A stretch of DNA of 64,000 bases from Granulosicoccaceae bacterium (lineage in GTDB: Bacteria > Pseudomonadota > Gammaproteobacteria > Granulosicoccales > Granulosicoccaceae): NCBI GenBank assembly GCA_020629835.1, contig JAHDCO010000017.1, positions 398 through 64,397 on the forward strand. Direction: 5' to 3'. The translations under genes and the position numbers were made by a program. Below the pieces are notes generated by a model. It was given only the letters and a program-made list of their open reading frames with translations. It made no database searches and was not told the DNA's origin. Positions 1 through 64,000 of this stretch are shown here, one piece after another. The stretch's first letter is position 1; every line of letters begins with the position of its first letter.

Positions 1-1062
1 GGTTGCACGTGGGTACAAGTTCGCAGCCGGGTCGCAGTCGCGCTGTTCTTTGTGTGCACGGATGGCTTCGGCTAAATCGGTGTAGAGGTTTGCGAATGCC
101 AACGGCATACCTTCCGCGTGACCGATAGTCACACGAGACGCTCGATCAGCCTCGGGAGATAAATTCGCTTCACCGCGTTCGATAATCTGCAAGCGCTCGT
201 TTAATGGCATGTAATAGAGCTGGTTCGGCTGCTCCTGCGACCAGCGCAGGCCGCCGGTTTCACCAAACACCTGAATACCCAAACCGTGTTGACGACCGAT
301 GGCAATGGAAGATGTCCATAGCCTTCCCACAGCACCGCCGTCCATCCGAAAATTCACCATGGCATCATCTTCCAGCACACGTGATTCGATGCACGAAACC
401 GTATCTGCAGACAGCTTGGTTACCTCTTGACCGGTAACAAAACTTGCCATGTGCAAGGCGTGGATTCCGCAGTCGGCGAACTGAGCTGACACGCCGGCTT
501 GGGTCGGGTCGTATCGCCAACGCACACGCGGGTTATCTGCATCAGCGGCGTCAGCATGGTGACCGTGCGCAAATTCAGCGTTAACCAAACGGACTTTTCC
601 GATATCGCCGCGTGCGATCATCGCGCGCATATGACGAACTAATGCGTAGCCACTGTAGCCGTAGTTAACCGCGCACAAGCGATCCATTTTTTTCGCCGTA
701 CGCACAATGTCCTCACCTTCTTCGACGGTAAATGTCATGGGCTTTTCACACATAACGTGAAAACCGGCTTCCAAAAACGCCTTGGTGATTTCATAGTGAG
801 TGGCGTTGGGTGTGGCAACCGTAACAAGATCGATTCGATCCTCTCGCGCCGATTCCGCTGCCAGCATTTCTTTCCAATCACCGTACGCCCGATCGGCCGG
901 CACACCCAGACGTTGCGCGTATTCACGACCGGCTTCGGGTCGATGGTCTAACGCACCGGCACAAAATTCGAACAGGCCATCAACGCCGGCCGCCAAACGA
1001 TGTGCAGGTCCGATTTGACTGCCTTCACCGCCACCAATTAAACCCCAGGATAGCTTTGCCAT
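1..1062 (-). CDS. Gfo/Idh/MocA family oxidoreductase (inositol-cluster dehydrogenase), 3' end runs off the window
   Basis: Manual translation from ATG at 1062: MAKLSWGLIGGGEGSQIGPAHR...VATPNATH...HVMCEKP. Rossmann start and EKP motif; directly downstream of iolE. Not in the ORF track because it has no stop in the window. Confidence 0.88.
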   Translation of the reverse strand, partial: MAKLSWGLIGGGEGSQIGPAHRLAAGVDGLFEFCAGALDHRPEAGREYAQRLGVPADRAYGDWKEMLAAESAREDRIDLVTVATPNATHYEITKAFLEAGFHVMCEKPMTFTVEEGEDIVRTAKKMDRLCAVNYGYSGYALVRHMRAMIARGDIGKVRLVNAEFAHGHHADAADADNPRVRWRYDPTQAGVSAQFADCGIHALHMASFVTGQEVTKLSADTVSCIESRVLEDDAMVNFRMDGGAVGRLWTSSIAIGRQHGLGIQVFGETGGLRWSQEQPNQLYYMPLNERLQIIERGEANLSPEADRASRVTIGHAEGMPLAFANLYTDLAEAIRAHKEQRDCDPAANLYPRAT

Positions 1063-1074
1063 AATGAATACGCC

Positions 1075-1968
1075 TTAAGAGAAACCGATAGATTGCAGAT
1101 ACTCACGATTCACAATCGCATCGCGCAGTGGGTCTGGATCAAGAGTTGGGTCACAGTCTTGTTCTATCGTGCACCACCCGGAAAAATCGGTATCCAACAA
1201 CAACTGCCGAACCGCAGGAAAGTCCACTTCACCCTGATCAAGGTTGCAAAAAATGCCTTGACCACACGCATCATAGAATCCGGTTCGATTTTTTATCGCC
1301 GCGGCCTTTACTGCGGCATCGGTACTCTTGAAATGTACATAAGTTATGCGGCTACGATGGCGCTGCATAAACGCCACCGGGTCAAAGCCTGCGTAGGTGC
1401 AATGCCCGGTATCAATGCAGATCTTCAGTAAATCCTCATCCACGGCATCCAGAAGTTTTTCAACTTCAGGTTCGAAGTCCATAAAACCGCCAGCGTGCGG
1501 ATGGATTTCAGACACCAGACCGTACTCATCCCGGCTGATGGTGGCGATGGTTTTAATGCGCTCAACATAAGCGTTCCACTGTGAGTCGTCCATCTGCACG
1601 GCTTCATCGGGCCTGCCGGCGGTAGGCGCGCGTGCCGGGGCGATGGAGTCAATGAGTACCAGGTGCTTTGCGCCGTGGGCGTTCAGCGCCGCACAGGTTC
1701 GGTGTGTGCCGTCCAATACATCATCCCAGGCGTCGGGGTCATGGAAGGGCCGAAAGACCACTCCGCCAATCAGCTCCAGGCTGTGCTCTGCTAACGCCGG
1801 TCCCAAAACATCAGGGTCTTCGGGCATGAATCCGACGGGGCCTAACTCAATACCCGAGTAGCCAGCTTTCGCACAATCACTCAACACCGATTGCCACGTC
1901 GGGTTGCGAGCATCGTTGGCGAATTCAACGCCCCAGGAGCAGGGCGCGTTGCCAATTTTTATAGACAT
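1075..1968 (-). CDS. iolE: myo-inosose-2 dehydratase-like TIM-barrel protein (AP endonuclease 2/xylose isomerase-like)
   Basis: GNAPCSWGVEF N-terminus, HPHAGG, DTGH, HFK and EQD metal motifs; iol cluster context. Confidence 0.8.
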   Translation of the reverse strand: MSIKIGNAPCSWGVEFANDARNPTWQSVLSDCAKAGYSGIELGPVGFMPEDPDVLGPALAEHSLELIGGVVFRPFHDPDAWDDVLDGTHRTCAALNAHGAKHLVLIDSIAPARAPTAGRPDEAVQMDDSQWNAYVERIKTIATISRDEYGLVSEIHPHAGGFMDFEPEVEKLLDAVDEDLLKICIDTGHCTYAGFDPVAFMQRHRSRITYVHFKSTDAAVKAAAIKNRTGFYDACGQGIFCNLDQGEVDFPAVRQLLLDTDFSGWCTIEQDCDPTLDPDPLRDAIVNREYLQSIGFS

Positions 1969-2012
1969 GAGGAAGTTCCTATCAAGCGGATGTACGGCAG
2001 GGTTCGGCGCTT

Positions 2013-2026
2013 TGCAACCGGTTGCA
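2013..2026. promoter_or_regulatory. LacI-family operator-like palindrome TGCAACCGGTTGCA
   Basis: Perfect 14-bp palindrome with central CG in the 116-bp divergent iolE/iolD spacer; fits the LacI-type TGNAANCGNTTNCA pattern. Confidence 0.6.
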
Positions 2027-2084
2027 TTTCATTGTATCCTCGTGTGCTTTTCAGCGTCAACACACAACTGCGGCAGACCGATAC

Positions 2085-3959
2085 ATGAGTGAAAGTGAAA
2101 ACACCTTAACGTTGACCACCGCACAAGCCATTGTTCGCTGGATGGCCAACCAGTTCATAGAAATCGACGGCGAAACCGTACGTGTTTTTGGTGGGGGTTT
2201 TGGCATCTTTGGTCACGGCAACGTGCCGTGTCTTGGCGAAGCACTCTACGATCACAAAGAGCAGCTTCCGTTGTACCGCGGGCAGAATGAGCAGAGCATG
2301 GGCTTTGCTGCTGCCGGGTATGCAAAGTTTCACAAGCGCCAGCGCATGATGTTCTGCACGGCATCGGCGGGGCCGGGTACCGCTAATTTACTCACGGCTT
2401 CAGCGCTCGCGCATGCGAACCGCTTACCCATGCTGATGTTATGCGGCGATACGTTCCTGACTCGGTTGCCTGATCCGGTGTTACAGCAGCTTGAGCATTT
2501 TAATGACCCCACCCTGGGCGTGAACGATGCGTTTCGTTCAGTCACCCGTTATTGGGACCGAATAACCCATCCGGCTCAAGTGATTCAATCGCTACCGAAT
2601 GCGTTGGCGACCCTGTTGGATCCAGCGGACTGCGGGCCTGCGTTTATTGGTTTACCTCAAGACGTGCAAGGGTGGTCATACGACTACCCGGCAAAATTTT
2701 TCGAAAAGCGCGTGCACCGCATTCGTCGGCAGCCGGTGGACACTAACGAATTGGCAGCAGGGGTTGAAGCGTTGCTGGCAGCCAAGCGACCGGTGTTAAT
2801 TGCCGGTGGTGGCATCCAGTATTCCCACGCCGTCGATGCGCTAAACGCGTTTGCAGAAGCGCACAATATTCCAGTGGTGGAAACCATCGCCGGGCGTGCC
2901 AACTTAACGGCCGATCAGGCATACAACATTGGCCCCTTAGGAGTCACCGGTTCCAATTCTGCCAATGCCATTGCTAAACAAGCTGACTGCGTATTCGCGG
3001 TAGGTACTCGCCTGCAGGATTTCACCACCGGCTCATGGACAGCGTTTGATCATGATGCGCAGTTGGTGAGCTTAAATGTGGGGCGTCACGATGCGCAAAA
3101 GCACGGTGCTGTGTGTCTCGTGGGTGATGCACGACTAGGCTTAGAGGCTCTTAGTGAGGCCTTGAGTAATCACCGGGCGGCAGATGAATGGATGAATAAG
3201 GCAAAAGCTGAACGAAAGGCGTGGGACGATTACGTGGCGGAGAACACCGCTCATGGTGGTAACAAACCGAACAGCTACGCTCAGGCGATTGGCGTTGTTA
3301 ATGATTTAGTTGATGCGCGAGATCGTGTCGTGGCTGCTGCCGGGGGATTACCTGCCGAAGTAACGGCCAATTGGAAAACGCGGTCTGTGGGCACCGTGGA
3401 TGTTGAGTTTGGTTTTTCCTGCATGGGCTATGAAATATCCGGTGCCTGGGGTGCGCGTATTGCCCAATGTGAACAAGAGGCTGAGCAGGATACGGTGGTA
3501 TTCATTGGCGATGGCTCGTATCTGATGATGAATTCAGATATTTATTCCGCTGTGCTCAGTGAAAAGAAACTCATCATCTGCGTGCTGGATAATGGAGGCT
3601 TTGCGGTCATCAATAAGCTGCAAAACAATACCGGCAATGAAAGTTTTAATAACCTGATTGCTGATTGCCCCACCATAGGAAAACCCATGGCGGTGAATTT
3701 TGAGCAACACGCAGCGGCGATGGGGGCTCACGCAGAAACGGTAGCCAACCCGGCTGAATTAGGTGAAGCGTTTGAACGGGCAAAAGCACGTCCGGAAACC
3801 TCAGTCATTGTTATGCAGGTAGATCCTTATGAGGGCTGGACGGCAGAAGGGCACACCTGGTGGGAGGTGGGTACACCCTCTGTGAGTGAACATGCGTCGG
3901 TGCGAGAAGCCCACAAAGACTGGGAATCGTCACGCCCCGAACAACGAAAGGGTGTGTGA
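2085..3959 (+). CDS. iolD: 3D-(3,5/4)-trihydroxycyclohexane-1,2-dione acylhydrolase (TPP-dependent)
   Basis: LTTAQAIVRW, GIFGHGNV, QNEQSM, GFSCMGYEI and GDGSYLM TPP motif. ATG 2085 preferred over the ORF-track start 2022. Confidence 0.95.
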   Translation: MSESENTLTLTTAQAIVRWMANQFIEIDGETVRVFGGGFGIFGHGNVPCLGEALYDHKEQLPLYRGQNEQSMGFAAAGYAKFHKRQRMMFCTASAGPGTANLLTASALAHANRLPMLMLCGDTFLTRLPDPVLQQLEHFNDPTLGVNDAFRSVTRYWDRITHPAQVIQSLPNALATLLDPADCGPAFIGLPQDVQGWSYDYPAKFFEKRVHRIRRQPVDTNELAAGVEALLAAKRPVLIAGGGIQYSHAVDALNAFAEAHNIPVVETIAGRANLTADQAYNIGPLGVTGSNSANAIAKQADCVFAVGTRLQDFTTGSWTAFDHDAQLVSLNVGRHDAQKHGAVCLVGDARLGLEALSEALSNHRAADEWMNKAKAERKAWDDYVAENTAHGGNKPNSYAQAIGVVNDLVDARDRVVAAAGGLPAEVTANWKTRSVGTVDVEFGFSCMGYEISGAWGARIAQCEQEAEQDTVVFIGDGSYLMMNSDIYSAVLSEKKLIICVLDNGGFAVINKLQNNTGNESFNNLIADCPTIGKPMAVNFEQHAAAMGAHAETVANPAELGEAFERAKARPETSVIVMQVDPYEGWTAEGHTWWEVGTPSVSEHASVREAHKDWESSRPEQRKGV

Positions 3960-4948
3960 ATACCATGATCGACACCAGCCAGCTATTTCAAAAACCGTTT
4001 GTTTGCATTGGCAGGGCTGGTATGGATTTTTATCCCGACCCACCCGGAACCAAGACAGAGCACGCGACGCAGTTCTTCTCGTGTCTAGGTGGCAGTTCGG
4101 CAAATATTTGTGTAGCGATAAATAAGCTCGGTGGAGAAACCGCATTGGTGACGGCGGTGTCGGACGATGCCATTGGCCGCTTTTGTTTAAACGAGTTAGA
4201 CCGATACGGCATCGATCGCACTCACGTTAAGTCGGTGGGTGGGGAATTTCGAAATTCGTTGGCGGTGGTAGAGAGCCGCATAGAGGATCATCAATCGGTT
4301 ATCTATCGCAACGGCGCGGCAGACTTTCAGATGGATTTGGACGACATCAACGCCATTGAGTTTTCAAACTACAGTGCCTTGATTTCCACGGGTACCGTGC
4401 TGGCCGCAGAACCCTCACGTACGGCTACCTTTAAAGCGTTTGAGTTAGCGCAAGCGGCTGGGTTGCCGTTGATCTTTGATTTGGATTACCGACCCTACAG
4501 CTGGCCGTCGGCCGAAGACGCAGCGTCCACCTATTCACGAGCAGGCAGGGCGTGCGACATCATTATCGGCAATGATGTGGAATTTGGTTTTATGGCCGGG
4601 GCCTACGAGGAAGGGTTAAATAAAGCGCGAGAATTAGCCGCCCGGGATGCCAGTATCGTGGTGTACAAAATGGGCGAAAAAGGCGCGATTACCTTAAGTG
4701 GTGGTGAAGAAATTCATACGGGCATTTTCCCGGTCGAAGCGCTCAAGCCAACCGGTGCAGGCGATAGTTTCATGGGCGGTTTTATTGCGTCTTTAGCCGC
4801 AGGTTATGATTTAAAAGATGCGGTTTTACGCGGTTCAGCGTGTGCGGCTATTGTCGTAGCGCGGGTTGGGTGTTCGGTGGCCATGCCCACCACAGAAGAA
4901 CTCAGCGCGTTTCTGGCTGATCATCCCGGACCCACAGAAGGGGCATAA
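3956..4948 (+). CDS. iolC: 5-dehydro-2-deoxygluconokinase (PfkB family)
   Basis: GRAGMDFY, GGSSANI, DLDYRPYSW and PTGAGDSF; GTGA overlap with the iolD stop. Confidence 0.93.
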   Translation: MNTMIDTSQLFQKPFVCIGRAGMDFYPDPPGTKTEHATQFFSCLGGSSANICVAINKLGGETALVTAVSDDAIGRFCLNELDRYGIDRTHVKSVGGEFRNSLAVVESRIEDHQSVIYRNGAADFQMDLDDINAIEFSNYSALISTGTVLAAEPSRTATFKAFELAQAAGLPLIFDLDYRPYSWPSAEDAASTYSRAGRACDIIIGNDVEFGFMAGAYEEGLNKARELAARDASIVVYKMGEKGAITLSGGEEIHTGIFPVEALKPTGAGDSFMGGFIASLAAGYDLKDAVLRGSACAAIVVARVGCSVAMPTTEELSAFLADHPGPTEGA

Positions 4949-4995
4949 TCGCGTGTCGCTACATTTCACGTTTACATCGTTTACCAGGAAAATCC

Positions 4996-5838
4996 ATGCA
5001 TATCGCACCGTATAACAATCAAAACAAACCTATCGTAGACGTGGATAACCCAACAGTTCCGCTGAACTACTTCAACATCGTAAAGTTGAAAAAGGGTGAA
5101 GCGTTCGAATACCAGGTGCCTGGCTACGAAACCTGTATCGTGCCTGCTACCGGGTCAGTCGATGTTGAGGTGGAAGGAGAAACCTACACAGCATTAGGCG
5201 GGCGTGGAGAAGATGTATGGGACGGTGAGCCGGAAGGCGTTTACGTACCCGTTGGCGCTAAAGTGATCGTGTCGTGTGTGTCTGAGGCAACCGAAACGTT
5301 TATCGCGGGCGCGAGATACGACAAAGTACTCGCACCATTTGATGTACGTGCTGATCAACTGGATTTAGTGCAGTACGGTTCTGACGACACCAAAACGCAT
5401 CGAAAAATTAAGCATATTCTTGGTCAGAAGCATCACGACAAAGTCGGCCGACTCTTAGTGAGTGAATTGTTTACCGTAGGCCAGGGCGGATGGTCTGGAT
5501 TTCCATCACACAAACACGATACCGACCGACTGCCTGATGAAACGCGTCACGATGAAACCTATAACTTTCGCTTCAAACCTAACCACGGTTCAGGCGTGCA
5601 AATGCTGCAACGCGAAGACAACCTTCCCGGTGATGCTTACCATATCGTCGATGGTTCAACCATCTGTTTAGACAACGGCTATCACCCGTGCGCCGTGTTA
5701 CCCGGCTATGAGATGTACTACTTCACTATCCTGGGCGGTCTGAGCCAACGCTCATTGGTGCAATACTTCCAGCCCACACACGCCTATCAAATCGAAACCA
5801 TCCCGGGCATCAAAGACATGATTGCGAAGTTTAAATAA
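4996..5838 (+). CDS. iolB: 5-deoxy-glucuronate isomerase
   Basis: GGWSGFPSHKHD, HDETY, GYHP and YYFTILGG motifs of IolB/KduI. Confidence 0.93.
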   Translation: MHIAPYNNQNKPIVDVDNPTVPLNYFNIVKLKKGEAFEYQVPGYETCIVPATGSVDVEVEGETYTALGGRGEDVWDGEPEGVYVPVGAKVIVSCVSEATETFIAGARYDKVLAPFDVRADQLDLVQYGSDDTKTHRKIKHILGQKHHDKVGRLLVSELFTVGQGGWSGFPSHKHDTDRLPDETRHDETYNFRFKPNHGSGVQMLQREDNLPGDAYHIVDGSTICLDNGYHPCAVLPGYEMYYFTILGGLSQRSLVQYFQPTHAYQIETIPGIKDMIAKFK

Positions 5839-6662
5839 TGCCATTAGTCACGCTTGCCGAAGTACTGCAACCCGCATTGAAAAACGGTAGCGCTGTGGCC
5901 GGGTTGGTCACACTGGGCTGGGAAGATATGCGTGCGTATGTGGCGGCTGCAGAAGCTGAAAACGTTCCCGTTATTCTGCAAGCTGGTCCGGGTTGTCGTG
6001 AGCATACGCCGTTACCGGTGCTGGGTGCCATGTTCAGACACTTGGCAGACGCGGCATCGGTACCCGTGGTTGCACACCTTGATCATGGGTATACCCTTGA
6101 AGAGTGCCGAATTGCCATCGATAGTGGGTTCTCTTCGGTTATGTACGACGGCTCGCGTAAAGCATTAGCGCAAAACATCGACGAGACAGCCGAAATCGCC
6201 GCGATGGCGCACAACGCGGGTGTGTCCTGTGAAGGTGAGATCGGCTTTGTTGGTTATGACGGTGGAGAAGCGTCAGCGGGCACCGACCCAGAAGAAGCGC
6301 AACAGTTTGCCGCGGCAACCGCAGTCGATGCCATGGCGATATCTGTCGGCAACGTTCACTTGCAGCAGCAGTCAGCGAGTGAACTTGATGAGCAGCGCAT
6401 ACAAGCCATATCAGAGCTTACGTCAGTACCCCTGGTCATTCATGGCGGTTCGGGCGTGTCCCGTGTTCAACGCACGCATTTGGCGCGCAGCAGTGCGGTC
6501 TGCAAATTTAATATTGGTACCGAACTGCGTATGGCGTTCGGCAAAGCGCTAAGAGAAGCGGTTAACCAAGACGACACTGTGTTTGATCGCGTTGCATTGC
6601 TCAAGCAAACGCATGATCCATTGGTTATCGCAACACGCTCTGTGTTAAGTGGCTTGCGCTAG
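5838..6662 (+). CDS. iolJ: class II fructose-bisphosphate aldolase family protein (IolJ-like)
   Basis: HLDHG, SVMYDGS, EGEIG, GNVH, LVIHGGSG and KFNIGTE; last gene of the iol operon. Confidence 0.78.
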   Translation: MPLVTLAEVLQPALKNGSAVAGLVTLGWEDMRAYVAAAEAENVPVILQAGPGCREHTPLPVLGAMFRHLADAASVPVVAHLDHGYTLEECRIAIDSGFSSVMYDGSRKALAQNIDETAEIAAMAHNAGVSCEGEIGFVGYDGGEASAGTDPEEAQQFAAATAVDAMAISVGNVHLQQQSASELDEQRIQAISELTSVPLVIHGGSGVSRVQRTHLARSSAVCKFNIGTELRMAFGKALREAVNQDDTVFDRVALLKQTHDPLVIATRSVLSGLR

Positions 6663-6966
6663 TTAGTGAGTGTCAGGTTAACGAGCAAGCGCTTTTTAAA
6701 CGTTTGGTAATGTTTGCACGACATATCGTGTAAAACCTATCAACACGTCGTTAATCCTGCGATATAAAACCGGTTTTGTCGGATCTCTAACCGATGTTTG
6801 TTCGTGTGCAAGCTTAATGGCTAATTAGTCACGCACGCTGCGGCGACGCTTTGACGCACCAAAAAAAAGCACTGTTTTACCGAAACACTTGTTAACGAAG
6901 ATAATTCACAAAGTGTGCGGTATACCCTCCACACTACAAGTCCCTACATTTTTTTTAAGCAGATTC

Positions 6967-7791
6967 ATGACTACAAGCCCCAGAAAAATTGCGATGCGCA
7001 CCATCGCAGCGACCACGATCGGTATGGCCGCCTTATCTTTTTCATCGGTATCTATGGCCGACGGTCACGCATCCAGTATGCTCGAAGGCTGGCGTGGTAC
7101 GGCTACCTTAGGTGCCAACACGTCAACGGGTAACTCTGAAACCAGTAACATCAACGGTTCGATCCGTTTGGGTAAAACCGTTAACCGTTGGGAACACCTG
7201 GTGTTCGGTACGGTTTTCAAAGGCAAATCAGCGATCATCGTGACCGAAGAAGACGCTAACGGTCAGCCTGTAAGTCGTATCGTACGTGGTGATAACTCAA
7301 ACCGAATTGCGTTGGGCTATCAGCCAAAGTACTACTACAACGATCGCACGTACTTCTTCGGTATCCTCGACTGGGAACAAGACAAGCCAGCTAACATCGA
7401 TCAGGGCACGCGCCAGATCATCGGTGTGGGTCACCGCTTTTTCTCTGATGCCACAGGTTACTTAAGTGCTGAAGTGGGTATCGGTAACAAAAACACAACG
7501 GTTGTAACTGGCGACGACATCGCTGGCGGTATTGGTTACTTAGGTGTTAACTACTTAAACCGTTTCAACGAAAACACCACTTTCACCGCTGACCTTCGCA
7601 GTGACTTTGGCAGCGACAACACCTTTGTTGAGTTTGGCTTGGGTTTAGGTTTTCGCGTATCAGACAACATGTCTTTCAAGATCTCGCACTTCTCACGTAA
7701 CAACAGTGACCTGTCGTCAGGTGAAATCGCTAATCCGCTGTCTTCGAGCAGCGACAGCGTGACTAACTTTGCGTTAGTTGTTGATATCTAA
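6967..7791 (+). CDS. DUF481/YdiY-type outer-membrane beta-barrel protein
   Basis: Signal peptide, then GTATLGANTSTGNSETSNING, alternating beta-strand pattern and hydrophobic C-terminus. Start may be ATG 6967 or 6994. Confidence 0.75.
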   Translation: MTTSPRKIAMRTIAATTIGMAALSFSSVSMADGHASSMLEGWRGTATLGANTSTGNSETSNINGSIRLGKTVNRWEHLVFGTVFKGKSAIIVTEEDANGQPVSRIVRGDNSNRIALGYQPKYYYNDRTYFFGILDWEQDKPANIDQGTRQIIGVGHRFFSDATGYLSAEVGIGNKNTTVVTGDDIAGGIGYLGVNYLNRFNENTTFTADLRSDFGSDNTFVEFGLGLGFRVSDNMSFKISHFSRNNSDLSSGEIANPLSSSSDSVTNFALVVDI

Positions 7792-7862
7792 GCCTGTTCA
7801 CACTCGATGCCTTCAGATTATCTGAAGGCTCGTTCCGTGTTAGGTAAGAACCCTTCGGGTTC

Positions 7863-7902
7863 AAAAAAAAAGCGCCGAGAATAAATCTTCGGCGCTTTTT
7901 TT
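7863..7902. terminator. bidirectional intrinsic terminator
   Basis: A9-GCGCCGA-loop-TCGGCGC-T7 between convergent genes. Confidence 0.85.
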
Positions 7903-7928
7903 ATGGCGGTAACTATTCCCGTTACCGT

Positions 7929-10496
7929 CTAGCTTTTCGGCTTTGCGTTCTCAGGATCGTACAGCGGTTGATAACCTACGCCTGCTACCGTCACGGGATA
8001 CTGTTCACCGTCGTATTCAATCGAGAATTGATTACCCAGGATAGCGTGGTGTTCGGGTAAATAGCCCAGCGCGATGTTCTTACCAACGGTGGGGCCGTAC
8101 GCAATACTGGTGGTGTATGAACGTCGGCCCTTTGCATCCACTAACACCTCGCCGGTGTTCGCATCCATGATGGGGCAGGTATCAACGGGGTAACGGGCGA
8201 TGCCATTACTATCCACGTTGTGCTCCATAACGAAGGTGCATAACTTAGCCACTTGTTTGGGTAGTTCGCGTGCGGCCAGGTAAGCCGCTTTGCCGTGGAA
8301 GTCTGCCGCTTTAACCTTCGGTCGAGCTAAATCAGCTTCCAGCAAGTTGTATTCAGTGAGTAAGTCTGCGTTTTGCAAACGCAGGCTTTTCTCCAAACGT
8401 CGACTGTTGGCATAGGTTTCCACACCGATAGGTGTTACACCGAGCCCCGCCAAGGCATCCCAAACGGCTAATCCATCGTCGTAGGCAAAGTGCAATTCCC
8501 AGCCTTGTTCACCGACGTAGCTGATTCGAAACGCGTGTACGGTCTTACCCGCTATTTGAATGTTTTTAACCGTTACGAACGGAAAGTTCTCATGAGAGAG
8601 TGACTCTGGATCATCCACCAATTGCGCAAGCGTGGTGCGGGCGTTTGGTCCCCACAAACCAAGGCAGGCAAAGTCGGTTGTTCTGTCCGTAAGTTCAACG
8701 TTGTTAAACCCAAGGTCAGATGCCTGGCGTTGCATCCAAACAAAATCGCGATTACCCGCATCGCCGCCGTCCATCACTCGGTAGTGATCTTCGGCAATGC
8801 GAATGACCGTTAAGTCGGCCCGAACACCGCCATCGTGATCCAGAAAGTGTGTGTAAATACCTTTGCCTAAGGCTGTATCTCCACCGACCTTAGCAACACA
8901 CAAGTACTCCATCAGTGCTTCCGCATCCGGACCTTTGGCATCGTAAATCGCAAAGTGCGATAGGTTCACCATGCCAACGTCTTCAGATAACTTAAGGTGC
9001 TCAGCATTCGACACACGCCAGAAGTGCCGGTTATCCCATTCATGTTCTCTAACCGGTACTCGATCGCCGTACGTATCCAGTAAGTGTTCGTTACTGGCGT
9101 ACCCGTGGGCACGTTCCCAACCGGCAGCTTCCATAAAGTATCCGCCCAGCGCGACTTCACGTTCGTAGAACGGGCTTTTGCGTAAGCTTCTGCCTTTACT
9201 GTATGGCTCCCGGCTGTGTACGGCGGGGTTGTATATTTTGAATGCGGTTTCGTAGCAGCGATCGTGGATGTATTGTTCTTCTTGCTGAAACGGATAGTAA
9301 CGCGCGACATCGATGTGGCTGTGGTCCAGATCAGTCTTACCGTCAGTCATCCAATCAGCGATGAGCTTACCGGTGCCCGGGCCGTCTTTTACCCAAACCG
9401 ATACGGCGTACCACAACCCACGCACCTTGGCCGACTCACCAACCGACGGGCCACCGTCGGCGGTAACTTGCAGTAAGCCGTTGAACGATCGTTTTTCGTC
9501 GTAACCCAATTCGCCAAGAATCGGCGTCAGTTCCATTGCGCGTTCCAGCGGTTCGATGATTTGCTCCATCTCCAGATCTCTCTGGGAAGGAGATAACCGC
9601 GCTTCTTCTTTATCCAGAATGTCGCGAGGATGGCACAGCCGAGGCTCTTGCTCTTCGTAATAGCCCCATTCAATCATGCCGCCTTCGGTACTGGTCGGGT
9701 CACCGGTATCGCGTAAGTACGCTGAGTTGCCCTGGTCGCGCAGTAATGGCCAGCCGATGTCCTTACCGGTACCTGCAAATTCTTCGTAAGGGCCAAACCA
9801 TAGTAATGGGTGATCAACAGGCATAACCGGAAGATCTTCTCCTGCCATGTTGGCAACTAAACGACCCCAGAGACCTGCGCACACCACCACGTAATCCGCT
9901 TCGATGTGCCCTCGGGAGGTGGACACGCCAGTGATGCGACCATCGGTGATGGTTAAATCTGTCGCTTCGGTATTGGCAAAGACTTGCAGCTTTCCAGTTG
10001 CTACACATTCTTCAACCATTTCACCGGAGACCACTTGCGATCGAGGTACGACCAGTCCAGCATCCGGGTCCCACATCGCACCCTGGATAACGTCTTCTTC
10101 CAGCAGTGGAAATTTTTCTTTCGCTTCTGCAGCTGAAATCATGCGGGCGTTGGTGCCAAACGATTTACCCGACGCCACTTTGCGTCGCAGTTCGCCCATG
10201 CGTTCATCATCGCCCACACGAGCCACCTCTAAACCGCCAACCTGTGCGTAGCGGCCACGCTTTTTGAAGAACTCGATGCTGTACAGGGTGGTGTGGCAGG
10301 TCATATTGTCGTGCGCTGTGGCATAACAAAAGTCTGACGCGTGCGCGGTGGAGCCAACATCGGTTGGTATCGCGGACATATCGATGCCAACAATGTCATC
10401 CCAGCCGCGCTCAATCAGGTGATACGCCACCGACGCCCCAACGATTCCGCCTTGTCCAATAATGACCACGCGGGCTTTTGACGGCAAACTTGCCAT
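7929..10496 (-). CDS. FAD-dependent GcvT-family oxidoreductase (dimethylglycine/sarcosine dehydrogenase-oxidase type)
   Basis: N-terminal DAO domain (VVIIGQGGIVG), GWERA, RISYVGEQGWELH and RLEKSLRL; C-terminal aminomethyltransferase domain. Confidence 0.88.
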   Translation of the reverse strand: MASLPSKARVVIIGQGGIVGASVAYHLIERGWDDIVGIDMSAIPTDVGSTAHASDFCYATAHDNMTCHTTLYSIEFFKKRGRYAQVGGLEVARVGDDERMGELRRKVASGKSFGTNARMISAAEAKEKFPLLEEDVIQGAMWDPDAGLVVPRSQVVSGEMVEECVATGKLQVFANTEATDLTITDGRITGVSTSRGHIEADYVVVCAGLWGRLVANMAGEDLPVMPVDHPLLWFGPYEEFAGTGKDIGWPLLRDQGNSAYLRDTGDPTSTEGGMIEWGYYEEQEPRLCHPRDILDKEEARLSPSQRDLEMEQIIEPLERAMELTPILGELGYDEKRSFNGLLQVTADGGPSVGESAKVRGLWYAVSVWVKDGPGTGKLIADWMTDGKTDLDHSHIDVARYYPFQQEEQYIHDRCYETAFKIYNPAVHSREPYSKGRSLRKSPFYEREVALGGYFMEAAGWERAHGYASNEHLLDTYGDRVPVREHEWDNRHFWRVSNAEHLKLSEDVGMVNLSHFAIYDAKGPDAEALMEYLCVAKVGGDTALGKGIYTHFLDHDGGVRADLTVIRIAEDHYRVMDGGDAGNRDFVWMQRQASDLGFNNVELTDRTTDFACLGLWGPNARTTLAQLVDDPESLSHENFPFVTVKNIQIAGKTVHAFRISYVGEQGWELHFAYDDGLAVWDALAGLGVTPIGVETYANSRRLEKSLRLQNADLLTEYNLLEADLARPKVKAADFHGKAAYLAARELPKQVAKLCTFVMEHNVDSNGIARYPVDTCPIMDANTGEVLVDAKGRRSYTTSIAYGPTVGKNIALGYLPEHHAILGNQFSIEYDGEQYPVTVAGVGYQPLYDPENAKPKS

Positions 10497-10667
10497 AGCT
10501 CTATCTCGACAGTCTGAAACTAAAGGCGATAGTGTGCCACGGCAGCCGGTTTGCCTTATCGGAATGGCGTCGCTGAGGCGCTTGCCCGCGACTTAACAGC
10601 CTGCGGGGCCGGGCATTCGGCTAAGTGGTGGTCTGGTTCAGGTTACAACGCGCTACCGCTGAACGCA

Positions 10668-13232
10668 TCACCGCATAATGGCGAGCGTGGTTTCCCCGCC
10701 CAGCAGTGTGGCTGCCGTGATGTCTGCTTCAGTAAACGCAATCGGTAACGGTACGCGGTTTGAGTAGGCTTCGGTTTGTGTGGTGTACCAGGGCTGTGCT
10801 GGGTTGGTGCTCTGGCCGTAGCTGACAAACCCGTAGGCTTCTGGTCCGTCTTCGTTGAACTGCAACCCAAAATGCCAGCTGGTGCCTCGGCCGATTCGCC
10901 AGCCCTCACCAGGCGTTGTAGACAACCCACCGGTGTTGATCAGCGTGGGTGGATTAACGCGCGGAATAACGGTGTTTTGCTGCTCGTTTGCATTCACGGG
11001 CTCGATGGCATTGAACGCACCGTCCAGGTCACCGCTACCACCATGCCACGGGAGTGCCGCGGCAAGCTCAGATGGTGCGCCACCGGGTTGTGCTCCGCCT
11101 GTTGGTCGGTACGTTTGCACTGAACCCAGTGTTGCGTCTAGCGGAATGGCCAGCGCGTTGAGAGCTTGTTTGGCGCGCAACAACGACTGCAACACCAGGT
11201 CATCAACCGTGCCTTTGTTTTGAGGCGGAAGCATAGCTGGCGTATTGACAGGATCGGTCGGGTCAAAGTCGATGATCGGGTCGAGCGCAGGACGCTGGAA
11301 TATCTCGGCCAGTAATAACCGAAACACATGAGCACCCACAGCGTCTGCATCATAGGTGCCGCTCCAGTTGATAAGAACATCGCAGGCGTCGGCCACCGAT
11401 TCTTCTGGCCCAATAGGTGACGGCACGGGTATGTCGCCAATCAATTGGCAACGCTCACGAACATCAGGTAGCAAGGCTTCGCTGAAAAAGGTTCGGTTGT
11501 TCCAAATGACGCGTAAGAGTTCTTGCGCGTTAAATAAGCCATCGGTACCTGCGGGAGTGGAATCATCGAACCCGGCCTCAGTGGGGTTTTGCAACATCGC
11601 AAGGCCCAACCGCGTGCGTGGGTTAAGTGGGGTTTCCTCACTACCTATTAATGGCGAATAACCGGTGAGTAGGGCCGCAGGATTCGTTGACCAATAGCTG
11701 TCATTGGAGTTTTGTACAAAATCATCACGCTCGAGTTTTGGAATGTCGGTGTAGGGCAGCCTGCCGTCACAAGGGCCCTCCAACCAGTCATCACGGGATG
11801 TACTGCCATCCAGAATAACCAATCCGCTGTTGTATAAATCGTTGGTTAACGGGTCGCTCAAACTGTTTGTTAACTGCGCTAGCGTTGCGTCGGACAAGTA
11901 TGGTACCGAACTGGAATCCATGTAGAACGCCTTGCCGGTTCTATCGGTGTAAATCGCGTTTGTCCATAACGTAGAACCGCATTGCTCAATGACCTGTTGA
12001 AAGCTCGCTAAGTCTGTTGCGGTTGCAAATCCTAACCACGTATCCAATACGGTTGTGTCGGCGTTTGCATCGCGGTAGGTGTACGCAAATTCGCCACCGG
12101 ACCAGGCAGGTAAGGCACCATTCGTTATGGCTGCCATCGACAGCATAGGGCCGTATTCGCTGTAGTAAATGTTGCGCTCCAACACGATAGGTGTACCCGT
12201 TCCGGTGGCCACACGCACTTGAATGTTACGTGACGTAATAGGCTTAGCTTCCCCGTCTTTGATGTACTGCATTGAATCATTCGGATCCAGAGTTAACCGA
12301 TAGGTGGTGAACCGGATGGACGTACTGTTTGTGTGTGTCCAGCCCACGTTATCGTTAAAGCCAATTAACGGTATCGCCGTACCAAGTAGGCCCGCCCCGT
12401 GAACATTGAGTTGATCGGGGATCGTTAACTGAGTCTGATACAGCCGTAACGCACCGGAGTACGGAAAGTGCGGATTGGCCAATAAAGCGCCTCGACCGTT
12501 TTCGGTTAGATCACTGCCGATAGCCCACGCATTACTCGCGGTAAGTTGTTCTTTGGCCGACCAGCGCATGGCTTCCGGATCCAACGATACGATATCGGGT
12601 AAGGGTGAAATATTTGGCGGAACGGCAGCCAAAATCGCACCCGTGGCAAACTGCTCGCCGCTAGCCAGTTGCGCCAGCCACCGGTAATACGCCAGCAGAT
12701 CGGCAGCATCGATGGTGCGTACCCAGTCGGCTTCGCGACACTCAGCAGGCCAGGTACTGGCATCACTGGTTGTAACGTAATGGTTGTAGCCGGCAACATA
12801 CCCATCCACCATAGCTTTCATGTTGTCGGATAATGAATCTACCGCTTCACGTGCACCGTCCAGCAATCCTAGTGCTCGATAACTGAAGTCAGATATGGCA
12901 TAGGCATCGTCTGGGCCGAAGCCAAAAAACTCCGCTCGTTCCCCGCGAACCTTTAAAAAACCATCGGCCAACACGCAAATGTTGTCTTCGGCTTGTGCAT
13001 ACCCGAGACCTGCAGTCACCGCCGCCAAATTGTCTGCACTAATATGGGGAACACCGCCTGTTGTGCGGCGAATCTTGGGCGCTAAAGGGCCGTTGCCTGC
13101 CGGATACAAGGTTAACGCAGCATGAGATGCCGGATCGGGGCCATTTGCAGAATTGGATGAGGACCCGGAGGAGCATCCTGAAATGACAACAGCACAAAAT
13201 ACCAAAGTAGAAAAAAGTCGTACCATGGTCAT
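10668..13232 (-). CDS. penicillin acylase family Ntn-hydrolase lipoprotein (PvdQ/aculeacin/AHL acylase-like)
   Basis: Lipobox VISGC, IRRTTGGVPHI, GYAQAEDN, beta-chain start SNAWAIG, LLANPHFP and NSNDSYW. Confidence 0.88.
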   Translation of the reverse strand: MTMVRLFSTLVFCAVVISGCSSGSSSNSANGPDPASHAALTLYPAGNGPLAPKIRRTTGGVPHISADNLAAVTAGLGYAQAEDNICVLADGFLKVRGERAEFFGFGPDDAYAISDFSYRALGLLDGAREAVDSLSDNMKAMVDGYVAGYNHYVTTSDASTWPAECREADWVRTIDAADLLAYYRWLAQLASGEQFATGAILAAVPPNISPLPDIVSLDPEAMRWSAKEQLTASNAWAIGSDLTENGRGALLANPHFPYSGALRLYQTQLTIPDQLNVHGAGLLGTAIPLIGFNDNVGWTHTNSTSIRFTTYRLTLDPNDSMQYIKDGEAKPITSRNIQVRVATGTGTPIVLERNIYYSEYGPMLSMAAITNGALPAWSGGEFAYTYRDANADTTVLDTWLGFATATDLASFQQVIEQCGSTLWTNAIYTDRTGKAFYMDSSSVPYLSDATLAQLTNSLSDPLTNDLYNSGLVILDGSTSRDDWLEGPCDGRLPYTDIPKLERDDFVQNSNDSYWSTNPAALLTGYSPLIGSEETPLNPRTRLGLAMLQNPTEAGFDDSTPAGTDGLFNAQELLRVIWNNRTFFSEALLPDVRERCQLIGDIPVPSPIGPEESVADACDVLINWSGTYDADAVGAHVFRLLLAEIFQRPALDPIIDFDPTDPVNTPAMLPPQNKGTVDDLVLQSLLRAKQALNALAIPLDATLGSVQTYRPTGGAQPGGAPSELAAALPWHGGSGDLDGAFNAIEPVNANEQQNTVIPRVNPPTLINTGGLSTTPGEGWRIGRGTSWHFGLQFNEDGPEAYGFVSYGQSTNPAQPWYTTQTEAYSNRVPLPIAFTEADITAATLLGGETTLAIMR

Positions 13233-13293
13233 AGTAGACGCCCTTGTTTCATATCATCCATATGCACTTCAACACTGTAACTGATTAAGCGAT

Positions 13294-14166
13294 ATGAGTC
13301 TGACCCAAAGTCAATTGCAATCAGTTCTCAAACACATTACAAACGGTGAACGCGTTGTTTTGATAACGCTCACTGAGGTTAAAGGCTCTGCGCCCAGAGG
13401 TGTTGGGACAGCGATGGCGGTATTGCAAAATGATACCGTGGGTACCATTGGTGGAGGGCGTTTGGAATACGAGGCGTGTGCGTTAGCCCAACAGACGCTT
13501 TCAGGCGATAACGTCACGACCTTTACTCGGCGGTATGCCCTGGGTGACAGCCTGGGTCAATGCTGTGGTGGGTCTGTGCTTGTCTTGTTTGAGTGCATGG
13601 ATTCAGATGACGAGCGTTGGATAACTGACGCGTTGTGCCACCTTGGTCAGGGTTCTGTTTATGAACGAACCGTGGACGACGTGTTTCGCCACGTGTTTAA
13701 GCCCAACCAGGCCCATCTGGTGTTATGCGGTGCGGGTCATGTCGGTAAAGCGTTGGTGCATGTTCTACAAAACACACCGATCAATGTGCACTGGGTGGAT
13801 GAACGCGCCGAGCAGTTTCCGTCAATCGTTGAATCGAATGTGCACTGTGAAATAACCGACACTGCCGATGTGGTGGTTCGACGTGCGCCTGCTAACAGTG
13901 CCGTGTTGATAACCACGCACCGGCACGATTTAGATTTTCACTTGGCCGAAACCGCTTTAAAAAGACATGACCTTGCTTATGTTGGATTGATTGGCTCACG
14001 ATCAAAACGTGCACGCTTTGAACGGCTGATGCAACAGCGTCATGGAGATGCTCTCGACACAGATCGATTGGTTTGTCCAATAGGCGAGGGCGGGCCCACC
14101 GGAAAAGAGCCTGCGGTTCTGGCGGTGGCTGTGGCTAACGAAATTCTTAAAACGGTTTTGGTATAA
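13294..14166 (+). CDS. xdhC: xanthine dehydrogenase accessory protein XdhC
   Basis: KGSAPR, GTIGGGRLE, LGQCCGG, GAGHVG, THRHDLD and GLIGSRSKR. Confidence 0.92.
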   Translation: MSLTQSQLQSVLKHITNGERVVLITLTEVKGSAPRGVGTAMAVLQNDTVGTIGGGRLEYEACALAQQTLSGDNVTTFTRRYALGDSLGQCCGGSVLVLFECMDSDDERWITDALCHLGQGSVYERTVDDVFRHVFKPNQAHLVLCGAGHVGKALVHVLQNTPINVHWVDERAEQFPSIVESNVHCEITDTADVVVRRAPANSAVLITTHRHDLDFHLAETALKRHDLAYVGLIGSRSKRARFERLMQQRHGDALDTDRLVCPIGEGGPTGKEPAVLAVAVANEILKTVLV

Positions 14167-14245
14167 ACCGACGAGCGTTAAGGTTCAAAGACACCCACGC
14201 GCTTAGTTAAGTCCATCACGTTAATAGCGCGTTGTCGTTAACGTT

Positions 14246-15079
14246 TTACCCATTTTGCGTTGGCACTGCGGCGTGGCGGTGCATGTCCTTATACAGCAGA
14301 TACCGAAAATCCACTTCCCCACCCGCGTAACACGCCTGGGGGCAGAACGCACGTAGGCTGATGAAGTCACCGGCTTCTACTTCAACCCAGTCCTGATTCA
14401 GTCGGTACACGCCTTTGCCTTGCAACATAAACAGCCCATGTTCCATCACGTGAGTTTCCAAAAACGGAATCACAGCACCCGGCTTTAACGTAACGATAGT
14501 AACGTGCATGTCATGTCGAACATCATCAGGATCAACAAAGCGGGTAGTGCACCACGCGCCATTTGTGTCAGGCATAGCCGTGGGTTCAACATCCCATTCA
14601 TGTTTTATCACAGCTTCCGGTGTATCGATGCCATTAACGGCGTGGTATCGACGGCGAATCCATTGAAAGGTTGCTGCTGTTGATGTGTCCTTGTTGTGCA
14701 GCGTCCAGTTTGTGTGCGGTGGAATGAATGCAAAGTGGCCCGGTTTTACGGTTTGCTCTTTACCGTTAAGCGTTAATTGCAATTCCCCACTGGTAATAAA
14801 CAAGGCATGTTCCATTAATGGATCATCATCGGGTTTATTACTGCCACCGCCCGGGTTCACTTCCACCATGTATTGCGAAAACGTGGTGGCGAAACCGGCA
14901 ATCGGTCGATGTAATACCCACACCCGTGTGGCCTCCCAATGTGGCAGACGAATGGTTACGATGTCGGTATTACAACCTTTTGGGATAACCGTATACGCTG
15001 GTGTAACCACGGCGCGATCGGTGGCAGACATCAATTGCGATTGCGGTGGCAATCCGCCCGTTGGGCTGTAGTAACTCAT
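14246..15079 (-). CDS. ylbA: (S)-ureidoglycine aminohydrolase (cupin, YlbA/AllE type)
   Basis: YYSPTGGLPPQ, TFSQY, DMHVTIV, ETHVMEHG and YLLYKD. Confidence 0.88.
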   Translation of the reverse strand: MSYYSPTGGLPPQSQLMSATDRAVVTPAYTVIPKGCNTDIVTIRLPHWEATRVWVLHRPIAGFATTFSQYMVEVNPGGGSNKPDDDPLMEHALFITSGELQLTLNGKEQTVKPGHFAFIPPHTNWTLHNKDTSTAATFQWIRRRYHAVNGIDTPEAVIKHEWDVEPTAMPDTNGAWCTTRFVDPDDVRHDMHVTIVTLKPGAVIPFLETHVMEHGLFMLQGKGVYRLNQDWVEVEAGDFISLRAFCPQACYAGGEVDFRYLLYKDMHRHAAVPTQNG

Positions 15080-16269
15080 GGATTTAAACTCTGGTACCAG
15101 GCGCCAATGGTGGCTCGCTCTTCTTCGGTGATGTTGGTGAGGTTACCTATGGGCATCGCTCGCAACACAACCGTTTGTTGATAAATCGTTTCGGCTTGGC
15201 GACGCGTTTCCTCTGGCGTATTGAATACGATGCCTTGTGGGGGAGCGGTGAAGCCGGCTTGTGAAGGAACATCTGCATGGCACGATGCGCATCGGTTAGA
15301 CACAATAGTGTGCACGTCGGCAAGGGTGGGTACCGGTGCATCTGCGGCTAATGGTACTGTTGGACGTGGTGTTAGTACGGCGGCGATAACGGCTAAGAGT
15401 CCAAACGCAACGGCAAGCGGTATCCAGGAGGGTCGTCCAAAATGACGCTGTACAAACCAAACCCGGATGGCAGCTCCAGCCACCGATAAGCCAATAAGAA
15501 TAAGCCAGTTGTACGCGTGCGAATACAACATCGCGTAGTGGTTACTGATCATGACCAGTAACACCGGTAGCGTAAAGTAGGTGTTGTGTACCGAGCGCTG
15601 CTTCGCGCGTATGCCATGGATAGGGTCGGGTGCCCGGCCTTGTTCTTTGGCTGCGACTAAATCCCGTTGCCCGGGCATGATAACCATCGCCACATTGCCC
15701 ACCATCATGGTACCTAACATGGCCCCGAAGTGAATGAACGCACCTCGGCCTGAAAACAGTTGACACAGAACAAAAGCCGTAACGCTTAAAAACACGAACA
15801 ACAACAGCGTCATGGTGCGTTCGTTTTGTCCGAATTTCGATCGGCACAAGCCGTCGTAGGCTAACCAACCGCCCGCAATACAAACAATGCCAATGATCAC
15901 CGCAACCGGTTTGGATACATTGGAAACCCCGGGATCGATTAAGTAAATTTCTGCCTGATACCAGTACATCAGTACCAACAGGAACATACCGGTTATCCAC
16001 GTGGTGTATGCCTCCCACTTAAACCAATGCAGGTTCTCCGGAAGGCTTGGCGGTGCGACTTTGTATTTTTGTGAATGATAAAAACCGCCACCATGAACCG
16101 CCCATAATTCACCACCGACACCTTGGCTTATCTGGGCATCTTGTTTGGGTGCCTCTAAATGGTTATCAAGCCAAATAAAATAAAAGGACGCCCCAATCCA
16201 GGCGATGCCTGTAATGACATGCGCCCATCGGCCCAATAAGTTGAGCCATTCAAGGATGTAGCCTTCCAT
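15076..16269 (-). CDS. puuD: urate hydroxylase PuuD (membrane domain plus C-terminal cytochrome c)
   Basis: RWAHVITGIAWIGASFYF, VHGGGFY, LHWFKWEAY and RSVHNTY; CASCH heme motif. Confidence 0.92.
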   Translation of the reverse strand: MEGYILEWLNLLGRWAHVITGIAWIGASFYFIWLDNHLEAPKQDAQISQGVGGELWAVHGGGFYHSQKYKVAPPSLPENLHWFKWEAYTTWITGMFLLVLMYWYQAEIYLIDPGVSNVSKPVAVIIGIVCIAGGWLAYDGLCRSKFGQNERTMTLLLFVFLSVTAFVLCQLFSGRGAFIHFGAMLGTMMVGNVAMVIMPGQRDLVAAKEQGRAPDPIHGIRAKQRSVHNTYFTLPVLLVMISNHYAMLYSHAYNWLILIGLSVAGAAIRVWFVQRHFGRPSWIPLAVAFGLLAVIAAVLTPRPTVPLAADAPVPTLADVHTIVSNRCASCHADVPSQAGFTAPPQGIVFNTPEETRRQAETIYQQTVVLRAMPIGNLTNITEEERATIGAWYQSLNP

Positions 16270-16272
16270 GAA

Positions 16273-16626
16273 TTAACTGCCTCGGTAAGTGGAGTAGCCA
16301 AACGGAGAAATTAACAACGGCACGTGATAATGCTGATCAGGATTTTCCACGCCAAAACGGATCACAACGTCATCCAGAAATGCGTTTTCGTTTAGATCAA
16401 GTCCGGCGGAACGAAAATAATTGCCAGCAGCAAAACTGAGCTGATAGCGACCTGCCAGAAGGGCATCATCGGCCAACAGGGGTTCATCCACGCGGCCATC
16501 AGCGTTCGTGGTGACCGTTTTCAACGCTACCCATGCGTTACCGTCAAAACGGCTTAATTCGATATCGATGCCGTTGCCCGGGTGGCCATGAGCGGTATCC
16601 AGTACGTGTGTGGTTAAGCGGCCCAT
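16273..16626 (-). CDS. uraH: 5-hydroxyisourate hydrolase (transthyretin-like)
   Basis: MGRLTTHVLDTAHG, TNADGR, HYHVPLL and C-terminal YRGS. Confidence 0.95.
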   Translation of the reverse strand: MGRLTTHVLDTAHGHPGNGIDIELSRFDGNAWVALKTVTTNADGRVDEPLLADDALLAGRYQLSFAAGNYFRSAGLDLNENAFLDDVVIRFGVENPDQHYHVPLLISPFGYSTYRGS

Positions 16627-16742
16627 GGCCTTGTCCTTCATTTAACTTTGCTGATACAGAGTGTAGCGGTAAGCTCTACCAAAAACGCCCGAATACCGAC
16701 TATATTGGGCCCCAGTCTATGATGTTGAGCCGCGATCCACTC

Positions 16743-18206
16743 ATGAACGATAGTCAAAAAACGCCTTTTGAAGATTGGGTGCTGCCAGGCACGTCCGATT
16801 TGGACCGAGCCAGCTTTGTGGCCAAATTTGGCGACCTGTACGAGCACTCGCCCTGGATGGCAGAACGACTCTGGGAAAACGGGCTAAACGTCTCTCACAA
16901 CTCTGTGGAGGGGCTGGTTCGGGGGTTTCGAGAAATTTTGGAACAGGCCACGTTTGAAGAGCGATTGGGCTTAATCAATGCGCACCCGGATTTAGCAGGA
17001 AAAGCGGCGGTGGCTGGAGAGCTGACAACGGCATCCACGACGGAGCAGGCGAGCGCCGGTTTAGACCAATGCAGCGAAGAAGAGCTTCAGCGCTTCACCA
17101 ATTTGAACACACAATACAAAACCAAATTTGGTCACCCTTTCATCATGGCGGTGCGTAACAGCAATCGGCATGAGATCCTGGCAGGTTTTGAGTCGCGATT
17201 ACCCAATTCGCCCAGCGTAGAGTTTGCCCAAGCCATTCATCAGATACATCGAATTGCACGGTTCCGATTGACCGCTCTTGCCTCGCGTGCTCCTTACGCT
17301 CGAGACCTCGTCGGGTACAGCGAAACCCCACCGCCAGTGCAGTGGCCGAATAACGCCCGAGTGGCTGTGCAATTTGTTGTGAACTATGAGGAAGGTGGTG
17401 AGAACTGTGTGTTGCATGGCGATGCCGCGTCCGAAGCGTTTCTTTCTGAGATAGTCGGTGCGGCAGCGTTACCGGGTGTGCGGCATATGAACATGGAATC
17501 GATTTACGAATACGGTTCGCGAGCAGGTTTTTGGCGATTGCACCGGATGTTTACTGAACGCGATATGCCGGTAACCGTGTTTGCGGTTGCCATGGCTTTA
17601 CAAAGAAACCCCGAAGCGGTAGCGGCGATGCTCCGGTCGAATTGGGAGATTGCCTCCCATGGATACCGATGGATTGATTATCAGTACATGAGTGAAGCTG
17701 AAGAGCGCGAACATATGCAAATGGCTATTGACATTCATACTGAAGCAACGGGCCATCGCCCGGTGGGTTGGTATTTAGGCCGGTGCAGCCCAAACTCTCA
17801 CCGACTGGCGGCAGAAGAAGGCGGGTTTTTGTATAACGCCGATAGTTACGCGGATGAACTGCCTTACTGGCAATGCGATGGCGAACACGTACAGCTCATG
17901 GTGCCTTACACCCTGGATGCCAATGACATGCGGTTTGCCACGAACCAGGGTTTTAATTCCGGTGAGCAGTTTTACCAATACCTTAAAGACAGTTTTGATG
18001 TGTTGTATGCCGAAGGTGAGAATGCACCGAAGATGATGTCCATCGGTTTACATTGCCGGTTAGTGGGAAGGCCGGGGCGAGCCGCAGCGTTAATGCGGTT
18101 TCTGGATTATGTAAAGTCTCACGATAAGGCCTGGGTTTGCACACGCCAACAGATCGCTGAACATTGGCGACAGCATCACCCGTTGCCCAATGCGCATGCT
18201 GAGTAA
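16743..18206 (+). CDS. puuE: fusion of OHCU decarboxylase (UraD, N-terminal) and allantoinase PuuE (C-terminal)
   Basis: YEHSPW, HPDLAG, EQASAGL and KFGHPFI (UraD), then in frame RDLVGY, NYEEGGE, YEYGSRAG, HGYRW and LHCRLVGRPGR (PuuE). Start ATG 16743 or 16719. Confidence 0.9.
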   Translation: MNDSQKTPFEDWVLPGTSDLDRASFVAKFGDLYEHSPWMAERLWENGLNVSHNSVEGLVRGFREILEQATFEERLGLINAHPDLAGKAAVAGELTTASTTEQASAGLDQCSEEELQRFTNLNTQYKTKFGHPFIMAVRNSNRHEILAGFESRLPNSPSVEFAQAIHQIHRIARFRLTALASRAPYARDLVGYSETPPPVQWPNNARVAVQFVVNYEEGGENCVLHGDAASEAFLSEIVGAAALPGVRHMNMESIYEYGSRAGFWRLHRMFTERDMPVTVFAVAMALQRNPEAVAAMLRSNWEIASHGYRWIDYQYMSEAEEREHMQMAIDIHTEATGHRPVGWYLGRCSPNSHRLAAEEGGFLYNADSYADELPYWQCDGEHVQLMVPYTLDANDMRFATNQGFNSGEQFYQYLKDSFDVLYAEGENAPKMMSIGLHCRLVGRPGRAAALMRFLDYVKSHDKAWVCTRQQIAEHWRQHHPLPNAHAE

Positions 18207-18209
18207 GTT

Positions 18210-18728
18210 ATGAACGCAACAGACATACACGTGCAACCATTGGATGCCGCGACATTCGCACCGTTTGGTGATGTTATCGAACTGGGTGATACCCCGACAC
18301 AGATTATCAATCAAGGTAACTGCGAGCGTTTTACGGATTTGGCGCAGCTGTCGTTTATTAACGGTGGTACCGCCGGTATCAGTTTGTTTAACGCTAAACC
18401 TTACAAACTGCCTCATACACTTAACTTGTTAGAACGCCATCCGTTGGGTAGCCAGGCGTTTATACCGCTGCACAATGAACCCTTTCTCGTCATTGTGGCG
18501 CACGACAGTGATGGTAAGCCCGTGAACCCAGTAGCGTTTGCAACAACGGGCAAGCAAGCGGTTAATTATCATCGTAATACGTGGCACGGGGTGCTGACAC
18601 CCGTCGGTGTGCAACCGCTGTTTGTGGTGGTTGATCGAATTGGTGGTGAGGGCAGTAATTTGGAGGAGCACCATGCGGATACCGCGTGGCAGGTGCATGA
18701 TGTCAACAACTTGCTGGGTGTGGGTTAG
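18210..18728 (+). CDS. allA: ureidoglycolate lyase
   Basis: FAPFGDVI, LERHPLGSQAF, NYHRNTWH and VVDRIG. Confidence 0.92.
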   Translation: MNATDIHVQPLDAATFAPFGDVIELGDTPTQIINQGNCERFTDLAQLSFINGGTAGISLFNAKPYKLPHTLNLLERHPLGSQAFIPLHNEPFLVIVAHDSDGKPVNPVAFATTGKQAVNYHRNTWHGVLTPVGVQPLFVVVDRIGGEGSNLEEHHADTAWQVHDVNNLLGVG

Positions 18729-18752
18729 CTTTATGTATGAATTAAATACGCC

Positions 18753-19487
18753 GTGAGTTTTCTGGTAACCGGTGCGTCCAGCGGTATTGGCCGAGCTGTG
18801 GCATTCGCATTAGCGGCGCAGGAGCAAGAGGTTATCGCCGTGGCAAGGCGTGGATCTGAGTTAAATGCGCTCAAGAGCCACTATCCCGATTTGATTCGAA
18901 CCGTACAGGCAGATGTTGCAACCGAAGCAGGGCGTTCGGAAATAATCGATTCAGTGAACCTTCTCGATGCATTGCATGGCGTCGTTCATGCTGCTGGCAC
19001 GACGGTACGTCCGGAGGCGTACTCAGCACTCAATACAAACGAGCTGTTGTCGCACATGAATGTTCATGTCATGGCACCGATTGCGCTAAATAATCAACTG
19101 ATTTCGAAGCTAAACAACGCACGTGTGGTGTACATCGACTCGTTTTCAGCGGCGCAGCCACGACCGGGTTGGGTGGGCTATTCCATGGTTAAGGCAGCCG
19201 CTCAAATGGCTGCAAAATCAGCGGCGGTAGAGGCAACCGCTTACCGTGTCATTCGACTATTCCCTGGCGCTGTTGCAACACCTTTAGTTGATGAAGTTCT
19301 TAACGCTGCAAAAATTTCCGAAACGGTTAAGTTGTTTAAGCGATTAAGAGATAATAATGAGCTTGTGCAACCCGAACGGGTTGGAGACTACGTAACGTCA
19401 ATACTATTGCACGCAAGCGACGCTCAATTAGATACGCGAGAGTATTGGGACTTTACTTGCGATGACTTCACGGCGCAGAAAAGTTAG
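18753..19487 (+). CDS. short-chain dehydrogenase/reductase
   Basis: TGASSGIG cofactor motif and YSMVK catalytic YxxxK. Confidence 0.85.
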   Translation: MSFLVTGASSGIGRAVAFALAAQEQEVIAVARRGSELNALKSHYPDLIRTVQADVATEAGRSEIIDSVNLLDALHGVVHAAGTTVRPEAYSALNTNELLSHMNVHVMAPIALNNQLISKLNNARVVYIDSFSAAQPRPGWVGYSMVKAAAQMAAKSAAVEATAYRVIRLFPGAVATPLVDEVLNAAKISETVKLFKRLRDNNELVQPERVGDYVTSILLHASDAQLDTREYWDFTCDDFTAQKS

Positions 19488-19600
19488 GTAAAAATAAAAA
19501 GCAACTAATCGTTTTTCCGGTCAAGAAAATGCCGCGGAAAAATTACCTTTCCCTAATGTGAAATCGTGTTGTAAGGTCTGGCCTCACTGACTGACAGACC

Positions 19601-20209
19601 TTGTGGCGCACTATGAAATTACTACGATCAATGATGTTGTTTTTGGGCATGATTACCGGCGGAATACTTCATGCTGAAAATTTACCCACCATTAAAGATG
19701 TCACCCTAAACGGGGACGAATTATCCTGGGGTGCAATAGAGGGGGCGCAAGGTTATAACATTTACCTCGACTACCGATACTACGTTACCGTGACTGAGGG
19801 CACGAGCTATACCCTGGTCGAGCCTGGAGACTATGTTGTCGTGTGGTTCGACGCGGAAGGCAACTTCAGTCCAAACGGCGGGCTGGATGAAAACGGGGAA
19901 TACATCGTGCCGATTGAGTATGACGGTGAAGGTGCACAGAACGTACGATACAACTACTCCTATTACACATTACAGGTTTACACCACCTGTACAGACGTTG
20001 GTCCCGGAGAAACCTGTGTTGCGCGTTGCCCATCGAATTATGTGGATGATTTTTATGGAACAATCTACCCGCGTTACATTTCCGGTGGAGCTTGCAGCAC
20101 GTCGGATATTGTCGAAGCGGACGCGTTTATTGATGATCGCGCCTATCGCTGTACGGTACCAACGTTTTCAGGGGAAGTGGTTGCACAAGCGGTTTGTGTT
20201 GTGCGCTAG
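19601..20209 (+). CDS. secreted hypothetical protein with six-Cys C-terminal domain
   Basis: Signal peptide ending ILHA; clean long ORF; no family recognised. Confidence 0.7.
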   Translation: MWRTMKLLRSMMLFLGMITGGILHAENLPTIKDVTLNGDELSWGAIEGAQGYNIYLDYRYYVTVTEGTSYTLVEPGDYVVVWFDAEGNFSPNGGLDENGEYIVPIEYDGEGAQNVRYNYSYYTLQVYTTCTDVGPGETCVARCPSNYVDDFYGTIYPRYISGGACSTSDIVEADAFIDDRAYRCTVPTFSGEVVAQAVCVVR

Positions 20210-20293
20210 CCCGTTGTATCAGTTCACGCGGTTTAGTGAATAGCCCAGTTGTATCGTGGCGTATTCACTTTACCGCCTGGCTATTCAACGTCC

Positions 20294-21379
20294 CTACTGA
20301 ACGTTCAAACAGCGAGCAAATCCATCGTTAACCTCGGCCAGTACCTCAGTGAACGTTTGGTTGTCGGATGTTACACCGAGTATATCGATGGTCTCCACGT
20401 TAATGCTGTCATCAACTTTTAGCATACTGACCCAGCGTGGGTTGGTGTAGGGGTCTGTGATGATGCAGCTGACATTTTCATTCTTCGCCAGTTGCTGCAA
20501 CGCCTGAACTTGTTTGGGGCCAGGGCTAATGTGTGTGCTTGCGAACACGCTGCCAATGGATTCCAGCCCAAACTGAGCTTCAAAGTATTGTGTTGAATCG
20601 TGCAGCGTAATAAAACGCGCGCCGGTGTTTTCACTCCAGCGTGCTTGTTGAGATTCATAGATTGCTGTTAGCTCGGCTATTAACCTGGTTTCCTGATCCG
20701 TAACTTCTGCTTTCAGGGTTGGGTAAAGCGTTATCAACCGATCGGCAATGACGGACACAATGGATTTTAAGTTATTGGTGTCAATCCACAGATGGGGATC
20801 AATGTTGCTATTGGCTGGCGAAGTGCTTTCTGCTGCGGAAGAATCTGCAGCCTTTGAACCCAGCAGATCCAGCCGCTGGATTTCGAGGTGGCTGTGAACG
20901 TGTTCTTGACGTACGGCGAGTTTATTTAATTCGCTGTTGTCTAATTCACTGATGACCAACATCGGTTTAGTACGGGCAACCGCTTCAATGGCACTACTCA
21001 GCTTTGGCATGAACGCTCGGTCTATCATGATGACCAGATCGGCATCACTCAGGGCGCGAACGGCACTGGGCTTCATGGAATAGTGATGCGGTGACTGTTT
21101 GGCATCCAGCAAGCTTGTGACGCTGCCTCGCCCTCCTAACAGCGTAGTAACCAGCGACCCAATAATAGGAATATCGGTGACGATATAAGGTTGCACCTTG
21201 CTCTCGGAGGCCATCGCGGGTCTGGGGGTGTTGGCAACCGTACTAACGAGCATCAAGTCGACGGGTGTCGGCGCCAAGGGGGCATCTGAGAAACTGCCAG
21301 CACGGCCAAGTGCGCTGAGCGCGAAAGCCGCTACACAGCCAATTACGATCGCGTTTCGTCGAATGGGGTACTTATCCAT
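20294..21379 (-). CDS. znuA: zinc ABC transporter substrate-binding protein
   Basis: SPHHYSMKPS, DPHLWID, HDSTQYFE and ETIDILG; divergent from zur-znuCB. Confidence 0.85.
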   Translation of the reverse strand: MDKYPIRRNAIVIGCVAAFALSALGRAGSFSDAPLAPTPVDLMLVSTVANTPRPAMASESKVQPYIVTDIPIIGSLVTTLLGGRGSVTSLLDAKQSPHHYSMKPSAVRALSDADLVIMIDRAFMPKLSSAIEAVARTKPMLVISELDNSELNKLAVRQEHVHSHLEIQRLDLLGSKAADSSAAESTSPANSNIDPHLWIDTNNLKSIVSVIADRLITLYPTLKAEVTDQETRLIAELTAIYESQQARWSENTGARFITLHDSTQYFEAQFGLESIGSVFASTHISPGPKQVQALQQLAKNENVSCIITDPYTNPRWVSMLKVDDSINVETIDILGVTSDNQTFTEVLAEVNDGFARCLNVQ

Positions 21380-21381
21380 GA

Positions 21382-21396
21382 CGCTATAGTATTACA
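21382..21396. promoter_or_regulatory. Zur-box-like site CGCTATAGTATTACA
   Basis: 11 of 14 positions match TGTTATA-N-TATAACA; lies in the 49-bp znuA/zur spacer. Confidence 0.55.
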
Positions 21397-21428
21397 ATAG
21401 TGGTCCTCCCAAGTCGCCCGATCTCCCT

Positions 21429-21920
21429 ATGGCCGCACAATCTGCTAAATCTGTCGCGCCACCAGGCTTCAAGAGCCACAATCACAAACACTGCATTGAG
21501 CGAGCGGTTACTCACGCCAAGCAGAGCTGCCAAGCGAACGGGCTGCAGTTCACCGCCATTCGGCAGCGGGTGTTGGAAATTCTACTCACGCAGCACAAGG
21601 CCATGGGTGCCTACGACATCCTGGATCAGTTGAAAGAGGACGGGTTTAATTCTCAACCACCGGTGGCTTACCGAGCGCTCGATTTTCTGGTTCAGCATGG
21701 TTTTGCGCATAAAATTGAGCGGCTTAATGCGTTCATCGCCTGCCATTCACCTGAGAACGACCACACGCCCACGTTTTTTATTTGCCGGCTATGTAGCTCG
21801 GTTGTGGAAACCCAACCTGAGTTAACTCGAGGAGCACTGGGCAAAACAGCGAAAGATGTGGGTTTTCTCATCGAGCAAACGGTAGTTGAAGTGGAGGGTG
21901 TGTGTCCCAACTGCCGCTGA
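21429..21920 (+). CDS. zur: zinc uptake regulator (Fur family)
   Basis: HNHKHC, AYDIL, PPVAYRALDFL and CRLC/CPNC zinc sites. Confidence 0.92.
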   Translation: MAAQSAKSVAPPGFKSHNHKHCIERAVTHAKQSCQANGLQFTAIRQRVLEILLTQHKAMGAYDILDQLKEDGFNSQPPVAYRALDFLVQHGFAHKIERLNAFIACHSPENDHTPTFFICRLCSSVVETQPELTRGALGKTAKDVGFLIEQTVVEVEGVCPNCR

Positions 21921-22624
21921 TCCAGGCAAATGAGCTGTCGGTTCATCGCGGCACGGACGCCATTTTGCAACACGTTAGCCTGCGTATTCATCCTGGTGAA
22001 ATAACCACCATCGTTGGCCCAAACGGTTCGGGTAAGTCAACGCTGTTAAAAGCGTTGGTGGGCAGCGTGCCGTTAAGTCACGGCTCAATTGACCGGCAGC
22101 CGGGCCTCAGGGTGGGTTATTTACCGCAAACGGTGAACATCGATCCCACGCTGCCGCTGACCGTGGGTCGTTTGCTGAGTTTGCCAAAGATGGTCAAGCG
22201 TGCAGAAATCGATCAGGTGTTAGCACAGGCCGGTTTATCGGATTGTGCAGATCGACCGTTCACGCAATTATCGGGTGGGCAACGCCAGCGCGTGTTACTG
22301 GCGCGCGCGCTATTGGGTAATCCTCAGCTGGTTATTCTGGATGAACCCACCCAGGGCCTGGACCAGCCGGGTTCTGCACACTTCTACCGGCAAATTGAAG
22401 AGATCCGTAGCGAATTAGGTTGTGCAATTTTGATGGTCAGCCACGAACTGCATGTGGTCATGGCGTCATCGGATCACGTTATTTGCTTAAACGGCCATGT
22501 GTGTTGTGCTGGCCGTCCCGAGCAAGTGGCTACCGCTCCGGAATACCGTGCGTTATTTGGAACGGGTACTCAGGGCGCGTTAGCGTTGTATCGTCATGAG
22601 CATACCCACCATCATGATCACTAA
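21902..22624 (+). CDS. znuC: zinc ABC transporter ATP-binding protein
   Basis: GPNGSGKST, LSGGQRQR, LDEPTQG, SHELHVVM, HVCCAG and His tail. Confidence 0.93.
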   Translation: MSQLPLIQANELSVHRGTDAILQHVSLRIHPGEITTIVGPNGSGKSTLLKALVGSVPLSHGSIDRQPGLRVGYLPQTVNIDPTLPLTVGRLLSLPKMVKRAEIDQVLAQAGLSDCADRPFTQLSGGQRQRVLLARALLGNPQLVILDEPTQGLDQPGSAHFYRQIEEIRSELGCAILMVSHELHVVMASSDHVICLNGHVCCAGRPEQVATAPEYRALFGTGTQGALALYRHEHTHHHDH

Positions 22625-22641
22625 GCGCGTTTGCTAAAGCC

Positions 22642-23442
22642 ATGAACGTACTCGACGACTTCCTATGGCGTGCCGCGTTGGCTGGAATCGGTGTTGCCGT
22701 GATTGCCGCGCCGTTAGGCTGTTTTGTTGTGTGGCGGCGCATGGCGTACTTCGGTGATGCGACAGCGCATGCAGCGATTTTGGGTGTCGCGCTGTCGTTA
22801 GCGTTGGATGTGTCGATTTTATTTGGCGCGTTAGCCATGGCGTTATTTATGGCTGTTTCCGTGTCTGCGTTGCGTGACAGGGGGTATCCGATGGACACAG
22901 TACTCGGCGTGTTAGCTCATTCCGCGCTGGCGTTTGGCCTTGTGGCGGTTTCGTTTGTTTCAGGTATTCGCGTCGATGTCTCAGCCTATCTGTTTGGAGA
23001 TATTTTGACGGTTTCGGTGACAGACCTTGCACTCATTGCCTGCGGTGTTGCCAGTGTGTTGGGATTACTGGTGTGGCGGTGGAATCGTTTACTGATCGCA
23101 ACGGTTAATGAAGAAATGGCTCAGGCAGCCGGTGTGAATCCAAAGTCTGAACAGTGGGTGCTTACGTTTGCACTCGCTGTGGTTGTGGCCGTCGCAATCA
23201 AAGTGGTTGGTGCGTTGCTTATTGGAGCCTTGCTGCTGATTCCGGCTGCAACAGCGCGACGATTTGCCGGCACCCCAGAAGCGATGGCCGTACTCGCAGC
23301 CGTTTTTGGTGTGGTATCCGCACTCACTGGGCTGTATGTATCCTGGTATTTGGATACCCCAACCGGCCCTAGTATGGTGTGCGTCTGTGCCGTGTTGTTT
23401 TGGGGATCAACCTTGATTAGAAAAACAGGTAGTGTTGTTTGA
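22642..23442 (+). CDS. znuB: zinc ABC transporter permease
   Basis: GCFVVWRRMAYFGDATAHA and YLFGDIL. Confidence 0.93.
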   Translation: MNVLDDFLWRAALAGIGVAVIAAPLGCFVVWRRMAYFGDATAHAAILGVALSLALDVSILFGALAMALFMAVSVSALRDRGYPMDTVLGVLAHSALAFGLVAVSFVSGIRVDVSAYLFGDILTVSVTDLALIACGVASVLGLLVWRWNRLLIATVNEEMAQAAGVNPKSEQWVLTFALAVVVAVAIKVVGALLIGALLLIPAATARRFAGTPEAMAVLAAVFGVVSALTGLYVSWYLDTPTGPSMVCVCAVLFWGSTLIRKTGSVV

Positions 23443-24347
23443 ATAGCATAAACAACCTGTGGGTAATACTGTTTAAGTACACGTTACTCAGTGCATTTTT
23501 ACTGATTGCTCCATCTTATGTGTTGGCCAGTGAAGACAAGTTAGCTGAACGCGAACGGGATGAGTCAGACACGGTCGATAACCCTTACGTATTCGTCGCC
23601 CATAAGCAGAATTACGTGTTACCTGTGAGCTACACCAGTGCCTTAAACCGCACGGTGTACGACGAGATAGACCCTGAGATCACAAGCTTCTACGGCCCGG
23701 AGGAAGTTAAGTTTCAGTTAAGCCTTAAAGTGCAACTGAATGATCGGGATTTGTTTACCGCTGGTGATGCCTTGCAGGTGGGTTTTACCCTGGAAGCCTG
23801 GTGGCAGCTTTACTCAAAGGACGTGTCCAGCCCGTTCAGAGAAATTAATTATCAACCTGAACTCTTCTATGTGGTGCCACTGACGTGGAAACCACTTGGC
23901 CTGCAACCCACAGCGCTGTTTGGCATTGAACATCAGTCCAACGGTCAGGTACAGGGTTTGTCGCGCAGCTGGAACCGCGTTTACGCCGGGCTGATGTTTG
24001 AAGGCCCTCGCTTTTATGGCTTCATTAAGCCCTGGTATCGCATACCGGAGAAGGAAAAACCCGCAGCGAACAGTCCCGAAGGGGACGATAACCCGAACAT
24101 CCTCGACTTCATGGGGTACGGGGAAGTCGCGCTTGGCTGGCGCGGAGACACCTACCGTGTGCTCGGTAACCTGCGCGGTAACCCGAAAACCGGTAAGGGG
24201 GCGTTTAGCGTCGCGTTGAGTTTCCCGTTATTTCAGCGCTTTCGCGGGGTAGTGCATTATTTTAATGGTTATGGCGATGCGCTAGTGGATTATGACCACT
24301 TCCAGCAGCGCCTCGGTGTTGGCATACTGTTATCCAATATGTTCTAG
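23439..24347 (+). CDS. pldA: outer-membrane phospholipase A
   Basis: EVKFQLSLK, SSPFREINYQPE, catalytic HQSNG, SRSWNR and C-terminal Phe. Confidence 0.92.
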   Translation: MNSINNLWVILFKYTLLSAFLLIAPSYVLASEDKLAERERDESDTVDNPYVFVAHKQNYVLPVSYTSALNRTVYDEIDPEITSFYGPEEVKFQLSLKVQLNDRDLFTAGDALQVGFTLEAWWQLYSKDVSSPFREINYQPELFYVVPLTWKPLGLQPTALFGIEHQSNGQVQGLSRSWNRVYAGLMFEGPRFYGFIKPWYRIPEKEKPAANSPEGDDNPNILDFMGYGEVALGWRGDTYRVLGNLRGNPKTGKGAFSVALSFPLFQRFRGVVHYFNGYGDALVDYDHFQQRLGVGILLSNMF

Positions 24348-24363
24348 CCGTTTGAGCGTTTGT

Positions 24364-24918
24364 ATGGATTCAGCCAGTCAAGGCAGTGCCGTTTGTATCA
24401 GGCCGTGCGAAATCGAAGACATGGTTGCCGTACATGCGATTTATGAAGAGCAGGTGCGGTTTGGGTCAGCAAGCTTTGAAGAAATTCCGCCGTCTGTGGA
24501 TGCCTTAACTGAGCGGCGTAATGCCATCGTATCCATCGGTTTTCCCTATCTCGTTGCGGTCATCGAAGGTGCCGTCGTCGGTTATGCCTATGCGGGGCGT
24601 TATCGTCCAAGATCAGCCTATCGACACACAGCCGAAAATTCTGTGTATGTGCACGAACGCTTTCGCGGCCATGGGGTAGGTAAAGCGTTACTGCTGGAAA
24701 TTATTCACGCCTGTGAACAAATTGGTTTGCGTGAATTGGTGGGAATCGTTGGCGACTCCAGCAACACGGGTTCTGTGCGTTTGCACGAAAGCTGCGGCTT
24801 CGAGGTAGTGGGTACCTTAAAGAACGTTGGCTACAAACACGAACGTTGGCTGGATACCGTGGTTATGCAGAAAACCTTAACGCCGATAGACGCACGGCCG
24901 TTACCGCCACTGGCTTAA
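24364..24918 (+). CDS. GNAT N-acetyltransferase (phosphinothricin/methionine-sulfoximine acetyltransferase type)
   Basis: SFEEIPP, GYAYAG, ENSVYV, RGHGVGKALL and VGYKHERWLD. ATG 24364 preferred. Confidence 0.88.
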   Translation: MDSASQGSAVCIRPCEIEDMVAVHAIYEEQVRFGSASFEEIPPSVDALTERRNAIVSIGFPYLVAVIEGAVVGYAYAGRYRPRSAYRHTAENSVYVHERFRGHGVGKALLLEIIHACEQIGLRELVGIVGDSSNTGSVRLHESCGFEVVGTLKNVGYKHERWLDTVVMQKTLTPIDARPLPPLA

Positions 24919-26327
24919 GATAATCCGTACGGAATAATCTTCCGAACGTTTTGATCAATGTGCAGTGTGCTCTTTAATGGCGGCGCCGCACGTTGTACGC
25001 AATCGGCACGTTCGCAAATGCGGCACGACACACCGATGGGTTCGTAGGCTTCTGGCGCGGCTGCATTTAATTGAGAGCCGTACACGAACTGATCGATGTA
25101 TTTCACCTCGCACCCTAACGCCAGTGCATAGCGTCGATTCGGATCGGTAAAACCGCCAGAGGGTTTGTCGACGGTTGTGGCTACGCATAAATACCGTTCT
25201 CCATCCGGTGTTTCAGCCAATTGCCGGATGAATTGCCCGGGGCTTTCAAACGCTTTGTGCGCATTCCACAACGGGCATGCGGAACCAAAACGAGCGAATT
25301 GCAGTTTGGTAGCGCTGTGACGTTTGGTTATGTTGCCCGCACGATCGACGCGCGCGAAGAAGATGGGTACACCGGTAAGGCCAGGTCGCTGTAGCGTGCT
25401 TAAGCGGTGGGCCACTTGTTCGATGCTGGTATCAAATTCATCCGCTAACAACATCAAGTCGTGTTGCAGCCGCCGGGCTGCAGCATGGAATGCTTCATAC
25501 GGCATCAGGGTTGCGCCAGCAAAGTAGTTTGCAACACCGATGCGGCAAATGTCGGCCGCCTCATCGGTACGAAACTGAGCTGATGCGATCAACGCATCGA
25601 TGGTGCTGCTGTGTTCCAGTAAGCCGATATGGCAGGCAATCTGAAACGCGCGCGTGGCTCGGCTGTGCCGTTTATTTAAGTACAGAGAATTACCACCTGG
25701 CACGTAATGACGAAGCGTTGCGCTGTCGCCGTCTTCTAAGACGATGCGTAAGTGATGCTTCGCCTCAGCATAAGCACTCAGTGCATCAAAGGGGTCCCGT
25801 GCGCTGGGGTCGAGTCGTTTAGTTAAATCTTCAGCAGCGGTATCCAAATCATGCAAGTAGTTATTGGTGAAGTGGAAATAGTCACGCACTTCTTCATAAG
25901 GCGTTGGCTCTGATAACGATCCGGTACGATGAATGGAATCATCCAGTTCGGCCAGTTGATCGCTGGTTTGGCGCAGCGCCTGGTGCATGGTGATTAAGGC
26001 CCGTGCCACGCCCGGTGAATTCTGGGTAGCCAGTTTCAGCTCGTGGGCTGATGGTGCACGTCCTTTGAATACCGGGTCAGCGAAGCATTCCACCAAGTCA
26101 GCCAACAGGCGTTCGTGGTCGTGAGAGGACAGGGTGGCGATATCCACCGAATACTGTTCGGCCAGGGCCAGCAGCACCGTCGCGGTCACATGGCGCTGGT
26201 TGTTCTCCATCTGATTCAGGTAGCTGGTTGAAATACCCAGCGCCTTGGCAAAACCGGCCTGTGTCAGTTCGTGTTCCGTGCGGATATCGCGCAAGGACTG
26301 GCCAATAAAAAGTTTGGAGGATCGCAT
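24915..26327 (-). CDS. pccR: XRE/ScfR-family short-chain acyl-CoA regulator (PccR-like)
   Basis: N-terminal HTH (GISTSYLNQMENNQR), NYFAGA, HRLSTLQRP, RFGSACPLWN and CRICERADC; divergent from pccB. Confidence 0.82.
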   Translation of the reverse strand: MRSSKLFIGQSLRDIRTEHELTQAGFAKALGISTSYLNQMENNQRHVTATVLLALAEQYSVDIATLSSHDHERLLADLVECFADPVFKGRAPSAHELKLATQNSPGVARALITMHQALRQTSDQLAELDDSIHRTGSLSEPTPYEEVRDYFHFTNNYLHDLDTAAEDLTKRLDPSARDPFDALSAYAEAKHHLRIVLEDGDSATLRHYVPGGNSLYLNKRHSRATRAFQIACHIGLLEHSSTIDALIASAQFRTDEAADICRIGVANYFAGATLMPYEAFHAAARRLQHDLMLLADEFDTSIEQVAHRLSTLQRPGLTGVPIFFARVDRAGNITKRHSATKLQFARFGSACPLWNAHKAFESPGQFIRQLAETPDGERYLCVATTVDKPSGGFTDPNRRYALALGCEVKYIDQFVYGSQLNAAAPEAYEPIGVSCRICERADCVQRAAPPLKSTLHIDQNVRKIIPYGLS

Positions 26328-26349
26328 TTCGCAATTTTACTAAAACACA

Positions 26350-26501
26350 TTTGCAATATGCAAATATCACAATTCACCACTTGAATCTAATCGACGAAAA
26401 AGCCTTAAGTCACTATGATCAGTGTGTGTTAGTGCCGGTTTTGCGCGTATTGGCGTGTATTTCCGCGCATTGCAAGCCTATCCAGCCTTTGCAAATTTTG
26501 C
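26350..26501. promoter_or_regulatory. candidate PccR sites: TTTGCA-ATA-TGCAAA (26350-26364), TTGCAA (26470-26475) and TTTGCAAA (26488-26495)
   Basis: Repeated TTTGCAAA-like boxes in the pccR/pccB spacer, resembling the TTTGCAAA motif described for PccR in Rhodobacter. Confidence 0.55.
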
Positions 26502-26544
26502 CCATATCCACCGCTGCTGGCGGTGAAGACCAAGACAGAGCCGT

Positions 26545-28077
26545 ATGAACCCTATCCTGAAAGAGTTGGAAGATCGACGAGCCGCCGCCCGCCTGGGCGG
26601 GGGACAAACCCGCATCGACCGTCAGCACGACAAAGGTAAGCTAACCGCGCGTGAGCGGGTGGACGTCCTGTTGGACGACGGGTCCTTCGAAGAATACGAC
26701 CTGTACAAAACCCACCGCTGCACCGATTTCGGCATGGCCGATCAGCAAATCCCGGGCGATGGTGTAGTCACGGGCTGGGGCACCATCAATCAACGACCCG
26801 TTTATGTATTTTCTCAGGACTTCACGGTGTACGGCGGTTCCTTGTCCGAAACGCACGCTGAGAAAATCATGAAAGTCATGGACTTGGCCATGCAAAACGG
26901 CGTTCCCATTATCGGGTTAAACGATTCTGGTGGTGCGCGTATCCAGGAGGGTGTGGCATCCCTGGGTGGTTACGCCGAAGTGTTCTGGCGAAATGCGCAG
27001 GCCTCGGGCGTTATTCCACAAATATCGGTGATTATGGGTCCCTGTGCGGGCGGCGCTGTGTACTCACCTGCCATGACCGATTTTGTGTTCATGGTGAAAG
27101 ACACCAGCTACATGTTTGTCACAGGCCCCGATGTAGTTAAAACCGTGACCAATGAAGTGGTAACCGCAGAAGAGCTTGGCGGTGCTAAGACGCACACGCA
27201 CACATCCTCAGTTGCCGATGCTGCGTTCGATAATGATTTTGAAACGCTTATGGAAGTGCGTCGCTTGTTTGATTACCTACCGCAAAGCAGCGACGACAGT
27301 GCGCCCATTCGGCAATGCCACGACCCCTACGACCGAGAGGATGTATCGCTGGATACGCTGGTACCCGGTGATGCCAACAAGCCGTACGACATGCGAGAGG
27401 CGGTCGTCAGCATTGCCGATGACCGGGAGTTCTTTGAAATTCAGCGCGACTTTGCTGGCAACATTCTGTGCGGTTTTGTTCGCATTCATGGGGAAACCGT
27501 GGGTGTTATCGCCAATCAACCGATGGTGTTGGCCGGTTGTTTAGACATCAACAGTTCGCGCAAAGCGGCGCGATTTGTGCGCTTTTGCGATGCGTTCAAT
27601 GTGCCGCTGGTAACGCTTGTTGATGTGCCTGGGTTCCTGCCCGGCACAGCACAGGAATACGGCGGCATCATTAAACACGGTGCCAAATTGCTGTTTGCTT
27701 ACGCCGAAGCCACTGTGCCAAAGATCACGGTGATCGTGCGTAAAGCCTATGGCGGTGCTTACGACGTCATGGCATCCAAACACATTCGTGCGGACGTCAA
27801 TTACGCCTGGCCAACGGCTGAGATTGCGGTCATGGGAGCTAAGGGCGCTACTGAAATTTTGTACCGCAGTGAGTTGGATGACCCTGAAAAGATTGCGCAA
27901 CGAACCGCGGACTACGAAGCGCGCTTTGCTAACCCCTTTATCGCAGCGCAACGAGGCTTTATTGATGAAGTCATACAACCGCATTCCACACGGCGGCGGT
28001 TAGCACGAAGCTTATCGTTGTTGCGGGGCAAGCAAGCGCCACGACCACGCCGTAAACACGACAACATTCCACTGTAA
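26545..28077 (+). CDS. pccB: propionyl-CoA carboxylase beta subunit
   Basis: [35 protein letters not shown] and KAYGGAY. Confidence 0.95.
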
Positions 28078-28087
28078 GGGACGCATC

Positions 28088-30181
28088 ATGATTAAGAAAA
28101 TTTTGGTGGCAAACCGCGGTGAAATTGCCTGCCGTGTGTTTGCAACGGCAAAACGTCTTGGAATAGAAACCGTCGCTGTTCATTCGGATGTGGATGCGGA
28201 TGCCTTGCATGTGCGCTATGCCGATGAAGCGGTATCCATTGGCGGTACTACTGCTGCTGACAGTTACCTGGTTATCGATAAGATCATACAAGCCTGCAAA
28301 GATACTCAGGCTGATGCCGTGCATCCCGGGTACGGTTTTTTATCTGAACAAGCGGACTTCGCTGAAGCCTTAGCGGCTGAGAATATTACGTTTATCGGCC
28401 CCCGGGCTGACGCCATTCGCAAGATGGGCGACAAGATCACGTCCAAGAAGCTTTCTGCGGATGCCGGAGTGAGCACGGTACCTGGTCATATGGATTTGAT
28501 TCGTGATGCCGAGCATTGTGCGGAAATTTCCGATGACATCGGCTACCCCGTCATGATTAAAGCCAGTGCGGGTGGTGGCGGCAAAGGGATGCGCATTGCC
28601 TGGAACACCGAAGAGGCGAAAGAGGGGTTTGAACGTTCGCAATCGGAAGCAAAATCTTCGTTTGGTGATGATCGAATTTTCGTTGAAAAATTTATTACCG
28701 AACCTCGGCACATTGAAATTCAGGTGATGGCGGATAACCACGGCAATGTGATTTATCTCGGCGAACGTGAGTGTTCGATTCAACGGCGAAACCAAAAGGT
28801 CATAGAAGAAGCGCCATCACCGTTTTTGGATGAAGCCACTCGCAAAGCGATGGGTGAGCAGTCGGTTGCGCTGAGTAAAGCAGTAAATTACTCCGGTGCC
28901 GGTACGGTGGAATTTGTTGTAGACGCGAACCGCAACTTTTACTTTCTTGAAATGAACACGCGCCTGCAGGTTGAACATCCGGTGACTGAATTAATTACCG
29001 GTATCGACTTAGTGGAGCAGATGATCCTCGTTGCATCAGGGCAACCACTTTCAATCAAGCAAAGCGATATCAAACTCAACGGTTGGGCGGTTGAAGCACG
29101 TGTGTACGCAGAAGACCCCGTGCGTAACTTTTTGCCCGCGACGGGCCGGGTGTCTCACTACGCGCCACCTGCCGATGCTTTGGCATTTGAATTGCCACCA
29201 GCGGGAACCGATACCCCAGTGACACGCTGCGATTCAGGTATTGCTGCCGGTGGCGAGATCTCGCTGTACTACGACCCCATGATTGCCAAGCTGTGTACAT
29301 GGGCACCGACACGAGAAGGCGCAGCAATACACATGACGCACGCGTTGGATCAGTTTGAAATGAACGGCTCTGGCGATAATTTAGCTTTTTTGTCTGCGAT
29401 TGTTGAACACCCCAGATTTCGCTCGGGCAATTTGACCACAGCGTTTATTGCTGAAGAGTATCCAGATGGTTTTTCTGGCGTTGAATTAACCGAGGACATT
29501 CGTAATACGTTTGTGGCCGTTGCGACCGCACTCACACGTATTAATCAATCGCAACGGCCGTTGCTAAACGCAGGCAACGCTACGCCACAAAACGCCGAGG
29601 TACTCGCGGGCACCCGAGCACAAACGCCTATTGCATCGGTTGTCCGAATGGACGGTGTGAATTACCCCGTCTCGTGGCAGGAGACAGCTTCCTCAACGGC
29701 TGGTGATGCTTCTTGGTCGATAGAGATGAGTCTTGCAGGCAACGAATCGGCTGAACCGATTGACCTGCAGGTAGAAACCGATTGGATTCCGGGGCAATCC
29801 ATCTGCCACGCTACCGTGAATGGTCAAGCGGTTCATGTGCAAGTCGGGCTGGCGGCAGAAGGGTTTGTGTTGCAACACCGCGGTTGTGTTCAGTTGGTGC
29901 GTTTAATGTCCGCGCATAAAGCAAAACTTGCCGATCGCATGATCGAAAAGGTTCCTGAAGATACTTCGAACCAACTGTTGGCACCCATGCCGGGTTTACT
30001 GGTAGCGCTGCACGTTAAGCCAGGTGATTCAGTGGAAGAAGGTCAGGCACTGGCGATAGTGGAAGCGATGAAAATGGAAAACGTCCTGACCGCGGCACGC
30101 TCGGGTGTGGTGGCGTCGGTGCCGACAACCGAGGGGCAAAGTCTGAGTGTGGACGATGTGATTTTGGAGTTTGAGGTATGA
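28088..30181 (+). CDS. pccA: propionyl-CoA carboxylase alpha subunit (biotin carboxylase plus carrier)
   Basis: [47 protein letters not shown] and biotin site EAMKM. Confidence 0.93.
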
Positions 30182-32370
30182 GCAAGGATACATCCGGTGT
30201 GAGTGAGCATGGAGCCACTAATGTGGTGGACAGTGCGGCGTTGGATGATTTGCCGACAAGCTGGATAAGCAATGCAACCAAAGATTTAAAAGGTCAGTCG
30301 CCCGTCCAGCTGTGCAGCAAAACACCGGATGGCATCGTTGTCAAACCGTTGTACACAGCCAAAGATCATGCGCCGCAAACCGAAGTGCCCGGTGAAGCGC
30401 CGTTTACGCGCGGCATACGAGCCACGATGTACACCGGTCGTCCGTGGACCATACGCCAATACGCAGGGTTCTCCACCGCACAGGAATCCAACGCGTTTTA
30501 TCGAAAAAATTTAGCCAGCGGGCAAAAAGGCTTATCTGTGGCGTTTGATTTAGCCACCCATCGAGGTTACGACAGTGATCACCCACGCGTGGTGGGTGAT
30601 GTGGGCAAAGCGGGTGTCGCCATCGATTCGGTGGAAGATATGAAAATCTTGTTTAACGGCATACCGTTGAATGAGATGTCGGTATCGATGACGATGAATG
30701 GCGCGGTGATTCCAACGTTAGCCATGTTTATCGTGGCTGGTGAAGAGCAGGGAGTGGATGCAGCCCAGCTCACGGGCACCATACAAAACGATATTTTGAA
30801 AGAATTTATGGTGCGCAATACCTACATCTATCCGCCTGAGCCTTCCATGCGCATCGTGGCCGATATTATTGAATTCACGGCTGAAAAAATGCCGCGCTTT
30901 AACTCCATCTCTATCTCTGGTTATCACATGCAGGAAGCCGGTGCGTCCACTGTGCAAGAGCTGGCGTTTACCCTGGCAGATGGTATGGAGTACGTGCGTT
31001 CAGCCAAAGCCCGCGGCTTAGATGTTGATGCGTTCGCCCCGCGCTTATCTTTCTTCTTCTGTATCGGCATGGACTTCTTTATGGAAGTGGCCAAGCTGCG
31101 AGCGGCACGGCAGTTGTGGTCGCGCATCATGACGGACATGGGTGCAAAAGACGATCGATCCAAGATGTTACGTACGCATTGCCAAACGTCTGGGGTTTCG
31201 TTAACCGAACAAGACCCTTACAACAATATTGTACGAACCGCGTATGAAGCGATGGCCGCCGTATTGGGTGGCACACAATCACTGCATACCAATGCCTTTG
31301 ATGAAGCCATCGCGCTGCCCACAGAAACCTCAGCTCGCGTGGCGCGTAACACGCAATTAATATTGCAGCACGAAACCGGCGTTACGCGAACCGTTGATCC
31401 ACTAGGCGGTTCTCACTACGTTGAAGCCTTAACCGAAGAGTTGGTAACTGCCGCTTGGGAACAGATTGAAGAGATTGAATCCTTAGGCGGAATGACGCAA
31501 GCAGTATTAGACGGTTTGCCGAAGCGCCGAATAGAGTCTGCTGCCGCAACCCGACAGGCCCGTGTGGACAACGGATCAGACGTGGTCGTGGGTGTGAACC
31601 GGTATCGATTAGAAGATAACGTCAGTATCGATATTCTGGAAGTGGACAACACCAAAGTGCGCGCCGAGCAAGTGACCCAATTGGCGTCCATCAAAGCCAG
31701 CCGCGATAGCGCTGAGTGTGAAGCTGCATTGCAGAAGCTCACCGATGTTGCTGAAAGCGGAAAAGGTAACTTGTTAGCCGCAGCCGTTGACGCGGCTCGC
31801 GCCAGAGCCACCTTAGGTGAAATATCATCTGCCATGGAAACCGTCTTTGGGCGATACAAAGCCTCACCTGAATCTGTGAGTGGCGTATACGGCGCACATC
31901 AAGCCGAGTCCCCTGAATTTCAAATGGTCAAACAAAAGGTTGATGCGTTTGTAAATAGCAAATCGCGCAAACCCAAGTTGCTAGTAGCCAAGATGGGTCA
32001 AGACGGACACGACCGAGGTGCGAAGGTTATTGCCTCTTCGTTCTCGGACATCGGCTTTCAGGTGGACTTGTCCGAGTTGTTTGTAACGCCAGAAGAAGTT
32101 GCACAGTTATGCGTAGAAAAGAACGTTGATGTGGTTGGAATTTCCAGCCTCGCTGGAGGGCATAAAAGCCTAATTCCCGCGTTGGTACAAGCGTTAGCCG
32201 ATTTAGACCGGCCCGATATCATTGTTGTTTGCGGTGGGGTGATTCCAGAGCAGGACTATGACTTTTTAAGGGATGCTGGTGTTGCTGAGATCTTTGGGCC
32301 GGGTACGCCTATTACTGAAGCTGCTGGGGCGGTGTTGGGTAGGATATTGGGGGAGCGGCGGAATCGTTGA
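30178..32370 (+). CDS. scpA: methylmalonyl-CoA mutase (B12-dependent)
   Basis: [36 protein letters not shown] and B12 motif DGHDRG. Confidence 0.95.
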
Positions 32371-32584
32371 TTGACAGTGCTTTCAAGATGAGTAATTAAG
32401 TTCTTAAATAGGCCTGATCTGTTTGTTAGGCAAACGAGAATTAGTAGCAAGTGCGCTTGAGATGAGGTGTATTCTAACCCGACTAGCGCGGTAATCGCCC
32501 GGGTGGGGATAAGGCGCAGCTTGATACACAAATGCAAGGTTGCGAGAGCGAACTCCGTAGCGGCAACGCTTTGAATCTTACATG

Positions 32585-32605
32585 TTTACACATATACCGT
32601 GTAAA
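32585..32605. promoter_or_regulatory. inverted repeat TTTACAC-N7-GTGTAAA, candidate HigA operator
   Basis: 7-bp perfect inverted repeat 15 bp upstream of the higB ATG. Confidence 0.5.
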
Positions 32606-32620
32606 TGATAACATTTGGAT

Positions 32621-32914
32621 ATGATACGATCGTTCGGAAATAAATTAACGGAAGATTTCTACCGCGGTCGTAGTTCGGCTCAATCTCGCAAGGTGCCTCC
32701 CGCAATCCGAGCTAATGCGTTTCGGAAATTGGATATGCTCAATGCGGCAACCACAATGCAAGATTTGAGATCGCCCCCAGGCAATAGATTAGAGAAGTTG
32801 AGTGGCGATTTATCGGAATTTCACAGTATCAGAATAAACCAGCAATGGCGGTTGATATTCCGATGGGCTGATGGCGGTGCCGAAGATGTCGAAATTATTG
32901 ATTACCATAGGTGA
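32621..32914 (+). CDS. higB: HigB toxin (RelE/ParE, plasmid maintenance killer family)
   Basis: MIRSF, RKLDML, DLRSPPGNRLEKL, SIRINQQWR and IIDYH. Confidence 0.92.
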   Translation: MIRSFGNKLTEDFYRGRSSAQSRKVPPAIRANAFRKLDMLNAATTMQDLRSPPGNRLEKLSGDLSEFHSIRINQQWRLIFRWADGGAEDVEIIDYHR

Positions 32915-33201
32915 CGAAAATGCTGCCAAATAAAAGAACAACAACTCATCCTGGTGAAGTGCTCCAATTTGAATATTTGGAACCCTTGGAAGTTTCCCAA
33001 TCAGAGTTTGCACGTCATCTAAATATTCCGATTCAACGTGTGAATGAATTAGTTCGTGGCAAACGAGGAATTACACCGGATACCGCATGGTTGTTAGCGA
33101 AAGCATTGGGGACTACTCCTGAATTCTGGATGAACCTCCAGGTTGCTTACGAGCTTTCATCGATTGATCCTCCAAAAGGTATCAAGCGTCTTGTCGCATA
33201 G
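32911..33201 (+). CDS. higA: HigA antitoxin (XRE HTH)
   Basis: HPGEVL, GKRGITPDTA and TTPEFWMNLQ; overlaps the higB stop. Confidence 0.92.
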   Translation: MTKMLPNKRTTTHPGEVLQFEYLEPLEVSQSEFARHLNIPIQRVNELVRGKRGITPDTAWLLAKALGTTPEFWMNLQVAYELSSIDPPKGIKRLVA

Positions 33202-33221
33202 TGCGGTTATAGGTAAGGCGA

Positions 33222-33337
33222 ACCTAACAATCTCAAGCAGACGGCCAAGCACGCAACGCACAAATTGACATCTCGCTTGGCTCAATTTTGCGGTAATTTG
33301 AACGTCACGCACTTTGCCGTTGTTGTGAGCGCTAGGC
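33222..33337 (+). repeat. attC-like site 1 (degenerate)
   Basis: Begins ACCTAAC (RYYYAAC), ends GCTAGGC (one mismatch to GTTRRRY); internal inverted repeat CGCACAAATTGA / TCAATTTTGCG. Confidence 0.6.
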
Positions 33338-33352
33338 TTCTGAGCGGTATCT

Positions 33353-34069
33353 ATGAAACTAATTAAAATAACCACATTTGAATCTCTGCAGTTCGAGATC
33401 AGCAATGTTCCGCGCCAGAAAGTTATATTTCGAGGTGTGAAGGATTCTGAAAAACACACACTAATAACATCAATTGGGCGTACCTTTAATAGTAATCAAG
33501 CGGGGACCGGTTTTCCTTCTTTTGAAAGAAGACTGTTTACCAGATTCAAAGAAAGAGCCATACCATATCTACGTAGTGTTCCAACCACTGATCTAGAGTG
33601 GTTGGCTCTGGCGCAACATCATGGCTTGCCTACAAGGCTACTAGATTGGAGTTACAATCCCTTGGTTGCACTATTCTTTGCAACTCAACAATGCAACGAG
33701 GACCCAACAGACAACAGTTTAGATTGTGCTGTATATATTTACAAAACCCCAAATAAAACACTAAATTCCTCGTTTACAGATGATCCTTTTAAGGTAAAAA
33801 ACACCAGCAAGTATCGCCCGAGTCACTTCACCGATAGAATCGTTGCTCAAAGATCTGTTTTTACTCTGCATCATGAGCCAAAGATTTCGTTCGAGGACAA
33901 TAATCGAATAATTAAATTGGTAATTCCCGGGCCGCAGAAACCACAGTTTCGCGAAAAACTCAGGCTTTTTGGTGTGGGACCTTCAACTCTTTTTCCCGGG
34001 CTTGATGGTTTAGCGGAAGAGTTGTCGATCTATGAAAAACCATTCAAAAGTATATCTGAACAAGTCTGA
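33353..34069 (+). CDS. FRG domain protein
   Basis: IFRGV, WLALAQHHGLPTRLLDWSYNPLVALFFA, RIVAQRSVF and LFPGLDG. Confidence 0.92.
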   Translation: MKLIKITTFESLQFEISNVPRQKVIFRGVKDSEKHTLITSIGRTFNSNQAGTGFPSFERRLFTRFKERAIPYLRSVPTTDLEWLALAQHHGLPTRLLDWSYNPLVALFFATQQCNEDPTDNSLDCAVYIYKTPNKTLNSSFTDDPFKVKNTSKYRPSHFTDRIVAQRSVFTLHHEPKISFEDNNRIIKLVIPGPQKPQFREKLRLFGVGPSTLFPGLDGLAEELSIYEKPFKSISEQV

Positions 34070-34703
34070 CGAAGGGTTGCGGTGGAACGCTGCACGCTTT
34101 GGCCAAATTGGCGCAATGCTGAGAAAACTCTGTATCAATCGTAGCGATGTTGTAATTGGTCTTTTAATTATCGCGAGTGAATAAATGGCAATTTCATGCC
34201 CATCACCTACGGTTCAATCAAAAGTCGCTGGTAAGTGTTTTTGTGCCGGTCTAAAGGCAGTATCAAACCCTCAATGGTTTGTTTACCTAGTCGTATTTTT
34301 TGCGGTGCTGCTTCAAGGGACAGCATCGAATATCGTGGTAGGCACTTTTACATTTGGAATTGGAGTGATCGCCTAGCAATTTAGTTCTGAGGCTAATTTG
34401 GTAACTGAGTCACCAATATCTAAGACTGAAGCCGATTGGTACAAGGTATCAGCAGTGACTAACGTTTGGGATGAACGGAAATCAAGGGTCCACAAATTAA
34501 ATTTTGCACTATATCGGTAATTGCAGGTTGCGGCTAGTTGCTTCGGTCAATGGAAGCATCGTCAATTCGACAGGGAAATTTCACGTTGGTTTGGCGATTG
34601 TGATTTCCGCTACATTATTTATAACGTGTTTAGTAAGTATTCAGAAAATTTCCATTTCGTTTGAACGGTTTTCTTACGGGATCTGGCTTTTAGTCTAAAA
34701 AAG

Positions 34704-34810
34704 GCATAACAATACGCAGCAGCCTGACAAATTGACAAAGCCCTTGAACGCGGTCTCGCCGCGCCCCAAGGCTTTGTCAATTAGCCGTTTTGCCAGGCTT
34801 TACGTTGCTA
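34704..34810 (+). repeat. attC-like site (degenerate right end)
   Basis: GCATAAC start; 13-bp perfect inverted repeat AATTGACAAAGCC / GGCTTTGTCAATT plus AGCCTG / CAGGCT arms. Confidence 0.6.
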
Positions 34811-34927
34811 GTGAAGAGTATGCGAGAACTGAACAGTTTGTATCGTGCCCGGCTGCAACCGATCAAATGCTGACTTTCGTAGTTTGGTATCTATGGGATA
34901 ACGAACACTTAATATGCAGATTTACAT

Positions 34928-35215
34928 ATGAATGATTTAGTAGATCACTTGGTCAACGTGTGCGACAAGAAATCGTTTTTAGCATTTTTCAAAGCGTTGA
35001 TTAGAGACCGTGAAGATACTGTTTCCAAAGGCAAGATTAATTGCAACAGCCCATATACATCGGAAGAAAATGGATGGGAAAACGGAACCATCGAGTCGTA
35101 TCTTGAGGCGGCTGTTGCCTGTACGGAAGACCATGGCGATGAAACAGTACTAGCTGAGATTGCATCTTGGAGATCGTTTGCACAGTTTCTATACGTTGGA
35201 AAATCGTACGAATAG
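34928..35215 (+). CDS. small hypothetical protein (cassette-like orphan, WENxTI..YLEA motif)
   Basis: 95-aa ORF between two attC-like sites, in the same orientation as the other cassette-like genes. Confidence 0.7.
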   Translation: MNDLVDHLVNVCDKKSFLAFFKALIRDREDTVSKGKINCNSPYTSEENGWENGTIESYLEAAVACTEDHGDETVLAEIASWRSFAQFLYVGKSYE

Positions 35216-35289
35216 TGAAATTAGTGACTGTCCAAAAGGTCGTGAGGCGATCAGTGGAAATTTCTATACTTTCAGTCCTGTCGAGGCGA

Positions 35290-35391
35290 ACATAACCAGA
35301 ACAAGTAACGGAGTAATTGACAGGGGCACCGATCCTGGCTATTGACAGAACCGATATCCCAGTCAATCAGCTGTTGTGGCAGACGTTATAT
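35290..35391 (+). repeat. attC-like site (degenerate)
   Basis: ACATAAC ... GTTATAT ends (6/7 complementary); contains AATTGACA and ATTGAC/GTCAAT like the other sites. Confidence 0.5.
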
Positions 35392-35544
35392 TTTTTCAGC
35401 ATTGCGAGAATAGTGAAGAGTCTTTGATCGTAGTTATACGACCATTGGCAAATGGGTACCAAATTCCTATCTAATCAAGTTAGCTTCAAGATTCCAAGCC
35501 CGAAAGGTTACTCGTGAATCGCACAAGTTGAAAAATACCTTGAA

Positions 35545-36099
35545 TTAATAAACCGCCCCATCATCAATCCATCGTTTAACCGCATCGATAATCCAGCCTG
35601 GAAGCGGATCGCCACCTAACGGCATGGACTGCCCGACAGACTGCGTACCTTCAAGTTTTCGAATCAAGTAACTGTTGGTTGCTTGTTCGGGCTCAATTAT
35701 AGAAAGGCGAGGATCTTCCGTGCTGGTGGTGCCTACGGTGCTAACGTAGGTATCTGCAGCGCTGGTAAAGTTCATAGAGGCGGGTAATGAGTCGCCACCA
35801 CCCGTATGGCAGCTGGAACAATACGGAACGAACATCAAACCTTGAAGTTCATCCAAAGTAAGTGTTTCGCCGTCCAGGCTAAGTTCTGTAAAGGTTGAGG
35901 AGGGTGGTTGCGCTTCTGCAATCGCTGCAGCGGGCGCGAATATTAAATTGGTTTGTGGCTGATTACTGTCGCTGGCTTGCCCACCCAATCGAACACCACT
36001 GGTATCACCCTCGCACCCGGTCAAAATAAACATCGCGCTTATTAACGCAGCTGACGGTGAGCGCTTAAGCTTTTTGAGCGTTTTCATTGTTTGAATCAT
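35545..36099 (-). CDS. monoheme cytochrome c lipoprotein
   Basis: Lipobox ILTGC, CSSCH, SYLIRKLEG, MPLGG and WIDDGA; starts 2 bp after the stop of the large oxidase gene. Confidence 0.8.
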   Translation of the reverse strand: MIQTMKTLKKLKRSPSAALISAMFILTGCEGDTSGVRLGGQASDSNQPQTNLIFAPAAAIAEAQPPSSTFTELSLDGETLTLDELQGLMFVPYCSSCHTGGGDSLPASMNFTSAADTYVSTVGTTSTEDPRLSIIEPEQATNSYLIRKLEGTQSVGQSMPLGGDPLPGWIIDAVKRWIDDGAVY

Positions 36100-36101
36100 G
36101 G

Positions 36102-39100
36102 TTATTGATCCACCGTGTTCGATGCGGCTTGCTGATCGATAGCTTGTTGATTGCTATCCCGGGTGTATCGAATACGCCTTTCGGTAATCGGTGCGGTTAT
36201 TTGATCGGCAAGGTCTGGAAAGACGTCAATACCGATTCCGCCGATGGAAGCACTATCTCCTCGTAAAAACAGTTCCATACTGGTGGGGTTACCAATCATG
36301 GCTGCTGGGATTTGCACTTCGATGTTGTTGCCATTGGTTGCAACATTTGAACTGCCTAGGTAATTCCACGACCAGTCGTTACCGTTCCCCGTGTAGCGAA
36401 AAACGCTATTGCCTTCGGCCAGGTAATCGATGCCAATCGGTGAATCGTTTAAGAAACCTCGGAATCCGGTGCCAGAATTTAAATCGGTATCCATAAGGAT
36501 GGCGTTACCCCAGGTTATTTCACTCGGCCCATCGTTTTCCCAGGCAAAGTAAAAGTGATTTGCATCGTGACCGGCCCAAATCGTCAGGAAGTCCAAGGTG
36601 CCGGTGTCAGGTGTTACATCATTAGGATCCACCCCTAAAGGATCTACCGCTTGCCATTCATTTAAATTGCCGTTGATGGTGACCGAACTCATTGAATTAG
36701 AGTAAATCGCACTGGGCGGGGTGGGATTGGGTGTTGGCTGATCGATGGTGTCACCGAAGCTGTATGACATAAAACGAGTGTCGATCATGGCTTCGGTATC
36801 GGTTGCTGTATCGGGGACAAAGTCGATAGCACTGCCGCCGACACTTGCGTTGTCTGCTGAGAAAATTAAGTTAAAGCTTTCTGGATTGCCGATAAGCGTA
36901 CGTGGCACCGCCATCTCAATGGACTGGCCATTCAGTGAATTTCTAACTGTTCCCAGCCATTGCCACGACCAGGATTCCCCATCACCGGTGTAACGGTGAA
37001 TGTTTTCACCCTCAATTAAATAGTCTATGCCGATGGGCAAATTTCCGGCACTGTATCCAGTCGCGGAACCGTCCATATCCAAACCGATGCTGTTGCCCCA
37101 AACGAGTTCAACGTCATTAGGTGCGTGGTTATCGTATCGGAAGTACACGTTTTGATTGTCGTGCGCAGCCCAGACTCGCATGAAGTCAAGTCGGTTCGAA
37201 CGACCGGTTGCATCCTGTGCATCGGTTGCCAGCAAGGCCTCAATGGGCCAGTCGCTTAAGGTGCCGTCAATAACAATATTGGCAATCGTGCTGTAGGGGC
37301 CATCCGGCACCTCAACTTCAGGCGTGGGGTCTACCACGGGCGGTTGAACTGCCGGTTCGGTTGAATCAATTTGTGCAACGAAGGCTGCAACTTGACTCAG
37401 ACTGGCTCCATTTAATGTTGTGTTAGCGTGTGCGGCGATGGCATCTTCGAGGGTAGCTGCAGATCCATCGTGCAAATAGGGCGCACTAGACCAAACACCC
37501 AATAACGACGGTGTATCAAACCCATCGAGGGTCGTGCCGTTTCGGTTGCCCGAATCCGAATCGATGGTGCCGACTTTATGCAGTTGCTGCGAATCAGAAT
37601 CCGTGAACGTGTCGCCGCTGTGACAACTGGCACAACCACTATTGGCAAACGTTGTACGCCCCTGTGCAGCATCGGGCGTTAGTTCGCCGTTGTCAGCTCT
37701 TAAAGGGCTTGGCAACGCCGTTTCCAACGAGGCCACATAGGCGGCTAGCGCATCTAAGTCGGTGCTAAGACCGGCCTTAGGGCTGCCAAATGGGTTTGCT
37801 GTGGTGCCAGTTAAATAATCCACATCGTCCATCAAGCCTTCGCCGCCATTGAAATTTCGTAGTTGAATTTCAAAGTCCTGCACTTCATCGAAGTTGGCGG
37901 TCCAATGCAGACGACCGGTGTTCTTACCCATGCCTCTTAAGCTGGTGGTATTACGAATACCTTCACCCAAACCGGTAAAGTCCCAGCTACGCCCGTCGTG
38001 TTCGCCATCATTGTGGCAAGCGGCACAGGACATGTAGTCCAGCCCGGCCAGACGATCATCACGCGAATCGTAGAACAGCTTTTTACCTTTTAAAACCTCT
38101 GCGCTTAAGGTTTCACTGTTAACGAGCGAGACAGTCGCGATTTCATCCACATCGGATTTGCCGCGCAGGGTGGCTTCTGTTACGTCGAACACACCCAGTG
38201 AACGGTCCAGAAAATTATGCACAAAGAGGGTAGTGCCGCTATTGGATAGCAGCAAAGATTGCGGGGCAAACCCCGTATCAAAACGTGCGTATTCCAGATT
38301 GGTTAACGCATCGATCAACGCGATTTGCCGGTTGCCTTCTAACGACACAAATAGCATGAGCCCGTTAGGTCCAAAGGCACCATGTGAGGCAACGCTGGCA
38401 TTGTCATGATCAACTCGACCCGCAAGCACTTCGGTTCCGTTATTTAAATCGACTTTTGAGGTGATGGCTCTGACGGTTTGATCGAACGTCATGCCTTCTT
38501 TGCCGCGCAAACTGCCTGAAAGAATATTGTCTTGTTTTGACGGAACCCAGGCCGTAAGACCATTGGGTGCGATGACCATGGGACCCAAATAGTTGGGTAA
38601 TCCAGGGCCTTCGTTCTCTGAGGGCACCTTGTCTGAGTGTGCCAGCGTAATCACTCGTTCTTCATTCAGCGCGGTTGGCGTTGCACTGAATTCAACAATG
38701 GATGCACCGGTGTTACCGACGTCGGGATTCGCACCGTGCTCGCCGGGAATTTTGTCTGTGATGTAGTTGGATACATAAACCGTATTCCCATCTGCATTGA
38801 TAGACACGTGTCGTGGGCGAAGCCCGGCGTTTATACGATTTTTCTCTGCGCCGTTACTGGCATCTAGTTGAAGTAATTCGTTAACGGCTTCGAGTGTTAC
38901 GTAGGCGCTGTGTGAATTAAACACAATGCCGTGCGGTCGGCTTGCCCGGTCAAGCGATAACGTGTTAACTACGGTACGTGAAGCGGTATTAATCACAGAG
39001 ATTGTGGCGGAATCTTTATTAACCACCCAAACCCTACCGTCTGGAGCGAGGGCTAAGGAACGCGGATTTTCACCCACGGGAATTAATGCCGTTCGAGTGG

Positions 39101-41462
39101 CCGTTGCGGTGTCAACAATGGCGACGCTGTTGTTATCCGGGTTGGTGACCCAGACTTCGTTCGTTTGGGTAATTTCCAGTAAGCCGTTCGACGCCGAAGG
39201 TTTCGTTGTCGATGTGTTGTCGTGAATCATTTGAGTAAAGGTTTCCACCGAATCCACGCCGCTCGCGTTTCTTACGGTGACCGATACGACGTAACGACCG
39301 GGAGACTGGAACGTATGACTGATGGTGGAACTGGTACTAAATGGCGTATCGCCTGTGCCGTCTCCGAAGTTCCAGCTGTATACCAACCCGGTGCCTGTAG
39401 CCTGTGCGTTGTAGCTAACCGCTGTGCCGGATAACTCTGGACTTGCCGTAATAGGGGATACGTTCGCAGGATCGCTGGTATTGCCCGTACCGTTCGCATC
39501 CGCGTTGATCCGAATCACCTCAGCTTCAGAAGGCACACCGTTAGCATCAATAGCAAACAACATCCAGTAACCGGGTGTAGCGACGTTCGGGTTGCTGTGC
39601 ACCGTTACTTGGTAGCTACCGTTACCTAAGTTGACGAAATCAGGTCGAAAGAATCGCTGGTCAGTATTCATTGAATGAGTAACCGCCGACAATCGTGTCA
39701 TGGTGAATTCACTAATGTTTGAGGTACTGGTCACCAGCAAAGATTCACCATGATTGGCATCAGCCACCGCCGCGGTTATAACCGGTCGTGTCGCTAAATC
39801 GCCGTTGTCATCAAAAAGATAAGACGGGGAAAATATTTGCGCATCTTGATGTGTACCCCCAGCATTAGGATTGCCGGATGAGTAACCACCTCCAGCAGTA
39901 ATAACGCGACCGTCGACCATGAGTAGAGCGGTGGAGTGGTAATCACGCGGTACCGTCATCGCTGCCGTTAGCGACCATTGACCGGTATCCGGGTCCCATA
40001 CCTCGGCCTCCATCACGCTGCCGTTGTCTTGAAATTTTGCGCCTGTGGTGTTTCCACCAACGGCCATAACACCACCGGTGGGTAACACAACGAAGTTGTG
40101 AAACTTTCGGGGGTAGATCATCGGTTGAATGCTTTGAATTTTTGGCGTACCGGTATTTAAATCCACGGTAAACGCTTCGCGTGGCACATCGTCGTTGCGG
40201 TTCCAACTGCCGTCGTTCGAACCTGAAATCAACAGTTTCCCTTCGTCGTACATCACCTGTACGCCACCAGCATGCTCTGTGTGGTCGTGGTCAGAGTGAG
40301 CGTGTGTTGAGTGCCCGTTACCTTCGGTTGAAATGAAGTGCGTTTCAATCGGATCCCAATAATGAAAAACATCGCCATTGGGAGCTTGCGATAGCAGTGG
40401 GAACCAGTTATGCGGAGAGCGGCGAGTTCGTAATTCGATAAAATCAATGCCGTTGAGTACCCTCCAGCCACTGTCACTTGAAAAAAGGTCTGGGTTTCGA
40501 ACGTTGGTTGCCGAACCCATGGCGGTCATGATGTTGCCATCGCCCAACGTTAGGGTAGTTGGGTACCAGCGGCCGCCACTGGCCATGTTTTCCAAGGGTT
40601 TCCAATCGTCTTCGGTTGGGTCAAACACCGTTGTCCAGGGACTGTTTGAGCCGTTACGTCCGCCGGTGACAAAAATGTTCCCATCTTCCATTGAGGTGAG
40701 CGTCCCGCAGAACATGTTGTGCCCTGTGTGAAGACGTTCAGTGAAGGAATCAGTAATCGGATCCCAAATGACGCTGTAGGTTTGTTCGGTGCTTGGCCAC
40801 GTGCGGCGTTCAGAACCGGAATAGGTCAGTATGCGTCCATCCGGTAGGTTTGCCATGGACACTGCAACCAATGGCCACTGCTTTACCGGCCCCCAGGAGC
40901 CCAGTTGTGATGGTCCAGGTTGTGGCCCAAACTCAATGGTCGCTCGACGGGTATTTCCGGTTGGTTGAACGGCTGTGAGCTCATGCAGAGTCGTGCCATT
41001 TGCATCCTGCAGTTGAATATCGTAAACGTCACGGACTTGACAGCAGTCCAGTCGACCAACGATATCTAAACGAGAAATTGGGGTAGGTGCAGCTAAAACG
41101 ATGATCAGTGTGTCCGGAGACTGCCCAGAAGAATGGTAGTAATTTGCCTGAGCATCCACTCCAGGGGACGCATTTCCGTCAATGGTATGTCGCGGGCCGT
41201 ATCGATTAACGTCACCGTATGTGCCGGAGGATATTGCGGTTGCACCGTTCGTGAGTAATGCTGCATCTTGCAGAGTGTCTTTATTTATCGCGATGATTTC
41301 TGCAATTTGCAGCGGTGTATTTCCGCCGCTGGCGTGGGTAACGACTATGCGTGATACGTCATCTATGGCATTGGCTAGCACGTTATTGCCAGCGAATGCG
41401 AAGACAAACCCCATTAATAAGTAGCGGGCAAGGCCTTTTGCACCAGTGTTAGGGCCAGTCAT
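36102..41462 (-). CDS. exported multidomain protein: galactose-oxidase-like copper radical oxidase (Kelch propeller plus DUF1929 Ig), PKD, YVTN beta-propeller, di-heme cytochrome c peroxidase-like domain and two DOMON/CBM9-like repeats
   Basis: Signal peptide after ATG 41462 (ORF track starts at TTG 41510); HNMFC, RWYP, RDYHS and VTHSMNTDQR; YSWNFGDG (PKD); VGENPRSLA; CAACH and CASCH; APYLHDGS. Confidence 0.85.
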   Translation of the reverse strand: MTGPNTGAKGLARYLLMGFVFAFAGNNVLANAIDDVSRIVVTHASGGNTPLQIAEIIAINKDTLQDAALLTNGATAISSGTYGDVNRYGPRHTIDGNASPGVDAQANYYHSSGQSPDTLIIVLAAPTPISRLDIVGRLDCCQVRDVYDIQLQDANGTTLHELTAVQPTGNTRRATIEFGPQPGPSQLGSWGPVKQWPLVAVSMANLPDGRILTYSGSERRTWPSTEQTYSVIWDPITDSFTERLHTGHNMFCGTLTSMEDGNIFVTGGRNGSNSPWTTVFDPTEDDWKPLENMASGGRWYPTTLTLGDGNIMTAMGSATNVRNPDLFSSDSGWRVLNGIDFIELRTRRSPHNWFPLLSQAPNGDVFHYWDPIETHFISTEGNGHSTHAHSDHDHTEHAGGVQVMYDEGKLLISGSNDGSWNRNDDVPREAFTVDLNTGTPKIQSIQPMIYPRKFHNFVVLPTGGVMAVGGNTTGAKFQDNGSVMEAEVWDPDTGQWSLTAAMTVPRDYHSTALLMVDGRVITAGGGYSSGNPNAGGTHQDAQIFSPSYLFDDNGDLATRPVITAAVADANHGESLLVTSTSNISEFTMTRLSAVTHSMNTDQRFFRPDFVNLGNGSYQVTVHSNPNVATPGYWMLFAIDANGVPSEAEVIRINADANGTGNTSDPANVSPITASPELSGTAVSYNAQATGTGLVYSWNFGDGTGDTPFSTSSTISHTFQSPGRYVVSVTVRNASGVDSVETFTQMIHDNTSTTKPSASNGLLEITQTNEVWVTNPDNNSVAIVDTATATRTALIPVGENPRSLALAPDGRVWVVNKDSATISVINTASRTVVNTLSLDRASRPHGIVFNSHSAYVTLEAVNELLQLDASNGAEKNRINAGLRPRHVSINADGNTVYVSNYITDKIPGEHGANPDVGNTGASIVEFSATPTALNEERVITLAHSDKVPSENEGPGLPNYLGPMVIAPNGLTAWVPSKQDNILSGSLRGKEGMTFDQTVRAITSKVDLNNGTEVLAGRVDHDNASVASHGAFGPNGLMLFVSLEGNRQIALIDALTNLEYARFDTGFAPQSLLLSNSGTTLFVHNFLDRSLGVFDVTEATLRGKSDVDEIATVSLVNSETLSAEVLKGKKLFYDSRDDRLAGLDYMSCAACHNDGEHDGRSWDFTGLGEGIRNTTSLRGMGKNTGRLHWTANFDEVQDFEIQLRNFNGGEGLMDDVDYLTGTTANPFGSPKAGLSTDLDALAAYVASLETALPSPLRADNGELTPDAAQGRTTFANSGCASCHSGDTFTDSDSQQLHKVGTIDSDSGNRNGTTLDGFDTPSLLGVWSSAPYLHDGSAATLEDAIAAHANTTLNGASLSQVAAFVAQIDSTEPAVQPPVVDPTPEVEVPDGPYSTIANIVIDGTLSDWPIEALLATDAQDATGRSNRLDFMRVWAAHDNQNVYFRYDNHAPNDVELVWGNSIGLDMDGSATGYSAGNLPIGIDYLIEGENIHRYTGDGESWSWQWLGTVRNSLNGQSIEMAVPRTLIGNPESFNLIFSADNASVGGSAIDFVPDTATDTEAMIDTRFMSYSFGDTIDQPTPNPTPPSAIYSNSMSSVTINGNLNEWQAVDPLGVDPNDVTPDTGTLDFLTIWAGHDANHFYFAWENDGPSEITWGNAILMDTDLNSGTGFRGFLNDSPIGIDYLAEGNSVFRYTGNGNDWSWNYLGSSNVATNGNNIEVQIPAAMIGNPTSMELFLRGDSASIGGIGIDVFPDLADQITAPITERRIRYTRDSNQQAIDQQAASNTVDQ

Positions 41463-41665
41463 AGTAGTCAACCTTAGGTCTTCGGGCGGTATTAGCGCAG
41501 GTTCACTCAATCCGAGCGATTACCTATCTAAACAACACCAAACTGTCGGTGTTGCAAAACCCTTGCCTCGAAGAGGATTTGCGATTTGTCGACTAGGGGC
41601 GTTGCAATTACACGTGACTCAAATTAGAGTCCCGGCTCGCTGAAACGAGAAACGGAGCAATTAAC

Positions 41666-41904
41666 ATGAAATCGAAATACAAAAACCAATTTTCCTTTTG
41701 AGCCCACTAGCAAAAGAAGACGAGGGTACCCATCTGAAACGAACGTTAAGAGGGGACATAGGGTTGTTCACGGTAGTAAAGAGTTAACTGAAAAGCTCGG
41801 TCGGCAAGATCTGTGTCCGTGCAACTCGGGCAGAAAATTCAAAAAATGCTGTCTAAAGTCTGGTTGCTTTTGACGGAATTAATCGACACGATTACTCAAG
41901 ATAG
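41666..41904 (+). pseudogene. SEC-C metal-binding small protein interrupted by two +1 frameshifts
   Basis: Middle frame reads [16 protein letters not shown]...[20 protein letters not shown]. Removing one T from each of the T-runs near 41696-41699 and 41868-41871 restores ATG 41666 to TAG 41904. Confidence 0.7.
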
Positions 41905-41912
41905 AGAAACTA

Positions 41913-41937
41913 TGCGCGGCCTTTTGAGGGCCGCGCA
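41913..41937 (+). terminator. GC-rich hairpin, terminator-like
   Basis: TGCGCGGCC-TTTTGAG-GGCCGCGCA just after the SEC-C stop; no clear U-tract. Confidence 0.4.
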
Positions 41938-42589
41938 CTACGTTGATTATCTATCCGGTTTTATCGTGTTTTTGGTTGCAAGAAGCTCTATTGGGATTAA
42001 CCACAGTTGTTTCAGATTCGCTAGACGTATGTCTAAAAACGTTGACAATCCTGAACTAAAGCGCGTCTGTGTGTGAATCTTGGCTACATTTCCCTGTGCG
42101 ATTACTCCGGGTATTGATAGATAATTTTACGTGCGCGTAACCGCAGTCTTGTGGTATGAATACACGTGGACTTTAGGGCTGTATTTGTAGGTAATGGAGT
42201 CTTACTATATGAGACCAAGCAGTTCGTGCATTAGCCTATTGGCATTGACCGTATTATTTGGATGTGGGCAAAGTGACGATAGCTGTGATGATCTTGTAGG
42301 ATCGATAACCCACTCTACAGTTGAGATTACCGGGATTGAGGTGACCGATGCTTACAGGCGCAGTCCTGACAATGGCGTTCTCGAAGCAGTAAATCAGATT
42401 GATGGTGTTGAATTTTCCAACCTTGTTTTAACCACACGGTTTTTATGGGTTGAGGAGCAGCATCGATACCAATCTCCGAATACTTTTATTCAATCGTTAC
42501 TAGATAAGCTGGTCGCACCAGCACAGGCTGGAGTTTCCCCAGTTTGGTAGACACCTCTAATTGAGCGATAATGCTCGCAGAGGTGCCTC

Positions 42590-42898
42590 ATGACAAAAAG
42601 TAAGACCCGCAGAGAACGCAGAACATTCAGTGATGAGTACAAGCAAAATGTACTCGAGATGGTTCGTGCTGGCGATAAAACCATCTCACAGATCTGCCGA
42701 GAACTCGATTTAACTCAATCCTCAGTTCATAGCTGGATTAAGGCTGACAAAGAACACAACGGAACCATGACTCAGAACAGCTTATCCGAAACTGATCAGC
42801 AAGAGCTAGAACGGTTACGAGCAGAAAACAAGCGCCTAAAAACGGAGCGTGAAATCTTAAAAAAAGCGACGGCCTTCTTCGCCAAGAATTCTCTGTAA
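42590..42898 (+). CDS. IS3 transposase OrfA (HTH)
   Basis: RRTFSDEYK, ICRELDL, LKTEREILKKATAFFA; A7G slippery site at 42859-42866. Confidence 0.9.
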   Translation: MTKSKTRRERRTFSDEYKQNVLEMVRAGDKTISQICRELDLTQSSVHSWIKADKEHNGTMTQNSLSETDQQELERLRAENKRLKTEREILKKATAFFAKNSL

Positions 42899-43773
42899 GA
42901 TTTGAATTTATTTCGGCGCAGAAGGCCCATTATTCAGTATCAATTCTTTGCGAAGCCCTCAACGTTTCACGATCAGGCTATTACGCCTGGTGCAGTCGTG
43001 AAATGAGCAAAAGCAAACAAGCTAATTTAGCGTTGCTACACACCATGCGCTCTATTTTTAAGATGAGCCGGGAAAGCTATGGCAGCCCCCGTGTGCACGA
43101 CGCCCTGATTGATGCTGGGCATAAGGTTGGGTTGAATCGGGTAGCTCGCATCATGCGTGAAAACGGTTTAAGGGTACGGCAAAAAAGCAGGTATCGCTGT
43201 CGTACAACGTGTGCTGATCCGAAGAACCCTGTAATGTCCAATATTTTAGATCGAGACTTCACTGCGGCAAGAATGAATGAAAAATGGGTAACAGATGTGA
43301 CGTTTGTTCCGACTGATGAAGGGTGGCTTTATCTGGCCGCCGTACTCGATTTATACAACCGTGAAGTTGTTGGGTGGGCAATGGGTGACAGTAACAACAC
43401 TGATCTAACCGTACGTGCGCTGGATATGGCGCTTGAATCGAATAACCCACCTGTAGGACTGGTTCATCACTCAGACCGGGGCAGCAATTACACGTCTGGC
43501 GAATATCAAGAAGCTCTATCAGTGCGGGAGATGACAGTAAGCATGAGTCGACGAGGAAATTGCTGGGATAACGCGGTGGCTGAGAGTTTCTTTGCAACAC
43601 TTAAAAAGGATCTAATACATCGCTACAAATTTGAAACGCGGCGGCAAGCAGCATCAGCAATATTCGAATACATCGAGGTATTTTACAATCGCATACGAAA
43701 ACACTCTCGACTTGGTTACACTAGTCCCATACAGTACAAACACAATAACCCCCTAGCTGCAGTTGCAGCCTAA
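42865..43773 (+). CDS. IS3 transposase OrfB (DDE), expressed by -1 frameshift
   Basis: The -1 frame is open from the slippery site (LCEALNVSRSGYYAW), then YGSPR, WVTDVT, HHSDRGSNY and NAVAESFF. Confidence 0.9.
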   Translation, partial: SDGLLRQEFSVRFEFISAQKAHYSVSILCEALNVSRSGYYAWCSREMSKSKQANLALLHTMRSIFKMSRESYGSPRVHDALIDAGHKVGLNRVARIMRENGLRVRQKSRYRCRTTCADPKNPVMSNILDRDFTAARMNEKWVTDVTFVPTDEGWLYLAAVLDLYNREVVGWAMGDSNNTDLTVRALDMALESNNPPVGLVHHSDRGSNYTSGEYQEALSVREMTVSMSRRGNCWDNAVAESFFATLKKDLIHRYKFETRRQAASAIFEYIEVFYNRIRKHSRLGYTSPIQYKHNNPLAAVAA

Positions 43774-44189
43774 CCGGTGTCCACTAAATCGGGGGAACTC
43801 CAGGCTTGTTCTTTAGCCGTAGTTCGCGATAGCTATGAATCCGTTATTTCGGATATAAAGATATACAGCGATACGGATTTTAGTGCCGAGCATACTGCGG
43901 GCGATGATCTTTCAACGCTATTTAAAATTTCAGGTGGCATAGGCGATTTATCACTTGGCAATTCAGTAGCCATTAGCCCGCAAATGATTAATGAACGTTC
44001 GCTATCGTTGGAAGCGCTGTGGGTCGACGGACTGTTGCCTGTAGTACCTATCACACCTCGTACGCACAGGTTTACCCTGATGATAGTTCTGGAAGATGGC
44101 CGTGCATTTGAGACACAAGTAAGCGAAGTACTGCTTTCTGCCACCTAACACTCACAGTATTGGTAAGTCGCTGTCATTAACACCAACCC

Positions 44190-44780
44190 TTAAGGCATCC
44201 GCCAAACAGCCAACCCCACCACAATCAACAAACTTGCACCCATGGCTACCGAAATTGCACGTTGTGTAGCTGGTGGCAAATCCATACGTTGCAACGATAT
44301 GCCAGCCATCATCCATAACAGGTGAATGGGTATCCATATGCAGTTAATTAAAATAAATTTCAGGGCAATTTCTGTTACACCCTGAGTTGCTTCGAACGGA
44401 AAACCCGTAAACAACGTCGTATTCACAACGTATGCTTTGGGATTAATGGCCTGCAACGCTAATCCATCGCGAATTCCTGGTGGTGTTTGATTTTTTATGA
44501 ACGCGATTTGCGTTCCCGCAAGCGCTACTTTCAGAGCCAGGTAGGTGAGGTAGGCAATGGATGCATACAACAGCACAGTCTTTACGCCCGGTTGAGCGAA
44601 GACCAGCCCGGCGAGTCCGGTTACTACCGCCAGGGCGACAACATTGGTGCCGACAAACAGGCCAAAGACATATCGCAGTGCGGCGTCCCTTCCAAACGAG
44701 GCACCCACGCCGGCGGTGGACAGAACCCCTGGGCCGGGTGTGATCAGTAGGAAAAAAACGGCTGTAAGAAATACCAACAT
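44190..44780 (-). CDS. LysE family translocator
   Basis: ITPGPG, LYASIAYLTYLA and QAINPKAY. Confidence 0.88.
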   Translation of the reverse strand: MLVFLTAVFFLLITPGPGVLSTAGVGASFGRDAALRYVFGLFVGTNVVALAVVTGLAGLVFAQPGVKTVLLYASIAYLTYLALKVALAGTQIAFIKNQTPPGIRDGLALQAINPKAYVVNTTLFTGFPFEATQGVTEIALKFILINCIWIPIHLLWMMAGISLQRMDLPPATQRAISVAMGASLLIVVGLAVWRMP

Positions 44781-44944
44781 AATAGGGCGATAAGTAATTT
44801 GAGCGGCTTCGAAGCCTTATTGGTTCTGTCGTTGGACGTAATGCGTCGTAGTCAGGATATCAGAGGTGGCGCGGTAAACCGCTACAATTGATGGAGCAGT
44901 TATTCAATATCAATTAGTGGCCAGTTATTACAGGAAATGCGCGC

Positions 44945-46483
44945 ATGAATCAGCCTCAGCGAAAACCCAATATCGTTGTCATCATGGCCGATCAATTAGC
45001 CCCGCATTTCTGTGGCACCTATGACCATCCCTTGGTGCAAACACCCCACATGGATGCCTTGGCGGCGCGCGGCGTTAGATTTGATGCGGCCTATTGCAAC
45101 GCGCCCCTTTGTGCACCGTCGCGTTTTTCGTTTATGTCCGGGCAACTGATCTCCAAGATCGCAGGCTACGACAACGCCAGTGAGTTTAAAGCCTCTATTC
45201 CAACCTTCGCTCATGCACTAAGACATATGGGATACCGAACGTGCCTGTCGGGGAAGATGCACTTTGTTGGCCCCGATCAAATGCATGGATTTGAAGAACG
45301 CTTAACGACGGATATTTACCCATCCGATCACGCCTGGACACCTGATTGGGAAGCGGCTGATGAGCGTATTGATAAGTGGTATCACAATATGGATTCGGTG
45401 AAGGAAGCGGGTACGGCGGCCACTACGTTTCAAATCGAATACGATGATGAAACCTGCTTTTTTGCGCGGCGGCGCATTATGGAATACGCCATGAATTCGG
45501 TTGAACCGTTTTCGATGGTAATTAGCTTTATTCACCCACACGACCCGTATGTCGCTCGCCCTGAATGGTGGGATCTATACCAGTCTGATGAGATTGATTT
45601 ACCCAACACCGATGCGCCGAGCGATCCGCATACCGAACGTTTGCGTGTGGGTATTGAAGCGGATGTGGTTCAACCCACCGAACAGGAAATTCGAAACGCG
45701 CGCCAGGCCTACTATGCAAACGTCAGCTACTTCGATAGCAAGATTGGTGAACTGGTAAAAGCGTTAGATGAATCTCATCAACTGGATAACACGATCATCA
45801 TTGTGACGTCAGACCATGGCGACATGTTGGGCGAACGTGGCCTGTGGTACAAAATGAACTTCTTTGAGCATTCAGCCAGAGTGCCCATGGTGATTGCTGG
45901 CCCGGGTGTTTCACATGGTGTGTGCGATGAACCGGTATCTTTGGTGGATCTATACCCCACGTTTGTCGATTTGGCAGGCGGTGCCGACGAGATGCCCGAA
46001 GGTTTCACTGCAAATCTGGATGGCCGTTCATTAGTGCCGTTGTTGCAAAACCCAAGCACAGAATTTAGCGGTGAAGTCATTGCCGAGTACTGCGCTGAAT
46101 GCGCCAGCCACCCGATGTTAATGATTCGGGTGGGCGATTATAAATTTATCCACTGCGATGTTGATCCTGATCAATTGTTCAACGTGGTGAGTGACCCGCG
46201 TGAGCTGATTAACCTGGCTGCAGACCCAGAACATGCAGACACCTTAGCCAGTTTCAAAGCCAGGGTCGATGCGCATTGGGACAGTGAAGCTTTGCGTGAG
46301 GCGGTCATAAAAACGCAGCACCAACGGCGAGCCGTGCACGCCGCGATGGAGCAGGGAGCCTTGACGTCCTGGGACTATCAGCCGCCTCGGGATGCGTCGC
46401 AGGAATTTGTACGCAACCATATGGATTGGACTGTGGCCGCCGAGAAAACTCGATTTCCACCGTTCAAGCCATCAGAGTCTTAA
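44945..46483 (+). CDS. betC: choline-sulfatase
   Basis: IMADQL, formylglycine motif CAPSR, GKMHFVGPDQMHG, SDHGDMLGERGLWYKM and WDYQP. Confidence 0.92.
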   Translation: MNQPQRKPNIVVIMADQLAPHFCGTYDHPLVQTPHMDALAARGVRFDAAYCNAPLCAPSRFSFMSGQLISKIAGYDNASEFKASIPTFAHALRHMGYRTCLSGKMHFVGPDQMHGFEERLTTDIYPSDHAWTPDWEAADERIDKWYHNMDSVKEAGTAATTFQIEYDDETCFFARRRIMEYAMNSVEPFSMVISFIHPHDPYVARPEWWDLYQSDEIDLPNTDAPSDPHTERLRVGIEADVVQPTEQEIRNARQAYYANVSYFDSKIGELVKALDESHQLDNTIIIVTSDHGDMLGERGLWYKMNFFEHSARVPMVIAGPGVSHGVCDEPVSLVDLYPTFVDLAGGADEMPEGFTANLDGRSLVPLLQNPSTEFSGEVIAEYCAECASHPMLMIRVGDYKFIHCDVDPDQLFNVVSDPRELINLAADPEHADTLASFKARVDAHWDSEALREAVIKTQHQRRAVHAAMEQGALTSWDYQPPRDASQEFVRNHMDWTVAAEKTRFPPFKPSES

Positions 46484-46510
46484 GTCGGCCGCTGTGCCCT
46501 GTGCTGGACG

Positions 46511-46622
46511 CTGAGTTCTGAGTTCTGAGTTCTGAGCGCTGAGCGCTGAGTTCTGAGTTCTGAGTTCTGAGTTCTGAGCGCTGAGTTCTGAGTTCTGAGT
46601 TCTGAGTTCTGAGTTCTGAGCG
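46511..46622. repeat. heptamer tandem repeat, 16 units (12 x CTGAGTT and 4 x CTGAGCG)
   Basis: Counted directly; intergenic between convergent betC and the small PG-binding gene. Confidence 0.97.
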
Positions 46623-46653
46623 CTCTGGCTGATGCCGTAACTCAGCTGTTTCA

Positions 46654-46881
46654 CTACGCCTCAAATCGCATATGGTCAACAAACTCCGACGACAGAGAGT
46701 TGTTGACGGGCATCTGCTGCGTGCGCTTGTAGTTCCGCACGGCTCGTAATGTTTCCTTGCCCGGGATGCCGTCAATGGCACCGTTGTATAAGCCTTTCAC
46801 CACTAGGGTCTCCTGAATCATCATCACGTCGTCGGTGGAAACATTGGGGGATCCACGGTGATTCAGTTCGGTTAGCTGCAT
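46654..46881 (-). CDS. stand-alone peptidoglycan-binding (PGBD-like) small protein
   Basis: VMMIQETL..KGLYNGAIDGIPGKETLRAVRNYKR pattern. Confidence 0.72.
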   Translation of the reverse strand: MQLTELNHRGSPNVSTDDVMMIQETLVVKGLYNGAIDGIPGKETLRAVRNYKRTQQMPVNNSLSSEFVDHMRFEA

Positions 46882-46955
46882 GACGAAAACATTGTGTGCG
46901 TGAGGGGTTCGGGTAGCATACTGTCTCTTTATCGAATTTGCACCGAGTCCCCAAG

Positions 46956-47846
46956 ATGACCGAGACGGTTACGCTCTACGAAGTTGGGCCACGTGACGGC
47001 CTGCAAAACGAGTCTCAGCCCATTCCCACGGCTCAAAAAATTGAGCTGGTGAATCGATTAAACCAAACCGGGCTAGACCGCGTCGAGGTCAGTAGCTTTG
47101 TGAGCCCCAAATGGGTGCCACAACTTGCCGACGCGGCCGATGTGTTTGCTGGTATCGAGCGCCGCGATGGCATCGTCTATGCGGCACTCACGCCAAATAT
47201 TAAAGGGTTGGAACGCGCGCTGGAATCGGGTGCAAATGAAGTGGCTATTTTCGCTTCCGCATCGGAGGCCTTCAGTCAAAAAAACATCAACTGCTCTATT
47301 GCCGAAAGTTTGGCGCGATTCGAACCGATGATGGAGATTGCCGCGGCAGCCGGTGTGCCCGTGCGAGGTTACATCTCGTGTGTGACGGACTGCCCTTACA
47401 GTGGTCCGGTCGAACCCAGTGCCGTGGGTCGCCTAACCGAACAATTACTCAGCCTGGGTTGCTACGGGGTAAGCTTAGGCGACACCTTAGGATCGGCCAC
47501 ACCAGAGACAACCTCTGCGTGCATTCAGGCTGCACTGCATGTCGCGCCCGCACGCTTACTAGCCGGCCACTTTCACGACACAAACGGCCAAGCGTTGAAC
47601 AACATTGATGTGTGTCTTGATGCTGGGCTGCGGCTGTTCGATGCTTCGGTGGGTGGCTTAGGCGGGTGCCCGTATGCGCCGGGAGCAAAGGGTAACGTAG
47701 CAACAGAATCGGTTGTGCGACATCTGCACGCGCGTGGGTTTCACACCGGCATTGATGAAGCGTTGTTACAGTCCACGGCTGAATTTGCAAAATCGGTCAT
47801 TGCCAAACGGCGCGCAGATGACGCGGGCAAGCAGCTGGGTGCATGA
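46956..47846 (+). CDS. liuE: hydroxymethylglutaryl-CoA lyase
   Basis: EVGPRDGLQNE, SFVSPKWVPQ, HFHDT and GGCPYAPGAKGNVATE. Confidence 0.93.
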   Translation: MTETVTLYEVGPRDGLQNESQPIPTAQKIELVNRLNQTGLDRVEVSSFVSPKWVPQLADAADVFAGIERRDGIVYAALTPNIKGLERALESGANEVAIFASASEAFSQKNINCSIAESLARFEPMMEIAAAAGVPVRGYISCVTDCPYSGPVEPSAVGRLTEQLLSLGCYGVSLGDTLGSATPETTSACIQAALHVAPARLLAGHFHDTNGQALNNIDVCLDAGLRLFDASVGGLGGCPYAPGAKGNVATESVVRHLHARGFHTGIDEALLQSTAEFAKSVIAKRRADDAGKQLGA

Positions 47847-48691
47847 AAATGACATCGGATAATGTTAACGACCGGCCTGGCGATGCACACCCACTGAATT
47901 CAGAGATGACGTGGGAAACCCTTAAGGTGGCCAGTGATGCGCGTGGCGTGGTCACAGTCACATTGAATCGCCCCGATAAACGCAACGCTTTGTCCGCAAC
48001 AATGATCGCTGAGTTGCACCAGTTAACGCGCGTGTTAAATGATGACGCACACGCTCGCGTGGTGGTGTTGCAAGGTGAAGGCACGGTGTTCTGTGCCGGT
48101 GGGGACTTGGCGTGGATGCACGCTCAAATTCAAGCTGACCGAGCGACGCGGATTGAAGAGGCAACCAAACTTGCCTTGATGTTGAACGCCTGGAACACGT
48201 TAAAAAAACCCGTAGTCGGAGTGGTTCAAGGTGGAGCCTGGGGTGGCGGGGTCGGGCTCTGCTGCATTTGTGATGTGACCTTAGCTTTAAATGACGCATC
48301 CTTTGGATTAACCGAAACCAGGCTTGGGCTTATTCCCGCCACCATTAGCCCCTATGTCATTGCTCGTATGGGAGAAGGGCGGGCGCGTCAGGTGTTCATG
48401 TCGGCCCGGTTGTTTTCAGCAGCGGAAGCCATGGAGCTAGGGGTGGTTTCACGGTGTGTTTCAGCTGAAGATGCCACAGCCGCGGTTGAAGCAGAAGTCA
48501 CGCCTTACCTGAAGGTGGCCCCGGGCGCGGTAGCGGCCAGTAAAGCGCTGGCTCGATCGTTGGGGCCTGTCATCAATCGGCAAACCATCGATGCCTCGAT
48601 CACTGCCTTGGCGGATGTGTGGGAAACCGATGAGGCGCAGGCTGGTATATCGGCATTTCTGAACAAGACAGCCGCGCCATGGGCGTCGTAG
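47843..48691 (+). CDS. liuC: methylglutaconyl-CoA hydratase (crotonase family)
   Basis: LNRPDKRNA, FCAGGDL, GGGVGL and ETRLGLIPATISPYV. Confidence 0.88.
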   Translation: MKMTSDNVNDRPGDAHPLNSEMTWETLKVASDARGVVTVTLNRPDKRNALSATMIAELHQLTRVLNDDAHARVVVLQGEGTVFCAGGDLAWMHAQIQADRATRIEEATKLALMLNAWNTLKKPVVGVVQGGAWGGGVGLCCICDVTLALNDASFGLTETRLGLIPATISPYVIARMGEGRARQVFMSARLFSAAEAMELGVVSRCVSAEDATAAVEAEVTPYLKVAPGAVAASKALARSLGPVINRQTIDASITALADVWETDEAQAGISAFLNKTAAPWAS

Positions 48692-48828
48692 CGCGCACCA
48701 GGCAAGGCTTGTGATGCGGTGAATGAGCCGTGTACCATGAAACGATTATTGATTTGCCAAGGCCACGTGACTGATCAGCCAGAAAAGTACGCGGCCTACC
48801 GGTTCGAACCAGATAACAAGGGGACTGC

Positions 48829-49992
48829 ATGTTCGATCAATCGCTTAATTTTGCGTTGGGCGAGGAAATAACCGCGCTTCAGGATACGGTGCGCCGATTT
48901 GCTCAAGATGAGATTGCCCCGCGTGCCGCAGACATTGATCAAAGCAATGAATTCCCGATGGATCTTTGGGAGAAGATGGGTGCCCTTGGTCTACACGGTA
49001 TAACGGTGCCTGAGGACTTCGGTGGCGCCGGTATGGGATACCTTGCCCATTGCATCGCTATTGAAGAAATTAGTCGGGCCAGTGCGGCGGTGGGTTTAAG
49101 TTACGGCGCACATTCCAATCTATGCGTTAACCAAATCAATCGCTGGGGAACCGACGCGCAAAAGCGCCACTACTTGCCTCAGTTAATCGATGGCTCTCAC
49201 GTAGGTTCATTAGCGATGTCAGAACCGGGTTCGGGTTCTGATGTGGTATCGATGCAATTAAGCGCTGAAAAGCATAACGATCGATATGTGTTGAACGGCA
49301 ACAAAATGTGGATTACCAACGGACCTGACGCCAACACCTTAGTGGTATACGCCAAGACATCACCAGACGCTGGTTCAAAAGGCATTACCGCTTTTCTGAT
49401 TGAAAAAGACATGACCGGCTTTTCTACCGCCCAAAAGCTGGATAAGTTAGGTATGCGCGGTTCGAACACATGCGAATTAGTGTTTGAGGATGTGGACGTA
49501 CCCTTGGATAACGTGCTGGGGGAAGAAGGCGAAGGCGTTAAGGTGCTGATGTCGGGTTTAGATTATGAGCGCGTGGTGTTGGCCGCCGGTCCGCTTGGAA
49601 TTATGGCCGCCGCCATGGATGTGGTTGTGCCGTATGTACACGAGCGCAAGCAGTTCGGCCAGGCCATTGGCTCGTTTCAATTAATGCAAGGCAAGTTGGC
49701 GGACATGTACACCACCATGAACGCTTGCAGAGCCTACGTGTATGCCGTCGCGGCGGCGTGTGATCGCGGCGAGGCTACGCGCAAGGATTCGGCTGGGTGC
49801 ATTTTGTATGCGGCTGAAAAAGCCACTCAGGTGGCGTTGGAAGCCATTCAGGCATTGGGTGGTAATGGCTATATCAACGATTACCCCACAGGGCGTTTGT
49901 TAAGGGATGCGAAGTTGTATGAAATTGGCGCGGGCACCAGTGAAATTCGGCGCATGTTGATTGGTCGCGAGTTGTTTAACGAAACCGCGTAA
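48829..49992 (+). CDS. liuA: isovaleryl-CoA dehydrogenase
   Basis: [30 protein letters not shown] and [12 protein letters not shown]. Confidence 0.95.
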
Positions 49993-49994
49993 TC

Positions 49995-51593
49995 ATGGCC
50001 ACTTTACAACCCACGGCTGTGCCGTCCCAAGACAACGCCACGCACATGCATCAGCTGTTAGCTGCCGTGCAAACTTCGGCAGAAGAGATTTTACAAGGCG
50101 GTTCAACGCGAGCAAGAGAACGTCACACCCAACGTGGCAAGTGGCTGCCGCGTGACCGTGTTGATGGGCTACTGGATGCCGGTTCGGCGTTTTTGGAAAT
50201 TGGCTTATTCGCAGCTAAGGATTGTTACGACGTGCCCGTACCGGCAGCAGGCGTTATAGCGGGTATAGGGCAAGTGCATGGTCGGCAGTGCATGGTGGTA
50301 TGCAACGATGCAACCGTATCCGGTGGTTCGTACTTTCCACTCACGGTGGCAAAGCATTTACGTGCGCAAGAGATTGCGGAAGAGAACCACTTACCGTGTG
50401 TTTACCTGGTGGACAGTGGCGGTGCCAATTTACCGCAGCAAGATGAAGTGTTTCCAGGACGTGATCATTTCGGACGAATTTTTTATAACCAGGCGCGCAT
50501 GAGTGCCAAAGGCATTCCACAAATTGCGGTCGTTATGGGCTCCTGCACGGCAGGTGGCGCTTATGTGCCTGCCATGAGTGATCAAACCATTATTGTTAAA
50601 GACCAGGGCACCATATTTTTAGCCGGGCCACCGTTGGTAAAGGAAGCCACCGGGGAGGTGGTTGATGCACAAACACTCGGCGGTGGTGATACCCACACGC
50701 GTTTGTCCGGTGTTGCTGATTACCTGGCCGACAACGATGAGCACGCACTTGAATTAGCGCGTCAGGTTATACGTCATCTACCGAAACCTAACTCGTACTT
50801 GCCTTGCGCTACGGATACGTATCAAGCGCCACTGTATGACGCCGAAGACATCATGGGTTTGATACCAGCGGATGCAAAAACACCGTACGACGTACGTGAG
50901 GTCATCGCTCGAATTGTAGATGGCTCTGAGTTTGAGGAATTTAAAGCGCGCTTTGGTACCACACTTGTCTGTGGTTTTGCGTCGGTGCAAGGCAGGACAG
51001 TGGGCATATTGGGTAACAATGGTGTGCTGTTTTCGGAAAGCTCAGTTAAAGGTGCACACTTTATTGAGTTGTGTTGCCAAAGAAACATTCCGTTGGTGTT
51101 CTTGCAAAACATCACAGGTTTTATGGTGGGGTCCAAATACGAAGCACAAGGTATTGCCAAAGACGGCGCTAAACTCGTGAATGCCGTGTCTACGGCGGCC
51201 GTGCCAAAGCTTACGTTTATTATCGGTGGCTCGTACGGTGCGGGTAACTACGGCATGTGTGGTCGTGCGTTTGGCCCACGCTTTGTTTGGATGTGGCCTA
51301 ACGCAAAAATCTCGGTCATGGGTGGTGCTCAGGCCGCCGGTGTTATGGCAACGGTTAAACGCCAGGCCATGGAGCGTCGTGGTGAGTCGTGGAGTGAAGA
51401 AGATGAAGCGGCGTTCAAGCAACCGATTCTTGATCAGTTTGAAACGCAGTCGCATCCGTTTTATGCCTCAGCCCGTTTATGGGATGACGGCATCATCGAC
51501 CCAAGAAAAACCCGCGACGTAATCGCCCTGTCGTTGGATGCCTGCGACCAGGCCCCGATTGAACCAACACGCTTCGGCTTATTCAGGATGTAG
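49995..51593 (+). CDS. liuB: 3-methylcrotonyl-CoA carboxylase beta subunit
   Basis: [36 protein letters not shown] and FGLFRM. Confidence 0.93.
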
Positions 51594-51596
51594 CCG

Positions 51597-53600
51597 ATGA
51601 TCAAACGATTATTCATTGCCAACCGCGGCGAGATCGCCTGTCGCATTATTCGCACCGCACATCGGCTGGGTGTTGAAACGATTGTGGGGTATTCAAGCGC
51701 GGATGAGCACGCGTTAGCCACGCAGTTAGCCACCCATTCGGTGTGGTTAGGAGATGCCGCCGCACACGATAGTTATTTAGCCGCCGACAAAGTATTGCAA
51801 GCGGCAATCGATAACCAGGCTGATGCTATTCATCCGGGGTACGGTTTTTTATCGGAAAACCCCGAGTTCGTCGAAGCGGTTGAGGCAGCAGGCATACGCT
51901 TTGTTGGGCCGCCGGCTGCGGCTGTGCGTGCGATGGGCTTAAAAGACGCAGCGAAACAACGTATGCAGGAAGCTGGCGTTCCGGTGGTGCCGGGTTACCA
52001 GGGTGAAGACCAAACGCCCAGCGTATTGCATAAACACGCCGACGCCATGGGTTATCCGTTGTTGATCAAAGCGCGTTCTGGTGGAGGCGGTAAAGGCCTT
52101 CGCCGTGTAAACAGCAGTACTGACTTTTTAGAACAATTAACCAGCGCTGTGAGAGAAGCTGAAGCCGCCTTTGCTGATCCTGTGGTGTTACTCGAAAAGT
52201 TCATCAGTTCACCACGGCACATTGAAGTACAAGTCTTTGGCGACCAACACGGTGAGGTGGTGCATCTATTTGAACGCGATTGCACCTTGCAACGTCGGCA
52301 TCAAAAAGTGATTGAAGAGGCCCCCGCACCGGATATGCCACCGTCGGTACGTCAGGCGATGACGGCAGCGGCGGTGCAAGCCGCAAAGGCCATAAGTTAC
52401 ACAAACGCCGGTACCGTGGAATTTATTGTTGATGGCAGTGGGCCTTTAACCGAAGACGGTTTCTGGTTTATGGAAATGAACACGCGGTTGCAGGTAGAGC
52501 ACCCGGTTACCGAAGCCATAACGGGCCTCGATTTGGTGGAGTGGCAGCTACGCGTTGCGTCGGGTGAGCCGCTACCGCTGACACAAGACGACATACACAT
52601 GCACGGACACGCGGTGGAAGCCCGGGTGTATGCAGAAAGCCCCGCGAATGATTTTTTACCCGCAGCCGGTCAGTTGCAGTCAGTGCAATTTAGTCAAAAC
52701 GCCCGAGTGGATACGGGGGTACAAACCGGGGATTCCATCACGCCGTTTTATGATCCGATGATCGCAAAAGTGATAACCCACGGTTCCACACGCAGTGAAG
52801 CGTTCACGTCGATGTATAACGCTTTAGCGCAAACGCATATCGCGGGTACACCGACCAACGTGAGTTTTCTATCGAACCTTGTGCAACATGAAACCGTGCT
52901 CAACGCTTCGATGGACACCGAATTTATCGGCCGCGAAGTTAACGCGTTAATAACGCCGGTGGACGCTGATGCCATCGATCAATTATTGGCGGCTTACCTG
53001 GTATTGCACAATGCCCGGCATACGAAAACGGGTTTCAGATTGTGGGGCGCAGCAACCCACGCCGTGACATTGTTGATTGATTCCAATCAGTGCACCTATT
53101 GGCTAACACACCATCGCGATGAGTCGATTTCTTTGAGCCCGGATCGTGCGAGCGCGTCATACGACGTTACGCTCACCATAACGCAGGTACAAGACGGTCA
53201 AATCCTATATACACATGACGGCGTGCGGAGCCAGGCGTTGTACGCGGTATGGCGTACACCTCGAACGGCGCAAACACAGGTGTCGATTAAAAGAACACAG
53301 GACAATGTGGTCTTCACGCATGTGGTAGCCGGTAGTCAAACCAATCAGTCCGCTACGAACTCAGATACGGTTGCAGCACCGATGACCGGCGTCGTCCGGC
53401 AGGTTTTGGTAAGCGCAGGTGATACGGTGCAGGCAGGGGATACCTTATTGGTTATGGAAGCCATGAAAATGGAAACGAGCTTAGCGTCTCCCCGAGATGC
53501 TACCGTGCAGCGGTTGCATTGTGCTGAAGGCGATGCTGTACAGGACGGTGATGTGTTGGTTCAGTTTGATGCGCTGGACAATGCGCAAGACGATTCATGA
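51597..53600 (+). CDS. liuD: 3-methylcrotonyl-CoA carboxylase alpha subunit
   Basis: [30 protein letters not shown] and biotin site EAMKM. Confidence 0.92.
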   Translation: MIKRLFIANRGEIACRIIRTAHRLGVETIVGYSSADEHALATQLATHSVWLGDAAAHDSYLAADKVLQAAIDNQADAIHPGYGFLSENPEFVEAVEAAGIRFVGPPAAAVRAMGLKDAAKQRMQEAGVPVVPGYQGEDQTPSVLHKHADAMGYPLLIKARSGGGGKGLRRVNSSTDFLEQLTSAVREAEAAFADPVVLLEKFISSPRHIEVQVFGDQHGEVVHLFERDCTLQRRHQKVIEEAPAPDMPPSVRQAMTAAAVQAAKAISYTNAGTVEFIVDGSGPLTEDGFWFMEMNTRLQVEHPVTEAITGLDLVEWQLRVASGEPLPLTQDDIHMHGHAVEARVYAESPANDFLPAAGQLQSVQFSQNARVDTGVQTGDSITPFYDPMIAKVITHGSTRSEAFTSMYNALAQTHIAGTPTNVSFLSNLVQHETVLNASMDTEFIGREVNALITPVDADAIDQLLAAYLVLHNARHTKTGFRLWGAATHAVTLLIDSNQCTYWLTHHRDESISLSPDRASASYDVTLTITQVQDGQILYTHDGVRSQALYAVWRTPRTAQTQVSIKRTQDNVVFTHVVAGSQTNQSATNSDTVAAPMTGVVRQVLVSAGDTVQAGDTLLVMEAMKMETSLASPRDATVQRLHCAEGDAVQDGDVLVQFDALDNAQDDS

Positions 53601-54262
53601 GCAGCACTGAGTTAACGCCGCATAGTGTGTTGGCAGATTATCTGGTTTCGCAAAACACCAACAGCGGCCGACAACTGGTCGGTATCGCAGGCCCACCTGC
53701 CGGTGGAAAAAGCACCTTAGCCGAGGATTTGGAAAAAGAACTCAACGCGCGTCGTGTTGCCTGCTGTGTGGTTCCAATGGACGGGTTTCACCTGGATAAC
53801 CGTGTGCTGGAAAGCCACGGCACGCTCAGTCGAAAGGGTGCCCCTCACACGTTCGACGCAGCGGGATTTGTTGAATGTGTAAGGCGCATAAAACGAGCGG
53901 CAGAAACGGCGTACGTGCCGGTATTTGATCGGGGCATGGACATTGCCATTGCCGGCGCACAGGCGGTTAATCCTTCCGACAGCATCATCATTGTAGAGGG
54001 CAACTATCTACTGCTGGATGCTGAGCCCTGGAATGCCTTGGCCGATTTATTCGATATTCGGTTGTTTATCAATCCCGGGTTAGACGTGGTGGAGCAGCGC
54101 ATCCTGCAGCGCTGGCGAGACGCTGAGAAGCCCGAAGACGAGGTTCAGGCCAAAACCTATGGCAACGATTTACCCAACGCAAAAATCGTGATTGAAAGCT
54201 CAGATTTAACCCACGCCGTGCAGTTTGATCCGACAAGAGATTTATCGCTAAATTTGCGATAG
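53597..54262 (+). CDS. P-loop kinase (YggC/uridine-pantothenate kinase-like)
   Basis: GIAGPPAGGKST, PMDGFHL, RKGAPHTFD and VEGNYLL. Confidence 0.85.
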   Translation: MSSTELTPHSVLADYLVSQNTNSGRQLVGIAGPPAGGKSTLAEDLEKELNARRVACCVVPMDGFHLDNRVLESHGTLSRKGAPHTFDAAGFVECVRRIKRAAETAYVPVFDRGMDIAIAGAQAVNPSDSIIIVEGNYLLLDAEPWNALADLFDIRLFINPGLDVVEQRILQRWRDAEKPEDEVQAKTYGNDLPNAKIVIESSDLTHAVQFDPTRDLSLNLR

Positions 54263-54269
54263 TACTCAT

Positions 54270-55331
54270 ATGGTATTGAATGATAAAACGTCGCGCCCCG
54301 AGCAGCGACTGGCGATTGTGGGTGCAGGTTTGGTCGGGCAGCGACATGCACAGGTTATCCAGCAATTATCCGATGCGGTCTTGGTCGGTATTGTCGATAC
54401 CGCGCAAGCCGGATTGGATTTTGCGCAATCGATGTCCGTGCCGACGTTTACTACGCTTGAAGAGCTGTTGGACGTAGCCAAGCCGGACGGTGTGATTATC
54501 TGCACACCCACCAACTTGCATGTACAGCAGGCACTGACTTGTGTTGCCGCCAGGACACCTGCGCTAATTGAAAAGCCGATCGGTGTTACCGCTGAAGAAA
54601 GTCTGCAGTTAGTCAACGCAGCAAAGACAGCAGGCGTGCCGCTTTGTGTTGGCCATCATCGTCGGCATAACCCGTTAATTCATGCGGCCAAGGCGTGCAT
54701 AGATCGCGGTGAGTTAGGTCGATTACGTGCCGTTCACGCGCAGTGTTGGTTTTACAAGCCAGATGACTATTTCGAGGTAGCGCCTTGGCGTACACAACCA
54801 GGGGCAGGCCCCATATCGGTGAACCTTGTGCACGATGTGGACTTGATACGATACCTGTGCGGGGACGTTGTGCGTGTACAAGCCCAGCGAGCGCCAAGTG
54901 TTCGCGGGTTCGATAATGAAGACTTAGCCTGCGCGTTACTGACGCTGGCCAATGGTGCCTTGGCCACCATCACCGTATCGGATTCGGTCGTGTCCCCGTG
55001 GAGCTGGGAACTGACATCAAAAGAATATCCGGTGTACCCGCAAACCACCGAAAGTTGCTATCGCATTGGCGGTAGCGAGGGCGCGCTATCCATCCCGGAT
55101 CTCACCGTATGGAAGCACACAGAACGCCCTGACTGGTGGTCACCCATAGAGTCGCACAGCTTGTCTTTTGATCCGGTAGACCCGCTCGTGTCGCAAATGC
55201 AACACTTTTGTCGCGTGTTGTTAGGTATTGATACGCCATTGGTTAGCGCGAGCGAAGGGTATCGCTCGTTACGCGTTATCGAGGCCATTCAAACCGCCAG
55301 TTTGACTGGGGAAACGGTCGATTTAAATTAG
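54270..55331 (+). CDS. Gfo/Idh/MocA family oxidoreductase
   Basis: GAGLVG, CTPTNLH, LIEKP, GHHRRHNP and NLVHDVD. Confidence 0.9.
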   Translation: MVLNDKTSRPEQRLAIVGAGLVGQRHAQVIQQLSDAVLVGIVDTAQAGLDFAQSMSVPTFTTLEELLDVAKPDGVIICTPTNLHVQQALTCVAARTPALIEKPIGVTAEESLQLVNAAKTAGVPLCVGHHRRHNPLIHAAKACIDRGELGRLRAVHAQCWFYKPDDYFEVAPWRTQPGAGPISVNLVHDVDLIRYLCGDVVRVQAQRAPSVRGFDNEDLACALLTLANGALATITVSDSVVSPWSWELTSKEYPVYPQTTESCYRIGGSEGALSIPDLTVWKHTERPDWWSPIESHSLSFDPVDPLVSQMQHFCRVLLGIDTPLVSASEGYRSLRVIEAIQTASLTGETVDLN

Positions 55332-55415
55332 ACGTCCGCGCTTATTTTTTCGTGCGTTACGCAAAGAGTTTAGATAAGCTCCGCTCATCGAACAGCAAAA
55401 AACAGTGAGCGAAAG

Positions 55416-56957
55416 ATGAGCTCAGTTCCACGGCGACGACGGAGTCGGCGGCAACCCTTAGAGGCCGCCACCGATGCAATACAAGATGCCTTTGGCCCGC
55501 GCACCCGAGCACATGCCACGGTACCTTTGCTGGATGAAGAGTCGATAGAAAAGATTCACCAGGCCGCGTTGCAACTACTGGCAAACACGGGCATACGCGT
55601 GTTGCATGACCAAGCGCGAAGCATCATGGCTGAACACGGTGCAGCGGTGGACGAATCCACACAAATTGTTCGATTCGACCCAGCGCTCATCGAGTCATGT
55701 ATCAAAACTATCCCTTCTGAATTTACGCTGCATGCACGCAATGATGCGCATTCGGTGGTACTCGGTAACGGCACCATGGTAAATGCCGTGGTGGCATCAG
55801 CGCCAAACTGTTCAGACACGGACCGTGGCAGGCGAGCGGGTAATCATGAGGATTTCAAAAACTTTTTACGCCTGGGTCAGTACCACAACATCATGCATGT
55901 GTTTGGTGCCTATCCTGTTGAGCCGGTAGACATTCACGCCTCTGTTAGGCATCTGGACTGCGTGTACGATTTTCTCACGCTATCGGATAAGGCGTACAGC
56001 ATTTACGCGTTGGGTGAAACCCGCGTAATGGACGCGCTGGAAATGACACGCATTGGGCATGGTTTATCGTGGGATGAATTTAAAAGCCGCGCCTGTGTAT
56101 TCACAGTCATTAATACCAACTCGCCGCTGCAATTAGATATACCGATGATGCAGGGCGTTTACGACATGGCACGCCATGGTCAACCGGTGGTGGTTACCCC
56201 CTTTACGTTAGCAGGCGCTATGGCACCGGTAACTATCGCAGGTGCGATTACCCTGCAGAATGCTGAAGCCCTGGCTGCGTTGGCGTTTTCTCAAATGGTT
56301 AACCCAGGTGCACCGGCGGTGTACGGTGGGTTTACATCAAACGTGGATATGAAGTCAGGGTCACCGGCATTCGGTACCCCTGAGTACATCAAAGCTCAAT
56401 TGATCAGTGGGCAGTTGGCTCGCCGCTACGGTATTCCTTTTAGAACCTCTAACGTATGTGCAGCCAATACGGTAGACGCGCAAGCTGCCTATGAATCCAC
56501 GATTGCGCTTTGGGGAGCCGTGAACAGCGGTGGCCACTTATTAATGCACGGAGCAGGTTGGTTAGAAGGTGGCTTGTGTGCGTCCTATGAAAAATTCATT
56601 CTGGACGTCGATCTATTGCAGATGATTGCCGAGATGAACAAGCCGGTATCGGTCAGTGATGAGGATTTAGCGCTGGAGGCGATCGCCGAGGTGGGTCCCG
56701 GTGGCCACTATTTTGGCGTTGAACACACCCAACAACGGTATCGCTCGGCGTTTTATGCCCCGGTACTCAGCGACTGGCGCAACTTTGAAAGCTGGCAAGA
56801 GGCCGGTTCACCAACAGCCATCGATAAGGCCAACAGTGAGTGGAAGAAACGACTTGAGCAGTACCAGGAACCGCCTCTGGATGACGCGGTTCGGGCCGAG
56901 TTGGACGACTTTGTCGCACGCCGAAAATCTGAAGGCGGGGTGGCTACGGATTTCTAG
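55416..56957 (+). CDS. mttB: MttB-superfamily (non-pyrrolysine) methyltransferase, glycine-betaine type candidate
   Basis: NSPLQLD, TPFTLAGAMAPVT, VDMKSGSPAFGTPE, HGAGWLEGGL and GPGGHYFG; no in-frame amber codon. Confidence 0.88.
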   Translation: MSSVPRRRRSRRQPLEAATDAIQDAFGPRTRAHATVPLLDEESIEKIHQAALQLLANTGIRVLHDQARSIMAEHGAAVDESTQIVRFDPALIESCIKTIPSEFTLHARNDAHSVVLGNGTMVNAVVASAPNCSDTDRGRRAGNHEDFKNFLRLGQYHNIMHVFGAYPVEPVDIHASVRHLDCVYDFLTLSDKAYSIYALGETRVMDALEMTRIGHGLSWDEFKSRACVFTVINTNSPLQLDIPMMQGVYDMARHGQPVVVTPFTLAGAMAPVTIAGAITLQNAEALAALAFSQMVNPGAPAVYGGFTSNVDMKSGSPAFGTPEYIKAQLISGQLARRYGIPFRTSNVCAANTVDAQAAYESTIALWGAVNSGGHLLMHGAGWLEGGLCASYEKFILDVDLLQMIAEMNKPVSVSDEDLALEAIAEVGPGGHYFGVEHTQQRYRSAFYAPVLSDWRNFESWQEAGSPTAIDKANSEWKKRLEQYQEPPLDDAVRAELDDFVARRKSEGGVATDF

Positions 56958-57033
56958 CCGGTAGGCCGATTGCCTGAACCGATATTGAAGGGAAAGTCCT
57001 AGACACCGGTGCAGTTTTTGCTACTATGCAACC

Positions 57034-57468
57034 ATGCTAAGGCATATATCAACACACAGTAAAAGCATCAGCAGCCTGCTTGGTCGGGTTTTGCTTTGCC
57101 TGTGCGTTTTGAGTGCCTCTTTTGCCAATCCCGTCCTCGCCGCCAGTGAAATCATGGGCGTTCATGGCTTGTATGGTGAAATTTCGGCATCCCATCACCC
57201 TCATAAGATCGGTACGGAGTCTACCCAGGCGGTCATTCACAAGACTTCCAAAAACACAGGTCATTGTGAAGGCGCTGACTGTGGGTTTACCGACCCGTGT
57301 GCTGAGGCTTGTTCCGTTCAGATGACGTGTTGCAGTGCAACAGCTGGGATACACATCAGTGCTACTGATGTACACACACGCCCCCGCCAGACCAGTCTGG
57401 CCCAGCCTGATCTGGTTTTATCAGCAGCTTCTATCAGGCTGAAACCCGACTTAAGACCCCCCATTTAG
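57034..57468 (+). CDS. Cys/His-rich small protein ending in RPPI (DUF2946/CopL-like leader candidate)
   Basis: Hydrophobic N-terminal segment, HHPH, CEGADC, CAEAC, CC and terminal LRPPI; first gene of the metal island. Confidence 0.6.
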   Translation: MLRHISTHSKSISSLLGRVLLCLCVLSASFANPVLAASEIMGVHGLYGEISASHHPHKIGTESTQAVIHKTSKNTGHCEGADCGFTDPCAEACSVQMTCCSATAGIHISATDVHTRPRQTSLAQPDLVLSAASIRLKPDLRPPI

Positions 57469-57732
57469 CCAGCAAGTTATCTTCATTTTTTTAGGTAGAT
57501 AATCCTCCGCTTGGCTTATTTAAAAGGCAACTGAGCGCGCTCACTTTTCAAAGTGAGTGACTGGCTGTTCCCTTTTTTAATAAACAAACAACGTAATCGA
57601 ACTATGTCAAAGCAACTCTTGGCATCTCTTGCCCGTTGTTGGAAATCAGTTGTGTCTACCTTCAAGCCTCGCTGAGCTTTAGCTCTGGATGCGAGACGTA
57701 CCCAAAACTGAATAGAGACAGTGGTATACGTT

Positions 57733-58197
57733 ATGAAGTGTTATTTGAAATTGTTGATGATCGCAGCTCTTTGTATAAGTGCTGTGGCCTCTGCACATTC
57801 AGACGCGACGGGTGTGATTAAAGAACGCATGGATGGCATGAATGCCATGGCCGTACACTCGAAAACTGTAGCGGATATGTTCAAAGGAAAACAAGCGTTT
57901 GATGTAATCGCTGTTCGTGATGCGGCAGATGCTTTTGTCTATCACGGTCAGTCGATGGTTGGGCAGTTTCCGGACACAGAATTCAGTCGTACTGCTAAAC
58001 CAACTCAAGCCCTTCCGGCTATATGGGATGATGCCGAAGCATTTGAGCAGGCGGTTCAGCAATTTATTCAGCAAAGTAAAAAATTGCTGATAGCGGCTGA
58101 TCTCACATCGGATCAAACCGCTTTGAAGAAACCTTTTTTTGTAGCTACCAAGAATTGCTCTGGTTGCCACAAACGGTTTAGACAACCGAAGCGTTAA
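57733..58197 (+). CDS. class II cytochrome c (c'/c556 type)
   Basis: Signal peptide, ALPAIW and C-terminal CSGCHKRFR. Confidence 0.9.
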   Translation: MKCYLKLLMIAALCISAVASAHSDATGVIKERMDGMNAMAVHSKTVADMFKGKQAFDVIAVRDAADAFVYHGQSMVGQFPDTEFSRTAKPTQALPAIWDDAEAFEQAVQQFIQQSKKLLIAADLTSDQTALKKPFFVATKNCSGCHKRFRQPKR

Positions 58198-58214
58198 AGC
58201 AAAGGTTTTTCGCG

Positions 58215-59108
58215 ATGAAAAGACTCTGGCTTTTGTTAAAGGCGATCCTATCAGTAACAGGTGCCATTCTCGTCCTGGCTTACGCCGTTGTTCAACACCA
58301 GTCCAAAGCCGCTGTTGAACAATTGGTGACCGAGGCCGAACAGTGGGAAGGTGATGCAACAAAAGGAAGATATGTAGCGGTTATGAGTGGTTGTATCGCC
58401 TGCCACACAGATTATGAAGGTAGTGGGCTCGAGCTAGCTGGTGGCAGAGCGATACACACGCCGTTTGGCACAGTTTACTCGCCGAACATAACTCGCGACT
58501 CCCGTACGGGAATCGGGCAGTGGACCAAAACCGATTTTTTAATAGCTGTGAAAATCGGTATGAACCCAAACGGTTCCCACTATTCGCCTGCGTTTCCCTA
58601 TAGCGCTTACAACCGGATGAGTACTGGGGATTTAGTTGATTTATGGGCATGGCTCAGCAATGTTGCCCCTGTGGAGAACTTGGTGCCGGACCATGAGGTA
58701 CCCAGCGTATTAATGTCGGATGTTTCTTTAAGTTTATGGAAGTCGCTCTATTTTAATGTCACGAGTAACTGGCAGAGTGAAAGTCGCGGTGAGTACCTGG
58801 TGAATGCTGCGGGCCATTGCCTTGAATGTCACGCCCAAAGAACGGTGTTGGGTGGAATCAGAAACAAAAGCCTTGACGGGAATTCACGAGGACCTAATGG
58901 TCAGACAGTGCCCGGTATCACTGCCATCAATCTAGCCGCGTGGAGCCATGAGGATTTAACGTTTTTTCTCGAAATTGGAATGACGCCAGACGGAGACTTT
59001 ACCGGTGGTTCAATGACCGATGTTGTAGAACACAGCACGGCTTTACTCACAGCTGAAGACCGAGCGTCAATAGCAGACTACTTAAAATCACAGCGGAACA
59101 CACAATGA
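58215..59108 (+). CDS. di-heme c-type cytochrome (dehydrogenase cytochrome-subunit-like)
   Basis: CIACH, TPFGTVYSPNIT, PAFPY, GHCLECH and GGSMTDVV. Confidence 0.88.
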   Translation: MKRLWLLLKAILSVTGAILVLAYAVVQHQSKAAVEQLVTEAEQWEGDATKGRYVAVMSGCIACHTDYEGSGLELAGGRAIHTPFGTVYSPNITRDSRTGIGQWTKTDFLIAVKIGMNPNGSHYSPAFPYSAYNRMSTGDLVDLWAWLSNVAPVENLVPDHEVPSVLMSDVSLSLWKSLYFNVTSNWQSESRGEYLVNAAGHCLECHAQRTVLGGIRNKSLDGNSRGPNGQTVPGITAINLAAWSHEDLTFFLEIGMTPDGDFTGGSMTDVVEHSTALLTAEDRASIADYLKSQRNTQ

Positions 59109-59632
59109 AAATAACGAGCTTTTTTACCATTGTATTTGCAACATCACTACCTGCTTTAACCACGGTAGCGTCAACCGGTACCGATGGGATACAAACTCGA
59201 TTGTTAGCTGATGATTTAGCGATTGTGCAAGCGGGTGAAACGGTATATCGCGCAAACTGCGCCAGTTGTCACGGCGCCTATCTTGAAGGGCAAGAGAATT
59301 GGCGTGATCGAGACGCGCAAGGTTATCTGCCAGCGCCACCGCACGATGCAACTGGACATACGTGGCACCACGCCGATGATCTGCTTTTCGAGATTACAAA
59401 GTACGGACCGAGCGTGGTGATTGGCGATGAGTCGTATCGGTCAAAAATGCCAGCCTATAAGGACATATTAAGTGATCAAGAAATTATCGCTGTATTGTCG
59501 TTTATCAAAAATACCTGGCCACTGGAGGAACGGGAGTGGCAGGAATCAGTCAACGCTACCGCGATTGATCCGTCTGCACCTTTTGGTGGAAAGTCATCGA
59601 GCATACTGGACAAGTTGTCCAGTCCAGATTAA
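59105..59632 (+). CDS. monoheme c-type cytochrome
   Basis: CASCHG, PAPPHD, TWHHAD and MPAY. Confidence 0.88.
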   Translation: MKITSFFTIVFATSLPALTTVASTGTDGIQTRLLADDLAIVQAGETVYRANCASCHGAYLEGQENWRDRDAQGYLPAPPHDATGHTWHHADDLLFEITKYGPSVVIGDESYRSKMPAYKDILSDQEIIAVLSFIKNTWPLEEREWQESVNATAIDPSAPFGGKSSSILDKLSSPD

Positions 59633-59736
59633 TGCGATATCAAAAAGAGCGGTGATACATCACCGGAATTTATTCAACATTTTTTTTCTTAAGTTTCTTA
59701 CTTTCTTAGTATTAACTCAGTGGAGCACACGTCATT

Positions 59737-60225
59737 ATGGAATCGCTAGTCAAAATTAGCGCAATAGCTTTGATCGTTTTTTTGGTCGGATGTAAAGCCG
59801 ACGCTGATGAAAGTGCGCAGCATGATCAGGCAACTGTAGCAACAGCAACCAAACCAGAAATTACTGTTTACAAAAGCCCAACCTGTGGCTGCTGCAAAGA
59901 GTGGGTCACTTATTTGGAAGAAGAGGGATTTGCGGTCTCGGCAATCGATCACGATAACGTTGATCAAATAAAAGTTGAACTCGGACTACCCCATGCGGAA
60001 CTACGCTCATGCCACACAGCCATAGTTGACGGGTATATCGTTGAAGGTCATGTACCGGCAAGTGATATTCAGCGGCTACTCGCCGAAAAGCCCTCTGACA
60101 TTCTGGGTATTAGCGCACCGGGAATGCCCATGATGTCTCCGGGTATGGGCAGTCGTGAACCGAAAGACTATGAAGTGCTGTCGTTTTCAGCCTCTGGTGA
60201 GACAGCGGTCTTTTCTAAGTATTGA
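59737..60225 (+). CDS. DUF411 metal-binding lipoprotein (CopG-like)
   Basis: Lipobox LVGC, YKSPTCGCC, SCHTA, EGHVP and PGMPMMSPGM. Confidence 0.9.
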   Translation: MESLVKISAIALIVFLVGCKADADESAQHDQATVATATKPEITVYKSPTCGCCKEWVTYLEEEGFAVSAIDHDNVDQIKVELGLPHAELRSCHTAIVDGYIVEGHVPASDIQRLLAEKPSDILGISAPGMPMMSPGMGSREPKDYEVLSFSASGETAVFSKY

Positions 60226-60299
60226 GTGCGTGGTTTATTTCACAGTTGCATAAACGTAGAAACCGTGGCTTCTTACTGAAGCAATAGAGAGTCAGAAAA

Positions 60300-61031
60300 A
60301 TGGATAAATTTGAAGCAACTTTGTATCGTATGGACATGGAGGATCACCGCTGTCCATTCGGGTTAAAAGCGAAGGATCTTTTGACTCGACACGGGTATCA
60401 CATCACCGACGTTAAGCTGACCAGTCGAGAAACCGTGGATGAATTCAAAGCCAAACATAACGTTGCTACCACCCCTCAAATTTTTATTGGTAACGAACGG
60501 GTAGGTGGTTTTGATGATTTGCAACAGCACTTGGGCGTCGCGCAGTCAGATGACTCAGGTGTTACCTATCAACCCGTAATAACGCTATTTTCTGTGGCTG
60601 CTATGCTCGCGTTGTCGGTAACCTGGCTAGTCAGAGACACGCTCTTTGTGCCGCAAACGGTTATGTGGTTTATCGCCATCGCAATGGTATTACTCGGGCT
60701 GCAAAAACTGCAGGATCTAGAGAAGTTTTCAACCATGTTTTTAAACTACGACCTGTTAGCGCAGCGATGGGTTCGTTATGGCTATATCTATCCCTTCATT
60801 GAAACCATTGGGGGTGTATTGATGTTGGCGGGTCTATTTACGCCAGTGATAGCACCGATTGTTGTTGTGGCATCAGGAATCGGCGCGGTGAGCGTGTTCA
60901 AAGCCGTCTATATCGATAAGCGGGAAATTCGGTGTGCTTGTCTAGGTGATAGCCGGATTCCACTGGGATTTGTTTCTCTGACTGAAAACGTGATGATGTT
61001 GGGTATGGCGCTGGGCATGCTGCTCTTTTAG
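60300..61031 (+). CDS. glutaredoxin-MauE/DoxX fusion membrane protein
   Basis: CPFG, TTPQIF, YDLLA, YPFIE, CACLG and SLTEN. Confidence 0.85.
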   Translation: MDKFEATLYRMDMEDHRCPFGLKAKDLLTRHGYHITDVKLTSRETVDEFKAKHNVATTPQIFIGNERVGGFDDLQQHLGVAQSDDSGVTYQPVITLFSVAAMLALSVTWLVRDTLFVPQTVMWFIAIAMVLLGLQKLQDLEKFSTMFLNYDLLAQRWVRYGYIYPFIETIGGVLMLAGLFTPVIAPIVVVASGIGAVSVFKAVYIDKREIRCACLGDSRIPLGFVSLTENVMMLGMALGMLLF

Positions 61032-61055
61032 TAAACTATGCACCGGCTCCCCAGG

Positions 61056-61652
61056 CTAGTGAGAACCATGAACGTGTTCGCCGTTACCGGTTGCGATCTG
61101 CCAATGATGGGCTTGATGATGTGAATCTAATGCCATAAATCCGTAAAATCCAAGCGCGTTAAGTTTTTGCAAGTCTGCTGAAGATTCCGGTGTGATTTGA
61201 ACTGTTACGCCAGTTTCATTTGGCGATACCTCGATTTTCCAGGGTCTGATTGTGCTGATGTAGTTAGCGTGTGCCCGTGCCGTTCTTTGTAGAGAGCCTA
61301 CGGCATTTTCAGTTGCGACAACTTTGAACAATAGGCTACTGTCCGTTAACTCGTCAGCGACCACTGAGGTGCTCAGCATGACGTTGCTCATATCGACTAA
61401 ATGCGAATGCAGGGCTGTGATGTCAACGTTTGACCAGTCTGTGTCGACATCAACCTCCAGCAGGCCAACCACCTCAATGAGCGCAGTGAACGCAGCTTCA
61501 CCGCCTGCACTTAAGGGTGTTGAGGATTCTGAGGCACTTGATACGCTGTGACCAGTGTGACCAGTGTGACCATGTTCACTGTGCTGCTGATTAGCCCATA
61601 ACGACACAGCGGCTGTAAGGACAATTAAAAAAACGGCTACCTTCTTCTTCAT
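61056..61652 (-). CDS. exported His-rich hypothetical protein
   Basis: Signal peptide after ATG 61652; HSEHGHTGHTGH, HLVDM, HHQAHH and C-terminal HVHGSH. Confidence 0.75.
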   Translation of the reverse strand: MKKKVAVFLIVLTAAVSLWANQQHSEHGHTGHTGHSVSSASESSTPLSAGGEAAFTALIEVVGLLEVDVDTDWSNVDITALHSHLVDMSNVMLSTSVVADELTDSSLLFKVVATENAVGSLQRTARAHANYISTIRPWKIEVSPNETGVTVQITPESSADLQKLNALGFYGFMALDSHHQAHHWQIATGNGEHVHGSH

Positions 61653-61712
61653 GATCTTTCCTTGGTTTTTGGTTATTGAGCGCAAGAGTAGTGTTTTTGC
61701 ATTTATGGGAAT

Positions 61713-61726
61713 ATGATTTGAATCAT
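61713..61726. promoter_or_regulatory. Fnr-like palindrome ATGAT-TTGA-ATCAT
   Basis: Perfect arms ATGATT/AATCAT; resembles TTGAT-N4-ATCAA; overlaps the Crp/Fnr start codon. Confidence 0.5.
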
Positions 61727-62303
61727 GTTGAGAGATCTATTACCTGAGCCGTTTAACCAACTGGACGAACAGCGTTTATTTTTGAAAGAATTCGAAGCTG
61801 GGGAAACCCTCTTCCTTGAAGGCGATAGATCTCAAGCCGTGTTTTTTGTGCAGCACGGTGCGGTTGACTTGAACCGTGTCAGCGCTTCCGGCCATCGAGT
61901 GGTGATCTTCCGAGCTAGGGCGGGGGACACCTTTGCCGAAGCGTCGTTATTTTCTGAGACGTACCACTGTTCGGCGCAAGCGGTGTCGAAGACCTTGGTA
62001 GTAGAATGTCAAAAATCTGAACTACTCAAGCGGATGGAAGCTAGCCTGGAATTCAACAAGGATCTGGCCAAACGCTTTGCAACGCAAGTGCTGCTTATTC
62101 GCCGTCGGGTAGAGCTACTAAGTATACGTGCGGCCGATGAACGTATTTTGGTTGCGTTAAAAGACGGGCTGTTGGTAGACAACATTCAATCTTTTTCCGA
62201 GCAGATTGGTTTGGCACCGGAAACGGTATATCGAAATTTGAAAAAACTCAGTGATTCAGGCGTCGTCGTCAAAACGGCTCGTGGTGAGTATCAGTGTTTG
62301 TGA
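61725..62303 (+). CDS. Crp/Fnr family transcriptional regulator
   Basis: cNMP-domain GETLFLEGD and GDTFAEASLF; HTH LAPETVYRNL. Confidence 0.9.
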   Translation: MLRDLLPEPFNQLDEQRLFLKEFEAGETLFLEGDRSQAVFFVQHGAVDLNRVSASGHRVVIFRARAGDTFAEASLFSETYHCSAQAVSKTLVVECQKSELLKRMEASLEFNKDLAKRFATQVLLIRRRVELLSIRAADERILVALKDGLLVDNIQSFSEQIGLAPETVYRNLKKLSDSGVVVKTARGEYQCL

Positions 62304-62413
62304 GGAACGTTTGAAGTGTTCCAAAAGGTTTTTTACAATGTCAACGTGCGGTTTAATTCGTTATTCGAATAAAAAACTCAATTTTCCGGGTCAATAAAAC
62401 GCAGGCCGCGCCT

Positions 62414-62848
62414 CTAAAAGGACGTCTTTTCTAAGTGTTGAGTTTTGCAATTACTATGATCAGCAAGTGAAGCGAGTACATAACAATCGCTAACCGTTCC
62501 AGCACCGTTACAGCCTTCCGTAATTCTGACGAGTTCAGTCTCTAGCCTGAGCAAACTGGCGATGCGTGCTCTAACGTTATTGAGCTGTTCCTGAGCTATT
62601 GTTGTTGCTTCTGTGCAGCTTCTATCCGGATGATTATTCAGCTCAATCAGCGCTTGAATGGTCTCGATCGAGAACCCTAATTCGCGCGCGTGTTTGACAA
62701 ACGCCAGACGCTCTAGAGCCTCCTTTGGATAACGACGCTGATTGCCTTCTGTTCGTTCTGGCGGATCAATCAGGCCGATTTGCTCATAGTAACGAATGGT
62801 CGGTACCTTAACGTCGGTTTGCTTCGAAAGTGAACCAATAGACAACAT
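62414..62848 (-). CDS. MerR-family metal-sensing regulator (CadR/PbrR/ZntR-like)
   Basis: SIGSLS, TIRYYEQIGL, GNQRRY, ARELGFS; Cys in RSCTE, EGCN and DCYVL. Confidence 0.92.
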   Translation of the reverse strand: MLSIGSLSKQTDVKVPTIRYYEQIGLIDPPERTEGNQRRYPKEALERLAFVKHARELGFSIETIQALIELNNHPDRSCTEATTIAQEQLNNVRARIASLLRLETELVRITEGCNGAGTVSDCYVLASLADHSNCKTQHLEKTSF

Positions 62849-62862
62849 TTTTATATTTCCTC

Positions 62863-62893
62863 TTGAAGCTCTAGTCGCTAGAGGTATTATAGT
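62863..62893 (+). promoter_or_regulatory. MerR-type promoter: TTGAAG-N19-TATAGT with dyad CTCTAG-TCG-CTAGAG
   Basis: 19-bp spacer containing a perfect inverted repeat (62869-62883), the standard MerR arrangement. Confidence 0.85.
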
Positions 62894-62922
62894 ACTTACC
62901 ACACTGATATTGGGGGCTATTC

Positions 62923-63558
62923 ATGTCCGGAAGTTGTGGTAACCATGCCAAATTTGATGGGGTGTCTGAAGAATATAAACGCCGACTTTGGATTGTCATC
63001 GCGATAAACGCTGTGATGTTTTTCGTAGAAATAGGTGCAGGACATCTTGCGCAGTCGCAAGCACTGCAGGCCGATGCTCTCGATTTTCTAGCTGATGCTC
63101 TGACTTATGGTCTGTCGCTTGCCGTCATCGGTGCATCGATTACCGTGCGAACCGGGGTAGCTCTGTTGAAGGGGTTAAGCCTGTTGTTAGTTGGCGCTTG
63201 GGTTTTTGGTTCCACAATTTACCGAATATTCTTCAGTAGTGTACCGGCTGCAGAACTGATGGGTTGGGTTGGAATTCTTGCACTGGCGGCGAACTGTGTA
63301 AGCGTGTGGCTGTTGCTAAGTTACAAAGACGGCGACGCCAACGTTAGATCTGTGTGGCTCTGTTCTCGCAACGACGCTATTGGCAATATCGCTGTAATGG
63401 TTGCAGCGCTCGGGGTTTGGTGGACAGCCAGTGGCTGGCCAGACTTAATCGTCGCATTGCTCATGGCAAGCCTGTTTCTATCATCAGCAATACAGATTAT
63501 CAGGCAGTCACTAGAAGAAAAACGCACTGCGAAAAAGCATCAAATCCAGTGCACGTAA
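62923..63558 (+). CDS. short cation diffusion facilitator family transporter (membrane domain only)
   Basis: ALQADALDFLAD, RSVWLCSRNDAIGN and WPDL; downstream of the MerR promoter. Confidence 0.88.
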   Translation: MSGSCGNHAKFDGVSEEYKRRLWIVIAINAVMFFVEIGAGHLAQSQALQADALDFLADALTYGLSLAVIGASITVRTGVALLKGLSLLLVGAWVFGSTIYRIFFSSVPAAELMGWVGILALAANCVSVWLLLSYKDGDANVRSVWLCSRNDAIGNIAVMVAALGVWWTASGWPDLIVALLMASLFLSSAIQIIRQSLEEKRTAKKHQIQCT

Positions 63559-63655
63559 ATGCGACCAGTGCCAAAACTCTACTCACCAGTGGCTATCAAA
63601 ATTTTCTAATTTAAACGCAGACAGGTATGCGGACTCAATAGTTCGTGTTTAGGAT

Positions 63656-64000
63656 ATGAATATGGAAACCAAAGATCTACCCCTACTAATGATGGTTATT
63701 TTTCTTCTGATAATTATCATAGGACGAATTGCTGTCCAGCTCATTTCGACCGGAAATAGCGGCATTCGTCCTGGCACCAGATTAAAAACCAAAAAAGAAG
63801 TTCTGATTAGCTTTGTTATGTTTGGTGTCTTGGGTGTTCAGACGGTTTTAGCCTGGCTGTATTCGGTATCGTACATAGAAAGCCAAGTCGAACTTGGTCC
63901 TGTGGCTACGTGGTTGGGTATTGCACTCTGTGCTTCTGGAACTCTGTTCTCCAGCTATGCCCAACACGCTATGGGAAAAGAATGGCGGATAGGTGTTGAT
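63656..64000 (+). CDS. isoprenylcysteine carboxyl methyltransferase (Ste14/PEMT) family membrane protein, partial
   Basis: Manual translation is open from ATG 63656 to the window end: hydrophobic helices then AQHAMGKEWRIGVD. Confidence 0.78.
   Translation, partial: MNMETKDLPLLMMVIFLLIIIIGRIAVQLISTGNSGIRPGTRLKTKKEVLISFVMFGVLGVQTVLAWLYSVSYIESQVELGPVATWLGIALCASGTLFSSYAQHAMGKEWRIGVD

Follow-up and report, generated by a model that had tools for sequence, protein, structure and literature searches.

A probable degenerate cassette array without an integrase in a strain-specific island of a seaweed-associated Granulosicoccaceae bacterium

What is the origin of the AT-rich segment, carrying three long imperfect palindromes, that follows a methylmalonyl-CoA mutase gene in a Granulosicoccaceae bacterium? 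The attC sites of integrons are bounded by an R'' box (RYYYAAC) and an R' box (GTTRRRY) lying 57-141 nt apart, and form imperfect palindromes. The integron integrase acts on these sites as folded bottom strands, which it recombines at the conserved AAC/GTT triplet; cassettes are thereby released as circles and then re-inserted. Clusters of attC sites without an integron integrase have been termed CALIN (Cury et al. 2016, PMC4889954; IntegronFinder 2, 10.1101/2022.02.28.482270), and Cury et al. read them as a stage that lies between capture by an integron and stable establishment in the genome (PMC4889954). An earlier note on the 64-kb stretch of DNA analysed here (the window) had proposed that the segment is a relic array of this kind, with a lineage-specific attC family and mutated right-hand cores. 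We therefore analysed the segment, its genes and its palindromes, and weighed this proposal against the alternatives.

The segment is an island on the + strand (32371..35545) flanked by the stop codon of the mutase gene and that of a convergent 184-aa gene. This insert of ~3.2 kb holds three small gene modules, and its source is a seaweed-associated member of the family. Its AT-richness, previously judged by eye, was confirmed by a GC content of 0.40-0.45, compared to 0.49-0.55 (about 0.52) in the flanks. In related genomes (L172-L181; ~81% DNA identity), homology breaks off exactly at 32370 and 35546, and in one of them (L174) genes for a ferric reductase, a PepSY protein and an alpha/beta hydrolase occupy the interval between the same two stop codons. 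The island genes are not in fixed synteny among relatives; it was shared synteny that the earlier note had named as evidence against its proposal. The island is missing from the relatives and from minor co-occurring strains; in the source metagenome it forms one SNV-free contig, and its flanks are strain-variable. The joint expected of an empty site (32370/35546) was not found in the metagenome contigs, and the C-terminus of the mutase, used as a query for contigs of alternative strains, retrieved distant fragments only.

Each of the three modules (~0.6-1.5 kb) consists of one or more ORFs followed by a palindrome, all on a single strand. A promoter scan detected a site (TTTACA-18-TAACAT; 32584..32614, + strand) just before the first gene, overlapping the palindrome TTTACAC...GTGTAAA. 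Judged from its sequence, this site is likely to be a self-regulated promoter of a toxin-antitoxin (TA) pair, with the palindrome as putative operator. It precedes genes for a HigB-like toxin (32615..32914, +; Pfam PF05015, E = 1.1e-23) and a HigA antitoxin (32911..33201, +; Pfam HTH_3 and NCBIfam TIGR02607, antidote_HigA, at 97.4 bits, above the cut-off of 47.7). The two genes overlap by 4 nt, and a small toxin adjacent to an HTH antitoxin is the arrangement of a type II HigB/HigA system. The second module encodes an FRG-domain protein (33353..34069, +; Pfam PF08867, E = 1.1e-26) that matches PADLOC PDC-S15 (E = 3e-69) and is a candidate anti-phage defence gene, along with two small ORFs of 50 and 63 aa (34032..34376, +) that were called as genes on metagenome contigs and matched no family. 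A DUF7660 protein (34928..35215, +; Pfam PF24693, E = 1.9e-9) is encoded in the third. The nearest homologue of the FRG-domain protein is just 52% identical, and therefore provided no route to sister arrays. Homologues of the DUF7660 protein are few (43-67% identity), and their genomic contexts (L182-L185) contained no match to the attC covariance model CM R1 described below. A TA pair and defence cargo are typical of chromosomal cassettes (PMC4889954; 10.1101/2024.07.02.601719), and the modules resemble integron gene cassettes in having short co-oriented ORFs, a site directly after them and an accessory distribution between strains. The genes had also been described as promoter-poor; this fits our scan, which found three promoter-like sites compared to 6.2 +/- 2.6 expected, although the deficit is not significant.

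The three palindromes (E1, E2 and E3) are all on the + strand and are spaced 1.48 and 0.59 kb apart. E1 (116 nt; 33222..33337), delimited from its sequence, self-likeness, PSSM scores and the ends of its CM R1 alignment, is composed of R'' ACCTAAC, spacer AATCT, L'' CAA[G]CA[G]ACGGC ... GCCGTTGTTG, spacer TGAGC and R' GCTAGGC. E2 (102 nt; 34704..34805), which was recognised by the z score of its hairpin, its 5' block and its multi-copy family, reads R'' GCATAAC, spacer AATAC, L'' GCA[G]CAGCC ... TGC, spacer CAGGC and R' TTTACGT. For E3 (102 nt; 35290..35391), delimited by sequence, self-likeness and CM R1 ends, the order is R'' ACATAAC, spacer CAGAA, L'' CAA[G]TAACGG ..., spacer CAGAC and R' GTTATAT. 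All three follow the plan R''(7)-spacer(5)-L'' with a bulged fourth base ... L'-spacer(5)-R'(7) of 12 class-1 attC sites. By inspection and MFE folding, they have the ~5-nt spacers and the bulged fourth L'' base of an attC stem; the bulge (CAA[G]CAG, GCA[G]CAG and CAA[G]TAA, respectively) is positioned as in 12 verified attC sites, and the same bulged G is found in cmlA1, estX, blaVIM-2 and dfrA5.

The core boxes are less well preserved. AAC is present in the R'' box of all three elements, and E1 alone has a complete RYYYAAC. The crossover triplet of R' is GCT in E1 and TTT in E2, so that the conserved GTT of attC is lacking in both, and it is kept in E3 only. The claimed mutation of the right-hand cores is compatible with GCTAGGC (E1) and TTTACGT (E2), where relatives have GTTAxxx; E3 keeps GTTATAT. 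Three co-oriented elements opening with xxxTAAC boxes had been placed correctly in the earlier note, except that E2 ends at 34805 and not at 34810. We assigned its right end to TTTACGT (34799-34805) by homology with E3, E1 and intact copies of its family; right ends at 34810 and 34824 were rejected (-14.5 bits each), 34805 being the best.

We built an ad hoc covariance model from 12 class-1 cassette attC sites (CM R1), which is not the model of IntegronFinder. Real attC sites, including held-out ones, scored 39.6-75 bits with CM R1. On the whole window the model returned nothing at E1-E3, and the best chance matches reached 13.5 bits. Within the island alone, E3 and E1 scored 8.5 and 7.5 bits, which is not significant, and E2 was matched neither in the window nor in the island. 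A lack of covariance-model hits had been put forward beforehand as an argument against a cassette array, and with CM R1 there is formally no window-level match at E1-E3. The model gives most weight to the GTT triplet, which is mutated in two of the three local sites. IntegronFinder calls a CALIN where its model detects two or more attC sites that share a strand and are separated by less than 4 kb; here no site passes a model threshold. When we used a PSSM of real attC 5' blocks, the 5' block of E2 ranked first of 127,958 in the whole window (16 bits) and that of E1 24th of 127,958; with the corresponding 3' PSSM, the 3' block of E1 ranked 15th of 255,918. A tblastn search with IntI1 detected no IntI-like gene in the 64-kb window (best E 0.2), in agreement with the earlier note and with the lack of a nearby integron integrase that is characteristic of CALIN.

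In the source algal metagenome, the 5' half of E2 occurs tens of times. Metagenome depth over 34702-34745 was 6668/8450/539 compared to 104/110/7.8 for the island, that is 64-77x island depth; normalisation to all relatives with at least 80% similarity gives 17-42x. The copies diverge upstream of 34703-34707, and the likeness starts at the xxxTAAC (R'') box. Intact copies end in CCGCTGAGC TAAGC GTTATG (...GCTGAGC TAAGC GTTATG), which is strongly attC-like; with the final R' base padded as C, this right end reached 22.6 bits with the 3' PSSM, a score that no site of the window attains. The copy number, the sharp start and the attC-like intact right ends substantiate the proposed lineage-specific family. 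E1 had no other metagenome copy at 80% likeness, and the 3' half of E3 had one partial relative, in which the likeness stops right after GTTAT and the sequence continues GCC... Searches for the wider setting of the high-copy family found neither an array nor an integrase, and the family was absent from the public contig sets searched. An exact 30-mer of the E2 5' half had no match in metagenome contigs, and a 21-mer had none in viral contigs; sequencing runs with E2 words all came from the same algal-metagenome study. The pattern TAACAATNNNNAGCAGN{3,30}AATTGACA gave 77 single matches, close to the chance estimate, none of which had a matching 3' arm. At the protein level, a 14-residue peptide encoded across attC gave only E 8.4 as a query, and a 53-aa antisense ORF across E2 had no match among 1.84 billion representatives.

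A multi-copy imperfect palindrome with sharp ends could instead be a repeat of the REP, ERIC or MITE-like kind that has nothing to do with integrons, in which case E1 and E3 would be diverged members and the island ordinary accessory DNA. That no integrase or array was found in the window or the contig sets searched, and that the attC model gave no significant match, would agree with such a repeat. We nevertheless consider this explanation improbable, though it deserves more weight than the other alternatives, since the intact copies have ends that score highly as attC 5' and 3' blocks (16 and 22.6 bits) and the TAAC/GTTA cores, 5-nt spacers and bulge are at their canonical positions. In addition, the other 61 kb of the window contain no copy of the E1-E3 type, whereas a stretch of 2.2 kb holds three related ones, every one of which follows an ORF of the same orientation. 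An Rfam scan of 30000-38000, with E values up to 10, returned nothing relevant.

We compared the three elements with each other and with their own reverse complements. Likeness was highest between E2 and E3 (z 4.2; reached by none of 3000 random window segments), followed by E1 and E2 (z 3.8; 2 of 3000) and E1 and E3 (z 3.4; 7 of 3000). Likeness to the own reverse complement (z 5.8, 7.6 and 5.4 for E1, E2 and E3, respectively) exceeded that of every null window. All AATTGACA octamers of the 64-kb window (4/4) fall inside E1-E3, a striking clustering; their total, 4 compared to 3.3 expected, is not above chance. The description of the elements as long imperfect hairpins holds by free energy for E2, which is unusual in this respect (z -4.6 and -5.0), but not for E1 (z +0.25 and -1.15) or E3 (z -0.24 and -0.25), which fold no better than shuffles. 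A fourth, truncated remnant that had been suggested at 34064 was rejected, as its folding is ordinary (z -0.9 and -0.6) and its + strand likeness to E1-E3 is at background.

The significant hairpin and the multi-copy family belong to E2 alone, and the pair score of the E1 5' and 3' blocks (17.9) lies within chance, being reached 0.68 times per shuffled window. These observations could mean that only E2 is derived from attC, as a stray single site similar to a SALIN; E1 and E3 would then be palindromes of unrelated origin, either terminator-like or due to chance. Such a combination appears to us unlikely, and more so than a non-integron repeat. The likeness of E1 and E3 to E2, and to one another, exceeds background, and both are self-complementary; they alone in the window share the 13-mer AGGCGAACMTAAC, with exact matches at these two places only. 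Furthermore, the two full-length alignments that score highest with CM R1 in the island coincide exactly with the ends of E3 and E1, and a scan detected no terminator-like T-run site at either element. It is very improbable that the island is a remnant of some other mobile element (such as a fragment of a phage or ICE, or an islet stabilised by its TA pair) with incidental palindromes: its strain specificity, AT-richness and TA and defence cargo would suit one, but it contains no ORFs beyond the small ones of the three cassettes, and these match no recombinase, transposase or phage family; the IntI1 query found no tyrosine-recombinase relative in the window, and the island reaches from the stop codon of one gene to that of a second, convergent one.

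At the left edge of the island, reading the sequence directly verified a perfect GTTRRRY core, GTTAGGC (32425..32431, +), which the earlier note had pointed out and which has no hairpin upstream. This core is possibly the left junction of the first cassette. It scored 6.0 bits as a 3' block (rank 87 with the attC 3' PSSM), and its reverse complement, GCCTAACAAACAGATCAGGCCT, is the fifth best 5'-block match in the window. A minor strain diverged by 14% is homologous and collinear across the GTTAGGC.

The reading of 32371-35545 that we favour, and consider probable, is a short cassette array of the integron type that has degenerated and lacks an integrase, similar to a CALIN. The layout, the lineage-specific family, the mutated cores and the strain specificity agree with the relic array originally proposed, whereas the attC model and the fourth remnant do not. 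The three + strand cassettes would comprise higBA with its own promoter, the FRG/PDC-S15-like candidate with the small ORFs, and the DUF7660 gene, and E1, E2 and E3 would derive from one lineage-specific attC family. Tens of further copies of the family would be carried by this organism or its population, presumably within a chromosomal integron at another place. The cassettes could have arrived at the locus through rearrangement of an array or loss of its integrase, or through insertion of a cassette circle at a secondary genomic site. Since no integrase, attI or Pc lies nearby, and the GTT of E1 and E2 is mutated, the array would no longer be excisable or shufflable, and it may be in the process of being fixed as ordinary accessory DNA. 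The higBA pair is probably self-expressed.

A more far-reaching interpretation, which we offer tentatively and regard as rather doubtful, is that cassette domestication has been caught in the act here, with the GTT triplet inactivated in two of three attC sites, in a lineage possessing an undescribed attC family of tens of copies, i.e. a large chromosomal integron, whose degenerate members are under-detected by models built from clinical class-1 sites. If the array reading holds, the locus would be a concrete example of the capture-to-fixation step proposed by Cury et al. (2016), with the inactivating changes visible, and would suggest that Granulosicoccaceae hold a sizeable pool of cassettes not yet described. 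A literature search for Granulosicoccus and integron returned nothing relevant. These bacteria are abundant on kelp. CALINs are frequent, and the cargo seen here is typical of them, so that a specialist would not be surprised by such an array. Integron cassettes are known to stockpile anti-phage genes (10.1101/2024.07.02.601719), and the candidate FRG/PDC-S15 cassette detected by PADLOC fits this role.

As a relic, the locus belongs to a type that is already known, the CALIN. As in CALINs, its attC-like sites share one orientation, are separated by less than 4 kb and have low similarity to each other, the cassettes are short and no intI lies nearby; CALIN cassettes are mostly of unknown function. 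However, CALINs are defined by covariance-model matches, and here none was significant with our own model and two sites lack GTT, so that the locus can at best be a CALIN in degenerate form that does not reach detection thresholds. Chromosomal integrons of the sedentary type, such as those with the Vibrio VCRs, are similar in their lineage-specific attC families of tens of copies, self-promoted TA modules and defence-type cargo. They differ in that no integrase, attI or long array was seen here, and VCR-type repeats are far more alike than E1-E3 are among themselves. Insertion at attG sites, known from SALINs and small CALINs (10.1101/2022.09.11.507474), would likewise place cassettes in intergenic DNA away from any integron, and the lone left GTTAGGC without an upstream hairpin is as expected for a junction between attC and the genome; on the other hand, the diverged strain is collinear across the GTTAGGC, the empty site was not found, and relatives carry other genes. 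REP/BIME, ERIC and MITE repeats are also multi-copy imperfect palindromes of ~100 nt in non-coding DNA. As a group, these repeats occur singly in the intergenic DNA of the core genome, do not have the RYYYAAC/GTTRRRY-spacer-bulge layout and have no regular position after co-oriented short ORFs. MITEs carry TIRs and are flanked by a target-site duplication. Compared to the class 1 attC sites of cmlA1 and blaVIM-2, the E2 family has a different and longer central region, and the stems and cores of the local E1-E3 are degenerate, but the layout and several motifs of the family are the same: cmlA1 reads GCCCAAC AAATC GCT[G]CAGCCG ... CGGCTGAGC TCAGGC GTTAAAC, and the E2 family reads GCATAAC AATAC GCA[G]CAGCC ... 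CCGCTGAGC TAAGC GTTATG.

The methylmalonyl-CoA mutase gene (30178-32370, + strand; NCBIfam NF006944) and a convergent gene encoding a 184-aa protein (35545-36099, - strand) enclose an island of ~3.2 kb, whose right end is the stop codon of the latter. GC content of the island was 40-45%, compared to ~52% in both flanks, and every supported ORF within it lies on the + strand, bearing out the earlier note, which had described AT-richer, co-oriented genes here. These ORFs encode HigB (32615-32914), HigA (32911-33201), an FRG-domain protein (33353-34069) that matched the PADLOC defence candidate PDC-S15 (E 3e-69), two small products (34032-34184 and 34185-34376, both predicted as genes in metagenomic contigs) and a DUF7660 protein (34928-35215). 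A promoter-like site overlapping the palindrome TTTACAC...GTGTAAA is present directly 5' of higB. As had been stated before, intI is missing: no IntI-like sequence was found across all 64 kb by tblastn with a plasmid-derived IntI1 as query (best E 0.2). In the 184-aa protein, the N-terminus is lipoprotein-like and there is a CSSCH motif, which conforms to CXXCH, a possible c-type haem site. Orthologues of the 1802-aa protein encoded by the adjoining gene (36102-41510, -) contain Glyoxal_oxid_N, GO-like E-set and PKD domains and also match CCP_MauG / RoxA-like cytochrome c at faint or weak levels; the pair may represent an extracellular oxidase and a small cytochrome dedicated to it.

The source organism belongs to the Granulosicoccaceae. 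Its best relative showed 86% identity in the mutase, and relatives retain the genes upstream of the island but not the island, so that comparison of the locus downstream of scpA, as suggested earlier, revealed no shared, fixed synteny. Contigs of a related species (~81% DNA identity) were reached through protein variants with at least 90% identity to the 184-aa product. In one of these, L174, homology with the window stops exactly at 35546 and picks up again exactly at 32370, and the segment corresponding to 32371-35545 (L174 3452-6163) encodes a ferric reductase, a PepSY protein and a 424-aa alpha/beta hydrolase, none of which was found anywhere in the window. The interval is a hot spot of replacement. 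In the source algal metagenome, the island assembled as one SNV-free contig, with both flanks fragmented by strain variants, and minor strains part from the window sequence at 32366-32420 and 35540-35546. Core genes at 31000-32370 and 35546-37000 carry dense strain-level SNVs with several co-existing variants, whereas the island is invariant and its depth equals that of the dominant strain only. Taken together with the replacement in L174, this pattern indicates that the interval between the convergent conserved genes is variable, and that the island is an accessory insert. The GTTAGGC core noted earlier is indeed present at 32425; however, one diverged minor strain is collinear across it, and where the first cassette begins on the left is therefore not established.

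Three attC-like elements, E1 (33222-33337), E2 (34704-34805) and E3 (35290-35391), begin 20-75 nt after the end of an ORF, and open with the xxxTAAC box reported previously (ACCTAAC, GCATAAC and ACATAAC, respectively). All four occurrences of the octamer AATTGACA in the window fall within them, and exact matches to the 13-mer AGGCGAACMTAAC are limited to the start of E1 and that of E3. When globally aligned and set against random segments of the window, the element pairs gave z of 3.8 (E1-E2), 3.4 (E1-E3) and 4.2 (E2-E3). The long imperfect hairpins proposed in the earlier note were upheld as regards self-complementarity (z 5.4-7.6 for each in a sliding scan, exceeding all null windows), but folding energy was exceptional only for E2 (z about -5), and not for E1 or E3. 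The fourth, truncated remnant proposed at 34064 was rejected, as neither folding nor the sliding similarity scan supported it. A further segment, CGTGAATCGCACAAGTTGAAAAATACCTTGAATTAAT (35513-35549), is similar to the middle of E1 (70-71% across 21-30 nt) and is probably a chance match, the scan giving no + strand signal above background. Cumulative GC skew climbs across the whole of 26000-42000, and the + strand is therefore probably the leading strand, which would place the bottom strands of E1-E3 on the leading-strand template. In chromosomal integrons, this orientation is reported to restrict the excision of cassettes.

For comparison, an aadA attC sequence was searched first, and 1,962 plasmid records carried it with at least 99% identity; annotated class-1 arrays then supplied 12 attC sites. 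Each of the 12 can be read as R''(7)-spacer(5)-L'' with a bulged fourth base, followed by L'-spacer(5-6)-R'(7), the bulged top-strand base being G in four (cmlA1, estX, blaVIM-2 and dfrA5). E1-E3 have the same layout, including the G bulge. The GTT triplet is catalytically relevant in attC sites. Aligned mutually and to intact family copies, the right ends consist of a spacer followed by GCTAGGC in E1, TTTACGT in E2 and GTTATAT in E3; as suspected earlier, the right-hand cores of E1 (GCT) and E2 (TTT) thus differ at this triplet, and E3 retains it. The triplet is the most conserved part of attC (PMC4889954).

Contigs of the source metagenome aligned to E2 at 80% likeness gave a depth over 34702-34745 of 6668, 8450 and 539 in runs X1, X2 and X4, compared to 104, 110 and 7.8 for the island and roughly 380, 200 and 16 for a single-copy mutase segment at the same threshold. 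This corresponds to ~17-77 copies per genome equivalent, the ratio being steady across a 13-fold range of abundance. Similarity to the other copies breaks off immediately 5' of 34703-34707, at the R'' box, which diverse sequences precede. Past 34787, intact copies read CTGAGC TAAGC GTTATG, or ...GCTGTGC TAAGC GTT and then TGAACC; the former scored 22.6 bits on the attC 3' PSSM (final R' base padded as C), above all window positions. A rarer relative of the E3 3' half matches until right after GTTAT, and continues with GCC. No relatives of E1 were found in this metagenome. The copies of E2 support a lineage-specific family, as envisaged in the earlier note. The main rival explanation, a palindromic repeat family unconnected with integrons, is in keeping with the lack of any array or integrase seen for the E2 family; no copy with genomic context was retrieved, and searches of public metagenome contigs, viral contigs and other studies' runs did not find the family. 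We nevertheless consider this rival unlikely, given how strongly the ends of intact copies resemble attC, and given the ORF-plus-element periodicity.

The covariance model R1, trained on these 12 sites, gave 39.6-75 bits on real attC sites, including some outside the training set (dfrA14, DUF1010). A covariance-model check had been suggested earlier; R1, run over the whole window with filters off, gave no match at E1-E3, and the best chance matches reached 13.5 bits. On the island alone, its top two matches were full-length, with ends exactly those of E3 (8.5 bits, E 0.54) and E1 (7.5 bits, E 0.95); E2 was unmatched. In position-specific scoring of half-sites, the 5' blocks of E2, E1 and E3 ranked 1, 24 and 101 of 127,958 positions, and the 3' blocks of E1 and E3 ranked 15 and 198 of 255,918; the combined pair score of E1 was reached in shuffled sequence at a chance rate of 0.68 per window. 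These scores indicate that E1-E3 resemble attC in layout and position and do not pass statistically as attC sites. A single stray attC accompanied by unrelated hairpins is still more doubtful than a repeat family; the likeness of E1-E3 to one another and the exact alignment of R1 to E1 and E3 speak against it. The best attC 3'-block match in the window (16.9 bits), CCGTTCATCCCAAACGTTAGTC at 34457-34478 (-), sits within the second cassette on the opposite strand with no partner 5' block seen, and could be an inverted-site remnant or a chance match.

The most economical reading, which we hold to be reasonably probable, is that the island is a relic cassette array. Three cassettes (higBA; the FRG gene and small ORFs; the DUF7660 gene) would be delimited by divergent members of an attC family native to the lineage, in an array lacking integrase, attI and Pc, and mutation of two of the three crossover triplets is proposed to have left it immobile. 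Elsewhere, a DUF7660 homologue in a Woeseiaceae MAG (L185 7201-10786) lies in a series of six small ORFs that share one orientation and have no Pfam match; the series looks cassette-like, but R1 found no attC there. Directly 3' of another homologue lies TAACAACGCCCTAAGAGGC... (L183 2585-2700, L184 2021-2140), which resembles the left-hand end of Vibrio-type attC repeats; these sites showed no recognisable counterpart on the right, and R1 gave no match.

CALINs are defined as at least two model-detected attC sites <4 kb apart with no integrase; they are common, with dissimilar attC sites and novel cargo, and have been proposed to arise by integrase loss, rearrangement or secondary-site insertion and to be a step towards cassette stabilisation (PMC4889954). 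Experiments have demonstrated that cassettes can insert directly at attG sites in the genome (10.1101/2022.09.11.507474). The island works like such a relic, and the CALIN-like array of the earlier note stands as regards layout, strain specificity and missing intI, but with R1 it falls outside the formal definition, which counts model-detected attC. It is best filed as a degenerate example of the CALIN type, and the locus would be a new example of a kind of relic already known from the literature.
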